64,000 nt of DNA from Nemertoderma westbladi (taxonomy: Eukaryota > Animalia > Xenacoelomorpha). The position numbers and the translations under genes were made by a program. Shown one piece after another: positions 1-64,000 of this stretch. Numbering within the stretch: position 1 is the stretch's first letter; the number at the start of each line of letters is the position of its first letter. The notes beneath the pieces are model-generated. The model was given only the letters and a program-made list of their open reading frames with translations, was not told the origin of the DNA and did no database searches. The stretch spans positions 5,291 through 69,290 of the forward strand of contig JAUCBJ010007749.1 of the NCBI GenBank assembly GCA_032718475.1. Reading direction: 5' to 3'.

Positions 1-675
1 ATGGGTATTAATTAGCCCCAAGGCACTTCCACTTAGCGTGATGGTTGGTCCAAATCCAAAAATACAATTATTCATTATCTCCCAGAACAGATATTTTATT
101 CCATGTTAAGGAAAAATATGGTACAAAGCTAATCCTGCAACAACCTTAATAACACTTAAAAAGAACGTCTAGATATTCGAGTCTCCTGAATTAATTGTAA
201 CTATTATAACAAGAAGTATTCTAGAATTCTGTAAAAGTTCAATTACGGAACGCTGAAGGTGCCCGCCCGGAGACCTTAGTATTCGATTAATAGCTTATTA
301 TTAATAAATTCATCATCAAGTTAGATATTAATTTATATCCAATAAGGGCGGCGTAGCACAGTGTGAAACAGCAAACACTAACCAAACTGTCTACACAATA
401 TTATATACCCGAATAAATGGCCAAAAAACGAACTGCAGGAATAGAAGGAAGTCTGACAACCAGTTCGAGTTACACGGGTCATCTCGACGACTAGCGGCAG
501 TTGGAAGTTGGGAGGGAGAGAGGGAGGGAGGGGTTGTAAATGTTCCGTTAATCTGTACCAGTTTTTACACTATTGCTAAAAAAATGGCTTCTTATTCATA
601 CGATTTAGCAAATGAGGTAATAAATGCGACTTAATTGCAAAACATGACGTTATAACTCGGCGCCGGTACAACGTG

Positions 676-2143
676 TTAGTAACGGGGAGCGTAAAAGTTG
701 GGATCGAAAGCGGCCGGATTCCGGAAGCCGGCGTTGGCGCTCCGGAAGTACTGCTGGCTGATAAGACTGATGGGGTGGTTGTGGTTCCTAATGGGGCCGG
801 TGTAGATGCGATGGGGCGGGGGCACCGAACCCGGGAGGACCTCCCCGACGCGGGTCGACAGGACCGACGACATTCCGCCGCCGCCTTCCGACTCCGCCGA
901 CGAGTCGCTGTCCCAACCGTAGAACCGCTCCGACGGAATGATCCGAGACTTCACCTTGGCGCGCTTGTATCGTTTATTCTCCGGGGCGTCGCTGTCCGTG
1001 TCTGAGTAGCGCGGGGAGCACTGCACCGCGACGGCGGGGCCACGGGACCGGATCCGAGATCGCAGATCCGATGTGTCCGTAACCGAGTCCGTCACCGTCG
1101 GAGGAACCCGCACCCTCCGCTGGTCCTCCAGTATCTGTCTCTGCGTCTCCTCCAACTCCTTCACCGATTGCTCCACAAGTTCCCGCTGTTTTATCGCGCG
1201 AATCCGGTCGAGTAATTCCTCCATCAACCGAACCGATTGCTTCTTCCGCTGCTCCACTCCTCTCTCCCTCTGCATTCTCGCGAACTTCTCCTGCGCTGCC
1301 ATTTCCGCCTCCTGCCGCCGTCGTTCCAACAACTTCATCTTCCGTTTCTCTTCCCGCGACTGACGGCGACTTTCCCGCAACAACATCTTCTCTTTCTTCT
1401 GCAACTTCTTTAAATGTTTCTCAGATTTTTTCTTGAGTTTATCGATCCGAACATTGGCCATCTCGTCGTCTCTCTCCAACTGAACCTTCTCGATCTTCGC
1501 GAACTCCAACTCTTCCAACTTCTTTCTCTCCAACAACCGCTTCCGGATGTTCTTCTCGCTGAGATGCTGCGATTTATCGAAATCAACCTTAATATACGCA
1601 GAGAAATACTTGAGCTCCTCGTCTTTAAACACCAACTTCATGCACTTAAAGTGGTCCATAGCGCGAACGAAACTGATGTACTCCTTGTACTGAATGTAGC
1701 AGTCGAAGGTGACGGAAGTACCCGAACCCAAGTTAGTGAACTTATTGAAACCCATCGCTTTGTTGATATCCTCGCGGTATTCGTCGAGTATCGGGATATC
1801 GAGTTCGCGAATCTCTCCGAATTGCGCGAACACTTTCCGTATTCGGTCTTCGCGCGGTTTCGCGTTGGCGTCCAGAATCTGGCGGTCCTTGGAGGAGGCG
1901 AACCACTTACACGGGACGCTCTGCAGACTTATAGTGTCCGGGCGCTCACCCGCTCGGGCCTCGTTCAGATGCTTCGCGTCTCGGAAGAACGCGTTCCAAT
2001 CATTCACCGTCGGGTGCGGAACCTTCGCCTCGGCCGCTTTTATCCGCAGACTGTCGTCGTATCCCGTCACCTTAACAGCCCGCCCGTCCAGAATGCCGAT
2101 AACCCGGAGGATTTGCGATTTGGATTCCAGTTCGGCTTCGAAT
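676..2143 (-). CDS. AKAP17A: AKAP17A (SFRS17A/XE7)-like splicing regulator, exon 2 (terminal coding exon)
   Basis: The translation carries AKAP17A family motifs DWNAFFRDAKHLNEARAGERPDTI, VPCKWFA, FGEIRELDIPILDEYRE and KVDFDKSQHLS, followed by a charged coiled coil and an S/R-rich tail. The acceptor is TTGTTTCATTTTAG|A (AG at 2145-2144) and the stop is TAA at 678-676. Confidence 0.9.
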
Positions 2144-3086
2144 CTAAAATGAAACAATATCTTATGAGTTATGAATACAGAAAATATTCTTAATCATTTT
2201 AGATATTTATTTAAAAAGCAAGTTATTGTTCTGAAACGAGACAGGGGGGAAACTGGACACAAAACCCGCCTTGGCGAATTCATGTTCCGCTTCAAAAGGA
2301 GCAGGTTACAGTGGCACGTTATTTTAACCAAAACAATAAACTAAGCACAATAGAACAGGTTACAGTTTTATTTTGGAGAGTAATCAGCCTTTATTTGCGT
2401 CAAATTTCCCCTGTAGAGGGATGAATTTTTATTGCGTCCAGTTCCCCCCCCCCCCCCCCCCCCCGCTATCTGTCTGAAACACATAATTTTGTCCTTGAAC
2501 ATTTTAATTAATAAACATTTCAGGAAGGAAATATTGTTTTACACACTATTTTTTGAAATTAATGTTGAGACCAAATGCATATAGCGGCCGGTAGTAATAT
2601 ACGGCAATAGTAAATTAACGACTTTAATCATATTGCTATCATTGAATTATATTGGAAATTAAAATTTAAAAATAATTTTATTCTTAAATTGTTACTTTTT
2701 CGCTCAAAATTAGACCAAAATCGGGAGAAAAATTTGCACTTTTTTCCCTAGAGAAAAAAAGTAACGCATAGAATTGCATTGATTTTACTTTTTTTTCGGC
2801 GAAAAAAGTAAAACAAAATATTTTTGGTGGAATTTCTTAAATTTTATTAAATGTGTTCAAAGAGCATTGACGTAGAAAAGGTTTGCACGTAATTTGAGCA
2901 AAATCCATGCACGCACTCAAAAGTTATTGCACATTTAGTGTCTGTGTGGCGTACTCCAAAACAAACGGAACTCAAAATAAATATTCGAGAACACTAAATT
3001 ATTTAACATTGAGTGATGCAGCATCATGAGTTGAAGAGTATAGTAATTTGAATTTCAGTAACTATGGAAGCAATATAGAAAAATAC

Positions 3087-4120
3087 TATACTACTACTAC
3101 TACTAGGATCGGCATGCTGCATTGCAGCTGCATTTCTAAGAATGCTGTGCCGGCTTGCCGGCAAAATTGCGCCGCCACAACTCCCTATCACCCATGACAT
3201 TTGCTAGATCATCCGCATTGTCAAGGCCAGTGCCCTTTAAGATGCGTCTCAAGAAAGTCATGGGCTGTCCACCATGCTTAATCACTCCATGAGGCTGCCA
3301 AAGCACTGCACTGGCTGTTCCTCACGGCGAAAGCAATGTCCTGCAAAGCGGAGGCGATTTTGTTCTAGTGTCAAGCTTGGGGGAACCAATGAGACACCTC
3401 CAATATTATATAGTGTCTGGTTGAAGATGTGTGTATTGTACTTGACACAATGAAACCGGCGTAGCATTCTTGTGAATGTTCCATCCAAAGATTTGGTGGC
3501 CTCAGCAGTTGCCCAGCATGGACTCCCATAGAGAAGTACTGGAACTACTGCTGCTCTAAATAATCGTACCTTAAGTTTCCGATTAATTCTCGGTGACTTC
3601 CAAATCCTGGAGAGCCTATTCAAGGCTGCCCATGCCTTTCGCTTACGTATTCGACGGTCCTCACTTGACTTCCGGATCCATGATCCCAGGTAACAGAAGT
3701 CGCCCACATGCTCAAGCATACCATCCTTTGAGCTTATGCTCATCCGGTCAGAGTCTTGCTGAGGACTTTCAAAGTTAACTGTCAAAATTTTAGTCTTTTT
3801 GGAGTTAATAAAAAAGAGACCAACACTAGAAGCAGCCTGTTCTAATAAGCTGAGGAGCCGTTGGGATCCCTCTAGTGATTCTGAGAGTACTCCTAAGTCA
3901 TCGGCAAAGTCTAGATCAGTTAGGTACTTGGCAGGATTTCCTCGACTTCTGGAGCCAGTAGGTGGAGTTACCATCACCCCATCATCATTATGATGATCTA
4001 AGGACATGCGTAGAACATAGTCAACCTCAATTATGAACATGAACGGCGCAAGTGTGTCTCCTTGGAGGACTCCCCATAATACATCAAATGGTTCTGTGTC
4101 ACCATCAACAGTAGACACAA
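3087..4120 (-). mobile_element. 5'-truncated RTE-like non-LTR retrotransposon (RT C-terminal part plus 3' tail)
   Basis: ORF 3282-4118 has GVLQGDTLAPFMF, LTDLDFADDL, FCYLGSWI, LLYGS and RLRFAGHC. It ends in a (TAG)n tail near 3087-3106. Confidence 0.85.
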
Positions 4121-4829
4121 ATTTGTCGAACGATCGTATACTGATATTATTGCTGATATGATACTGATATGGTAGGCCTTATTCTGTAATCATAAATATC
4201 ATAGAAAAATTACACTAATTAGGCCTAATTTAATAGGTTACAGGTTTGGTAAACTAAATCAATTTATTGGGAAGGAATACTCCACCTCATTGGCGATGGT
4301 CACAGTAGAAAAGGTCAAATAGAAAATTATTGAGCTAAATGCGTTGAAAGTTTTTGTTGTTGAAATTCAATTAAATCCTTATGTTTTTCTTGTATTTTTT
4401 ATATTAATCAACCCCAGCCATTAATTTTTATATGTGCCCATGAAAAGTGCTATAAAATGTCTATAAATTGCGGGATGTCAATGAAACACTCTTAGACTGT
4501 GATCATTGTATACAGTATATGCCAATCTAAGTAGGAACAACACCACAAAAATGAGATTATTTGATATTATAGAGTTGGTACAAATTAAACTGATTCAAGG
4601 GTTCGATTTTGATGAATGAACAAACAAAAATGAGATACGATATGGATATGGCTAATGTCTGAATGTTAAATTGTGATATATATATATTCTATTCCAAACT
4701 CTGTAAAGTAAAATCTATAATTTTAGTCAATTTTTAGTTTTAGAAATATTTCTAAACAAGTTTAAAAAATTTAGAAATCACTATATTAATTTATAAATTT
4801 CACTAACATATTTAGAAAAAAAAACCCTG

Positions 4830-5035
4830 GTTCATTGTACTTGACACAGTGAATCCGGCGCAGCATTCTTGTGAATGTGCCATCCAGAGATTTGGTGTCC
4901 TCTGCAGTTAGCGCCCAGCATAGACTCCCATATAATTATAAGAGTACTGGGATGGTACTACTACTGCTCTACTGCCAAAAATAATCGAACCTTAAGGTTC
5001 CGTTTTATTCTATGGGACTTCCAGATCCTGGACCT
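4830..5035 (-). mobile_element. Short diverged second fragment of the same RTE-like family
   Basis: Near-identical to 3435-3610 (tgtacttgacaca...gcattcttgtgaatgt.ccatcca.agatttggtg). Confidence 0.7.
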
Positions 5036-5496
5036 GTGTCGGCACTCGTAGGCCTAGAGTTCGAATAAAAAATTCTTCAGCATGAATAGCGAATTTGTTT
5101 TGGGTTGCAAATGCAACCAATCCCCCCCCCCCCCCCCCCCCCCTCCATTCGCCAGTTTCATTGGACTATACATACACCATGACCCGTAATATAGTGTCAT
5201 TTTCTGATGACACGGATTTTTCTACAAATCTTTATCATAATGCTTGAAAATTGAAACACAACTAGTTAAACTCATCGTGTTGTTACCATGAAGCCGGAAT
5301 TTTCTATTTCGCCTTTAAATTTTTTTTATAAGCGTTTTAAAAAAGTGTCTTTTGCGGAATTGCACATCTCCTATCATCGCCATTCTTCAAATTCTTCACT
5401 CGCTTTATAGATATCATTAAAAAGCTTGCGTTACAAGGATTCCAAATATGTAACAATAACTGAATTTCGTTGAGAAACAGCTGAGATATAGGTGTT

Positions 5497-5724
5497 CAAA
5501 GATTCCAAGAATTATTGTTCACTGAAGGCCATTTATTCTATTAAATAAATACACAATATTCTGGAACAATTTGTTATGTATGATTAGCTACGCAGTATAG
5601 ATATTCTATAGGCATACCACTGTTGCCAACCAACTCATAAAGTAAATAACACCTTCTAGAATTTTGTGTATTTATTAAATAGAATAAATGGCCTTCAGCG
5701 AACAATAATTATTGCAATCTTTGA
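5497..5724. repeat. MITE-like hairpin with ~70-bp inverted arms
   Basis: 5497-5566 (aattattgttcactgaaggccatttattcta...) is the reverse complement of 5654-5724. Confidence 0.7.
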
Positions 5725-7201
5725 GGGGGCAATCTTTCATATTATTTGAAAGTATACTTATTAACGTAATAGCTGAATAGTAGTAATAATAACAATACTT
5801 GATCAGCATACATTGCAATTGCACTGAAATATTGCATATAATTACCCAATTAACTAAAACTGCTAATTAACTATTAATAAATTCCATGATTTATTATTAT
5901 ACAAAATGCCTCAATTCAATTCCTAAAAATATGCACTGTAACATGATAATTGCTTAATAATAATTTGACTTACTAAAAACGTACTAAAAAGATCGATTAA
6001 TTAAAAATTACTTAGGCCAATACTTATAAATTACATAATTAGCTAAAAATCTACAAAATATATTAAAAATTTAATAATTATTAATTAAATTATTAATACT
6101 TAGTATAAAACGCCCCAACAAATTATCGGTACTGTAAAGTAATTATATTGTAAAAGTTATATTATTTAAAAAGTACCGGTAAGAAATTAATTAAAAATTA
6201 TAATAATACATGTACCAAGTATGGGCCACACAATTCCAACTAAACCTATGGGAACGATGTCAATTTTACTTTCTCGTTCGCGTCATCCCACTTCCATTGC
6301 CATCGAGCAACGACAACACGTTGGGGGTGTTTCCGGACCGAGACCGTGTCTTATCCATATCCACCACTGAAAGATCGTAAATCGTTCAGGCACTTAAACT
6401 GGCATTCTTCCTCTCCTCCCCCAGTGTCGCCGGTACAATTTATCATCGCCATTTAAAATATTATTTGACTATTACAGTAGTTGATTGCCTACTTACAGTT
6501 CAGTAGGTAGGTCTAACGGTATAGTGCTGTTGTCTGGTACTGGCAGGGCAGTATTGACAGTGGTGAAATTAAGTAAAGTAATTTTCTAAAAATACAGTTT
6601 TTTTCACGTGCTGCGCGAAGGGCACATCATCCTCTACAGACGTAAAATTGACACCAAACAGACAGACATTAAATACAGGACCTGGGGTGTCTGTCTGTAG
6701 ATTTCCCGGCAAATTGAAGGAAAATTGAGGAAATGGTGCACATTTTAAAACAGACAAAAATCACCTACCTAACATGATCGTTATGCAAACTGATATGAAC
6801 CTACTGCCCCATTAGGCCCATGCTAATGCCATGCCCATATGGGGGAAATAAATTGGAATAAACTCACCACTTAAGGTTAACATTTTAACGGTGATCAAAT
6901 TTGTACCCAAAAGTGGGCACACAAACTTTACAGATTTTTCTACATTTTAAAGATAAAAAGTCTGATGTAATTTTCAATATTGACACCATTAGCATCTAAA
7001 TCGATTGTAATGGTGCACTTGGTTTGTGTTCGATTAATAAATAATGCCTGTAAGAAAATGTTAGTAAATCGTCGCTCGAACTTTCAGGCGACGATTTTGT
7101 GGTGCCTCTGAAAGATTCACAATATAGAGAAATTTAATAATATCATCACCTTATAATATATATATATTAATTCAGTAATTAGCCTAGTCAACAGATTTAG
7201 T

Positions 7202-7483
7202 AAAAAACCTTATTTAATTAATTTTTGACTATCATTTAAAGTAGGCCTATTGTAGATAAAAAATTACAGCAGTTTTAAAAAGTTGGTGCCCACGTTCGGT
7301 AATGCCCACATTCGGGTGTAGACGGTAAGTACAATTTTTTTTAAAAAACCTTATTTAGGCCTAATTAATTTTTGACTAGGCCTATCATTTAAAGTATTGT
7401 AGATAAAAAATTCCAGCAGTTTTAAAAAGTTGGTGCCCACGTTCGGTAATGCTGTAATGCCCACATTCGGGTGTAGACGGTAA
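7202..7483. repeat. Tandem duplication of a ~130-140-bp unit (2 copies)
   Basis: aaaaaaccttattta...gcccacattcgggtgtagacggtaa occurs twice. The copies differ mainly by GGCCTA insertions. Confidence 0.85.
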
Positions 7484-7706
7484 TTAAAATTTTTTTTATA
7501 TGAAGTTACACATACTGACATAGGTCAGAGAGTGCCTGTGTGAAATTAAGACCCAGTATGACAAATCGGTCCAAAAATGGCCACTGGGGAAATGTGTTTG
7601 TCACTGTGCCTCAAATGTGATTGAACCATTACGACTAATGCTGTAATGTGGAGAATGGCAATGATACTGATGGTGCGATTTTGGATTTCGCAAGACACTT
7701 TTTTAA

Positions 7707-8787
7707 CCCTGCCCCGGTAAGGTAAAAAATTATCCTTCACCGGTAACATGGGGTATTTTTATACCCCAAATTGATAAGACATTTTAAGTAACATTAAACA
7801 GAAAAACACTTGCAATCCCCCTCCCAGAATTTGCCAAATGGTGAAAAAATAAGTTGTGAATTTTTTTTTTCAATTTGGTTGAAGTCTACCCAACGCTCAA
7901 TGCCACAAAAGTTATCCCACTACAATCACGATCATCGTTAACGTCGCGATGGGGCGTTTTGCAACAAGATACTATCATAGCGAAGCATTAGCTGTGAGAG
8001 TGTTTCTCATTTTAGGTTTTTTAGTGGTGTTATGGGTCAAGTACACCCTGAAGTATACCATTGCAGTTCCAATAAGCATAAAATGAGTCAAATACCACCA
8101 CTAAAAGTCAACAAAGTGATATATATATACAGATATATCACCTCGCAATAGCACAAGATCTTGAATTGTAATATGAAATATACACCATGACTGCAAAAGT
8201 ACTGATGATTTGGTCATAAAATGTGATTATTGTCCAACTAAATTATACATTGCAGTTTCAATGAACCCAAAATGAGACCCAAAAGGCCAGAACACCTCTA
8301 AGAAAGCCTACACAATAAGAATTATTCACATATAGGCCTACCTGTATACTTAGCAATCTATCGCATCGCGATTAGGCCGAAGTCTTGGCTTGTGAAATAC
8401 AGGCCATACACAATACAGTAGCTTCATAATACTGATAATTTGGTCTTAAAAGACAAAGTTAAAACATGCCTCTAGATGTCTAGTACAACTAAATCGATAT
8501 TGTGGTTCCAATGAAACCAAAATGAGTCACAAAGCACCACTAAACGAGCACCATAACGTTATGGGGTATTTTTATACCCCATCTTACCTAACTAAGTTGT
8601 TTTCAAATTAAGGGCCCATAACATTTTTCATAAACAAAATTTTATGGATTTGACCCACACAATCGTTAGATTACAAGTTTTTTGGAAGATACTATGAAGT
8701 TGGACATACATAATATAAGAGATTGTCGAAAAATATCAAAAGTAATCCCCTTGGGGTATTATTTTACCCCACGTTACCGGGGGAGGG
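7707..8787. mobile_element. piggyBac-like non-autonomous element nested in the right TIR of the 5175-9005 element
   Basis: The ends are TTAA|CCCTGCCCCGGTAA ... TTACCGGGGGAGGG|TTTTAA. A subterminal ggggtatttttatacccc-type palindrome occurs at ~7750, 8563 and 8753. The empty site is visible in the other TIR at 5331-5350. Confidence 0.75.
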
Positions 8788-9047
8788 TTTTAAAACGCTT
8801 ATAAAAAAAATTTTAAGGCGAAATCGAAAATTCCGGCTTCATGGTAACAACCACGGTGAGTTGAACTACTGAACTAGTTGTGTTTCAAATTTCTAGCAAT
8901 ATGATAAAGATTTGTAGAAAAATTTGGCAGTTTGGGGGGGCGGCATTTCCGTGTCATCAGAAAATGACACTATATTACGGCAGTACGGGTCAGGGTCTGA
9001 TGGTGTATATAGGCTATCAATCAGACTGTAGCCTACGAAAAACGAAC

Positions 9048-9481
9048 CTAATAAATTCCAGTGTTGATTTTGTAACCTTCAGGACAATAAATACCATCGG
9101 TTTAATTGCAAGTTTAATCTTCTCCATAACTTCCCAGTTAGATATAGTTTTGCCAGGGGTTTTAGTGGGAGGTAATGTTACAGATATATACATTCGAGCA
9201 ATTGGTTTTAGGTACAATCCATAAGGTTCGTATAATTCAATGGCCTCAGAAACATCCGTACAAAGTGTTGGAGCTGTTGGCATTTTAACAGATCCTTGGA
9301 CAATGTTAGTTGACTGAAGAACCCGTGTGAGGAATGGTTGGTACGTCTTATTGGTCGCATCATCCAAGTTCCCATCTTTAAGTTCTTTATCAATGGCGCT
9401 GACAGAAGTTATAATTTCGTCGTCAATAGTATCCTCTGCCTGTAGACACAACTCGCCAGCTTCCACAGCAAGCGAAACCAT
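9048..9481 (-). CDS. AKAP17A: AKAP17A-like, exon 1
   Basis: SEAIELYEPYGLYLKPIARMYISVTLP...PGKTISNWEVMEKIK...KSTLEFIR matches the AKAP17A N-terminus. The donor AG|GTTCGT (GT at 9047-9046) joins exon 2 in phase 2 to give EFIR-FEAELE (human DFIRFEGEVE). The start is ATG 9481 or the downstream ATG 9283 (MPTAPT), which aligns with the family start. Confidence 0.88.
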
Positions 9482-11524
9482 GTTATTGATGTGGAACCAG
9501 AATAATTATATAGAGAATTATAGAAAAGTTAAGTGAATTATAGAATTGTAAAGAAGTGAGGGCCTACCGGTAGGCCCAACTGTTGGGTGGTATGAGGGAT
9601 GAGTGTATGACTGTATGAGGCAGGGTACTGACAGACTGAGGTACCGCGTACCGGTGCCGGTAGGTAAAGTACTAACGTAGCCAGGTAGCTGGTGCTGGTG
9701 CTGGACCCCTGGACCTATTTCTGTATTTTGTATTTTATTCAGCGATAGGCCTAATTCAGTAATTATAGGCCTACTGTCAGACTGTCTACCTGTCAGCCTG
9801 TCTATAGAGTTCAGCAGTTCTGTCAGTCTGTAACTGTAGTTCAGTGCTGCAGTGGGCCCCTACAGCCCTACACCTGTACACGTACACTACAAAGCAGCAA
9901 AGTAGGCCTACTGCAGTCGTTCATGTCGTTCTGTAGTTGTCTGCTGGCACAGTGGCCTGGTGGCAGGCTGGTAGAATTCCAGATTACTGTCAGAGTCAGA
10001 CCTGCAGACTCAGAGACTGTTAGTGTTAATCATGGCCTACTATATACTACGGCCTACCAGGTCACCTTGAGAGGCCTCTTGAAAAGAGGCCACTTATTTC
10101 AATATGATGTAACTGGTAAGTTGTACCCAAATTTACCACCCACCCCCTAATACCACTAAATCGACTATCGCGAATTCAATGGGTGTATTTTTAAATGTTT
10201 ATTGGCAGCCTGAAACGATGGACAACTAACTTTTTTGACATTTTCAATATGAAGACTGGTTGAAAGCCCGAGACTATTCCTCTAGTCAGACGATAATCGA
10301 CGTGTAAAAACGCGTTAATACAGTATGTGGGTCGAGTCACGAAGTCAGGCGTAGCCTGAGCACACAATTATACAAGTATACACACGAAACATCGCGAATT
10401 AAACAGCATTCATATATTGTGTTATTAATCGGAAACCTGCTATTTTTAGAAAACATTTTATTGATTGTTGTAATATTCCTCAATCTTGTAAAAAGTAAAA
10501 GTAAAAGTAAGTTCTTTTTAAAAAGTGATAATTTTTATGGAATATATCGGCTCGTCTACTGCTCGATATTAATATTATCATTATTTATTAAGAATTAATC
10601 TACCTGTCTACTGTAATTAATTTATAAATGTACTTAAGAAAAGCTAATTATAAATTATAGAAGCACATTGATAGCACATTGATAACTCATTTACGGAATT
10701 TGGATATCTGCCTTTTCTTAAAGTTTGTTCGTCACTTTTCGCCTTCTGCATGTTATTGAAATATATGTTAATAATTGTTCGATAGATCGTGACGGAGTAG
10801 TTCTTATGGTAATCACAAAATGGCGATGTACCATAAAGTTCAAGGAAATGGAGTGCCGCCCTTCTTATAGGAATACCCGATCTCAATAGAATATGATGTA
10901 CACAGTCTAATCCAGTAAGCAACCGAGGGTGGACTCTCTATAGCCGAGGGGCACTTGTATAATAACTAATAATCACGAACCCCATCCTCTTATAATATAT
11001 AACTCTGTAGTAGTCAGTAGCAGTAGTAATAATAGTAGTAGTAGTAGTAGTATAAGTAGTAAGTAATAGTAAAGGAGATCGGTTTAAACCAAAGTGATAA
11101 AGTAACATTATTATATAACATAACCATATAGACAAAGTAGAATAAGATACGGATTCATAATTATTTTATCAAACTCATGTACTACTTACTTCAATGTGCC
11201 AATTGTAATAATAATTAAACATATTATTCCGATTAATCTGCGTTTGGCCCTATAAGATATTATACTGAAGTGTTTTATATCAATATATCCATGCGAGTAA
11301 ACAAGAAGTAAAGTAAATGTTTATTATTATAGTTTTAGAAATTGAATGATATACCCAAGATAGTGAAATAGATAATATACAAGAAATTGCCATTTGATCA
11401 GATATATCAAAGCGGCGTCTTTAGTATAATACCGTAATAGTATCAATTAACTCTGTTATACAATGTAAATATACTAAATCTATTTATAAATATATTATGA
11501 GCCCTACATTGTATATTTCTCCTA

Positions 11525-12781
11525 CAGTCCCTATCTCATTCTAGATACTGTTTCTCAAACTGGGTACCTTTTCTCTTACCTCACTCTTACTAACTCAAAC
11601 CTGTCTGGTTTACTCAAACCCAACTCAAACTCGCGTAACCACCCACTATGCACTGTGTAGCATTCATACAACAAGCTGTCTGTGTTTAATGGCCCACTCG
11701 CTTCTGTTATACTCTGCCTACGGGATTGATGGTCTCCTGCTGTTATAACATTCCCTAAACTTGATTTGTTTGTGTGTAATTAACTCCAGTAGACAGTGAG
11801 AATTAAGTTGCAGACTCAGTGACTCAATTTATTTTTAAATTTCAGAATAAAAAAATTATATGCTAAAAAATTATTAAACTGAAGATTTATTAATTTTTAT
11901 TACATTTATTAAGTATGTATGACTCATAACATATTAACGTTATTTTACATTAAAATATAACCATATAATATAACCAACCAATTTTATAAATTTAGTTTAA
12001 TGTCGCGTATATTTCGCTAATGTTTCTAATGTTTAACTTTAATGTTTTACTAATGTTTAATTCTCTATTACATCGTCAACACAATTATTCGCAATACATC
12101 CGGGTGTGGGGTGGGTATACCGGGCAAAGGGGCCAGAGGAAACCTCTGTAATTATAGACAGGGCCATATTTATGGGAGGGGGGGGGGGGGGGGGGGTGTT
12201 GCGAGGTCCCATATGCACTAATAATTCTTAATTAACCATTAGATTTTTAAACTGATATGTCTTGTAAGGCACCAATTGACATCAAACAGACAGACAACAG
12301 AGCACCAATTTCCCACAACAATATTCCCAGAATTAAAACTTTCTCTACAAACAGACCGAGCCAGTGTGGTTTAGTTAACAACATACATTTAGTAAAGCCC
12401 ACAAAGGAACTGCGTGATTGACATGTCTTTTATGAGACACATGCAAGCCGGCCTGCCCAGCTTATGTAATTCAACCCATTAACTCAAGAGCCCAAGCAAC
12501 AGACAGAGGCCCCTTCCCCATGTGGTGCCTCACTCAACCAGAGTAATTATCCATCCCGTACAGGAAGAGTAATGCTGAGTATGACACAGTTGGAAGTCAA
12601 CCTAACTCAAACCATGGCGCCAGACTCTAGTTTGAGTTAGATTGAGCTGGCTGCATCTTTCTGATTTCTCAACTCTTACCCCAGTCTTACCTACTGAAAT
12701 TCTCCGTTGACTATCATTAGTAAAAGGTTTGAGAAATGATACCCAGTTTGAGAAATAATATTCAGAATGAGATAGGGACTG
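11525..12781. mobile_element. Tc1/mariner-type non-autonomous element
   Basis: The ends are TA|CAGTCCCTATCTCATTC ... GAATGAGATAGGGACTG|TA, with imperfect TIRs over ~50 bp and no transposase ORF. Confidence 0.75.
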
Positions 12782-13319
12782 TACAGGTAGACAATGTAGT
12801 ATGTTAAAACTTGATATAATTTGGTATAATGTATAACATATTACAAATAAGACTGAGGCAGCTAAACTATATTGCAAAGAAATCAAATATCCTAAAGTAA
12901 TATACTAGACCCTCCCTCCACCCTATAAATAGTGTTCACCACCTACCCCACCCACCACCCTTATTACTTCATAATAATGAAAGATAGTACTGGCGCTCCG
13001 GTCACTCCGTTCCCTCCGCTGGGGGGGTTAAGTTGTAGGTTTTGAAACTATGCAAAATCCGAGCACAGAGTTAGAAGCGCATTGGATAGGCGAACATTTC
13101 TTGCAGTGAAAGTATTTCCATACCTATTATAGTTTTCGAGATAGTCAGACATGAGTAGCTAAAATTTGAATTTTTTTCGGTAAAGTCTGATTTCACCGGT
13201 ACCTGTCATCCGAAATATGGATTGTGATATATCGTTAGATGCGAGTCCACTAACTGTACATTCACATATTTTCAAGGAAAAAATTCGATCAAGGGTTTTC
13301 GAAATATTTTCGAATTACC

Positions 13320-14520
13320 GGAAGCAGACTTTGGACGACCATATCTCCGGTACCGGTAGGCCTATTGAGTCGAAATTTTTTTTAATCTACTTAGAACACT
13401 CCAGTGAATGTTTTTTAGTTTGAAAGTTTTGCCCCAAAATGCTCAGAAGTAATTTCGAAAAAACTGATCATTTTGCGATCATGATCTTTTGACCCCCTAG
13501 AATTGAACTTTTTTATGGTCAAATTTTGGCTACCCCCCCTAATTCGAGGGTGAGGAATCTTTTTGTAATGTTAAGTTTTTTCATACGGTGAACTCACAGC
13601 ACTTGGTCTTCGAAATAAAACCGAAAACATGATCTTTCCTGATCATGGCCTGATCAAATCGCTTTTTGAAAATTTTGAAATGCTCAAAAGTTGCCCCTTC
13701 TTAATAGAAGTCGATTAGTAAAAAAAAAGTCGGGGGTCTCAAACAAAGTTTTCAAGAAAATCGGGAAAAACCGAAAAACACGATCTTTTATGATCAGGAA
13801 GCTGATCTCGAGAACTGGTTGCCCGATCGAGCCAATTTTTTTTTAATCAACTCAGAATAGACCATTGCACATTTCTTACAATGAATGTTTATTAGAAAAA
13901 TGCTTAGATTCGATTTTAAATATACTGATCTTTTCGCGATCATGATCTTGAGTTTTGACCCACTAGACTTGAACTTTTTTATGCCCAAATTTTGGCTACC
14001 CCCCATAATTCGAGGGTGAGGAATCTTTTTGTGATGTTAAGTTTTTCCATACGGTGAACTCCCAGGACTTGGTCTTTGAAATAAAACCAAAAACACGATC
14101 TTTTCTGATCGCGGCCTGATCAAATCGTTTTTTGAAAATTTCGAAATGCTCAAATGTTGCCCCTTCACCATAGAAGTCGATTCGTAAAAAAAAAATCGGG
14201 GGTCTCAAACAAAGTGTTCGAGAACATCCAAAAAAACTAAAAAATCTGATATTTAATGATCAGGTATCAGATCTCGAGAACCAGTTGTCCGATCGAGCCA
14301 ATTTTTTTTTTAATCGACTCAGGGCGGTGTTCTGAACGTTTCCTACAGTAATTGTTTATATCCAAAATGCTTAGTTCGATTTTACGAAGTCCGATCTTTG
14401 CGCGATCATGATCTTGCGTTTTGACCGGGAAGAATTCACTTTTTTTAAAATCTTTTAACGGGAATCATGACTAATGTGGGGTCGCTGAATCTTTTTGTAA
14501 TGTTAAGTTTTTCGATTGGA
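13320..14520. repeat. Tandem array of a ~460-bp unit (about 2.6 copies), probably internal to a non-autonomous DNA element spanning ~12990-14790
   Basis: The marker gcgatcatgatct recurs at 13475, 13936 and 14402, with long aligned stretches between them. Confidence 0.75.
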
Positions 14521-14964
14521 GCAAGCCTTGAGTGTCCGATTGCTGATCAAAACTGATCTTTGCTGATCATGGTCAAGATCATGATCTGACACCTCCAAAA
14601 AAAGCTCCTTGAATGTAAACCCATATGCTGCCTATCGATTGGCGCCGGTCCCAACTCCGTAGCATTAGCCGTTTTGGCTGTAGCTCCATAGCAACGTGGT
14701 TGCTAGGGAAGCGGACTTTTTGACTCAAATTGGCCCTAGCCGGAGAACCGTAGACTTTTTTAACACATTATGTATGGCGAAAAGTCTTCTGGATAAATTT
14801 TTTTTGGGGGGGGGGGGGTCTAGGAACATCCTATTGTTCGTTTTCGCTTAGTTGCTGAGATCCTCTCGTCCCCCAAATCCCAGGATTCTATAAAGGCATT
14901 CTGCTGGACTAGTTCCGTGGCCGGAATAGTGTTCGGTGTTCTGCGAACAGAGAACCTAATCGGT

Positions 14965-15220
14965 TTAGGGCCCTGACCGTCTAGCAAAACACGTTGCCAC
15001 AACATCCGTGAATTCTTTTGAAGGTATTTTAAGTCCTCCTCTGTTCAAAACTTCAACATAGTCAGATGGATTTGATTGGGATCCGAATGGGTTAGTATCA
15101 GACCCACCAGCACCACCACTATCATCTGTATAAAGGTTCGTTGGGCAACTATCGCAAGGTTGCTTAACTATTGACAGATTGTGCAACAAGAAGCCTGACA
15201 CAGTATATAGTAGGCCATGG
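14965..15220 (-). mobile_element. Possible C-terminal fragment of a P-element/THAP9-like transposase
   Basis: YTVSGFLLHNL...CDSC...LNRGGLKIPS resembles the YIAGY...CxxC...RGGLxxPS C-terminal motif of P-type transposases. The fragment is short and frameshifted. Confidence 0.45.
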
Positions 15221-15364
15221 TGTTAATTACAGAATTAAGGTACCGGTACTACCGGTATTAATTACCGGTAACGCCACAGGTGATTGGAAAAAACATTCAC
15301 CAAAAACGGAACCGAATTTTACTAGGCCCCTATGCGGGACACACTAATAAATGGGTAGGGTAAA

Positions 15365-15628
15365 CTGGGGTAAGTTGGGACAAAATCGTCCTTTATAGCT
15401 TTTTTCAGAATCTTAAAAACATTTTTTTGATAATCTGACCTTCTCAAGTATGCACCAGCACCATTGACCATGTACAGTAAGGCTACTGCAGTACCCATTC
15501 AATATCAATAATATTCAATATATTTTATTTTATATTCTATCAAACTAATTACTTAATTTTTATGTTCAAAATAATTAATTACCATTTTTTAAATAATATT
15601 CATCAGTCAGTGTCCCAAATTACCCCAG
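15365..15628. repeat. MITE-like element with 18-bp inverted repeats
   Basis: CTGGGGTAAGTTGGGACA (15365-15382) versus TGTCCCAAATTACCCCAG (15611-15628), a 17/18 match. Confidence 0.55.
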
Positions 15629-16776
15629 CATGGCTGCATGGGGCTGTGGGGTAATTTGGGAAAGAAACATAAATCGAACAGACAGACATGAGTGGTCCAT
15701 TATAATAATATTAATTATTATTATTAACACAACCCATTGTAAAATAAACATTCATGCGATAAACATAATAAATTATGCATGCACTAAATTAAAAGTAAAT
15801 TATAAAAGGGGAGAAGACCGCCCAGGACTGCACTTAGGGGGGGCCATACACTAAAAATCCAGAATGATGAATCTTTATTAATATAAAATTGACACAAACT
15901 TTGTTGAGAAATTGTACAATGCTAAACAATGCATCAATAAGACCAAAAGTGGAGATTTTAAAGACTGTTCGACACCATCAGTTCAACAGTCTCCCGCTAG
16001 AGGGCTACATATCAAAAATGAAATGTCCTCCCATCTGCCATATCTTTGCATTTAATCCGAGCAATCTGAAACTTATCATATTTGTATTAGACCATTAGCT
16101 GTCGTGTCATGTGTGTCATTCAAAAGGGGCTAATCTGTGTGCAGTGTCTATTCTGTTTGTCCATTTCCTTTCGTTGATCTTATCTTAATCGATTTACTGG
16201 TTTAAGCTGAGTCTTCTAATATAAATACCAAACCACAACTACCTGACTACATGCTGACATGGTGGTCTTTTTGAGGAAGGTGACTCATCTGCTGGGTCAG
16301 GCTGTCAGGCAGTTCTCCAGTCTGTTGCTAGGGGGCGAAATGTCTGAAAGTGAAAAAACATTCTCCCATTTCCGTGATTTTAATTCATATTTACTGAATC
16401 TTGGCAAAGTATGTATGTACTATCTAGCTATGGACCGCCTACTATATGACTATAGGCCCTACTATCTGACTATACCACATGTTGCATCTTTGTGAAGATC
16501 ATCAGTTCTTCAGACTGTCACTAGACGGCGAAATGTCTGAAAGCCAACACCTTACACTTACTTACTTATACTTACTTGTGATGCAGGGCCTAATTAAGGG
16601 ATGGTGGGTTGGGAGCCCCTTGGAGAGGAGCCCAAAATTTGATTCAATTTCATAGTGGAAACGCTCGTTTCTTAATCAGTCGAAATCTCAAAATTTTCTG
16701 AACCTTTGCCCTAGTTTATTCATGACAAATGCCGTTGAATATATTGAAAAAAAAACATAGTAATGCGGGGATAAAT

Positions 16777-17015
16777 ATAATTAATTAAATAACGAAGTTC
16801 AATGCAGTCTTTGTCTAATGAAGATAAGTTACAAAGTTGCAAGCTTTCAGGTTCAGTTGTAACACTACTCCAAGCGTATATTTTTAAAAAAATAACGATA
16901 TACTGTAGACCTGATGAACGGTTCCAACGGAACCTGAAAGCTTGCAACGTTTTAACTTACTGTATCTTCATTAGAATAAGACTGTGGGTATTGAACTTCG
17001 TTATTTTATTAAATT
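16777..17015. repeat. MITE-like hairpin with ~90-bp inverted arms
   Basis: aaataacgaagttcaat...ctaatgaagata...gttgcaagctttcaggttc is mirrored by gaacctgaaagcttgcaac...tatcttcattag...attgaacttcgttattt. Confidence 0.7.
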
Positions 17016-18896
17016 ATTATTATTATTCATTGATATCGTGCAGCATAATATATATGGTTCATTCCTACAGTAAATAGAGAGATATATAGAAGTACGTAGC
17101 ACAAAATAGACAAAGAAACGAACGTATAGTAATACTTGGGGGAATTTTTGCACATAATTAATTAATATCATTAAACAGAAGCAACGTAGTCTAACATATA
17201 TTTTATTTCTTCACCTGGCATAACTAAATCACTACATAAACAAAAGGCTAATTCATTGCAACAATTCAACTTCCATTGATCCTTTACGTTAAACAAAAAC
17301 GAACACATGGGTGAGCCACGAAGTGAGCGAAGCCTTAGCATATGGGTGCCATTAACGAGTTGTCTCCATCTCGTCGTAAATATTTGAACGCTAATAACTC
17401 GGTCATTCCTTGATGAAATTAAACGAATACATGGTTACTATTGGTACTTTAAGACACGCTCATAACGAAAAAATCATTCACGGGAAAATGCGATTTAGTA
17501 TAAGACAGAAATATCGCGCTTTGATTCTTTAGCGAACAACTAAATTATAGTCACATAATGGATTCTGCAATGAGTAGAATACCAATACTTTCTATATGCA
17601 CCTAAACAGGGGCGCTGAATTCAAAAATAACCTCTAAAATATCTTAAAGTTGACACAAATATGATTTTATCTACTCAACTATCTGTGAAACGAAAATTCA
17701 GCCTACGCAACTATAACCTATGAAACTACCCGTACTTCACACATGATATCTCGTTAACGAAACAAGGTATGGATATGGATAAACTGTTTTTAGATTTTAT
17801 ATCTTTTTTAGATTTTATTATTATTATTTATTTTTTTTATTTATTTTATTACTTCTTTTTTAGATTTGTTTTTAGATATTTTTTTCCATTGAACACAGAT
17901 ATCAAAATATCGATGAATGTGAAACACGGAAGATAAATTATGTATGAAAGTTGTTCTGTGACACTGAGAGCTTCCCGCATTTACAGTGTCCTGTCGTGGA
18001 ACTAATTAATGGCTTGATTGTTTCTATGAGATACTCAAATGTGTCGCAATCCATCCGCAGATATCGCCGATATTGATGTTGTGCATCACACTCTAATAAC
18101 TCTTGCATTATAATGCGATATAGCGATTTTCTTTGCTCCTCAGACAGCCCGTTATCACTTCACTCGCCCCATTTCTTTTTCGGTTCAACCAACAGATAGA
18201 AGAGTCAGGCAATTGCCGAGTTATTCAATAGGACATTTGACTGTAAATTGTACCTTTTTTGCAGTTTTACTGCAATTTGTATAGAATTTTAACGATTTAT
18301 GATGTTAAAAAATAGGGGCAGTGGGCAATGCGAAATGTTCCAAAATTATAGGGAGGCTGCGCAAGAATATAATAATAGCCAGCACTACTATTTTACATCA
18401 CACTAACTACAGTAAGTTGCTCTCAAAGGCCATGTTGCTGGTAAAGTTGCCGCCACGCTTAAACTGCGAAAAATTAAGTTGCTCCAAAAAGTTGCAAGTT
18501 GACGATAAAAGTTGCTCAAAAAGTTGCTACGTCTGAACCGGCCTTTAGAACAGTTAATTCTTCCAAATCGTTACACCTCAACACGAGGTAACTCAGAGAA
18601 TGCAATAATTAATTACAAATTTGGTAATTACACCATATAATATAAAATCACAATTCACAGGCTTGCATTTTTTGGCAAAGTGCAAACTCTGCACTGTGGT
18701 TGAAATTGTCACAGATTTTCTAAGGAGAGTCTCTGAATGATCTTACTTCATGCGATATTCTAAAAGATGATATTATATTTCGTTGAGATAGGAGACAGGA
18801 CAGGACTTATTTTCACCGACTTGCTGTATGTGTAGGGGATGATTATCATTATTGTTGAAAATATATTAAAATGTTTCAAAATATGAACAATTATGA

Positions 18897-18902
18897 TTTA
18901 TT
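18897..18902 (-). promoter_or_regulatory. Candidate polyadenylation signal of the giant SepSecS-like gene
   Basis: AATAAA on the minus strand ~185 nt past the TAG stop. The AT-rich context weakens the call. Confidence 0.35.
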
Positions 18903-19087
18903 AGAATAAAAGAAAAGGAGAAATACTATTCAGTAAATAGTATAATTTAAACAGTATATACATATATATATATAATATAAATATACTGTACAATACACTG
19001 CAATTGAAAGTCTCAAACAACAATCGTTTAAGAGTAATTTATAAATGAATCCCAAAGAAATATAAATTTTAAGAATAGGCCTACAAT

Positions 19088-22000
19088 CTATTTCCCACGT
19101 GAAAACAACCCTAATAACCCACTCACCACATGGCTTACAATTGAAAACTTTCTTGGTTTTCCACTTTTTGAACCATCCGTTTCATTTAAAGAGGTAACAA
19201 CATTATTAGAAGAAACCCCACCCTCTACTTGCACACACTCCCATCCTGAGTCAGTTTCTTCAGGAATGGGATCGTTGTCTGAACTGCAGTTATCCATCTC
19301 TATATCTGGAGATTCCACATGTTGTATTTTATCTATCTCTATATCAGGAGATTCCACATGTTGTATTCTATCTATCTCTATATCTGGAGATTCCACATGT
19401 TGTATTTTATCTATCTCTATATCTGGAGATTCATCATCTTGTATGTCATCTGTCTCTATAACATGAGATTCCTTATCAGTTTCTATATTAGGAGATTCCA
19501 CATGTTGTATTTTATCAGTCTCTCTAACTGGAGATTCGTCATGTTGTATGTTATCTGTCTCTATATCTGGAGATTCATCATGTTGTATGTTAATTGTCTC
19601 TATAACTGGAGATTCCTTATCAGTCTCTATATCTGGAGATTCCTTATCAGTCTCTATATCTGGAGATTCCTTATCCGTCTCTATATCTGGAGATTCCTTA
19701 TGTTGTATATTATCTGTCTCTATATCTAGAGATTCCACTTGTTGACTGTTATCTGTCTCTATATCTGGAGATTCCTTATCCGTCTCTATATCTGGAGATT
19801 CATCATGTTGTATGTTATCTGTCTCTATATCTGGAGATTCCACATGTTGTATGTTATCCGTCTCCATAACTGGAGATTCCACATGTTGTATATTATCAGT
19901 CTCTTTATCTGGAGATTCCACATGTTGTATGTTATCAGTCTCTATATCTGGAGATTTCACATGTTGTATTTTATTAGTCTCTATAACTGGAGATTCCTCA
20001 TGTTGTATGTTATCAGTCTCTATATCTGGAGATTCATCATGTTGTATGTTATCTGTCTCTATAACTGGAGATTCCTTATCAGTCTCTATATCTGGAGATT
20101 CCTCATGTTCTATGTTAACCGTCTCTATATCTGGAGATTCCTTATGTTGTATTTTATCAGTCTCTATATCTGAAGATTCCACATGTTGTATTTTATCAGT
20201 CTCTATAACTGGAGATTCTTCATGTTGTATGTTAACCGTCTCTATATCTGGAGATTCCTTATGTTGTATTTTATCAGTCTCTATATCTGGAGATTCCACA
20301 TGTTGTATTTTATCAGTCTCTCTAACTGGAGATTCGTCATGTTGTATGTTATCTGTCTCTATATCTGGAGATTCATCATGTTGCATGTTAATTGTCTCTA
20401 TAACTGGAGATTCCTTATCAGTCTCTATATCTGGAGATTCCTTATCAGTCTCTATATCTGGAGATTCCTTATCAGTCTCTATATCTGGAGATTCTTCACG
20501 TTCTATGTTAACCGTCTCTACATCTGGAGATTCCTTATGTTGTATATTATCAGTCTCTATATCAGGAGATTCTTCATGTTGTATGTTATCCATCTCTATA
20601 TCTGGAGATTCCACTTGTTGACTGTTATCAGTCTCTATATCTGGAGATTCCTTAGGCATCTCTATATCTGGAGATTCCTTATGTTGTATTTTATCAGTCT
20701 CCATAACTGGAGATTCCACATGTTGTATATTATCAGTCTCTATATCTGGAGATTCCTTATGTTGTATTTTATCAGTCTCTATAACTGGAGATTCCTCATG
20801 TTGTCTGTTATCCATCTCTATATCTGGAGATTCCACTTGTTGACTGTTATCAGTCTCTATATCTGGAGATTCCTTATGCATCTCTATATCTGGAGATTCC
20901 TTATGTTGTATTTTATCAGTCTCTATATCTGGAGATTCCACATGTTGTATATTATCAGTCTCTTTATCTGGAGATTCCACATGTTGTATTTTATCAGTCT
21001 CTATATCTGGAGATTCCACATGTTGTATGTTATCCGTCTCTATATCTGGAGATTCCTTATGTTGTATTTTATCAGTCTCTATATCTGGAGATTCCACATG
21101 TTGTATATTATCAGTCTCTTTATCTGGAGATTCCACATGTTGTATTTTATCAGTCTCTATATCTGGAGATTCCACTTGTTGTATGTTATCTGTCTCTATA
21201 TCTGGAGATTCCACATGTTGTATATTATCAGTCTCTTTATCTGGAGATTCCACATGTTGTATTTTATCAGTCTCTATATCTGGAGATTCCACATGTTGTA
21301 TGTTATCCGTCTCTATATCTGGAGATTCCTTATGTTGTATTTTATCAGTCTCTATATCTGGAGATTCCACATGTTGTATATTATCAGTCTCTTTATCTGG
21401 AGATTCCACATGTTGTATTTTATCAGTCTCTATATCTGGAGATTCCACTTGTTGTATGTTATCTGTCTCTATATCTGGAGATTCCACATGTTGTATGTTA
21501 TCCGTCTCTATATCTGGAGATTCCTTATGTTGTATTTTATCAGTCTCTATATCTGGAGATTCCACATGTTGTATATTATCAGTCTCTTTATCTGGAGATT
21601 CCACATGTTGTATTTTATCAGTCTCTATATCTGGAGATTCCACTTGTTGTATGTTATCTGTCTCTATATCTGGAGATTCCACATGTTGTATATTATCAGT
21701 CTCTTTATCTGGAGATTCCACATGTTGTATTTTATCAGTCTCTATATCTGGAGATTCCACATGTTGTATGTTATCCGTCTCTATATCTGGAGATTCCTTA
21801 TGTTGTATTTTATCAGTCTCTATATCTGGAGATTCCACATGTTGTATATTATCAGTCTCTTTATCTGGAGATTCCACATGTTGTATTTTATCAGTCTCTA
21901 TATCTGGAGATTCCACTTGTTGTATGTTATCTGTCTCTATATCTGGAGATTCCACATGTTGTATATTATCAGTCTCTTTATCTGGAGATTCCACATGTTG

Positions 22001-25000
22001 TATGTTATCCATCTCTATATCTGGAGATTCCTCATGTTGTATGTTATCCGTCTCTATATCTGGAGATTCATCATGTTGTATGTTATCTGTCTCTATATCT
22101 GGAGATTCCTCATGTTGTATGTTATCCATCTCTATATCTGGAGATTCCTCATGTTGTATATTATCAGTCTCTATATCTGGAGATTCATCATGTTGTATGT
22201 TATCTGTCTCTATAACTGGAGATTCCTTATCAGTCTCCATAACTGGAGATTCCACATGTTGTATGTTATCCATCTCTATATCTGGAGATTCCTCATGTTG
22301 TATGTTATCAGTCTCTATATCTGGAGATTCATCATCTTGTATGTCATCTGTCTCTATAATTTGAGATTCCTTACCAGTTTCTATATTAGGAGATTCCTCA
22401 TGTTGTATATTAGCAGTCTCTATATCTGGAGATTCCTCATGTTGTATGTTATTAGTCTCTATATCTGGAGATTCATCATCTTGTATGTCATCTGTCTCTA
22501 TAACTTGAGATTCCTTACCAGTTTCTATATTAGGAGATTCCTCATGTTGTATATTATCAGTCTCTATATCTGGAGATTCCTCATGTTGTATGTTATCCAT
22601 CTCTATATCTGGAGATTCCTCATGTTGTATGTTATCAGTCTCTATATCTGGAGATTCATCATCTTGTATGTCATCTGTCTCTATAACTTGAGATTCCTTA
22701 CCAGTTTCTATATTAGGAGATTCCTCATGTTGTATATTATCAGTCTCTATATCTGGAGATTCCTCATGTTGTATGTTATTAGTCTCTATATCTGGAGATT
22801 CATCATCTTGTAAGTCATCTGTCTCTATAACTTGAGATTCCTTACCAGTTTCTATATTAGGAGATTCCCCATGTTGTATATTATCAGTCTCTATATCTGG
22901 AGATTCCACATGTTGTATGTTATCCATCTCTATATCTGGAGATTTCTCATGTTGTATATTATCAGTCTCTATATCTGGAGATTCATCATGTTGTATGTTA
23001 TCCGTTTCTATATCTGGAGATTTTTTATCAGTCTCTATATCTGGAGATTCTTTATCCGTCTCTATATCTGGAGATTCTTTATCCGTCTCTATATCTGGAG
23101 ATTTCTTATCCGTCTCTATATCTGGAGATTCATCATGTTGTATGTTATCCGTCTCTATATCTGGAGATTCCTCATGTTGTATGTTATCTGTCTCTATATC
23201 TGGAGATTCATCATGTTGTATGTTATCAGTCTCTATATCTGGAGATTCATCATGTTGTATGTTATCTGTCTCTATAACTGGAGATTCCGTATCATTCTCT
23301 ATTTCTGGAGATTCCTCATGTTGTATATTATCAGTCTCCATATCTGGAGATTCCACATGTTGTATATTATCCGTCTCTATATCTGAAGATTTCTTATCAA
23401 TCTCTATATCTGGAGATTCTTTATCAGTCTCTATATCTAGAGATTCCTCATGTTGTATATTATCAGTCTCTATATCTGGAGATTCATCATGTTGTATGTT
23501 ATCTGTCTCTATAACTGGAGATTCCTTATCATTCTCTATAACTGGAGATTCCTCATGTTGTATATTATCAGTCTCCATATCTGGAGATTCCACATGTTGT
23601 ATATTATCAGTCTCTATATCTGGAGATTCCACATGTTGTATGTTATCCATCTCTATATCTGGAGATTCCTCATGTTGTATATTATCAGTCTCTATATCTG
23701 GAGATTCATCATGTTGTATGTTATCTGTCTCTATAACTGGAGATTCCTTATCATTATCTATATCTGGAGATTCCACATGTTGTATTTTATCAGTCTCTAT
23801 ATCTGGAGATTCCTTATGTTGTATTTTATCAGTCTCCATAACTGGAGATTCCCCATGTTGTCTGTTATCCGTCCCTATATCTGGAGATTCCTCATGTTGT
23901 AAATTATCAGTCTCTATATCTGGAGATTCCTTATCATTCTCTATTTCTGGAGATTCATCATGTGGTATATTATCAGTCTCTATATCTGGAGATTCATCAT
24001 GTTGTATGTTATCCGTCTCTATACCTGGAGATTCCTCATGTTGTATATTATCAGTCTCTATATCTGGAGATTCCTCATGTTGTATATTATCTGTCTCTAT
24101 AACTGGAGATTCGTCATGTTGTATGTTATCTGTCTCTATATCTGGAGATTCATCATGTTGTATGTTATCTGTCTCTATATCTGGAGATTCATCATGTTGT
24201 ATATTATCAGTCTCTATATCTGGAGATTCCTCATGTAGTATGTTATCTGTCTCTATAACTGGAGATTCGTCATGTTGTATGTAATCTGTCTCTATAACTG
24301 GAGATTCCTTATGTTGTATGTTATCAGTCTCTATATCTGGAGATTCCTCATGTTCTATGTTAACCGTCTCTATATCTGGAGATTCCACATGTTGTATTTT
24401 ATCCGTCTCTATAACCGGAGATTCCTCATGTTGTATATTATCAGTCTCTATATCTGGAGATTCCTCATGTTGTATATTATCTGTCTCTATATCTGGAGAT
24501 TCATCATGTTGTATGTTATCTGTCTCTATATCTGGAGATTCCTTATGTTGTATATTATCAGTCTCTATATCTGGAGATTCCTCATGTTGTATGTTATCTG
24601 TCTCTATAACTGGAGATTCGTCATGTTGTATGTTATCCGTATCTATATCGGGAGATTCCACTTGTTGACTGTTATCCGTATCTATATCTGGAGATTCCTC
24701 ATGTTGTATCTTATCTGTCTCTATAACTGGAGATTCCTTATCCTTCTCTATATCTTGAGATCCCTTATCCGTCTCTATAACCGGAGATTCCTCATGATGT
24801 ATGTTATCCGTCTCTATATCTGGAGATTCCACTTGTTGACTGTTATCTTTCTCTATATCTGTAGAATCCTCATGTTGTATGTTATCAGTCTCTATACCTG
24901 GAGATTCCTTATGTTGTATTTTATCAGTCTCTATACCTGGAGAATCCTCATGTTGTATGTTATCAGTCTCTATATCTGGAGATTCGTTATGTTGTATTTT

Positions 25001-28000
25001 ATCAGTCTCTATATCTGGAGATTCCACATGTTGTATTTTATCAGTCTCTATATCTGGAGATTCCTTATGTTGTTTGTTATCCATCTCTATACCTGGAGAA
25101 TCCTCATGTTGTATGTTATCAGTCTCTATATCTGGAGATTCCTTATGTTGTATTTTATCAGTCTCTATATCTGGAGATTCCACATGTTGTATTTTATCAG
25201 TCTCTATATCTGGAGATTCCACATGTTGTATTTTATCAGTCTCTATATCTGGAGATTCCACTTGTTGTATTTTATCAGTCTCTATACCTGGAGAATCCTC
25301 ATGTTGTATGTTATCAGTCTCTATACCTGGAGATTCCTTATGTTGTATTTTATCAGTCTCTATACCTGGAGAATCCTCATGTTGTATGTTATCAGTTTCT
25401 ATATCTGGAGATTCCTTTTGTTGTATTTTATCAGTCTCTATATCTGGAGATTCCACATGTTGTATTTTATCAGTCTCTATATCTGGAGATTCCTTATGTT
25501 GTTTGTTATCCATCTCTATACCTGGAGAATCCCCATGTTGTATGTTATCAGTCTCTATATCTGGAGATTCATCATGTTGTATGTTATCAGTCTCTATATC
25601 TGGATATTCCTCATGTTGTATTTTATCAGTCTCTATAACTGGAGATTCCTTATGTTGTATTTTATCAGTCTCCATAACTGGAGATTTCACATCTTGTATA
25701 TTATCAGTCTCTATATCTGGAGATTCCTTATCCATCTCTATATCTGGAGATTCCTTATGTTGTATTTTATCAGTCTCCATAACTGGAGATTCCACATGTT
25801 GTATATTATCAGTCTCTATATCTGGAGATTCCTTATCCATCTCTATTTCTGGAGATTCCTTATGTTGTATTTTATCAGTCTCCATAACTGGAGATTCCAC
25901 ATGTTGTATATTATCAGTCTTTATATCTGGAGATTCCTTATGTTGTATGTTATCCATTTCTATATCTGGAGATTCCTTATGTTGTATGTTATCCATCTCT
26001 ATATCTGGAGATTCCACTTGTTGACTGTTATCAGTCTCTATATCTGGAGATTCCTCATGTTGTATGTTATCTTTCTCTATATCTGGAGATTCCTTATGTT
26101 GTATTTTATCAGTCTCTATAACTGGAGATTCCACATGTTGTATATTATCAGTCTCTATATCTGGAGATTCCTTTTCCATCTCTATATCTGGAGATTCCTT
26201 ATGTTGTATTTTATCAGTCTCCATAACTGGAGATTCCACATGTTGTATATTATCAGTCTTTATATCTGGAGATTCCTTATGTTGTATGTTATCCATTTCT
26301 ATATCTGGAGATTCCTTATGTTGTATGTTATCCATCTCTATATCTGGAGATTCCACTTGTTGACTGTTATCAGTCTCTATATCTGGAGATTCCTCATGTT
26401 GTATGTTATCTTTCTCTATATCTGGAGATTCCTTATGTTGTATGTTATCCATCTCTATATCTGGAGATTCCACTTGTTGACTGTTATCAGTCTCTATATC
26501 TGGAGATTCCTCATGTTGTATGTTATCTTTCTCTATATCTGGAGATTCTTTATGTTGTATGTTATCCATCTCTATATCTGGAGATTCCACTTGTTGACTG
26601 TTATCAGTCTCTATATCTGGAGATTCCTCATGTTGTATGTTATCTTTCTCTATATCTGGAGATTCCTTATGTTGTATGTTATCCATCTCTATATCTGGAG
26701 ATTCCACTTGTTGACTGTCATCAGTCTCTATATCTGGAGATTCCTTATCCATCTCTATATCTGGAGTTTCCTTATGTTGTATTTTATCAGTCTCCATAAC
26801 TGGAGATTTCACATCTTGTATATTATCAGTCTCTATATCTGGAGATTCCTTATGTTGTATGTTATCCATCTCTATATCTGGAGATTCCACTTGTTGACTG
26901 TCATCAGTCTCTATATCTGGAGATTCCTTATCCATCTCTATATCTGGAGTTTCCTTATGTTGTATTTTATCAGTCTCCATAACTGGAGATTTCACATGTT
27001 GTATATTATCAGTCTCTATATCTGGAGATTCCTCATGTTCTATGTTTTCCGTCTCTATATCTGGAGATTCCTCATGTTCTACATTATCAGTCTCTATATC
27101 TGGAAATTCCTCATGTTGTATGTTATCAGTCTCTACACCTGGAGAATCCTCATGTTGTCTGTTATCAGTCTCTATAACTGGAGATTCCTTATGTTGTATG
27201 TTATCAGTCTCTATATCTAGAGATTCCTCATGTTGTATGTTATCAGTCTCTATATCTAGAGATTCCACTTGTTGTAAGTTATCAGTCTCTATAACTGGAG
27301 TTTCTTTATCATTATCTTTATCTGGAGATTCATCATGTTGTATGTTATCCGTCTCTATATCTGGAAATTCCTCATGTTGTATATTATCAGTCTCTATAAC
27401 TGGAGATTCCTTATCATTCTCTATATTTGGGGATCCCTTATCAGTCTCTATAACTTGAGATTCCTCATGTTGTATGTTATTAGTCTCTATACCTGGAGAA
27501 TCCTCATGTTCTCTGTTATCAGTCTCTATATCTGGAGATTCCTTATGTTGTATATTATCAGTCTCTATATCTGGAGATTCCTCATGTTCTACATTATCAG
27601 TCTCTATATCTGGAAATTCCTCATGTTGTATGTTATCAGTCTCTACACCTGGAGAATCCTCATGTTGTCTGTTATCAGTCTCTATAACTGGAGAGTCCTC
27701 ATGTTGTATATTATCAGTCTCTATAACTGGAGATTCCTTATCATTCTCTATATCTGGGGATCCCTTATCAGTCTCTATAACTTGAGATTCCTCATGTTGT
27801 ATGTTATTAGTCTCTATACCTGGAGAATCCTCATGTTCTCTGTTATCAGTCTCTATATCTGGAGATTCCTTATGTTGTATATTATCAGTCTCTATACCTG
27901 GAGAATCCTCATGTTGTCTGTTATCAGTCTCTATAACTGGAGAGTCCTCATGTTGTTTATTATCAGTCTCTATAACTGGAGATTCCTTATGTTGTATATT

Positions 28001-31000
28001 ATCAGTCTCTATATCTGGAGATTCCTTATGTTGTATATTATCAGTCTCTATATCTGGAAATTCCTCATGTTGTCTGTTATCAGTCTCTATAACTGGAGAG
28101 TCCTCATGTTGTTTATTATCAGTCTCTATAACTGGAGATTCCTTATGTTGTATATTATCAGTCTCTATATCTGGAGATTCCTTATGTTGTATATTATCAG
28201 TCTCTATATCTGGAAATTCCTCATGTTGTCTGTTATCAGTCTCTATAACTGGAGAGTCCTCATGTTGTTTATTATCAGTCTCTATAACTGGAGATTCCTT
28301 ATGTTGTATGTTATCAGTCTCTATATCTGGAGATTCCACTTGTTGACTGTTATCTTTCTCTATATCTGGAGATTCCTTATCAGTCTCTATATCTGGAGAT
28401 TCCTTATCAGTCTCTATATCTGGAGATTCCTTATCATTCTCTATAACTGGAGATTCCTTATCAGTCTCTATATCTGGAGATTCCTTATCAGTCTCTATAT
28501 CTGGATATTCCTTATCAGTCTCTATATCTGGAGATTCCTTATCATTCTCTATAACTGGAGATTCCTTATCAGTCTCTGTATCTGGATATTCCTTATCTGT
28601 CTCTATAACTGGAGATTCCTTATCATTCTCTATAACTGGAGATTCATCATGTTGTATGTTATCAGTCTCTATATCTGGAGATTCATCATGTTGTATGTTA
28701 TCAGTCTCTATATCTGGAGATTCCTTATCATTCTCTATTTCTGGAGATTCATCATGTTGTATGTTATCAGTCTCTATATCTGGAGATTCCTTATCAGTCT
28801 TTATATCTGGAGATTCCTTATCAGTCTCTATATCTGGAGATTCATCATGTTGTATGTTATCAGTCTCTATATCTGGAGGTTCCTTATGTTGTATATTATC
28901 CGTCTCTATATCTGGAGATTCCACTTGTTGACTGTTAGGCCTATCTGTCTCTATATCTGGAGATTCCTTATCAGTCTCTATATCTGGAGATTTCTTATCA
29001 TTCTCTATATCTGGAGATTCCTTATCAGTCTCTGTATCTGGATATTCCTTATCTGTCTCTATAACTGGAGATTCCTTATCATTCTCTATATTTGGAGATT
29101 CATCATGTTGTATGTTATCCGTCTCTATATCTGGAGATTCCTTATCTGTCTCTATATCTGGAGATTCCTTATCAGTCTCTATATCTGGAGATTTCTTATC
29201 ATTCTCTATATCTGGAGATTCCTTATCAGTCTCTGTATCTGGATATTCCTTATCTGTCTCTATAACTGGAGATTCCTTATCATTCTCTATATCTGGAGAT
29301 TCATCATGTTGTATGTTATCCGTCTCTATATCTGGAGATTCCTTATCTGTCTCTATAACTGGAGATTCCTTATCTGTCTCTATATCTGGAGATTCCTTAT
29401 CATTCTCTATATCTGGAGATTCCACTTGTTGACTGTTATCTGTCTCTATATCTGGAGATTCCTTATCAGTCTCTATATCTGGAGATTCCTTATCAGTCTC
29501 TGTATCAGGAGATTCCTTATCAGTCTCTATATCTGGAGATTCCTTATCTGTCTCTATATCTGGAGATTCCACTTGTTGACTGTTATCTGTCTCTATATCT
29601 GGAGATTCCTTATCAGTCTCTATATCTGGAGATTCCTTATCAGTCTCTATATCTGGAGATTCCTTATCAGTCTCTATATCTGGAGATTCCTTATCTGTCT
29701 CTATATCTGGAGATTCCACTTGTTGACTGTTATCAGTCTCTATAACTGGAGATTCTTTATCATTATCTTTATCTGGAGATTCATCATGTTGTATGTTATC
29801 CGTATCTATATCGGGAGATTCCACTTGTTGACTGTTATCTTTCTCTGAATCAGGAGATTCCTTATCAGTCTCTATATCTGGAGATTCCTTATCTGTCTCT
29901 ATATCTGGAGATTCCACTTGTTGACTGTTATCAGTCTCTATAACTGGAGATTCTTTATCATTATCTTTATCTGGAGATTCATCATGTTGTATGTTATCCG
30001 TATCTATATCGGGAGATTCCACTTGTTGACTGTTATCTTTCTCTATATCTGGAGATTCCTTATCAGTCTCTATATCTGGAGATTCCACTTGTTGTAAGTT
30101 ATCAGTCTCTATAACTGGAGATTCTTTATCATTATCTTTATCTGGAGATTCATCATGTTGTATGTTATCCGTATCTATATCGGGAGATTCCACTTGTTGA
30201 CTGTTATCTTTCTCTATATCTGGAGATTCCTTATCAGTCTCTATATCTGGAGATTCCACTTGTTGTAAGTTATCAGTCTCTATAACTGGAGATTCTTTAT
30301 CATTATCTTTATCTGGAGATTCATCATGTTGTATGTTATCCGTATCTATATCGGGAGATTCCACTTGTTGACTGTTATCTGTCTCTATATCTGGATATTC
30401 CTTATCAGTCTCTATATCTGGAGATTCCTTATCAGTCTCTATATCTGGAGATTCCTTATCCGTATCTATATCTGGAGATTCCACTTGTTGTAAGTTATCA
30501 GTCTCTATAACTGGAGATTCTTTATCATTATCTTTATCTGGAGATTCATCATGTTGTATGTTATCAGTCTCTATATCGGGAGATTCCACTTGTTGACTGT
30601 TATCTGTCTCTATATCTGGAGATTCCTTATCAGTCTCTATATCTGGAGATTCCACTTGTTGTAAGTTATCAGTCTCTATAACTGGAGATTCTTTATCATT
30701 ATCTTTATCTGGAGATTCATCATGTTGTATGTTATCAGTCTCTATATCGGGAGATTCCACTTGTTGACTGTTATCTGTCTCTATATCTGGAGATTCCTTA
30801 TCAGTCTCTATATCTGGAGATTCCTTATCCGTATCTATATCTGGAGATTCCACTTGTTGACTGTTATCCGTCTCTATATCTGGAGATTCCTTATCATTCT
30901 CTATATCTGGAGATTCCTCATGTTGTATGTTATCAGTCTCTATATCGGGAGATTCCTTATCATTCTCTATATCTGGAGATTCCTCATGTTGTATGTTATC

Positions 31001-34000
31001 AGTCTCTATATCGGGAGATTCCACTTGTTGACTGTTATCTTTCTCTATATTTGGAGATTCCTTATCAGTCTCTATATCTGGAGATTCCACTTGTTGACTG
31101 TTATCTTTCTCTGAATCAGGAGATTCCTTATCAGTCTCTATATCTGGAGATTCCTTATCTGTCTCTATATCTGGAGATTCCACTTGTTGACTGTTATCAG
31201 TCTCTATAACTGGAGATTCTTTATCATTATCTTTATCTGGAGATTCATCATGTTGTATGTTATCAGTCTCTATATCTGGAGATTCCTCATGTTGTACGTT
31301 ATCCGTCTCTATATCTGGAGATTCCTTATCATTCTCTATATCTGGAGATTCCTCATGTTGTATGTTATCAGTCTCTATATCGGGAGATTCCACTTGTTGA
31401 CTGTTATCTTTCTCTATATTTGGAGATTCCTTATCAGTCTCTATATCTGGAGATTCCACTTGTTGACTGTTATCTTTCTCTATATCTGGAGATTCCTTAT
31501 CAGTCTCTATATCTGGAGATTCCTTATCAGTCTCTATATCTGGAGATTCCTTATCAATCTCTGTATCTGGATATTCCTTATCAGTCTCTATATCTGGAGA
31601 TTCCTTATCATTCTCTATAACTGGAGATTCCTTATCATTCTCTATATCTGGAGATTCATCATGTTGTATGTTATCCGTCTCTATATCTGGAGATTCCACT
31701 TGTTGACTGTTAGGCCTATCTGTCTTTATATCTGGAGATTCCTTATCAGTCTCTATATCTGGAGATTCCTTATCAGTCTCTATATCTGGAGATTCCTTAT
31801 CAGTCTCTGTATCTGGAGATTCCTTATCTGTCTCTATATCTGGAGATTCCACTTGTTGACTGTTATCTGTCTCTATATCTGGAGATTCCTTATCAGTCTC
31901 TATATCTGGAGATTCCTTATCAGTCTCTATATCTGGAGATTCCTTATCAGTCTCTGTATCAGGAGATTCCTTATCAGTCTCTATATCTGGAGATTCCTTA
32001 TCTGTCTCTATATCTGGAGATTCCACTTGTTGACTGTTATCTGTCTCTATATCTGGAGATTCCTTATCAGTCTCTATATCTGGAGATTCCTTATCAGTCT
32101 CTATATCTGGAGATTCCTTATCAGTCTCTGTATCAGGATATTCCTTATCAGTCTCTATATCTGGAGATTCTTTATCTGTCTCTATATCTGGAGATTCCAC
32201 TTGTTGACTGTTATCTGTCTCTATATCTGGAGATTCCTTATCAGTCTCTATATCTGGAGATTCCTTATCCGTCTCTATCACTGGAGATTCCTTATGTTGT
32301 ATGTTATCTTTCTCTATATCTGGGGATTCCTTATCAGTCTCTATATCTGTAGAATCCTCATGTTGTATATTATCAGTCTCTATAACTGGATATTCCATAT
32401 CATTCTCTATATCTGGAGATTCCTCATGTTGTATATTATCTGTCTCTATATCTGGAGATTCATCATGTTGTATATTATCAGTCTCTATATCTGGAGATTC
32501 CTTATCCGTCTCTATATCTGGAGATTCCACATGTTGTATATTATCCGTCTCTATAACTGGAGATTCCTCATGTTGTATATTATCAGTCTCTATATCTGGA
32601 GATTCCTTATGTTGTATATTATCAGTCTCTATAACTGGATATTCCATATCATTCTCTATAACTGGAGATTCCTCCTGTTGTATATTATCAGTCTCTATAT
32701 CTGGAGATTCCTCCTGTTGTATATTATCAGTCTCTATATCTGGAGATTCATCATGTTGTATGTTATCAGTCTCTAAAACTGGAGATTCATCATGTTGTAT
32801 GTTATCCGTATCTATATCTGGAGATTTCACTTGTTGACTGTTATCCGTCTCTATATCTGGAGATTCCACTTGTTGACTGTTATCAGTCTCTATATCTGGA
32901 GATTCCTTATCATTCTCTATATCTGGAGATTCCTCATGTTGTATGTTATCAGTCTCTAAAACTGGAGATTCCTCATGTTGTATGTTATCAGTCTCTATAT
33001 CTGGAGATTCCTCATGTTGTATGTTATCAGTCTCTATATCTGGAGATTCCTCATGTTGTATGTTATCAGTCTCTATATCTGGAGATTCCTCATGTTGTAT
33101 GTTATCAGTCTCTATAACTTGAGATTCCACATGTTGTATGTTATCAGTCTCTATATCTGGAGATTCCTCATGTTGTATGTTATCAGTCTCTATATCTGGA
33201 GATTCCACTTGTTGACTGTTATCAGTCTCTATATCTGGAGATTCCTTATGTTGTACGTTATCCGTCTCTATATCTGGAGATTCCTTATCATTCTCTATAA
33301 CTGGAAATTCCTCATGTTGTATATTATCAGTCTCTATATCTGGAGATTCCACTTGTTGACTGTTATCAGTCTCTATATCTGGAGATTCCTTATGTTGTAC
33401 GTTATCCGTCTCTATATCTGGAGATTCCTCATGTTGTATATTATCAGTCTCTATATCTGGAGATTCCACTTGTTGACTGTTATCTGTCTCTATATCTGGA
33501 GATTCCTCATCAGTCTCTATATCTGGAGATTCCTTATCAGTCTCTATATCTGGAGATTCCTCATGTTGTATGATATCCATCTCTATATCTGGAGATTCCT
33601 CATGTTCTATGTTAACCGTCTCTATATCTGGAGATTCCTTATCAGTCTCTATATCTGGAGATTCCACATGTTGTATATTATCCGTCTCTATAACTGGAAA
33701 TTCCTCATGTTGTATATTATCAGTCTCTATATCTGGAGATTCCACTTGTTGACTGTTATCTGTCTCTATATCTGGAGATTCCTCATCAGTCTCTATATCT
33801 GGAGATTCCTTATCAGTCTCTATATCTGGAGATTCCTCATGTTGTATGATATCCATCTCTATATCTGGAGATTCCTCATGTTCTATGTTAACCGTCTCTA
33901 TATCTGGAGATTCCTTATCAGTCTCTATATCTGGAGATTCCACTTGTTGTATGTTATCTGTCTCTATAACTGGAGATTCCTTATGTTGTATATTATCTGT

Positions 34001-37000
34001 CTCTATAACTGGAGATTCCTTATGTTGTATATTATCTGTCTCTATAACTGGAGATTCCACTTGTTGTATGTTATCTGTCTCTATAACTGGAGATTCCTTA
34101 TCAGTCTCTATATCTGGAGATTCATCATGTTGTATATTATCTGTCTCTATATCTGGAGATTCCACTTGTTGACTTTTATCTGTCTCTATATCTGGAGATT
34201 CCTTATCAGTCTCTATATCTGGAGATTCCACTTGTTGTATGTTATCTGTCTCTATAACTGGAGATTCCTTATGTTGTATATTATCTGTCTCTATAACTGG
34301 AGATTCCTTATGTTGTATATTATCTGTCTCTATAACTGGAGATTCCTCATGTTGTATATTATCAGTCTCTATATCTGGAGATTTCACTTGTTGTATGTTA
34401 TCTGTCTCTATAACTGGAGATTCCTTATGTTGTATATTATCTGTCTCTATAACTGGAGATTCCTCATGTTGTATATTATCAGTCTCTATATCTGGAGATT
34501 CCACTTGTTGTATGTTATCTGTCTCTATAACTGGAGATTCCTTATGTTGTATATTATCTGTCTCTATATCTGGAGATTCCACTTGTTGACTGTTATCCGT
34601 ATCTATATCTGGAGATTCCTCATGTTGTATGTTATCTGTCTCTATAACTGGAGATTCCTTATGTTGTATATTATCAGTCTCTATAACTGGAGATTCTTTA
34701 TCATTATCTTTATCTGGAGATTCATCATGTTGTATGTTATCTGTCTCTATAACTGGAGATTCCTTATGTTGTATATTATCTGTCTCTATATCTGGAGATT
34801 CCTTATCATTCTCTATATCTGGAGATTCCTTATCAGTCTCTATATCTGGAGATTCCACTTGTTGTAAGTTATCAGTCTCTATAACTGGAGATTCTTTATC
34901 ATTATCTTTATCTGGAGATTCATCATGTTGTATGTTATCTGTCTCTATATCTGGAGATTCCTCATGTTGTATGTTATCTGTCTCTATAACTGGAGATTCC
35001 TTATGTTGTATATTATCAGTCTCTATAACTGGAGATTCTTTATCATTATCTTTATCTGGAGATTCATCATGTTGTATGTTATCTGTCTCTATAACTGGAG
35101 ATTCCTTATGTTGTATATTATCTGTCTCTATATCTGGAGATTCCTTATCATTCTCTATATCTGGAGATTCCTTATCAGTCTCTATATCTGGAGATTCCAC
35201 TTGTTGTAAGTTATCAGTCTCTATAACTGGAGATTCTTTATCATTATCTTTATCTGGAGATTCATCATGTTGTATGTTATCCGTATCTATATCGGGAGAT
35301 TCCACTTGTTGACTGTTATCTTTCTCTATATCTGGAGATTCCTTATCAGTCTCTATATCTGGAGATTCATCATGTTGTATGTTATCCGTCTCTATATCTG
35401 GAGATTCCACTTGTTGACTGTTATCTGTCTCTATATCTGGAGATTCCTTATCATTCTCTATATCTGGAGATTCATCATGTTGTATGTTATCCGTCTCTAT
35501 ATCTGGAGATTCCACTTGTTGACTGTTATCTGTCTCTATATCTGGAGATTCCTTATCATTCTCTATATCTGGAGATTCATCATGTTGTATATTATCAGTC
35601 TCTATATCTGGAGATTCATCATGTTGTATGTTATCCGTCTCTATATCTGGAGATTCCACTTGTTGACTGTTATCTGTCTCTGTATCTGGAGATTCCTTAT
35701 CAGTCTCTATATCTTGAGTATCTTGAGATTCATTATGTTCTATGTTACCAGTCTCTAAACCTGATGATTCGTCAGATGGTTTGTTAACATCATCATCGCC
35801 ATCAACATCATCAACAATGTCGGGCCCTTCTTTTATGGTCTGCAAACACTTTTTGAGTCGCTTTATTATGCACTCAGCGTCATTCTGAGTCAAACCGAAA
35901 GCTACAGTGCAGAGCAAATAAGGAAAGTGCTGATAGATGTTGTCATGGGAATCAAAGGTTATGAATTTGTGACATCCGATAAACTTCGCTTGTGTGTTGG
36001 ACTCAACAATTCGAATACCAAACATGTTAAAATGAGATAACATGGAATCCAAACGAGAGGCCTTGGAACCCAAAAGAGATGCTTTGCATGCAGTTAGTTT
36101 CGCGGCGGACTGGTATGTTTTTTGAGTGGCCTTCTGTTCTGTTGGTTGGGTGCCATTGTCGTCTGTTGGTTGGCTGTCGTTGTGGTCTGTTGGTTGGTTG
36201 CCATTGTGGTCTGTTGTTCGGGTGTTGTTGTTGTCTGTTGTTGGTTGGGTTTCGTTCTGATATATCTGATTAGACAATGTCATTGCTATAGATATTCCGT
36301 TGTGGGGAGTTTCTAAAACTTTCTCACCCAACTGCGCTGCTAAAGATGTTAGCTCACCCCTAAAATAACTATAAACGTATTTATGGCTACGCAATAATCC
36401 TAGGTACCCGTCCCTTCCCATAGATAAAAGTGTTATAAATACATCTACAATGGGGGCGGCACTGGCCCTACCAGGGTATGTTCCGCATACAAGTGAGATT
36501 AACTCCTCTTTGGGAGAGGCAATTATCGCTCCTCCTATTGGAACCATTAAATTTGTATGAGTACTCTGAACCACTAAGTCTATAAGACCATTATGTGAAG
36601 CCTCATCTACAAGTTGGCATAATTTATTGTTTAGTAGGCCGTGGTCGTTGTTTACCAGATGAAACACACTAAACCGTCGACAAATCAATCCGACCAGTTC
36701 TAATTGGTCTGCAACGCTAGGAGCGAAGCTTGACGTAGTCGAGAGAACGCAGAGGACCAGCGACCGATTTATCTCCAAGAGTTTATTCTCTATCTCCAAG
36801 ATATCGCTAGTTAATTCGTCTCCAACAAAATTATTTTCAACCACAACCGGTTCCATTCCCGCTGCGGTAATGAATTTGTAACAGGATTTCTGTTCATTTC
36901 GTGGCAAAATTACGTATTTCGCGGTCGGTTTTTTACCTTTAAGTGCCAATAAACAAAGTGTCAGCGCCATTTCCGTAGCTTCAGGGACAATTACGCAACC

Positions 37001-37408
37001 TGAGATGGAGTTTATCCCGCATAGTTTGAATGCGTCTAATACAAGGTCGTTAGCGAGTTTATTTAGGAGACTAGAACCAGACGCTTTGGGATGGGATGCA
37101 GCTATATCCTCTGATAGACTTATACCGTGTGTCAACCGGAAGTGACGTCTTTCGACGAGATCAGAGTATAAACGGCCCCCCCTCTCGCCGGCGGCGATTT
37201 TGCCAGGTAAGTTCTTGGTATCCATGGCAGACAGCTGATTTAGTAATAACTCAATGGTAACATCGTCCCAACCTTGGCTAGGGATTTTTCTGTGTTCTAG
37301 AAGGTTACGAATTAGGTTGTATTGCGATTGGAGTCCTTCCTGACATTGCTGGATGTTTGTTTTTGGGACAAGGCTTTCTAAAAAGGGAAACCCATTGGAA
37401 TCAGTCAT
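19088..37408 (-). CDS. SEPSECS-like: Giant intronless protein (6,106 aa from ATG 37408): degenerate SepSecS (O-phosphoseryl-tRNA(Sec) selenium transferase)-like domain fused to ~5,500 aa of acidic tandem repeats
   Basis: The N-terminus matches SepSecS throughout: GWDDVTIE, GERGGR, RRHFRLTHGI, PKASGSSLLNK, QKSC, STTSSFAP, MVPIGGAII, YPGRASA, TPHNGISIAMTL, IKRLKKCL. The frame is open to TAG at 19090-19088. The track's start at 37438 is TTG; the first ATG is 37408. Confidence 0.85.
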   Translation of the reverse strand: MTDSNGFPFLESLVPKTNIQQCQEGLQSQYNLIRNLLEHRKIPSQGWDDVTIELLLNQLSAMDTKNLPGKIAAGERGGRLYSDLVERRHFRLTHGISLSEDIAASHPKASGSSLLNKLANDLVLDAFKLCGINSISGCVIVPEATEMALTLCLLALKGKKPTAKYVILPRNEQKSCYKFITAAGMEPVVVENNFVGDELTSDILEIENKLLEINRSLVLCVLSTTSSFAPSVADQLELVGLICRRFSVFHLVNNDHGLLNNKLCQLVDEASHNGLIDLVVQSTHTNLMVPIGGAIIASPKEELISLVCGTYPGRASAAPIVDVFITLLSMGRDGYLGLLRSHKYVYSYFRGELTSLAAQLGEKVLETPHNGISIAMTLSNQIYQNETQPTTDNNNTRTTDHNGNQPTDHNDSQPTDDNGTQPTEQKATQKTYQSAAKLTACKASLLGSKASRLDSMLSHFNMFGIRIVESNTQAKFIGCHKFITFDSHDNIYQHFPYLLCTVAFGLTQNDAECIIKRLKKCLQTIKEGPDIVDDVDGDDDVNKPSDESSGLETGNIEHNESQDTQDIETDKESPDTETDNSQQVESPDIETDNIQHDESPDIETDNIQHDESPDIENDKESPDIETDNSQQVESPDIETDNIQHDESPDIENDKESPDIETDNSQQVESPDIETDNIQHDESPDIETDKESPDIEKDNSQQVESPDIDTDNIQHDESPDKDNDKESPVIETDNLQQVESPDIETDKESPDIENDKESPDIETDNIQHKESPVIETDNIQHDESPDKDNDKESPVIETDNIQHKESPVIETDNIQHEESPDIETDNIQHDESPDKDNDKESPVIETDNLQQVESPDIETDKESPDIENDKESPDIETDNIQHKESPVIETDNIQHDESPDKDNDKESPVIETDNIQHKESPVIETDNIQHEESPDIDTDNSQQVESPDIETDNIQHKESPVIETDNIQQVESPDIETDNIQHEESPVIETDNIQHKESPVIETDNIQQVKSPDIETDNIQHEESPVIETDNIQHKESPVIETDNIQHKESPVIETDNIQQVESPDIETDKESPDIETDKSQQVESPDIETDNIQHDESPDIETDKESPVIETDNIQQVESPVIETDNIQHKESPVIETDNIQHKESPVIETDNIQQVESPDIETDKESPDIETVNIEHEESPDIEMDIIQHEESPDIETDKESPDIETDEESPDIETDNSQQVESPDIETDNIQHEEFPVIETDNIQHVESPDIETDKESPDIETVNIEHEESPDIEMDIIQHEESPDIETDKESPDIETDEESPDIETDNSQQVESPDIETDNIQHEESPDIETDNVQHKESPDIETDNSQQVESPDIETDNIQHEEFPVIENDKESPDIETDNVQHKESPDIETDNSQQVESPDIETDNIQHEESPDIETDNIQHVESQVIETDNIQHEESPDIETDNIQHEESPDIETDNIQHEESPDIETDNIQHEESPVLETDNIQHEESPDIENDKESPDIETDNSQQVESPDIETDNSQQVKSPDIDTDNIQHDESPVLETDNIQHDESPDIETDNIQQEESPDIETDNIQQEESPVIENDMEYPVIETDNIQHKESPDIETDNIQHEESPVIETDNIQHVESPDIETDKESPDIETDNIQHDESPDIETDNIQHEESPDIENDMEYPVIETDNIQHEDSTDIETDKESPDIEKDNIQHKESPVIETDKESPDIETDKESPDIETDNSQQVESPDIETDKESPDIETDKEYPDTETDKESPDIETDKESPDIETDKESPDIETDNSQQVESPDIETDKESPDIETDKESPDTETDKESPDIETDKESPDIETDKESPDIETDNSQQVESPDIETDKESPDTETDKESPDIETDKESPDIETDKESPDIKTDRPNSQQVESPDIETDNIQHDESPDIENDKESPVIENDKESPDIETDKEYPDTEIDKESPDIETDKESPDIETDKESPDIEKDNSQQVESPDIETDKESPNIEKDNSQQVESPDIETDNIQHEESPDIENDKESPDIETDNVQHEESPDIETDNIQHDESPDKDNDKESPVIETDNSQQVESPDIETDKESPDIETDKESPDSEKDNSQQVESPDIETDKESPNIEKDNSQQVESPDIETDNIQHEESPDIENDKESPDIETDNIQHEESPDIENDKESPDIETDNSQQVESPDIDTDKESPDIETDKESPDIETDNSQQVESPDIETDNIQHDESPDKDNDKESPVIETDNLQQVESPDIETDKESPDIETDNSQQVESPDIETDNIQHDESPDKDNDKESPVIETDNLQQVESPDIDTDKESPDIETDKESPDIETDKEYPDIETDNSQQVESPDIDTDNIQHDESPDKDNDKESPVIETDNLQQVESPDIETDKESPDIEKDNSQQVESPDIDTDNIQHDESPDKDNDKESPVIETDNLQQVESPDIETDKESPDIEKDNSQQVESPDIDTDNIQHDESPDKDNDKESPVIETDNSQQVESPDIETDKESPDIETDKESPDSEKDNSQQVESPDIDTDNIQHDESPDKDNDKESPVIETDNSQQVESPDIETDKESPDIETDKESPDIETDKESPDIETDKESPDIETDNSQQVESPDIETDKESPDIETDKESPDTETDKESPDIETDKESPDIETDNSQQVESPDIENDKESPDIETDKESPVIETDKESPDIETDNIQHDESPDIENDKESPVIETDKEYPDTETDKESPDIENDKKSPDIETDKESPDIETDKESPDIETDNIQHDESPNIENDKESPVIETDKEYPDTETDKESPDIENDKKSPDIETDKESPDIETDRPNSQQVESPDIETDNIQHKEPPDIETDNIQHDESPDIETDKESPDIKTDKESPDIETDNIQHDESPEIENDKESPDIETDNIQHDESPDIETDNIQHDESPVIENDKESPVIETDKEYPDTETDKESPVIENDKESPDIETDKEYPDIETDKESPDIETDKESPVIENDKESPDIETDKESPDIETDKESPDIEKDNSQQVESPDIETDNIQHKESPVIETDNKQHEDSPVIETDNRQHEEFPDIETDNIQHKESPDIETDNIQHKESPVIETDNKQHEDSPVIETDNRQHEEFPDIETDNIQHKESPDIETDNIQHKESPVIETDNKQHEDSPVIETDNRQHEDSPGIETDNIQHKESPDIETDNREHEDSPGIETNNIQHEESQVIETDKGSPDIENDKESPVIETDNIQHEDSPVIETDNRQHEDSPGVETDNIQHEEFPDIETDNVEHEESPDIETDNIQHKESPDIETDNREHEDSPGIETNNIQHEESQVIETDKGSPNIENDKESPVIETDNIQHEEFPDIETDNIQHDESPDKDNDKETPVIETDNLQQVESLDIETDNIQHEESLDIETDNIQHKESPVIETDNRQHEDSPGVETDNIQHEEFPDIETDNVEHEESPDIETENIEHEESPDIETDNIQHVKSPVMETDKIQHKETPDIEMDKESPDIETDDSQQVESPDIEMDNIQHKESPDIETDNIQDVKSPVMETDKIQHKETPDIEMDKESPDIETDDSQQVESPDIEMDNIQHKESPDIEKDNIQHEESPDIETDNSQQVESPDIEMDNIQHKESPDIEKDNIQHEESPDIETDNSQQVESPDIEMDNIQHKESPDIEKDNIQHEESPDIETDNSQQVESPDIEMDNIQHKESPDIEMDNIQHKESPDIKTDNIQHVESPVMETDKIQHKESPDIEMEKESPDIETDNIQHVESPVIETDKIQHKESPDIEKDNIQHEESPDIETDNSQQVESPDIEMDNIQHKESPDIEMDNIQHKESPDIKTDNIQHVESPVMETDKIQHKESPEIEMDKESPDIETDNIQHVESPVMETDKIQHKESPDIEMDKESPDIETDNIQDVKSPVMETDKIQHKESPVIETDKIQHEEYPDIETDNIQHDESPDIETDNIQHGDSPGIEMDNKQHKESPDIETDKIQHVESPDIETDKIQQKESPDIETDNIQHEDSPGIETDKIQHKESPGIETDNIQHEDSPGIETDKIQQVESPDIETDKIQHVESPDIETDKIQHVESPDIETDKIQHKESPDIETDNIQHEDSPGIEMDNKQHKESPDIETDKIQHVESPDIETDKIQHNESPDIETDNIQHEDSPGIETDKIQHKESPGIETDNIQHEDSTDIEKDNSQQVESPDIETDNIHHEESPVIETDKGSQDIEKDKESPVIETDKIQHEESPDIDTDNSQQVESPDIDTDNIQHDESPVIETDNIQHEESPDIETDNIQHKESPDIETDNIQHDESPDIETDNIQHEESPDIETDNIQHEESPVIETDKIQHVESPDIETVNIEHEESPDIETDNIQHKESPVIETDYIQHDESPVIETDNILHEESPDIETDNIQHDESPDIETDNIQHDESPDIETDNIQHDESPVIETDNIQHEESPDIETDNIQHEESPGIETDNIQHDESPDIETDNIPHDESPEIENDKESPDIETDNLQHEESPDIGTDNRQHGESPVMETDKIQHKESPDIETDKIQHVESPDIDNDKESPVIETDNIQHDESPDIETDNIQHEESPDIEMDNIQHVESPDIETDNIQHVESPDMETDNIQHEESPVIENDKESPVIETDNIQHDESPDIETDNIQHEESLDIETDKESPDIEIDKKSSDIETDNIQHVESPDMETDNIQHEESPEIENDTESPVIETDNIQHDESPDIETDNIQHDESPDIETDNIQHEESPDIETDNIQHDESPDIETDKKSPDIETDKESPDIETDKESPDIETDKKSPDIETDNIQHDESPDIETDNIQHEKSPDIEMDNIQHVESPDIETDNIQHGESPNIETGKESQVIETDDLQDDESPDIETNNIQHEESPDIETDNIQHEESPNIETGKESQVIETDDIQDDESPDIETDNIQHEESPDIEMDNIQHEESPDIETDNIQHEESPNIETGKESQVIETDDIQDDESPDIETNNIQHEESPDIETANIQHEESPNIETGKESQIIETDDIQDDESPDIETDNIQHEESPDIEMDNIQHVESPVMETDKESPVIETDNIQHDESPDIETDNIQHEESPDIEMDNIQHEESPDIETDNIQHDESPDIETDNIQHEESPDIEMDNIQHVESPDKETDNIQHVESPDIETDNIQQVESPDIETDKIQHVESPDKETDNIQHVESPDIETDKIQHKESPDIETDNIQHVESPDIETDKIQHVESPDKETDNIQHVESPDIETDNIQQVESPDIETDKIQHVESPDKETDNIQHVESPDIETDKIQHKESPDIETDNIQHVESPDIETDNIQQVESPDIETDKIQHVESPDKETDNIQHVESPDIETDKIQHKESPDIETDNIQHVESPDIETDKIQHVESPDKETDNIQHVESPDIETDNIQQVESPDIETDKIQHVESPDKETDNIQHVESPDIETDKIQHKESPDIETDNIQHVESPDIETDKIQHVESPDKETDNIQHVESPDIETDKIQHKESPDIEMHKESPDIETDNSQQVESPDIEMDNRQHEESPVIETDKIQHKESPDIETDNIQHVESPVMETDKIQHKESPDIEMPKESPDIETDNSQQVESPDIEMDNIQHEESPDIETDNIQHKESPDVETVNIEREESPDIETDKESPDIETDKESPDIETDKESPVIETINMQHDESPDIETDNIQHDESPVRETDKIQHVESPDIETDKIQHKESPDIETVNIQHEESPVIETDKIQHVESSDIETDKIQHKESPDIETVNIEHEESPDIETDKESPVIETDNIQHDESPDIETDNIQHEESPVIETNKIQHVKSPDIETDNIQHVESPDKETDNIQHVESPVMETDNIQHVESPDIETDNIQHDESPDIETDKESPDIETDNSQQVESLDIETDNIQHKESPDIETDKESPDIETDKESPDIETDKESPVIETINIQHDESPDIETDNIQHDESPVRETDKIQHVESPNIETDKESHVIETDDIQDDESPDIEIDKIQHVESPDIEIDRIQHVESPDIEIDKIQHVESPDIEMDNCSSDNDPIPEETDSGWECVQVEGGVSSNNVVTSLNETDGSKSGKPRKFSIVSHVVSGLLGLFSRGK
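19285..35765 (-). repeat. Coding minisatellite of ~16.5 kb made of mixed 39-bp (ESPDIETDNIQHx) and 27-bp (ESPDIETDK) units, roughly 450-500 units
   Basis: The core gtctctatatctggagattc repeats throughout. Every length variant I saw is a multiple of 3 (27, 39, 45 bp). Confidence 0.95.
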
Positions 37409-37652
37409 AGTTATGATATAATTCAATTCTTTGATCAAATTTAAACTTCATAATTAGGATTTATCATCGTAAGTATAAGTTGATCCAATTCGCCATAAAA
37501 TATGCTTTCGAGGCATTTGCGATGAGACGTGGTAATTTGCATTATATTATTTTACTTTTTACATTAATCTATGAAACAGACAGCTCGATATCTGGATCTT
37601 TGGGGAACAGTATTATTACTAAATAAGAACTAAGGATTGGAACTAAGAACTA

Positions 37653-38390
37653 AGGGCCGGATTTAGAGTGGTGGGGTGGCCTGGGGCCGGGTCAGTGGTG
37701 GGGGGCCTGGGCTCAACTGTATACCTTTCAAAGAAACCTGAATGTAGATGTAAAAATTTGGAAATTTCTGGAAATTTCCTATACATTTTCCGGAAAATTC
37801 CTATTTTATTAATTATTTTATTTAGCTCATTCTGAAAACATATAGTAAAACACAAGTAGAGTAAACAAAACACTAGAGACAATGGATTTCTGCTTAGATG
37901 TGTTTAGGTGGTTCGTTGTCTTGTCTCTTGTGGTCGTAACTACGGATGAAATATACTTTTCCGGAAATTTCCGAAATTTCCTTGAAAAACATTTTTCAGG
38001 AAAACTCACATCCCTATATATTAGACGTGGAAATTATGAATTTGAAACATGTTCCTGTTTATATCCGTATAAAAATATCTGATCCAAAAATGCCCAATTG
38101 AAATTGAAAGTGAAAAAAATTTACTTTCATAAGCTACAAAAATATTTACTGTTTTTCACACTAACTTTTTGTTTTAATTTTTCATATGGCAAAATTCAAA
38201 ATTGCCATGTTCGGTTTCAGTTCGTTTCCAGTTCGGCTCCTCGGCTCCTCTATAGTTTGGTCGATCCCTATAGTTGTGGGATCGTTGTGGGGGGCCCCTG
38301 TGGTGGGGGGCCCCTGTGGTGGGGGGCCTGGGGCCTCGGCCACTTCGCCCTTCGCTCCCCCCCCCCCCCCCCCCCCCTAAATACGGCCCT
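37653..38390. mobile_element. hAT-like MITE with a probable second element nested inside, ~250 bp upstream of the SepSecS-like start
   Basis: TIRs are AGGGCCGGATTTAG (37653-37666) and CTAAATACGGCCCT (38377-38390), with G-rich subterminal ggggcccc motifs. Internal ttccggaaatttcc repeats lie at 37760-38015. Confidence 0.6.
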
Positions 38391-39186
38391 GACTAATTAT
38401 AATAGAAATTATATTAAATTATACTAATTATAAGAGAATCATGTGGCAATAAATTGATAATACACATATGTGAATATTAATAAGAGTGGAATATAACCTC
38501 TAGATCCACTTAACCATTATTAGAACTCTGGGAATTAATGTACTTAATAGAATTCACATTCGTAGTTATTAGTATTAGAAGAACACAACTACAGTATCGA
38601 TACATAAGATAAACGTGGGAGCAAATATTAGCATTTCGGAAACCACTTTTAGAGATTTGTTCACAAATTTAGTTAGTATTTTTATATAATTAAACGCAAT
38701 TCCGATCAGTGTGTTTCATGGAATTAGGAATATTTTACAATTTATTAATTACATAATTTTTATTCCTTAGCGTGAAATAAATATATACTTCTTCTAATAA
38801 TAATTCAGGAAAAATAATGATAGTAATAGTAATAATTATAATTTAATATTATCTTATGGATTCTTTGTTTAGAATTCTGTATCAAAATAGCCTATATCAA
38901 TAATATATTACTATAATAATATATCTTATTTATACATCACAGAAATCTGTTAATATATTATGTATATCAAGATATCAGATCGATGATACTTATTAATAAT
39001 ATAACAAACAAACAATAATTTGGAATAATTTGATTGCATTGGATTGCTAGACAAACAACAAACAGTTAGTGAAGCATACACATAGTTGCCGCCACTAATT
39101 GATCAATTGTACTGAAGTCACCAGCTGTTTACGAAATTAAATGTTATTAATAAATCCGGAATGTAACCCAGAAATTATTTATTATT

Positions 39187-39727
39187 TAACTATAGTGCTG
39201 CACCATTAACTATAGTGCTGCACCATTAACTATAGTGCTGCACCATTAACTATAGTGCTGCACCATTAACTATAGTGCCGCGCCATTAACTATAGTGCCG
39301 CGCCATTAACTATAGTGCTGCACCATTAACTATAGTGCTGCACCATTAACTATAGTGCTGCACCATTAACTATAGTGCTGCACCATTAACTATAGTGCTG
39401 CACCATTAACTATAGTGCTGCACCATTAACTATAGTGCTGCACCATTAACTATAGTGCTGCACCATTAACTATAGTGCAGCACCTTTAACTATAGTGCTG
39501 CACCATTAACTATAGTGCTGCACCATTAACTATAGTGCTGCACCATTAACTATAGTGCTGCACCATTAACTATAGTGCTGCACCATTAACTATAGTGCTG
39601 CACCATTAACTATAGTGCTGCACCATTAACTATAGTGCTGCACCATTAACTATAGTGCTGCACCATTAACTATAGTGCTGCACCATTAACTATAGTGCTG
39701 CACCATTAACTTTAGTGCTGCGCCATT
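39187..39727. repeat. 20-bp minisatellite (TAACTATAGTGCTGCACCAT), ~27 copies
   Basis: Near-perfect tandem copies that abut the broken end of a LINE fragment. Confidence 0.95.
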
Positions 39728-40690
39728 CGTCACAAAACTGAAACCCACCCCAGTAAGCACTACGTAACCCTAATAATAATCGATTCCTGATGCGACTTAA
39801 TAGAATCTCATTGTATGGCTTTGCAGCAATTAGATTAACGAGACTCCGCGAAAATGTCCATAGAATGTTAGGTTGCCCTTCAGGGGGAACACCATCTACT
39901 CCACTGGCACGATTGGTCTTAATGGTCAGCAAAGGAGATGTCGGCCATGGGTATCCCCGGGAGAACAGACTCCGATACTATTCTTTCTACAAAGTTATCA
40001 GGCAATAAATACTGTACGATGTCATAATTGAGGAGCTTTTCAAAGAGGGTCATCCAACCATTGAGGAGATCAGCTGGTGAATCTGCCAGTTCTTTGATGG
40101 TTGGATGGCTTTCCTGCCAGTCACCCAAGGCGACCTAAATACCCAAGTATAGAGGTCGCCTTGCAGTCACCAGACCAGATTGAATAATTTCCATGCCTGG
40201 AATAATTGCAATCTGTCTTCGGCCTCGTTGATGGCATCAACCTGTTTGTTTATTAGCTCATGTAGATTAACAGAGTACTGCCTGTTCAGGGACCTAGATG
40301 CAGCCTTAAACTACATTCTTGGCCGCTGTAGTCCGTTTGAGTCGGGACTCTTTCTGTGCCTTAGTGAGATTCTCTCCGGACTTCCGAATTTTGTGGTATG
40401 TCCACCCTGGACACCCTGGCCAAAAAAGGCACCCTGCCTTTTTTCTCTTTCGAGGGTTTGCAGGACCTGTTTCTGCAGCGGCTGTTGTTTCATACAAGGG
40501 CGGAAGGGCCTCATACAGTTGTCGTTGCTCAGCTCTAGTGTGAAGCTGGATCTCACACTCTGGGCTGTTGCAGTAGAGAGGACCAATCATGCCGTGGCAA
40601 GGTGATTTCTTAAACCCTGCTACTGTAGCATCCAGACTAAGTTTTACCTTAGCCAGAATAATACGATAATCACTGTGCAATCTTGTACTG
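39720..40690 (-). mobile_element. Decayed RTE-like LINE fragment (end of APE endonuclease to start of RT)
   Basis: The motifs SDYRIILAKVKLSL, AWKLFN, NRASGVDGVPPE and IAAKPYNEILLSRIR are spread over frameshifted ORFs. Confidence 0.7.
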
Positions 40691-41015
40691 CACAGTGATT
40701 ACACTTGGAAAGTTTAGAAGATTAGTAAAGTTTAGGGAAAAATCATGCATCCTGACGTCAGTTACGACAGATGATGTTTTTTTTTAGAAAATTTAAAATT
40801 TCTCGGGATCGCATCATTTTCCAGAGCTTAAATTTTGGTTAATTGTAGATAATCATGAACTCTATCTTTTACGAAATTGAAAAGTTAAGACAATTAATTG
40901 GGGAACCTCTAGAGACTCAGAAGTAATGACCTACCGGCTGAACGGTACGGTACCAGTACGAAGCACCAGTAAGTACGAAATTGCAGAATTACTACTTATC
41001 CTTCTTCTACATCGA

Positions 41016-41098
41016 GCAGTGTTTGCCGAATGGTTAAGAAGTTGGACTAGAAATCCAGTGAGATCACTCCGCGCAGGTTCGAATCCTAGCCGTGACCG
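41016..41098 (+). pseudogene. tRNA-Ser(AGA)-derived pseudogene
   Basis: It has an A box TTGCCGAATGG, an anticodon arm TTGGA-CTAGAAA-TCCAG (AGA at 41049-41051), a long variable arm and GCAGGTTCGAATCCT. The acceptor strands GCAGTGT and CGTGACC do not pair, the D stem is broken and the T stem has an extra A. Confidence 0.7.
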
Positions 41099-41413
41099 AA
41101 ATAAATAGATCAATCATTGATGAAATTTTGGTGCGTATGCAGTCCGTCAAAAGTTTGGAATGAATCTAAAATCTCGTCAAAAATGAGACAGCCTGTCAGT
41201 CGGTACCGGTAGTTTCAGACTTGTTATAAAAACCGAAATAATTCGGTCAATCACAGATGAAATTAAACCAAACTTGGTACGTATGCAGTCTCGTGCTGCA
41301 CGAAGGCCCCACGATCGGGTACTGCACATCTCTCACAATATCGTCACCCTTCTATTTAATTAAAGTTTATTTGTTTTAAATCTTCTTACTACAATTTAAA
41401 ACGTTAGTAATGG

Positions 41414-41690
41414 CCCATGTGAAGAATACCAGACTTTCTGCTGTTATATTTCACTTTGCAGTTTACCCCATGTGAAGAATACCAAGTTTTCACTCAAACC
41501 ACATGTTTCAGAAGGGCTGATTCTAACCAAAACAATAAACGAATAAGTATCTATACAGGTTATATTGTAAGACAGAAATAAGCGCTATAAAAGATTTAAA
41601 GGAGAGATTTGGAAAAATACAAATTATTAATATGTAAAATTCCAGTAGAATTTTGACCGAAAAGTTAAAACCTGGTATTCTTCACATGGG
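41414..41690. mobile_element. MITE with CCCATGTGAAGAATACCA TIRs (left TIR duplicated)
   Basis: 41467-41490 versus 41667-41690 is a 23/24 inverted match, and there is an extra left TIR at 41414-41432. Confidence 0.7.
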
Positions 41691-42432
41691 TGGTAATTAT
41701 TATAATATTAATAAAATGTGAGAGAAGCAGTCTGAAATATAGTAGTTTGCAAGCGATAACGCAATATCGTTGAATATACGAGAGGCATGCAATATACGAT
41801 CACAAACTACAGGAGCTGTACTAATGATATATCAGAAATCAATAGTCGAGATTTATATTGGTTTGGGTATGAGCGCCAGATGCCTAATATGTATTTTACT
41901 GTCTCATTACCAGTATACGTAGATACGAAAACTGCAATCGTATTAAGTATATATTATTGGTGTAAACGCTACAGTCGGCAGCCGACAAACGTCTGCCGAC
42001 AACTGTAATTATAAACAAAAACGAAATGAACTGTAATCTGTGCCCTTGTCTCTCCTTTATTGTTTTGGTTAGAATTACCAGCCTTTGTAACGTATTCCTT
42101 TGCCTGCCAATTCACAGGAAGTAGAAGAAGTCGTGTTACTGCAACAAAACGAAATTATTGTTCAGTATAGCAATATTAGAAACCCTAACACATTATTATG
42201 AATTATACTGGTGTTGGGTAAAACAGCTGTTGCTGCAATTACAATTAGTTAATTTCTGTAGATTTTGCGGTGCATGTGTAATTATTCAATATAATGTGAT
42301 TTTTTCAAAACTTTACATACCAGGCGGGGTAAATGCGTATAGTTGTAAAATATTAACTTATTTATTAATAATAATAATTATTATTTATTAATTATTATTA
42401 TTATATTATTATTTATTAATTATTATTATTAT

Positions 42433-43713
42433 GGGACAAGGGACGAGGATCTGGCGCCAATCCGCCAGGAGCTGTTGCGGCGCTTCATCCCGGCCCTCTT
42501 TGGGACTTCCCCCAGATCTGTGGATGAGGAGCTCATCCTCCTTCCTGTCCGCCATGGTGGGATCGGGATCCGGGACCCCCTGATGCGGAGGGGTCACGCG
42601 AGGGAGGCGTCGCTATCTGGGACTGCTGGGGTGGTCGAGGCACTGATGACTGGTTGTCCCCTTAACGTCGCTGACCACTCTGCCTGCCTCGCCTCCGCGT
42701 TGGCTGCGAGTCGCGTCGCCCAGGACGCCGCCTATAAGGCAGCGATGGAGTCCGCCATCCAATCCGTCCCGGCCGAAAGGCGCCGTACTGTGGACCGTAC
42801 GGTGTCCCACAAGACGGGTGGGTGGCTGTCGGCGCAGCCCTCCGTGGTCGATAACACCGACCTGGCCCCGGAGGTGTTCCGCGACAACCTCGCGCTGAGG
42901 TACGGCCTCACGCCGCCCGGCCTCCCGGCGAAGTGTGAGGGGTGTGGGGAGCCGTTTACGACAACCCACACCCTGAACTGCAAGTCGGGTGGCCTGATTA
43001 TAAAGCGGCACGATGAGGTCCGGGAGGTATTCGGGGACCTTATCGCCTCTGCCTTTGGTGGGTCGTGTGTGCAGCGTGAAGTCACGCTGTGCACCGGCTA
43101 CCTGGACAGAAGGGGCCGCGAGGTGGGAGGAGTTAGGGCTGATCTCCTGGCGAGGGGAGTCTGGACCGAGCAGAGGGTGGCGTCTTTCGATATTGCGATC
43201 GTAAACGCCGACGCCCCCTCATACGCTCACCGGTCCTTGGACTCTGTCCTCGAGCAGAGAGTCCGAGCCAAGAAGGTGCACTATAGCGCGGTGTGCGAGG
43301 ATAGAAGGTTCTCCTTCACCCCCCTTGTCGGAACCACCGATGGGGTGTGGTGCAAGGAGACTGATACCTTCATCAGCCACCCCGCTGAGACCCTTGTGGC
43401 TCGGCGGCAGGGGATGCGGGATCGTGGCCTTGCTTGCGTTCTAGGGGGAGTTCGGAGGCGGCTTCAGTTCGCGCTCCTCCGCTCCAACTCCCTCTGTTTG
43501 CGTGGTGGCCGGCGTCCCTGGAGGGCGCTGGGCTTTGGGGATGGTGCGGGTCTGCGGGGGAATGACCTCGCAGACCATTATTAATTCACGGTGCACCATT
43601 TTTAATTGTATGTTAAACCTTATTGTCTTAATTGTATTGTTCTGATTGGTGGTGGGATGCTGGTGCAGTTTTATATTTAGTTTTATAGCAATTTTATTTT
43701 TAATGATATTAAC
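42433..43713 (+). mobile_element. 5'-truncated CRE-like non-LTR retrotransposon (zinc knuckle plus restriction-like endonuclease region)
   Basis: The GC-rich frame is open from 42433 to TAA 43584 and contains LPVRHGGIGI, GGWLSA, FRDNLALRYG, CEGCG..H.LNC..GG....RHDEVR, RADL, FDIAIVN, KKVHY and FTPLV. It is flanked by (ATT)n tracts. Confidence 0.85.
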
Positions 43714-44660
43714 ATTATTATTATTATATTATTATTTATTTATTTTATATTTATTATTAATAAATATTAATATTAATAAATCAAAGTTCGTTTTCTAGTA
43801 AAATAAGTAATACCCAGGCACAATAATATAGTATACTGTAGTACAAGTAGTAAACTACTGTATGCATATGCGCTAGTAAAGACAACCAGAGGGTTTCACT
43901 TAGGGTTGGGCGTAGACATGGGCCAATATACAATTAAACTGCCATTATTATTCATACTATAATATCATATTATTATTACCATTCATTATTCTAGCTAATA
44001 ATTTTTCTACATTGTGTCAACTTATCAACGTTCTAATGATATCCTCGTAATGGAGCCACTAGTCATCATTCTATTCAATAAAATCCAATTCAATCTATTT
44101 ATTTCAGCATTATATTCCCTCCCATTGCACGTAGAGGTGAATGGTCATTAAATTGGTAACAAAATTATATTTATGTTTATTTTAATTATGTATTCTCCAT
44201 TGATGATAGATATTTTAGGCTAAGTGTAAGATTGTACAGTTCTTACTTTTAACTGCATTACTATTAACTGCAATTTTTTAGTATAAAAGGGATAAGAATT
44301 GGATTGATAAACATTACAATATTAAAAGCAAATAATTAAAGCATTCAACACTGTCAGTAAGTTGGCATAATATAACGAAATGATGGACACCATCATATAT
44401 CGTTTATAACTCTTGAATGTTTATGTAAACCGCCCACGTTGCGTTCGCTCGGTACATACTGTAAATACATTCGGGTCAAAACACTGAAATGTAGTACTTT
44501 TCACACAATCACAATGATGTATATAGTTAGGCTATATTTACTGTAAAATGGTTGTACTATTCAATTCAGTACAATGCTGAACAATTAAGTTAAATTTAAA
44601 GTATATGATTAAAATGTACTATAAAATGAACAATGTCCACAGATATGACCACAAAGTCCT

Positions 44661-46955
44661 TAACAACACCAACTCATTCCCTTTTTCTTCTCTAACGTTT
44701 AGGTAATGTAACAACATCAACTCATTCCCTTTCTCTTCTCTAACGTTTAGGTAATGTAACAACATCAACTCATTCCCTTTCTCTTCTCTAACGTTTAGGT
44801 AATGTAACAACACCAACTCATTCCCTTTCTCTTCTCTAACGTTTAGGTAACAACACCAACTCATTCCCTTTCTCTTCTCTAACGTTTAGGTAACAACACC
44901 AACTCATTCCCTTTCTCTTCTCTAACGTTTAGGTAACAACACCAACTCATTCCCATTTTCTTCTCTAACGTTTAGGTAATGTAACAACATCAACTCATTC
45001 CCTTTCCCTTCTCTAACGTTTAGGTAATGTAACACCAACTCATTCCCTTTCTCTTCTCTAACGTTTAGGTAATGTAACAACATCAACTCATTCCCTTTCT
45101 CTTCTCTAACGTTTAGGTAACAACACCAATTCATTCCCTTTCTCTTCTCTAACGTTTAGGTAATGTAACAACATCAACTCATTCCCTTTCTCTTCTCTAA
45201 CGTTTAGGTAACAACCCCAACTCATTCCCTTTCTCTTCTCTAACGTTTAGGTAACAACACCAACTCATTCCCATTTTCTTCTCTAACGTTTAGGTAATGT
45301 AACAACATCAACTCATTCCCTTTCTCTTCTCTAACGTTTAGGTAATGTAACAACATCAACTCATTCCCTTTCTCTTCTCTAACGTTTAGGTAACAACACC
45401 AACTCTTTCCCTTTCTCTTCTCTAACGTTTAGGTAATGTAACAACATCAACTCATTCCCTTTCTCTTCTCTAACGTTTAGGTAATGTAACAACATCAACT
45501 CATTCCCTTTCTCTTCTCTAACGTTTAGGTAATGTAACAATATCAACTCATTCCCTCTCTCTTCTCTAGCGTTTAGGTAATGTAACAACATCAACTCATT
45601 CCCTTTCTCTTCTCTAACGTTTAGGTAATGTAACAACATCAACTCATTCCCTTTCTCTTCTCTAACGTTTAGGTTATGTAACAACATCAACTCATTCCCT
45701 TTCTCTTCTCTAACGTTTAGGTAATGTAACAACACCAACTCATTCCCTTTCTCTTCTCTAACGTTTAGGTAATGTAACAACATCAACTCATTCCCTTTCT
45801 CTTCTCTAACGTTTAGGTAACAACACAAACTCATTCCCTTTCTCTTCTCTAACGTTTAGGTAACAACACCAACTCATTCCCTTTTTCTTCTCTAACGTTT
45901 AGGTAATGTAATAACATCAACTCATTCCCTTTCTCTTCTCTAACGTTTAGGTAATGTAACAACATCAACTCATTCCCTTTCTCTTCTCTAACGTTTAGGT
46001 AACAACACCAACTCTTTCCCTTTCTCTTCTCTAACGTTTAGGTAATGTAACAACATCAACTCATTCCCTTTCTCTTCTCTAACGTTTAGGTAATGTAACA
46101 ATATCAACTCATTCCCTCTCTCTTCTCTAGCGTTTAGGTAATGTAACAACATCAACTCATTCCCTTTCTCTTCTCTAACGTTTAGGTAATGTAACAACAT
46201 CAACTCATTCCCTTTCTCTTCTCTAACGTTTAGGTAATGTAACAACATCAACTCATTCCCTTTCTCTTCTCTAACGTTTAGGTAATGTAACAACATCAAC
46301 TCATTCCCTTTCTCTTCTCTAACGTTTAGGTAATGTAACAACATCAACTCATTCCCTTTCTCTTCTCTAACGTTTAGGTAACAACACCAACTCTTTCCCT
46401 TTCTCTTCTCTAACGTTTAGGCAATGTAACAACATCAACTCATTCCCTTTCTCTTCTCTAACGTTTAGGTAATGTAACAACATCAACTCATTCCCTTTCT
46501 CTTCTCTAACGTTTAGGTAATGTAACAACATCAACTCATTCCCTTTCTCTTCTCTAACGTTTAGGTAATGTAAGAACATCAACTCATTCCCTTTCTCTTC
46601 TCTAACGTTTAGGTAATGTAACAACACCAACTCATTCCCCTTCTCTTCTCTAGCGTTTAGGTAATGTAACAACATCAACTCATTCCCTTTCTCTTCTCTA
46701 ACGTTTAGGTAATGTAACAACACCAACTCATTCCCCTTCTCTTCTCTAACGTTTAGGTAATGTAACAACATCAACTCATTCCCTTTCTCTTCTCTAACGT
46801 TTAGGTAATGTAAGAACATCAACTCATTCCCTTTCTCTTCTCTAACGTTTAGGTAATGTAACAACACCAACTCATTCCCCTTCTCTTCTCTAGCGTTTAG
46901 GTAATGAAACAACATCAACTCATTCCCCTTCTCTTCTCTTGCGTTTAGGTAATGT
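44661..46955. repeat. 48-bp minisatellite with a 43-bp variant, ~49 copies
   Basis: The unit is aacaacatcaactcattccctttctcttctctaacgtttaggtaatgt. Its first copy on the minus strand overlaps the last codons and stop of the basic-protein gene. Confidence 0.95.
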
Positions 46956-47099
46956 TTTCTTGTTGTGTGAAACCATTTTCATGAACTCCCAGCCTGTCAT
47001 CTCTGCTCGTTTTTGAGACTTGGCTGGATTGGTGCTAGTCTTTGCTTCATTATTTTCTCGAATTCTGGTACCGGTACTTATTCCTCGAATCTTTTTATC
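46920..47099 (-). CDS. Putative small basic protein, exon 2 (DKKIRGISTGTRIRE...KKTLPKRKRREGE*)
   Basis: A strong pyrimidine tract and acceptor (TTTTTATTATTTTATTTAG|GAT, AG at 47101-47100) precede 59 open codons and TGA at 46922-46920, in phase 0 with exon 1. Confidence 0.6.
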   Translation of the reverse strand, partial: DKKIRGISTGTRIRENNEAKTSTNPAKSQKRAEMTGWEFMKMVSHNKKTLPKRKRREGE

Positions 47100-47320
47100 C
47101 TAAATAAAATAATAAAAACAATAAAAAAAGAACCAAATAATTTTAGTTACAATATGATCTCACCTAGCAATTTATGTAGCTATATATATAATTCTAAATA
47201 ATTGTGACTAATGTAATCTTATACCAAAAAAAGTCTAGTAAACCAATCAGAATATAATTATAATGACATGGAGGTCCCAATGAGAAATAATAATAAATAA
47301 TTCCCTAATGAATATTTAAT

Positions 47321-47607
47321 CTGACCTTCTTCACTCCGCCACTCGGTCTTCCTCTAACGTTCGGACCTTCACTCCGCCACTCGGTCTACCTCTAACGTTC
47401 GACTGACCTTCACTCCGCCACTCGGTCTACCTCTAACGTTCGACTGACCTTCACTCCGCCACTCGGTCTACCTCTAACGTTCGACTGACCTTCACTCCAC
47501 CACTCGGTCTACCTCTAACGTTCGACTGACCTTCACTCCGCCACTCGGTCTACCTCTAACGTTCGACTGACCTTCACTCCGCCACTCGGTCTACCTCTAA
47601 CGTTCGA
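47321..47607. repeat. 41-bp minisatellite, 7 copies, each repeating the exon end and splice donor
   Basis: The minus-strand unit is TCGAACGTTAGAGGTAGACCGAGTGGCGGAGTGAAG|GTCAG. Confidence 0.9.
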
Positions 47608-47850
47608 CCCTCTCCTTTTCGACTTCCACTTTCCTTTCGTCCCCTTTCCTCTATGACTCTTTGACTTACTTCCTTTACCTCGGCGACTCCTTGACCTGCT
47701 CTTCTTTCCCTTACTACTTCCCTTTCTCGTCGTTCGTCTCCTTTTCTCCATTTCTTTCTTGCTTGTTTCCCCCCGATCGTCAACTAAACCCGAACCCCGC
47801 ACTTCAACCTGCTCCGCTCCATGATTGTCACTGTCTGCGCTCGCAGCCAT
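47572..47850 (-). CDS. Putative small basic (Lys/Arg/Ser-rich, protamine-like composition) protein, exon 1
   Basis: ATG 47850 opens 93 codons including KRRRTTRKGSSKGKKSRSRSRRGKGSKSKS, ending at the donor AAG|GTCAGT (GT at 47571-47570). Confidence 0.6.
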
Positions 47851-48118
47851 TAATATGGAAGAAAATAGTAGGCCTATCTAGATCAGATCCTTTTACGATG
47901 ACACACTAATTACTGTAAACTGTTAAATTTATATAAAATTACATTTACGTTTTGTGGAAACTAAAATGTAAAATTCTAGAATTCTGTCGTTAAAGTTTTA
48001 GCGCGCAGTGCAGAAGGGCGTGCTCCTCAGTTTGTACGTCATTGCTGCCACAATGACATATGCGTCGCTCACGTGGAGTACGTGACCACCTCCCGGTCTC
48101 TATTCGTAGTTTGTGGGC

Positions 48119-51100
48119 TGTACATAGCCGCTACTTACTGTAACCGTACATACAGTAGCAGCTACTTTACTGTACGTGTACATAGCCGCTACTTACTTTA
48201 ACCGTACATACAGTAGCAGCTACTTTACTGTACGTGTACATAGCCGCTACTTACTGTACCCGTACATACAGTAGTAGCTACTTTACTGTACGTGTACATA
48301 GCCGCTACTTACTGTACCCGTACATACAGTAGTAGCTACTTTACTGTACGTGTACATAGCCGCTACTTTACTGTACGTGTACATAGCCGCTACTTTACTG
48401 TACGTGTACATAGCCGCTACTTTACTGTACGTGTACATAGCCGCTACTTTACTGTACGTGTACATAGCAGCTACTTACTGTACCCGTACATACAGTAGTA
48501 GCTACTTTACTGTACGTGTACATAGCCGCTACTTTACTGTACGTGTACATAGCCGCTACTTACTGTACCCGTACATACAGTAGTAGCTACTTTACTGTAC
48601 GTGTACATAGCCGCTACTTTACTGTACGTGTACATAGCCGCTACTTTACTGTACGTGTACATAGCCGCTACTTACTGTACCCGTACATACAGTAGTAGCT
48701 ACTTTACTGTACGTGTACATAGCCGCTACTTACTGTACCCGTACATACAGTAGTAGCTACTTTACTGTACGTGTACATAGCCGCTACTTTACTGTACGTG
48801 TACATAGCCGCTACTTTAGTGTACGTGTACATAGCCGCTACTTACTGTACGTGTACATAGCCGCTACTTACTGTTCCCGTACATACAGTAGCTGCTACTT
48901 TACTGTACGTGTACATAGCCGCTACTTACTGTACCCGTACATACAGTAGTAGCTACTTTACTGTACGTGTACATAGCCGCTACTTTACTGTACGTGTACA
49001 TAGCCGCTACTTTAGTGTACGTGTACATAGCCGCTACTTACTGTACGTGTACATAGCCGCTACTTTACTGTACGTGTACATAGCCGCTACTTTACTGTAC
49101 GTGTACATAGCCGCTACTTTACTGTACGTGTACATAGCCGCTACTTTACTGTACGTGTACATAGCCGCTACTTTACTGTACGTGTACATAGCCGCTACTT
49201 ACTGTACGTGTGTACATAGCCGCTACTTTAGTGTACGTGTACATAGCCGCTACTTTACTGTACGTGTACATAGCCGCTACTTTACTGTACGTGTACATAG
49301 CCGCTACTTTACTGTACGTGTACATAGCCGCTACTTACTGTACGTGTACATAGCCGCTACTTTACTGTACGTGTACATAGCCGCTACTTACTGTACGTGT
49401 ACATAGCCGCTACTTTAGTGTACGTGTACATAGCCGCTACTTTACTGTACGTGTACATAGCCGCTACTTTACTGTACGTGTACATAGCTGCTACTTTACT
49501 GTACGTGTACATAGCCGCTACTTACTGTACCCGTACATACAGTAGCAGCTACTTTACTGTACGTGTACATAGCCGCTACTTTACTGTACGTGTACATAGC
49601 CGCTACTTACTGTACGTGTACATAGCCGCTACTTTAGTGTACGTGTACATAGCCGCTACTTTACTGTACGTGTACATAGCCGCTACTTTACTGTACGTGT
49701 ACATAACCGCTACTTTACTGTACGTGTACATAGCCGCTACTTACTGTACCCGTACATACAGTAGCAGCTACTTTACTGTACGTGTACATAGCCGCTACTT
49801 ACTGTACCCGTACATACAGTAGTAGCTACTTTACTGTACGTGTACATAGCCGCTACTTTACTGTACGTGTACATAGCCGCTACTTTACTGTACGTGTACA
49901 TAGCCGCTACTTACTGTACCCGTACATACAGTAGTAGCTACTTTACTGTACGTGTACATAGCCGCTACTTTACTGTACGTGTACATAGCCGCTATTTTAC
50001 TGTACGTGTGCATAGCCGCTACTTACTGTAACCGTACATACAGTAGCAGCTACTTTACTGTACGTGTACATAGCCGCTACTTACTGTACCCGTACATACA
50101 GTAGTAGCTACTTTACTGTACGTGTACATAGCCGCTACTTTACTGTACGTGTACATAGCCGCTACTTTACTGTACGTGTACATAGCCGCTACTTTACTGT
50201 ACGTGTACATAGCCGCTACTTACTGTACCCGTACATACAGTAGTAGCTACTTTACTGTACGTGTACATAGCCGCTACTTTACTGTACGTGTACATAGCCG
50301 CTACTTTACTGTACGTGTACATAGCCGCTACTTACTGTACCCGTACATACAGTAGCAGCTACTTTACTGTACGTGTACATAGCCGCTACTTACTGTACCC
50401 GTACATACAGTAGTAGCTACTTTACTGTACGTGTACATAGCCGCTACTTTACTGTACGTGTACATACAGTAGTAGCTACTTTACTGTACGTGTACATAGC
50501 CGCTACTTTACTGTACGTGTACATAGCCGCTACTTTACTGTACGTGTACATAGCCGCTACTTACTGTACGTGTACATAGCCGCTACTTTACTGTACGTGT
50601 ACATAGCCGCTACTTACTGTACCCGTACATACAGTAGTAGCTACTTTACTGTACGTGTACATAGCCGCTACTTTACTGTACGTGTACATAGCCGCTACTT
50701 TACTGTACGTGTACATAGCCGCTACTTACTGTACCCGTACATACAGTAGTAGCTACTTTACTGTACGTGTACATAGCCGCTACTTTACTGTACGTGTACA
50801 TAGCCGCTACTTTAGTGTACGTGTACATAGCCGCTACTTACTGTACCCGTACATACAGTAGTAGCTACTTTACTGTACGTGTACATAGCCGCTACTTTAC
50901 TGTACGTGTACATAGCCGCTACTTTACTGTACGTGTACATAGCCGCTACTTTACTGTACGTGTACATAGCCGCTACTTTACTGTACGTGTACATAGCCGC
51001 TACTTTACTGTACGTGTACATAGCCGTTACTATAGTGTACGTGTACATAGCCGCTACTTACTGTACCCGTACATACAGTAGTAGCTACTTTACTGTACGT

Positions 51101-53797
51101 GTACATAGCCGCTACTTTACTGTACGTGTACATAGCCGCTACTTTACTGTACGTGTACATAGCCGCTACTTTACTGTACGTGTAAATAGCCGCTACTTTA
51201 CTGTACGTGTACATAGCCGCTACTTTACTGTACGTGTACATAGCCGGTACTTTACTGTACGTGTAAATAGCCGCTACTTTACTGTACGTGTACATAGCCG
51301 CTACTTACTGTACTCGTACATACAGTAGTAGCTACTTTACTGTACGTGTACATAGCCGCTACTTTAATGTACGTGTACATAGCCGCTACTTTACTGTACG
51401 TGTACATAGCCGCAATTTTACTGTACGTGTGCATAGCCGCTACTTACTGTAACCGTACATACAGTAGCAGCTACTTTACTGTACGTGTACATAGCCGCTA
51501 CTTTACTGTACGTGTACATAGCCGCTACTTTACTGTACGTGTACATAGCCGCTACTTACTGTACGTGTACATAGCCGCTACTTTACTGTACGTGTACATA
51601 GCCGCTACTTACTGTACCCGTACATACAGTAGTAGCTACTTTACTGTACGTGTACATAGCCGCTACTTTACTGTACGTGTACATAGCCGCTACTTTACTG
51701 TACGTGTACATAGCCGCTACTTACTGTACCCGTACATACAGTAGTAGCTACTTTACTGTACGTGTACATAGCCGCTACTTTACTGTACGTGTACATAGCC
51801 GCTACTTTACTGTACGTGTACATAGCCGCTACTTACTGTACGTGTACATAGCCGCTACTTTACTGTACGTGTACATAGCCGCTACTTACTGTACCCGTAC
51901 ATACAGTAGTAGCTACTTTACTGTACGTGTACATAGCCGCTACTTTACTGTACGTGTACATAGCCGCTACTTTAGTGTACGTGTACATAGCCGCTACTTT
52001 ACTGTACGTGTACATAGCCGCTATTTTACTGTACGTGTGCATAGCCGCTACTTACTGTAACCGTACATACAGTAGCAGCTACTTTACTGTACGTGTACAT
52101 AGCCGCTACTTTACTGTACGTGTACATAGCCGCTACTTTACTGTACGTGTACATAGCCGCTACTTACTGTACGTGTACATAGCCGCTACTTTACTGTACG
52201 TGTACATAGCCGCTACTTACTGTACCCGTACATACAGTAGTAGCTACTTTACTGTACGTGTACATAGCCGCTACTTTACTGTACGTGTACATAGCCGCTA
52301 CTTTACTGTACGTGTACATAGCCGCTACTTTACTGTACGTGTACATAGCCGCTACTTTACTGTACGTGTACATAGCCGCTACTTACTGTACGTGTACATA
52401 GCCGCTACTTTACTGTACGTGTACATAGCCGCTACTTACTGTACCCGTACATACAGTAGTAGCTACTTTACTGTACGTGTACATAGCCGCTACTTTACTG
52501 TACGTGTACATAGCCGCTACTTTACTGTACGTGTACATAGCCGCTACTTATTGTACCCGTACATACAGTAGCAGCTACTTTACTGTACGTGTACATAGCC
52601 GCTACTTACTGTACGTGTACATAGCCGCTACTTTACTGTACGTGTACATAGCCGCTACTTACTGTACGTGTACATAGCCGCTACTTTACTGTACGTGTAC
52701 ATAGCCGCTACTTACTGTACCCGTACATACAGTAGTAGCTACTTTACTGTACGTGTACATAGCCGCTACTTTACTGTACGTGTACATAGCCGCTACTTTA
52801 CTGTACGTGTACATAGCCGCTACTTTACTGTACGTGTACATACAGTAGTAGCTACTTTACTGTACGTGTACATAGCCGCTACTTTACTGTACGTGTACAT
52901 AGCCGCTACTTTACTGTACGTGTACATAGCCGCTACTTACTGTACGTGTACATAGCCGCTACTTTACTGTACGTGTACATAGGCGCTACTTACTGTACCC
53001 GTACATACAGTAGTAGCTACTTTACTGTACGTGTACATAGCCGCTACTTTACTGTACGTGTACATAGCCGCTACTTTACTGTACGTGTACATAGCCGCTA
53101 CTTTACTGTACGTGTACATAGCCGCTACTTACTGTACCCGTACATACAGTAGTAGCTACTTTACTGTACGTGTACATAGCCGCTACTTTACTGTACGTGT
53201 ACATAGCCGCTACTTTAGTGTACGTGTACATAGCCGCTACTTTACTGTACGTGTACATAGCCGCTATTTTACTGTACGTGTGCATAGCCGCTACTTACTG
53301 TAACCGTACATACAGTAGCAGCTACTTTACTGTACGTGTACATAGCCGCTACTTACTGTACCCGTACATACAGTAGTAGCTACTTTACTGTACGTGTACA
53401 TAGCCGCTACTTTACTGTACGTGTACATAGCCGCTACTTTACTGTACGTGTACATAGCCGCTACTTTACTGTACGTGTACATAGCCGCTACTTACTGTAC
53501 CCGTACATACAGTAGTAGCTACTTTACTGTACGTGTACATAGCCGCTACTTACTGTACCCGTACATACAGTAGTAGCTACTTTACTGTACGTGTACATAG
53601 CCGCTACTTTACTGTACGTGTACATAGCCGCTACTTTACTGTACGTGTACATAGCCGCTACTTAATGTACCCGTACATACAGTAGCAGCTACTTTACTGT
53701 ACGTGTACATAGCCGCTACTTACTGTTCCCGTACATACAGTAGCAGCTACTTTACTGTACGTGTACATAGCCGCTACTTACTGTACCGTACATACAT
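48119..53797. repeat. 5.7-kb satellite of 27/26-bp units interspersed with a 32-bp variant, roughly 200 units
   Basis: The units are GTGTACATAGCCGCTACTTTACTGTAC and CCGTACATACAGTAGTAGCTACTTTACTGTAC. Confidence 0.95.
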
Positions 53798-53798
53798 G

Positions 53799-54115
53799 AT
53801 AAAATTATATCGAATTAAAATACCAAAAGTATGCCATAGATAATGTCAACATTAATAACGACGGTCGATCTGGTTCCATTATTTAATTACGAAGGTCGAT
53901 AATGTCAACATTAATAACGACGGTCGATCTGATAATGTCAACATTAATAACGACGGTCGATCTGGTTCCAGTATTTCATTACAACGCACTATAATTATCA
54001 GCATTTAATTAAGACGTTCGATAATTTGCAGTATTTAATTAGTGACGCTCGATGTTGGTACCTTTATCGGCCGTCATAAAATTATATCGAATTAAAATAC
54101 CAAAAGTATGCCATA
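53799..54115. repeat. 317-bp segment bounded by identical 40-bp direct repeats, with internal subrepeats
   Basis: ATAAAATTATATCGAATTAAAATACCAAAAGTATGCCATA occurs at 53799-53838 and 54076-54115, and gataatgtcaacattaataacgacggtcgatctg occurs three times inside. The satellite resumes briefly afterwards. Confidence 0.8.
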
Positions 54116-54203
54116 CATAGCCGCTACTTACTGTACATGTACATAGCTAAGTTACCTACCAGTTATCTAATTATTCTATTGTGCTTATATCATAGTCAAT
54201 AAA

Positions 54204-54204
<1 letters not shown>

Positions 54205-54234
<30 letters not shown>

Positions 54235-54374
54235 CATACATACATACATACATACATACATACATACATACATACATACATACATACATACATACATACA
54301 TACATACATACATACATACATACATACATACATACATACATACATACATACATACATACATACATACATACATA
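54205..54374. repeat. (TACA)n microsatellite, ~42 copies
   Basis: Perfect tetranucleotide run. Confidence 0.97.
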
Positions 54375-55249
54375 ATGTACGTCCCAATGTAAGTTTTGTG
54401 TTGTTGTTGGCCACAGTCAGAAACTACTGTACGAATATTTAACACCTCACCGATGAAAAATGAGATTGTCAATGACACAGGTTACAGCCTAATTTTTTGT
54501 AGTTATCAGCTATTAGATGCGTAGATTTCCCATGGAGAGGTATGAATTTTGGTTGACTTCAGAGTCCCCCTTACCTGGAATTCCGACACTAACGCAATGG
54601 GCGTTCGATGGATGTACGTACAATATACATGATGTATGGTCTATCGACCATATTGTCTGTATTTTAGTACTGAAACCGCTCTACTGTACACTGAAATACT
54701 GATGATAATAACACGCGTGGCTATGGGCGGCAGCTACGCGTAGTTAAGCGCATCACAAAAGCGTATACGCGTAGCAGCTACATTAAACTAAATACTGAAT
54801 GCTGTAGTAGCTAAATGTTAAAGCCCTAAAATCCGTAGGCCTAACTGCCTAAGCGTAGGTGGGAAAGATTTGCACACTAACTGTACACTGTAACTGACTG
54901 TGTAACTGAGTATGCTTATCCCATATCCAGTTATTTCAGTATGGGTATCTCACATGATCTCTGCATCTGTTTATTCTGTAATCACTATTGCACTAGTCAG
55001 CTAGTAATCATAGGCCTACAGTCATAAGGCATTACACAGCTAAAATTATTGTATTGTATACTCTACCGGTTCCGGTATTGACAACAGGACAGTCAGATAG
55101 TGTACATTCAGACATTACTGCATTAGGCCTACCGGCTGACCGGCTCTATCACTTTTGCGTACCGATGTTAGTGTAGGGACACGGACATCATTGACCGGTT
55201 CGGGCCAATTTTTTACTTAACCACAAGCGAACTGATTTTATCCGACTGT

Positions 55250-56778
55250 TGTCGTGTGTCGTGGAACTGTGCCGGTGCCGGACTTGGCGAGAAATATCTC
55301 TACCCACCGGTTTTTAAGATTTTTACTGTTTACGATTTAATATTTTTACAAGCACGTTATAATTTTAGCGTACCAGGTTTTAATGTGGTACCGGTACATA
55401 ACCCCAGCCGTGACAGCCTTAGGGGCGGAGTGGCTGTGCTGTGTTAATACATAATATGGAATGGCTGTAAAGTAAAATCCATAAGAACTGATGTACATGA
55501 CATTTTATGGGTTAGCTTAATTGATTTCCCTAATATTGATTTTGCTTGTGTTTATATCTGTATATTGCACCATCTGATAATCGATATTACGACCCGATAA
55601 TTTGGGCCGAAATACGGTCCCATATATTTGACATGAGTCATTGCAGTGAGTAGCAACCCGCTCAGTTGTACTTTTGGGGGATTTTAATGCACGGATAGGG
55701 TCGCTACTCACGCGTACCATTTCCCAGGTATTAGTTACAGAACCCCTGACGATTTACGGTATGTATTAATGAACACGGCAGACGTTTTATTCAATTACTG
55801 GTTGATTGTAAAGTTGTAAACCTTAGTTATGGTTCATTTGGTGACGTAATATTTGGTGGTGCATTTACGTATCGGAAGAAAGGTAATTATATTTCGGAAC
55901 TCGATCGTGCTGTTGTGAGCTATGATATTATCAATAGAGTAACAGAATTTGGGGTGATTGACATGTGGTTACCATCGGATCATGATGCAATTTTTATGTG
56001 TCTGAAACCCGATAACGTACCGTCCGCTGTACAACTGTTGGCTCGCTCCGAGATTTTGGGTAGTTACAATGTGAGTGAGCCAAACCAATCGCATCCGTGT
56101 AGGAAGCCAATTAAATGCGCACAGGTTATCACAACGAATTTTCGATTGTCCCTCCGTTCTCACGACACTCTTATCGGCCGGGATCTCACCAACAACGACT
56201 ACGGCGAGGCTTTTGCGAATGCAATTGACGACGCAGCGAGGTCGGCTAAGCCTGCCGGAATGTCCTTTCCCAGTGTAGTGTAGGTACAGGTACCTTCGAC
56301 CCCAACCAAGTCTGGAACGAGCTGGCCGCCAGTCGTAGCGAGCGATCTATCTGGGAGAGAATCAACTGGAAGGGCGGCCTCGAACCCAGTTCATCCATGT
56401 CGGCAAGCGACAACTCCCCATTGGAGCAGGAGTTTGCCACACATTTTGGAAAGCTGTTATGTAACGACAGCCAGACCACCGGTCCAGGAGACATATCGAC
56501 TAGTGAATATCCATTTATCCCAGTCCTAGATTCGCCAATAACCATAGAGGAAGTTACCGCAGGTATAGACTCTTAGAAACCTAATAAGGCCGCTGGTTCT
56601 GACGGTATTTCTCCCGGCCTCTTAAAATTTCTCCCGCAAAACTGGAAATTATTTATTGTAACATTATTTAACTCCGTTTTCTTTGGTCCCTCATTCCCGG
56701 CTTCCTGGTGCCAATCTCGGCTCGTGACGGTGTTTAAACGCGGATCGAGGTTAATCTGTTCTAACTATCGTGGCATTT
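55250..56778 (+). mobile_element. Decayed APE-type LINE (CR1/L2/Jockey-like), endonuclease to start of RT
   Basis: The motifs SWNCAG, GGVAV, GDFNARIG, SELDRAVV, SDHDAI, ITIEEV, NKAAGSDGISP, PASW and NYRGI are present with stops and frameshifts. Confidence 0.8.
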
Positions 56779-56779
56779 T

Positions 56780-56891
56780 GTTGCGATATTTATGCGACTG
56801 AACGCAAGTAGTTGCGATATTTATGCGACTGAACGCAAGTTGTTGCGATATTTATGTGACTAAACGCAAGTTGTTGCGATATTTATGCGAC
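56780..56891. repeat. 31-bp tandem repeat, ~3.6 copies, at the LINE break point
   Basis: The unit is GTTGCGATATTTATGCGACTGAACGCAAGT(A/T). Confidence 0.85.
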
Positions 56892-57739
56892 ATAACTCAA
56901 GTAGGTCGTCGCTTGCGAAAAAGGGTTGGACATGACGCTTGGGAATCACATGTTGTAGCATCACCTGGTTGTAGTCCTAAATATTGACGATTTGTACGTG
57001 TTCGAAAATTTGAATGAGCAAGATGACGCGATGTTTTCGGGCTACAGCCTCAGAAATCTTAGGATATCTATTTGAAAGCGTGGGCAGCATTAAAAGAGTA
57101 ATATCGTCGTAAACAATGATAACGCTGGTGATATTTTTTTCAAATAAAACAATATATTCGATATAAAAACATAACGGAAACACTATTTTTCACTCATTTT
57201 CTTTAGCGAAATTCAGATCATATTCTGCCCGCGTTTATTGAGTTTACCACATGTTGGCATTTTAACACTCGCTTCGCTCGTGCTAAAAACCTGCCAACTC
57301 TTGCAAAACTCAACCACTCGGACAGAACAGTTGAATTTCTCTAAATTGAAAATAAGTGAAAAAAGCGGTGTTTTCCTTCCGCTTACTTTCTTTTTATCGA
57401 ATATAGCTTCTCGAAGGCCACGCGTAAATTCTGCTTTCGTTAAAAATGTAAATTCAAATTTCTGTACTTTTGACAGACTATTTGTGCACCAAGATTTGTT
57501 AAATTTCAGTGACTGTATAAGGATTGATTGAGTTATTAACGTACAAATATCAGAATATTGGACAGAAAAATCATTCACCCTCACTCACGTCTCACCCTGT
57601 CTACCTGCCACCGCGAATCACGCTATCAGCTGTTGTTACATTGTTAGGTCTATCAGGTCAGTTTTCTGCAGTATATAGCTTTCAGTACAACTTTATACTG
57701 TTTTATTTATATGAACAGTTAAACCTTTAAACATATAAT

Positions 57740-58357
57740 ATGTCTATAAGTGAATACAATGGATCCGCGATTGTCGCAATGGCTGGTAAGGATTGCGTAG
57801 CCTTGGCAACAGACACCCGATTCGGGATTAGCTTCAAAACGGTGTCTACAGACTTTGACCGTGTTTACAAGATGGGGCCGCGCATATACATGGGGATGGC
57901 GGGACTGGTTACCGATATGTACACCGTGTCTGCTCGTCTCCGATTCCGGTTGAATCTCTACGAACTGCGGGAGAACCGACCGGTTGCTCCCCGCGTCTTC
58001 TTCTCTATGATCACTAACCTCTTGTACGAACGTCGCTTCGGTTCATACTTCTCCGCTCCGGTTGTCGCCGCTTTGGATCCCGTTAACGGTAAACCACTTA
58101 TCGCCGCCTACGATTGCATTGGCGACTTAGAAGTTGTTAACGATTTTTTTGCCGATGGCACGTCTACGGAACAACTCTTGGGTATATGTGAAACATTGTG
58201 GAAACCTAACATGGATAGCGAGGAATTGTACGAGGTGATAAGTCAATGTTTGCTAAATGCTCAGGACAGTGATGCTTTGGCCGGTTGGGGCGCTCAGGTT
58301 TATATCATTGAGAAAGATAAAGTGACCAAGAAAACATTGAAAGCGAGGCTAGACTAG
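57740..58357 (+). CDS. PSMB3: Proteasome subunit beta type-3, intronless, 205 aa
   Basis: MSISEYNGSAIVAMAGKDCVA, RFRLNLYELRENR, NLLYERRFG, QCLLNA.D.DA.AGWGA.VYIIEKDK and the C-terminal LKARLD match the family at full length. AATAAA occurs at 58393 and 58494. Confidence 0.95.
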   Translation: MSISEYNGSAIVAMAGKDCVALATDTRFGISFKTVSTDFDRVYKMGPRIYMGMAGLVTDMYTVSARLRFRLNLYELRENRPVAPRVFFSMITNLLYERRFGSYFSAPVVAALDPVNGKPLIAAYDCIGDLEVVNDFFADGTSTEQLLGICETLWKPNMDSEELYEVISQCLLNAQDSDALAGWGAQVYIIEKDKVTKKTLKARLD

Positions 58358-58676
58358 ATGATTTGTGAACATCATAAATTCTACTTTTGTGTAATAAATA
58401 ATTCTGTTATGTTATTTTATACATAGCATAAGAACGCTAGTCCATAACACCCATATTTTGGTTTAACACCATCTTTAGATTGAAATTCGTATTAATAAAA
58501 TATTTAAAGTTATTCAATTTACAGTTAGAACTGCAAAACAAAGAACATCTTTCTGATTTAATCATGGTGGGGATGTACCCCCTCATTGGGGTATGACCTG
58601 GAGACTAACGAACAACGAATTTATGGCACATGAACGAATTTCTGGCTACTATAAAGGCAGCTGAAGGCTACTGAAA

Positions 58677-60210
58677 GCGGGGTAGCTCAGTTTGTTGAGC
58701 GCCGGGTCTACAATCTATTATTTGTAGGTTCGAGCCCCGCCAGGGTCCAATCAGCCTTTCATCCCGATAAAATGTGTACCAGTTGAATTACTGGAAGCAA
58801 AACATGGTATATGAGTAGCGCCCACACCCCTGCCTACCTCCGGGTAGCAGATAGAAGTAGCGCCCACACATACCTTCGGGTAGCAGATAGGAGTAGCGCC
58901 CACCCCTACCTTCGGGTAGCAGATAGAAGTAGCGCCCGCCCCTACCTTCGGGTAGCAGATAGAAGTAGCGCCCACACCTTCGGGTAGCAGATAGGAGTAG
59001 CGCCCACCCATACCTCCGGGTAGCAGATAGAAGTAGCGCCCACACCTTCGGGTAGCAGATAGGAGTAGCGCCCACACATACCTTCGGGTAGCAGATAGGA
59101 GTAGCGTCCACCCCTACCTCTGGGTAGCAGATAGAAGTAGTGCCCACCCCTACCTTAGGGTAGCAGATAGGAGTAGCGCCCACCCCTACCTTTGGGTAGC
59201 AGTTAGGAGTAGCGTCCACCCCTACCTTCGGGTAGCATATAGGAGTAGCGCCCACCCCCACCTTCTGGTAGCAGATAGGAGTAGCGCCCACCCCTATCTT
59301 CGGGTAGCAGATAGGAGTAGCCCTCACACATACCTTCGGGTAGCAGATAGGAGTAGTGCCCACACATACCTTCGGGTAGCAGTTAGGAGTAGCGCCCACA
59401 CATACCTTCGGGTAGCAGATGGAGTAGCGCCCACACATACCTTCGGGTAGCAGTTAGGAGTAGCGCCCACCCCTACCTTCGGGTAGCAGATAGGAGTAGC
59501 GCCCACCCCTACCTTCGGGTAGCAGGTAGGAGTAGCGCCCACCCCTACCTTTGGGTATCAGATAGGAGTAGCACCCACCCCTACCTCCGGGTAGCAGATA
59601 GGAGTAGCGCCCACCCCTACCTTCGGGTAGCAGATAGGAGTAGCGCCCACCCCTACCTTCGGGTAGCAGATGGGGGCAGCGCCCACCCCTACCTTCGGGT
59701 AGCAGATAGGAGTAGCGCCCACCCCTATCTTCGGGTAGCAGATAGGAGTAGCGCCCACCCCTACCTTCGTGTAGCAGATAGGAGTAGCGCCCACCCCTAC
59801 CTTCGTGTATCAGATAGGAGTAGCGCCCACCCCTACCTTTGGGTAGTATATTGAAGTAGCGCCCACCCCTACCTTTGGGTAGTATATTGAAGTAGCGCCC
59901 ACCCCTACATTCGGGGAGCAGATAGGAGTAGCGCCCACCCCTACATTCGGGTAGCAGATAGGAGTAGCGCCCACCCCTATCTTAGGGTAGCAGAAAGGAG
60001 TAGCGCCCACCCCTACCTTCACCTTCGGGTAGCAGATAGGAGTAGCGCCCACCCCTACCTTCGAGTAGCAGATTGGAGTAGCGCCCACCCCTACCTTAGG
60101 GTAGCAGATAGGAGTAGCGCCTTCCCCTACCTTCGGGTAGCAGATATCGAAATAGGAGCCTTCGGGTCGCCCCCGGTAGAAGACAACACATGACAAACGC
60201 CGATTTTTAT
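58677..60210 (+). mobile_element. tRNA-derived SINE with an internally expanded minisatellite
   Basis: It has an A box TAGCTCAGTTTG, a B box GGTTCGAGCCC (58727-58737) and a SINE-like central block TCAGCCTTTCATCCCGATAAAATGTGTACCAG. Unique body sequence (CGAAATAGGAGCCTTCGGGTCGCCC) resumes after the array. Confidence 0.65.
58812..60146 (+). repeat. 36-bp GC-rich minisatellite, ~37 copies
   Basis: The unit is GGAGTAGCGCCCACCCCTACCTTCGGGTAGCAGATA. Confidence 0.95.
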
Positions 60211-60379
60211 GGTACAATACCACCTTTATCAACCACAACCACCCTCCATGAACGCAGATTCAGTGGGCAATGCTGGATAAGTAAACATTAGGTCTACCAG
60301 ATCTACTTTTATATTTAGTTATTATTGAGATTTATTACTTATTTTATAGATCTACTTTAGCTATAAACATTATATAGAT

Positions 60380-60510
60380 TGACCAACTTGAAAGGGATAC
60401 TGGACTGGAGAGAAACGAAATTGCGACAACTATGGAGAATCGGGAAGCCTGGAAGGATCCCATTTTCACTGTCCGAGTTCGCTCGACCCAGTAGTAGTAG
60501 TCCAGTAGTA
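60380..60510 (+). mobile_element. Extreme 3' end of an RTE-like LINE
   Basis: It translates as RDTGLERNEIATTMENREAWK...VRVRSTQ* followed by a (TAG)n tail, typical of RTE C-termini. Confidence 0.6.
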
Positions 60511-60866
60511 TTATTTATCCCCTATAAATATACTAGATGGAATGAGTTGTACCCAATAAAGAAGTTAAAAACTTAAACATTTCCATATTGATGTGGATAA
60601 TAATATGAAACGTCTGTAAATAACAATATCAAGTTAATCTGTTCTGTAACAAAGTACTTAATATATAATAGCAAACACAATTAATTAGACACAAAATAAT
60701 AATATATTAAGCTTGTGGTGCTAACAATACCTAAATCATATGTGCTGCCAATGAATATCTCTATATATATATCTAGCAACGGTTGTCATGGTAACTGTGA
60801 CTGGAAACAAGTTTAATGAAAAATGTACGATAGAGCCAGCGGGTGTATTTAGAAACAGTACCATCA

Positions 60867-60928
60867 TACACCATGTCCCAGAATATAGTGTCGCTGAATT
60901 ACGACACTATATTCTGGGACATGGTGTA
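60867..60928. repeat. Perfect 27-bp-arm palindrome; minimal TA-flanked MITE
   Basis: TACACCATGTCCCAGAATATAGTGTCG, then an 8-nt loop, then the exact reverse complement. Confidence 0.9.
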
Positions 60929-61392
60929 ATATAGTCATAGATTCCTATAGAATGCTTAGGTCGATGGTTGCTATGATAGACTACACTAGTTCCCTTAGTA
61001 ACGGTTGTCATAATAACTGTGACTCGAATACAAGTTCAGTACGCGATATACTGAGGGAATATGTTGATACTAATATCGTATAATGCGTAAGTTGGTGTTT
61101 GCTAAGGCGTGAACCGAAGATTACTACCCTAGCAACGGTTACCAAGGTAACAGTCATATGAGAATGAGCTGATCGAATTCGCAATCATTGGCTTAGTCAA
61201 GTTTTTGGGGTAAATCCTGTAACTATGGTAACACGTGGTAATAACCATTGTGTGTTAAAAACATGGCAGCTGCAGATAAACACCTCGGTAGCCATGGTAA
61301 CACGATGTATGAGAAATGCTCAAGGTTTTTTATAGAAGCGACACCCTCCTAAATATTGTTTAGTAGGGTCTACTGAACTAAACCGATGATGG

Positions 61393-61519
61393 CCCATGTG
61401 AAGTTTCCTTCCCGTGGAAAAAAACTACCTTCTCGGAGCGCATTCATCATAGACAACCATTGGCAGAAATTAGAGATTCTGAGTTCCTTTCCCAAACAGT
61501 ACAGGAAACTTCACATGGG
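61393..61519. mobile_element. Small MITE with perfect 17-bp TIRs (CCCATGTGAAG family)
   Basis: CCCATGTGAAGTTTCCT ... AGGAAACTTCACATGGG. It shares its first 11 bp with the TIR at 41414-41690. Confidence 0.7.
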
Positions 61520-61665
61520 GATCTTTTTGTACGAGATCATTTTGCTAAGAAATGATATATGTTTTCTCTGAGGAGGAGGAAGAAGGGATGGAAGGGAGGA
61601 AGGAAAGGAAAGGAAGGAAGGAAAGGAGGGAAGGAAATGAAAGTAGGAAAGGAAGGAAGGAAAGG

Positions 61666-62307
61666 ATTATTGTTTTGGTTAGGAAACACTGCCACTGGAA
61701 CCTGTTCCTTTCCCATGATTGGTTTATTACCTCTATCGCCCATGTAACCAGTTTTATTGAGTATCATTTATTTATTTGATTAGAAAACAGCGCCATTTAA
61801 CCTGTTCCTTTCCCATGATTGGGGATTTTTTAAATCGACCATATAACCAGTTTTATTAACTATCGTTTATTATTTTGGTTAGAAAACACCGCCACTTGTG
61901 ACCTGTTCCTTTTCAAGGATTTGTGTAATTTCTGTATCGCTTCTGCAACTTCTTTTCTTCAGTATCATTTATTGTTTTGGTTAGAAAACACCGCCACTGT
62001 AACCTGTTCCTTTCCCATGATTTGTGTATTTTGTGTCCCGACCATGTAACCAATTTCGACCATATCACCATAGTTTTATTGAATATCATTTATTGTTTTG
62101 GTTAGAAAACACCGCCACTGTAACCTGTTCCTTTTCCATGATTTGTGCATTTTTTAAATCAACCATGTAACCAAGTCTTATTGACAATCGTTTATTGTTT
62201 TGGTTAGAAAACACAGCCACTGTAACGTGTTTCTTTCCCATGATAGTTTATTACCTTGCCCATCTTATGCATCGCCCATGTAACCAGTTTTATTGAGTAT
62301 CGTTTAT
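61666..62307. repeat. Diverged tandem array of a ~100-120-bp unit, ~6 copies
   Basis: tttattgttttggttagaaaacaccgccactgtaacctgttcctttcccatgatt recurs. Dispersed relatives lie at ~2300-2370, ~41520 and ~42057. Confidence 0.8.
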
Positions 62308-64000
62308 TCCTACTTTCCTTTCTTCCTTTCCTTCCATCCTACTTTTATTCCTTCCTTCCTACTTTCCTTTCCTTCTGTCCTACTTTAATACCTTCATTCC
62401 TTCCCACTTTCCTTTCCTTCCATCCTACTTGTATTCCTTCCTTCCTTCCTACTTCCCTTTCCTTCCGTCCTACTTTTATTCCTTCCTTCCTTCCTACTTT
62501 CCTTTCCTTCATTTCCTTCCGTCCTACTTTTATTCCTTCCTTCATACTTTCCTTTCCTTCTGTCCTACTTGTATTCCTTCCTTCCTTCCTACTTCCCTTT
62601 CCTTCCGTCCTACTTTTATTCCTTCCTTCCTTCCTACTTTCCTTTCCTACCTTTCCTTCTGTCCTACTTGTATTCCTTCCTTCCTTCCTACTTCCCTTTC
62701 CTTCCGTCCTACTTTTATTCCTTCCTTCCTTCCTACTTTCCTTTCCTTCTGTCCTACTTTTATTCCTTCCTTCCTTCCTACTTTCCTTTCCTTCTGTCCT
62801 ACTTTAATACCTTCATTCCTTCCTACTTTCCTTTCCTTCCGTCCTACTTTTATTCCTTCCTTCCTTCCTACTTTCCTTTCCTTCCTTTCCTTCCTTCCTA
62901 CTTTAATGCCTTCATTCCTTCCTACTTTCCTTTCCTTCCATCCTACTTTTATTCCTTCCTTCCTTCCTACTTTCCTTTCCTTCCGTCCTACTTTAATGCC
63001 TTCATTCCTTCTTACTTTCCTTTCCTTCCTTCCTTTCATTCCGTCCTACTTTTATTCCTTCCTACTTTCCTTTCCTTCCGTCCTACTTTTATCCCTTCAT
63101 TCCTTCCTACTTTCCTTTCTATTCCGTCCTACTTTTATTCCTTCCTTCCTTCCTACTTTCTTTTCCTTCCTTCCTACTTTCCTTTCCTTCCGTCCTACTT
63201 TTATTCCATCCTTCCTTCCTACTTTCCTTTACTTCCGTCCTACTTTAATGCCTTCATTCCTTCCTACTTTCCTTTCCTTCCGTCCTACCTGTATTCCTTC
63301 CTTCCTTCCTACTTCCCTTTCCTTCCGTCCTACTTTTATTCCTTCCTACTTTCCTTTCCTTCATTTCCTTCCGTCCTACTTGTATTCCTTCCTTCCTTCC
63401 TACTTCCCTTTCCTTCCGTCCTACTTTTATTCCTTCCTACTTTCCTTTCCTTCATTTCCTTCCGTCCTACTTTTATTCCTTCCTTCCTTCCTACTTTCCT
63501 TTACTTCCGTCCTACTTTAATGCCTTCATTCCTTCCTACTTTCCTTTCCTTCCGTCCTACTTTTATTCCTTCCTTCCTTCCTACTTTCCTTTCCTTCCGT
63601 CGTACTTTAATGCCTTCCTTCCTTCCTACTTTCCTTTCCTTCCGTCCTACTTTAATACCTTCATTCCTTCCTACTTTCCTTTCCTTCCGTAGTACTTTAA
63701 TGCCTTCATTCCTTCCTACTTTCCTATCCTCCCTTCCTACGTTCCTTTCCTTCCGTCCTACTTTAATGCCTTCATTCCTTCCTACTTTCCTTTCCTTCCG
63801 TCCTACTTTAATGCCTTCATTCCTTCCTACTTTCTTTTTCTTCCTTCCTACTTTCCTTTCCTTCCGTCCTACTTTAATGCCTTCATTCCTTCCTACTTTC
63901 CTTTCCTTCCTTCCAACGTTCCTTTCCTTCCATCCTACTTCAATTCATTCCTTCCTTCCTACTTTCCTTTCCTTCCGTCCTACTTCAATTCCTTCCTTCC
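62308..64000. repeat. Polypyrimidine (CTTC-rich) minisatellite with a ~45-bp unit, running off the window end
   Basis: The unit is ccttccgtcctacttttattccttccttccttcctactttccttt and variants, with extreme strand asymmetry. Confidence 0.95.

Follow-up and report, generated by a model that had tools for sequence, protein, structure and literature searches.

A single open frame on the minus strand of the 64-kb stretch of DNA analysed here (the window) encodes 6,106 residues and ends in one terminal stop; in it, a full-length SepSecS fold that is very likely catalytically dead is followed by a giant acidic repeat array and a unique C-terminal tail (Table 1). A preliminary description of this DNA had joined a SepSecS-like domain, repeats and tail in one uninterrupted 18.3-kb frame, which is borne out by the translation (6,106 codons), and its estimate of about 0.7 MDa per chain agrees with the computed mass of 695 kDa. 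It is highly probable that the locus encodes a genuine fusion that is translated and contains a dead enzyme, a statement that holds together three readings of the head, as a hub, as a passenger and as a regulatory subunit. The reading preferred here, with somewhat less than even confidence, is that of one structural protein in which a dead SepSecS hub, a polyanionic spacer and an amphipathic, membrane-binding tail would be combined.

Table 1. Features of the giant frame and of the contig matching its 3' end, in positions of the window
Feature	Position	Strand	Remarks
Open frame	19088..37408	-	6,106 aa, about 695 kDa; signal peptide absent
Full-length SepSecS fold, aa 1-527	35828..37408	-	profile, alignment and predicted fold; PLP, phosphate and tRNA sites eroded
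P-loop, human 96-107	37085..37120	-	G96S, R97L, G99E, Q105H
Codons for His284-Thr285	36554..36559	-	replace invariant Asp-Lys (human D283 and K284, the PLP Schiff-base lysine)
Low-complexity in-frame insertion, ~60 aa (residues 385-445)	36074..36256	-	between large and small domains
Acidic linker	35732..35827	-	last 19 codons are degenerate repeat units (43/56 nt match)
Repeat array, ~465 units of 13 or 9 aa	19289..35731	-	16,443 nt, 5,481 codons; core ESPDIETD
Unique 66-aa tail	19091..19288	-	acidic first half, basic patch, terminal helix
W-x-x-V motif in acidic half of tail	19243-19232	-	sequence motif
Predicted amphipathic C-terminal helix	19091..19147	-	18-mer hydrophobicity 0.73, moment 0.44; basic flanks
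Match of X5 contig, putative sense cDNA	18988..19387	-	442-nt contig, exact, then template-switch adapter at 19387

The SepSecS head

The first 527 residues match the Pfam profile PF05889 in a profile search (E=2e-99) and align with human SEPSECS (E=1e-117), without gaps over residues 7-380 and again in a second block at 451-527, and the ATG of the frame is aligned with Met1 of 11 homologs. The AlphaFold model of this head, which leans on an alignment of active enzymes, has a pTM of 0.73 and is matched by Foldseek to human and mouse SepSecS structures with TM scores of 0.83-0.90 (for 7L1T, E=3e-44 and TM 0.86), so that the fold type I architecture and the SepSecS profile are found together. 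The whole fold and the N-terminal tetramer extension are common to the head and the human and mouse enzymes, with 39-40% identity in the structural alignment. Protein searches found no close relative in which conservation of any part could be seen, the best local identity, to animal SepSecS orthologs, being 51% among the matches listed. What separates the protein from active SepSecS is the replacement of the PLP lysine, the adjoining Asp, the P-loop Arg and Gln and the discriminator residue Arg398, together with an extra insertion of 60 residues, which contains its own 24-bp tandem repeat at 36138-36247, and a C-terminal extension of 5,580 residues.

Over residues 7-380, the human residue number equals the head residue number minus one. 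The equivalent of human K284 is Lys in all 120 close homologs compared (120 of 282 matches listed) and in 146 of the 147 representatives aligned at this place (150 of 1,908 matches listed, three of them gapped there). One representative among those listed, P0286, also has Thr for this lysine; it retains most other ligands and bears an extension with an RRM. Apart from the P-loop and the Asp-Lys pair, the head carries G145E, A254D and Y255H and, in helix 14, F396S and R398F (human numbering). Of the PLP and phosphate ligands that have been named in the archaeal enzyme, the head has lost half (6/12, three of the positions having been mapped onto the head by offset), and R75, S98, Q172, S174, N252 and R313 are retained. 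The phosphate-binding set of R75, R97, S98, Q105 and R313 is incomplete, with Leu at R97 and His at Q105. In the archaeal SepSecS, mutants of the Lys, the Asp and Arg94 are described as inactive and the Gln102 mutant as strongly reduced in activity (PMC2275076). Because the head combines K284T, D283H, R97L and Q105H, changes at positions whose archaeal equivalents abolish or strongly reduce activity when mutated, it is very likely catalytically dead, in agreement with the preliminary description, which had read the fold as a dead selenocysteine synthase. The head is thus an enzyme fold with its catalytic residues lost, as expected of a pseudoenzyme, and the protein is a SepSecS homolog that should not be classed as an active Sec synthase, since the defining catalytic features fail.

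The contact of the animal-type enzyme with the discriminator of tRNA(Sec), Arg398 of helix 14, corresponds to Phe at head residue 460. This position is Arg in 114 close homologs and variable in distant ones (Arg in 91 of 119 aligned), and the R398A substitution is reported to weaken tRNA binding more than tenfold (PMC10164584). Human SEPSECS likewise has an acidic extension behind helix 15, the so-called helix 16, which differs from that of the window's protein in being a helix of 17 residues that docks on Arg398, the residue replaced by Phe in the head (PMC11602143, PMC10164584). The head might be a regulatory dead paralog that joins active SEPSECS tetramers, its arm acting as an extended helix 16 that occludes tRNA(Sec) binding. 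This role, which we consider quite unlikely, would be in keeping with the acidic nature of the human helix 16, its place at the corresponding end and its blocking of the tRNA pocket (PMC11602143, PMC10164584), with the existence of described dead paralogs that regulate active partners, and with the retention of R75 and R313, residues that act across the dimer interface. However, 17 residues suffice for helix 16, against the 5,500 found here, and the helix is ascribed to mammals (PMC11602143), a regulatory arm offers no reason for a frame that stays open up to the tail, and three runs (X1, X2 and X3) show no further SEPSECS copy of >=80% DNA identity. In these runs the head is covered evenly by one contig each at the 80% threshold, which gives no sign of a recent second copy. 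That the gene is the only SEPSECS of the organism, selenocysteine synthesis having been lost and the tetrameric enzyme having become the hub of a four-armed 2.8-MDa polyanion that tethers or spaces organelles through arms of micrometre scale with membrane-binding helices at their ends, is an unlikely variant of the hub reading.

The head is changed at 32 of 113 near-invariant columns, compared with a median of 0 and a maximum of 11 among the 120 listed homologs; in PSMB3, a neighbouring gene, 13 of 88 such columns are changed, mostly conservatively. Relative to its own family, the branch of the head is 2.1 times the typical depth and that of PSMB3 3.4 times, which argues that the head is not generally degraded. 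Neutral decay of matching depth (0.17 changes per base) would be expected to leave about 10 stops in 530 codons; none is observed (P=4e-5), from which we infer that the head is translated.

A stop codon in the head would also abolish the array, and this alone explains an open head if a redundant SepSecS copy gave the promoter, the start codon and the frame while the polyanion and the tail do the work, be it as ion buffer, crowding agent or spacer. Such a passenger role of the head, the main rival of the preferred reading, is possible, if doubtful. It is favoured by the nature of the invariant-site changes, 30 of the 32 being single-base steps, as drift would give, by the tolerance of the 60-residue insertion and by a net charge of -4 in a head whose homologs range from -1 to +15. 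Residues not seen in the family occur at 30 of 352 less conserved columns, compared with 46-48 expected (P=0.002-0.005), but this deficit is non-significant (P=0.18-0.28) when the smaller neutral distance of 0.12 is taken, so that the P values for selection on the fold extend from 0.002 to 0.28 across models. A mere passenger is, on the other hand, less easy to reconcile with the lack of any deletion over residues 7-380 and with the sparing of the core and of the tetramer helices: hydrophobic core columns turned polar number 11 of 145 versus 19.7 expected (P=0.017), most of them in active-site loops, and 19 of 21 hydrophobic columns in helices a1, a2 and a4 are still hydrophobic. The losses are also concentrated, affecting 12 of 21 ligand, P-loop and tRNA positions versus 20 of 92 elsewhere (P=0.002), in a set to which two positions were added by inspection and which was partly chosen after the changes had been noticed. 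Selection on the fold of the head appears moderate, and the sequence lends modest support to a retained fold and tetramer core.

Repeat array and C-terminal tail

The array behaves as coding sequence, as had been proposed, in tests of stops, frameshifts and alleles. Its units measure 39 nt (318), 27 nt (142), 45 nt (2), 36 nt (1) or 54 nt (1), all multiples of three, the coding frame is shared by every one of the 465 unit anchors, and the other five frames contain 20 to 1,040 stops each. In the stop and frameshift tests, which are inflated because the locus was picked for its long frame, the 228 array substitutions inferred by spanning-tree reconstruction, a number that includes homoplasy, include none that creates a stop, although 6.7-9.8 such changes would be expected (P=5e-5 to 1e-3), and for 212 substitutions the array has 0 frameshifting indels, whereas three satellites in the window have 7 for 91 (Fisher P=3e-4). 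These control satellites have periods divisible by three (48, 27 and 36 nt), two others with non-divisible periods having been left out. In a conservative test, in which each allele is counted once, none of the 8 reachable stop alleles is seen versus 65 of 191 reachable alleles (P=0.03). With units in phase and neither stops nor frameshifts beyond chance, the array has the properties of a coding tandem repeat, and we infer with good support that it is translated. Synonymous and non-synonymous changes stand at 49/179, compared with 43-54/167-177 expected; these are neutral proportions, and therefore the length and frame of the array would matter and its sequence would not. The data indicate that the array is selected for frame and not for sequence.

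In composition, the array has 34% Asp+Glu and 6% Lys+Arg, with a net charge of -0.285 per residue and no Cys or Trp. Its earlier characterization as D/E/S/P/T-rich was right as to acidity and incomplete as to residues, the repeat being actually E/D/I/S/P/T-rich with 12% Ile. With its neutral evolution, the repeat is more in line with a spacer than with a mimic of nucleic acid that depends on sequence. The suggestion that the repeat has grown out of a native acidic C-tail can be retained in part: the array grades into the local linker behind an acidic stretch, since the 19 codons that precede it agree with the unit in 43 of 56 nt. The word "native" is not supported. For the acidic helix 16 a mammalian origin is described, and the extensions of invertebrates are said not to be stably conserved (PMC11602143), so the linker is probably lineage-specific.

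That a decaying SEPSECS pseudogene and an expanded minisatellite have been left open by chance is very improbable. The amino-acid changes of the array are neutral, its divergence from the consensus is only 7%, the window is rich in satellites and the conservative stop test reaches no further than P=0.03, all of which a pseudogene would accommodate. It would, however, leave the lack of the approximately 10 stops expected in the head to chance; none of the three control satellites keeps a frame longer than 230 codons, and a sense cDNA of the 3' end has been found (see below).

The tail is unique, as described earlier, and its length is 66 rather than 65 residues; the preliminary description assigned no role to it, even though the open frame extends up to it and its end is a predicted amphipathic helix. 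At 2.6% of background positions a frame stays open for 66 codons, and a score as high as that of the terminal 19-residue predicted helix, the polar face of which carries Ser, His and Gly, is reached by 2.3% of 571 background frame ends (shuffle P=0.04); these statistics were computed after the features had been noticed. We take the terminal helix to resemble lipid-packing-sensor helices. No 19-residue window of the tail exceeds a Kyte-Doolittle value of 1.6, and a clear transmembrane anchor is thus not seen. The W-x-x-V motif, with its acidic neighbours, fits the loose Atg8-binding pattern W-x-x-[LIV] and fails both the cLIR and the xLIR patterns of Atg8-interacting (LIR) motifs (PMC5119064). 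The last 100 and the last 1,000 residues have no match in Pfam, and an Atlas search with the last 270 residues gave no usable match. The 5,481 codons kept in frame suggest that the end of the protein, or its full length, matters, and there is modest support for a functional tail.

Transcription, assembly and genomic surroundings

The 3' end of the frame is matched by a single contig (depth 12.8) of a further run, X5, which comes from a third sample and another study, is filed as 'DNA?' and stops short of the head. The 25 letters of this contig beyond 19387 are those of the template-switch oligonucleotide as printed in two papers, and the orientation of the adapter places the RNA on the minus strand, in the sense of the open reading frame. 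From the 33rd codon before the end of the array, the contig runs through the tail and the stop into the 3' UTR, of which it includes at least 100 nt; it can be assigned to this end of the array because its repeat portion differs at 8 or more of 96 bases from every other place in the array. These observations indicate that the 3' end of the frame is transcribed in sense. Leaving aside the 17 letters at its other end, the contig contains no poly(A). It may stem from an 18-kb mRNA that was copied incompletely, or from a short transcript that encodes a peptide of 69 residues starting at Met6038. Among the runs listed, none of RNA contains the head, a blank that does not bear on its expression.

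A shorter transcript of this kind, carrying the array end and the tail, or a spliced form would make the head and the array separate and the long frame incidental, which we regard as decidedly unlikely. The sole cDNA evidence starts at 19387, upstream of Met6038, there are 43 in-frame Met codons in the array, and introns of 6.9 kb occur here, as in the neighbouring AKAP17A. Nevertheless, the head is not closed by a separate stop codon, and the frame is pure over the whole 16.4 kb, which neither an intron nor an untranscribed array would need. Moreover, from the 3' end of an mRNA of 18 kb one ordinarily obtains cDNA that is cut short on its 5' side and template-switched there.

Short-read contigs of the runs X1, X2 and X3, which represent two samples and may be the assembly's own source data, match positions 35685/35689-37703 and 18077/18080-19318/19326 with 0 differences, and enter the array by 43-47 nt at the head end and by 30-38 nt at the tail end. 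As these error-free contigs cross each junction, both ends of the array are joined to unique flanks. An artefactual fusion or array is extremely improbable: the length of the array is that given in the assembly, no read or contig examined spans it, and the three runs may not be independent of the assembly, but both junctions lie inside contigs of all three, the X5 contig from the third sample agrees with the tail junction along 400 nt, and the array itself is unlike a duplicated-read artefact, with 184 different sequences among its 464 units and exact internal copies no longer than 500 nt.

The window as a whole is animal-like, repeat-rich and full of satellites; tRNA and Rfam searches across its 64 kb gave no match, and four of its proteins had no exact counterpart in the protein collection searched. 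The PSMB3 gene at 57740-58357 is intronless, and its product is 61-63% identical to its best matches, which share 77% among themselves. AKAP17A has two exons separated by approximately 6.9 kb, with a single intron in the aligned part; its first exon, alone without a Pfam match, was identified by what we take to be the N-terminus of the family. Given an intronless and divergent PSMB3 and an AKAP17A of two exons, the host is probably an intron-poor, fast-evolving animal, which trees, owing to long branches, did not place reliably. The absence of introns from the SepSecS gene as a sign of a retrocopy was rejected, as it says little where the neighbours are intron-poor too.

Proposed role and relation to known proteins

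According to the preferred reading, the SepSecS head would, even without its PLP lysine, still fold and oligomerise as a hub, the acidic repeat would provide a long charged spacer on each chain, and the tip, a predicted amphipathic helix, would attach to a membrane. A tetramer would amount to approximately 2.8 MDa, with four arms that could each reach a contour of up to approximately 2 micrometres and a random-coil radius of gyration of 33 nm, and the arm could possibly be tuned by phosphorylation of its 427 Ser-Pro sites. The protein would be cytosolic, because a signal peptide was not seen. A secreted role in a biomineral matrix, for which a signal peptide is likewise wanting, was ranked low.

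Analogues of this architecture are known. A dead enzyme domain with a very long tandem repeat, in a giant structural protein, is already known from ClpGM6 of Trypanosoma brucei, which is unrelated to the window's protein in sequence and lineage and differs in having calpain-like domains at both ends, near-identical repeats of 68 residues and a demonstrated cytoskeletal role (PMC4121973). An oligomeric metabolic enzyme that has lost catalysis and kept another role is known from lengsin, the pseudo-glutamine synthetase of the vertebrate lens, which differs in that it has no giant repeat arm, forms a dodecamer of another fold and is conserved across vertebrates (PMC2667176). In insects without selenoproteins, SPS1 is a gene of the selenocysteine pathway that is retained for a role unrelated to selenoproteins; unlike the protein described here, it is conserved and unfused (PMC2500217). 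In the same account, SecS is deleted or pseudogenised after the loss of selenoproteins, the honeybee excepted (PMC2500217).

The preliminary description knew of no repeat-fused SepSecS, and neither the protein nor the literature searches have produced a comparable fusion. Among homologs of 929-2,650 aa, there is one match, P0122, an intact SepSecS with RRM, F-box and LRR parts that are unrelated to the array. The longest SepSecS representative among 150 of 1,908 matches listed has 1,130 aa, and lengths above 2,650 aa are covered by this search alone. Titles and the openings of abstracts in the literature yielded no dead, duplicated or repeat-fused SepSecS.

SepSecS is regarded as serving one purpose and as highly conserved, and the loss of selenoproteins is usually followed by its deletion (PMC2500217). 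If the interpretation given here is true, the protein would be the first SepSecS-derived pseudoenzyme found in our searches, one in which the cofactor chemistry has been shed, the fold has been kept and an arm of 5,500 residues has been gained, and it would flag either a hidden duplication of SEPSECS or one more animal lineage in which selenocysteine has been lost. The locus would also offer a clean natural case of a minisatellite giving rise to new protein while selection acts on the frame but leaves the sequence free, with adjoining non-coding satellites as controls.

SepSecS proteins with altered or additional parts

The representative search returned a 1,130-aa SepSecS protein, here P0286, that, like the SepSecS-like head used as the query, carries Thr at the position of the PLP lysine (K284 in human SEPSECS). 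P0286, which is 37% identical to the query, also has A254V, and its SepSecS part is fused with an RRM and a region rich in Pro and Ala. This protein may have lost activity independently, or it may result from an error in sequencing or from the merging of gene models. Additional domains are also found in P0122 (RRM/F-box/LRR), which retains the Asp-Lys motif, and in two mite SepSecS entries, P0061 and P0080, both with sarcoglycan-type domains; these three multidomain entries are probably merged gene models.

Repeats and mobile elements in the window

The satellites with periods of 48, 27, 36, 20 and 41 nt were included in the satellite analysis, three of them serving as frame controls for the acidic repeat array. 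The multi-copy element upstream of the SepSecS start, with a depth of hundreds to thousands compared with ~27 in unique DNA, possibly consists of nested elements with inverted ends. LINE remnants are located within the intron of the AKAP17A-like gene, and two further frames resemble, by eye, parts of non-LTR retrotransposon proteins, with no match for either in a Pfam search at E=0.001. A tandem duplication of ~466 nt, with copies 78-84% identical, is present at 13343-14516.

Features annotated in the window besides the chimeric frame
Feature	Position	Strand	Remarks
AKAP17A-like gene	9481-9048, 2142-676	minus	two exons; GT-AG intron of ~6.9 kb
RT-like frame	3282-4178		in AKAP17A-like intron
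Second RT-like copy	near 4834-5032		partial; in AKAP17A-like intron
Interspersed element	37653-38400		multi-copy; ~250 nt upstream of SepSecS start
Satellite	39186-39727		period 20 nt; non-coding
Non-LTR retrotransposon-like frame	42349-43584	plus	possible protein fragment
Satellite	44661-46955		period 48 nt; non-coding
Satellite	47329-47608		period 41 nt; non-coding
Satellite	48119-53794		period 27 nt (higher order 85 and 112); non-coding
Non-LTR retrotransposon-like frame	55750-56576	plus	possible protein fragment
Proteasome beta-3 gene (PSMB3)	57740-58357	plus	intact; without introns
Satellite	58833-60146		period 36 nt; non-coding
Satellite	62323-64000		period 45 nt; non-coding

Polymorphism and character of the host genome

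Contigs from the sequencing runs X1, X3 and X5, which derive from different samples, are identical to the window within 35685-37703 and 18080-19387, the stretch compared without differences amounting to ~3.2 kb in X3 and 0.4 kb in X5. This complete identity suggests either that polymorphism is very low, as in a stock that is clonal or inbred, or that the samples have material in common. The host genome appears to be intron-poor and fast-evolving, since its proteasome beta-3 gene is intronless and intact, yet only 61-63% identical to its best matches.

Follow-up and report, generated by a model that had tools for sequence, protein, structure and literature searches.

The 64-kb window analysed here (the whole stretch of DNA, 64,000 nucleotides) carries on its minus strand a SepSecS-derived domain in which the lysine that forms the Schiff base with PLP is replaced by threonine, and which continues into an acidic repeat array of about 5,500 residues (Table 1). 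We lean towards the reading that this SepSecS copy is catalytically dead and still made as a protein, its fold serving as the predicted oligomeric head of a giant acidic tail. The initial annotation had reported the loss of the lysine and proposed a pseudoenzyme; the multiple further lesions, the shallow depth of the inactivation and the fusion to the 5,500-residue acidic array go beyond that account.

Table 1. Coordinates of the SepSecS-derived reading frame, its altered sites and the tandem arrays of the window
Feature	Position	Strand	Evidence or remark
Single-exon ORF, 6,106 aa, ~695 kDa, pI ~4.05	ATG 37408 to stop 19088	-	
SepSecS-fold domain, aa 1-527	35828..37408	-	PF05889 E 2.6e-99; PDB 3HL2 E 1.4e-117
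Phosphate-binding loop altered: G96S, R97L, G99E, Q105H (human numbering); S97, L98, E100, H106 in the query	37091..37120	-	
G145E (query E146); Gly binding the PLP phosphate	36971..36973	-	Mapping from archaeal Gly140 by motif spacing
A254D and Y255H (query D255, H256); Ala reported to pack on the PLP ring	36641..36646	-	
His284-Thr285 replacing human Asp283-Lys284 (PLP Schiff-base lysine)	36554..36559	-	Gap-free alignment
In-frame low-complexity loop, 73 aa (median 13 in 241 homologues)	36053..36271	-	Low model confidence
R398F (query F460); reported reader of tRNA-Sec G73	36029..36031	-	
Coding tandem array, aa 566-6034, ~460 units	19307..35713	-	
Unique C-terminal tail, ~70 aa: acidic stretch and a last amphipathic, basic-flanked segment	19088..19306	-	
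AATAAA, candidate polyadenylation signal, ~185 nt past the stop	18897..18902	-	Read from sequence
Further tandem array, 20-nt unit	39186..39727		
Further tandem array, 48-nt unit	44661..46955		
Further tandem array, 41-nt unit	47329..47608		
Further tandem array, 27-nt unit	48119..53794		
Further tandem array, 36-nt unit	58833..60146		
Further tandem array, ~45-nt unit	62323..64000		

A SepSecS fold without its Schiff-base lysine

By both the Pfam cut-off and its fold, the domain is a SepSecS by descent. It scored 333 bits against PF05889 (curated cut-off, 21.1), and the first Met of the 6,106-aa ORF aligns with the SepSecS start. The AlphaFold2 model of the domain (mean pLDDT, 87.6) matched human SepSecS 7L1T in Foldseek with a TM-score of 0.97 (target length) and an rmsd of 1.4 Å, ranks 1-23 all being SepSecS, although a model built from an alignment of intact enzymes will tend towards their fold.

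The motif VVQSTHTNLMVPIGG covers residues 279-293 (36574-36530, minus strand). In the alignment with the human chain 3HL2_A, Asp283-Lys284 (the Lys284 position being counted along the alignment) pair without a gap with His284 (codon CAT, 36559-36557) and Thr285 (codon ACA, 36556-36554). Both replacements had been claimed by the initial annotation, and both hold, as does the human SEPSECS motif that it gave; the change of the lysine is confirmed by translation, by the 3HL2_A alignment and by contigs of three sequencing runs. A register shift supplying another lysine was ruled out by the gap-free alignment and by the lack of any Lys nearby, the loop having no other and the closest being K263 and K299. 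The comparison with SepSecS homologues that had been proposed as a check was made with 268 sequences. Of these, 120 were the top-ranking matches of a first search (282 in all), and the other 148 were additional proteins from the top 150 of a second (1,908 in all). Among them the Schiff-base column holds lysine in 264, a gap in three and threonine in one (P0163, 37% identical and unrelated), i.e. 264 of the 265 homologues covering the column have lysine.

As far as the contigs show, an assembly error at Thr285 is contradicted: one contig from each of the runs X1, X2 and X3 covers 35700-37700 with no other letters and no gaps relative to the window, this evidence being contigs rather than raw reads and each run being possibly the window's own source. 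X1 and X2 derive from one sample (S1, study P1) and X3 from another (S2, study P2). That two samples of different studies and years are identical across 2 kb (35700-37700) points to very low diversity or to the same stock.

Further damage across the active site

Residue roles are best described for the archaeal enzyme, in which Lys278Ala is reported to abolish activity in vivo and in vitro, in agreement with the premise of the initial annotation that catalysis needs this lysine (PMC2275076). In the same report, Arg94, Gln102 and Arg307 bind the phosphate of phosphoserine and their mutants lose activity, the PLP ring is sandwiched between Ala249 and His166, and the PLP phosphate is bound by Gly140 and Arg72 (Araiso et al., PMC2275076); these roles were transferred to human numbering by motif spacing, and the mapping is therefore a presumptive one. 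Arg398 is reported to read the discriminator base G73 of tRNA-Sec (Puppala et al., PMC10164584), and is described as eukaryotic and not universal, archaea mostly having Leu there (PMC11602143).

Seven of 13 functional sites defined from the literature are changed (R97L, Q105H, G145E, A254D, D283H, K284T and R398F), against 14 of the 76 other columns conserved at ≥90% (p 0.011), the 13 sites having been taken from papers but fixed after the changes had been seen. Stricter site sets gave p values of 0.016, 0.046 and 0.038, and leaving out the lysine and D283 gave 0.10; the enrichment of changes at the active site is modest. Among the phosphoserine-binding residues, R97 and Q105 are changed, while R313 is kept, as is S98 within the altered phosphate-binding loop. 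In the PLP pocket the changes G145E and A254D stand beside the kept R75, Q172 and N252, and K173 is also kept (human numbering; R76, S99, K174 and R314 are the retained query equivalents of R75, S98, K173 and R313). Helix 9, which binds tRNA, has a charge of -1, compared with a 5-95% range of +1 to +4 in the homologues. The query departs from the consensus at 16 of the 64 columns with ≥95% conservation; homologues have a median of 0 such changes and at most 14 (P0217, whose changes all lie within one N-terminal stretch and probably reflect a bad gene model).

Fold-type-I PLP enzymes require the Schiff-base lysine; in its absence neither the Schiff base nor selenocysteine can be made. The domain thus lacks the Schiff-base lysine, and its phosphoserine binding, PLP pocket and Arg398 depart from those of an active SepSecS; catalytic residues have been lost, as in a pseudoenzyme. 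Because the lysine and further PLP- and phosphate-binding residues are changed, Sec synthase activity has, judged from these residues, almost certainly been lost.

It is very improbable that the protein is instead a still-active enzyme with a new chemistry, or that the changes are a sequencing or assembly artefact. A new chemistry could draw on the kept anion-binding R76, S99, K174 and R314 (query numbering), but the loop offers no substitute Lys, acidic side chains have appeared at two places in the PLP pocket, and the archaeal Lys-to-Ala mutant is reported to be inactive though all its other residues are intact (PMC2275076). An artefact could be shared by the window and the runs that confirm the codon if these are its own source; however, 16 changes at near-invariant columns are more than an error in a single codon could produce, and there is no base at which the contigs of the two studies disagree.

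A dead subunit with a regulatory function, either co-assembling with an active SepSecS paralogue in the manner of LCB1/LCB2 or inhibiting through a tRNA-mimicking acidic tail, would suit the retention of R75, S98 and R313, which are given to the partner's site, together with Q172, K173 and N252. There are also precedents, since the acidic C-terminal extension of human SepSecS (helix 16) is reported to block tRNA sites (PMC10164584, PMC11602143), and LCB1, without a PLP lysine, is reported to serve in a heterodimer (PMC3794620). However, R97 and Q105, which the partner supplies for phosphoserine, and both flanking glycines are changed, so that the dead copy could not complete a partner's site; the basic charge of helix 9 is lost, and a 5,500-residue tail far exceeds the needs of inhibition. 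We regard a regulatory subunit of this kind as improbable.

Shallow inactivation and probable constraint on the fold

The hydrophobic core of the domain is largely kept. It was defined as the 87 columns with a hydrophobic residue in ≥97% of homologues, and 85 of them are still hydrophobic here; the two exceptions, I171N and A255D (query numbering), border the active site. Neutral decay was simulated by introducing substitutions into back-translated sequences of intact homologues, up to the point where as many conserved columns were altered as in the query. On this basis 4.9-6.8 stops are expected where none was seen (P of none ≤0.008), and 6.8-10 core losses where 2 were seen (P 0.005-0.047). 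Under each of eight settings, not one of 600 runs combined the lack of stops with ≤2 core losses; the simulation covered substitutions only, and indels would make neutrality less likely still. The terminal branch of the domain is 0.85 against a median of 0.34 (2.5x), while that of the nearby proteasome beta-3 gene (PSMB3) is 0.62 against 0.12 (5x), and the SepSecS domain would therefore not be free of constraint. These trees were built with FastTree from hand-picked homologues (39 of 268 for SepSecS, 33 of 120 for PSMB3); both genes group among animals on long branches, with the phylum not separated.

Each of the 20 changes found at columns with ≥90% conservation is a single base away from a codon for the conserved residue. 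Such a pattern agrees with 0.1-0.3 substitutions per site and would be unlikely at ≥0.4; the inactivation therefore appears shallow. Plain decay at 0.1-0.13 substitutions per site would also give 20 of 20 single-base steps with a P of ~0.2-0.3, and this is consistent with a young pseudogene, i.e. a redundant or unneeded SepSecS copy in neutral decay whose 3' minisatellite of 39- and 27-nt units stays open in frame by chance. Against such decay stand the predicted 5-7 stops and 7-10 core losses, compared with the 0 and 2 seen (frameshifts uncounted), and the concentration of changes at functional sites; with the evidence from the array given below, we consider a pseudogene rather unlikely.

From the simulation, and not from an orthologue dN/dS, we infer that fold and frame have been kept by selection, and it is quite probable, as far as sequence can tell, that the domain is translated and under selection. 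Of the pseudoenzyme claim in the initial annotation, the loss of catalysis is therefore well supported, and its preference over a pseudogene is favoured by the lack of stops and the kept hydrophobic core, from which it would follow less directly.

With so shallow an inactivation, a parent copy might be expected near 80-85% identity. No second SepSecS-like piece was found among contigs at 85% (X1, X2, X3, X5) or 80% (X1, X3, X4, X5) identity, in a scan in which contigs may be filtered out, the parent may be <80% identical, and neither X4 nor X5 extends over the domain. Residues 1-530 gave no match among 3,334 candidate proteins of 3,358-10,686 aa, lengths of 929-3,357 aa being covered by the representatives search only. 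The longest of the 268 homologues has 1,130 aa, and none above 560 aa has a tail exceeding 19% D+E. An exact look-up of three proteins in the protein collection found 0 of 3, and none of 81 pattern matches in metagenome contigs was confirmed.

An in-frame acidic array and its C-terminal tail

A short acidic linker joins the SepSecS domain to the array, whose units are mostly of 39 nt (13 aa, DIETDNIQHEESP type) and 27 nt (9 aa, DIETDKESP type), with 309 of the former and 137 of the latter by our own division. The array consists of 34% D+E, carries a net charge of -0.29 per residue (-1,569 over 5,500 aa), and contains 430 S/T-P sites and 250 His. Its length and frame are known from the window assembly alone, short-read contigs stopping at the array edge. 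The coding frame has no stop, whereas the other two frames on the same strand have hundreds. None of 398 anchor spacings is out of frame, compared with 11 of 48, 94 of 188 and 3 of 28 in the three other 3n-unit arrays of the window used as controls (three further arrays with non-3n units were left out), and the 398 spacings stem from few independent length changes. All six further arrays have frame-breaking length variants or non-3n units. Substitutions among the array units predict 4.8 stops where none is seen (P ~0.004), or 2.4 (P ~0.06) with each distinct change counted once.

The array therefore bears on the young pseudogene in both directions. On the one hand, synonymous and non-synonymous changes among the repeat units are close to the numbers that neutrality predicts (38 observed and 32.9 expected; 10 and 9.1), unrelated tandem arrays abound in the window, one simple repeat there is open for 537 of 559 codons without sign of coding, and a high-copy element lies ~245 nt upstream of the ATG. 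On the other hand, the 16.4-kb array is always in frame, unlike the three control arrays. For the array, the frame and bulk composition seem to matter, and the exact residues do not. The array as an intron was rejected, there being no acceptor-like site in or after it and one weak donor-like site at 35748.

The acidic stretch of the C-terminal tail has a W-x-x-V motif at aa 6056, which we take to be a putative LIR-like motif. The tail segment is no transmembrane helix, its 19-residue hydropathy reaching at most 0.95, and the 6,106-aa ORF has no hydrophobic N-terminus that could be a signal peptide. A secreted biomineral protein was rejected on the same ground, barring an unseen upstream exon. 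Pfam gave no match for array or tail, and the ESM Atlas no usable match for the last 470 aa; a single-sequence model of the last 300 aa (pLDDT 37) is uninformative beyond its compatibility with disorder.

Genomic setting

The SepSecS ORF is intronless, as is the nearby PSMB3 gene (57740-58357, plus strand; best match 63% identical). An AKAP17A-like gene (PF25015) has two exons (676-2141 and ~9047-9505, minus strand) and one GT-AG intron of ~6.9 kb, inside which sits a degraded reverse-transcriptase ORF (3282-4178). The window is characterised by the presence of spliceosomal introns and by repeat-rich sequence, and the identity of PSMB3 together with its branch of five times the median suggests a fast-evolving, possibly intron-poor genome. 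A retrocopy would be expected to lack the introns of its parent and to retain a trace of poly-A; the SepSecS ORF is intronless, as noted, and no poly-A tract lies downstream of the candidate polyadenylation signal.

The element upstream of the SepSecS start (37644-38399) is MITE-like, has ~750 nt and imperfect inverted ends, and one of its ends is high-copy in all four sequencing runs compared. ORFs at 42349-43584 (plus strand) and 55750-56576 are presumably remnants of non-LTR retroelements, and had no match in Pfam. Neither a tRNA gene nor an Rfam match was found in the 64-kb window.

A possible role as an oligomeric head

SepSecS forms dimers and tetramers. It is described as a dimer of dimers held by N-terminal helices (PMC2275076), and in the present copy 67 of the first 130 residues agree with the homologue consensus, a number inside the range seen among homologues (minimum 51, median 86). 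Under the favoured reading of a dead but translated copy, selection on the active site would have ceased fairly recently (~0.1-0.3 substitutions per site) but would have persisted on the fold and the reading frame. The protein would be cytosolic, because it has no signal peptide. That the domain is the oligomeric head of the acidic chain is a tentative proposal read from the anatomy of the protein. A tetramer would then carry four probably disordered chains with a charge of ~-1,570 each, whose function could be that of a long spacer or tether, of a cation-binding polyanion or of a cation store. The amphipathic C-terminus might hold the chains to a membrane or partner, the 430 S/T-P sites might tune them, and the pocket vacated by the cofactor may be filled by Glu146 and Asp255, set against the retained Arg76 and Arg314. 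Acidic C-terminal extensions are reported to have arisen repeatedly on SepSecS (PMC11602143), which would make a plausible starting point for the expansion of the array.

An unlikely reading is that this is the organism's only SepSecS, so that an animal lineage recently gave up selenocysteine synthesis and, rather than losing the enzyme, made its tetramer the hub of a 2.8-MDa four-armed polyanion. The exaptation of a Sec synthase would then have been caught just 0.1-0.3 substitutions per site after the loss. Animals without selenoproteins are reported to include insects, some nematodes and some mites (PMC5330540, PMC4561486), and the lack of an intact paralogue would mean a new selenoprotein loss in animals.

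Comparison with known systems

Catalytically dead paralogues are known among both PLP enzymes and Sec-pathway enzymes, whereas an inactive SepSecS joined to a giant acidic array appears to be a new form of them. No dead SepSecS paralogue was found in print among the papers listed, judged by titles and the starts of abstracts, with most subscription papers outside the search, and the supplements to the study of 874 SepSecS orthologues could hold lysine-less sequences (PMC11602143). The copy shares with active SepSecS the whole fold and domain order, ~50% identity with its best-matching animal homologues across aa 1-390, and R75, S98, Q172, K173, N252 and R313; it differs in K284T, D283H, R97L, Q105H, G145E, A254D and R398F, in a loop insertion of ~60 aa, and in the 5,500-aa acidic array where homologues end.

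The 1,130-aa SepSecS-RRM protein P0163 has the same Lys-to-Thr change at the same column, arisen independently, and a long C-terminal extension of low complexity with a C-terminal RRM; T144A and A254V (human numbering) were also observed in it. It differs from our copy in being only 37% identical, in grouping away from it, beside Capsaspora with weak support, in having only three changes at columns conserved at ≥95%, and in being a single unverified gene model. P0163 is possibly a second dead SepSecS, or a fused or faulty gene model, and it hints that Lys-to-Thr SepSecS copies with long extensions may recur.

Neurofilament-H and nestin combine an assembly head with a long, acidic S/T-P repeat tail. 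The likeness is one of analogy alone, a sequence relation not having been found with Pfam or the ESM Atlas. Should the SepSecS domain serve as such a head, the present protein would be a testable case of an enzyme oligomer turned structural head soon after inactivation. LCB1 (SPTLC1) of serine palmitoyltransferase is likewise a PLP-enzyme homologue reported to lack the PLP lysine and to be kept as a protein (PMC3794620); however, LCB1 completes the active site of LCB2, whereas the present copy has lost in-trans residues too. An LCB1-like half-site role is unlikely here because the partner-site residues R97 and Q105 are changed.

SepSecS is a marker for selenocysteine use. The present copy is a warning that a genome screen can take an inactive SepSecS for a sign of Sec use. 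A close parallel within the pathway is SPS1 (SEPHS1), a non-catalytic copy of a Sec-pathway enzyme that has lost selenophosphate synthesis and been kept, and that is reported to persist in insects without selenoproteins (PMC4561486). SPS1 comes from another family, evolved on several occasions, and is both broadly distributed and strongly conserved, while the dead SepSecS is known from one genome and combines multi-site damage with a giant fusion. A fold-keeping, non-catalytic SepSecS would be the counterpart of SPS1.
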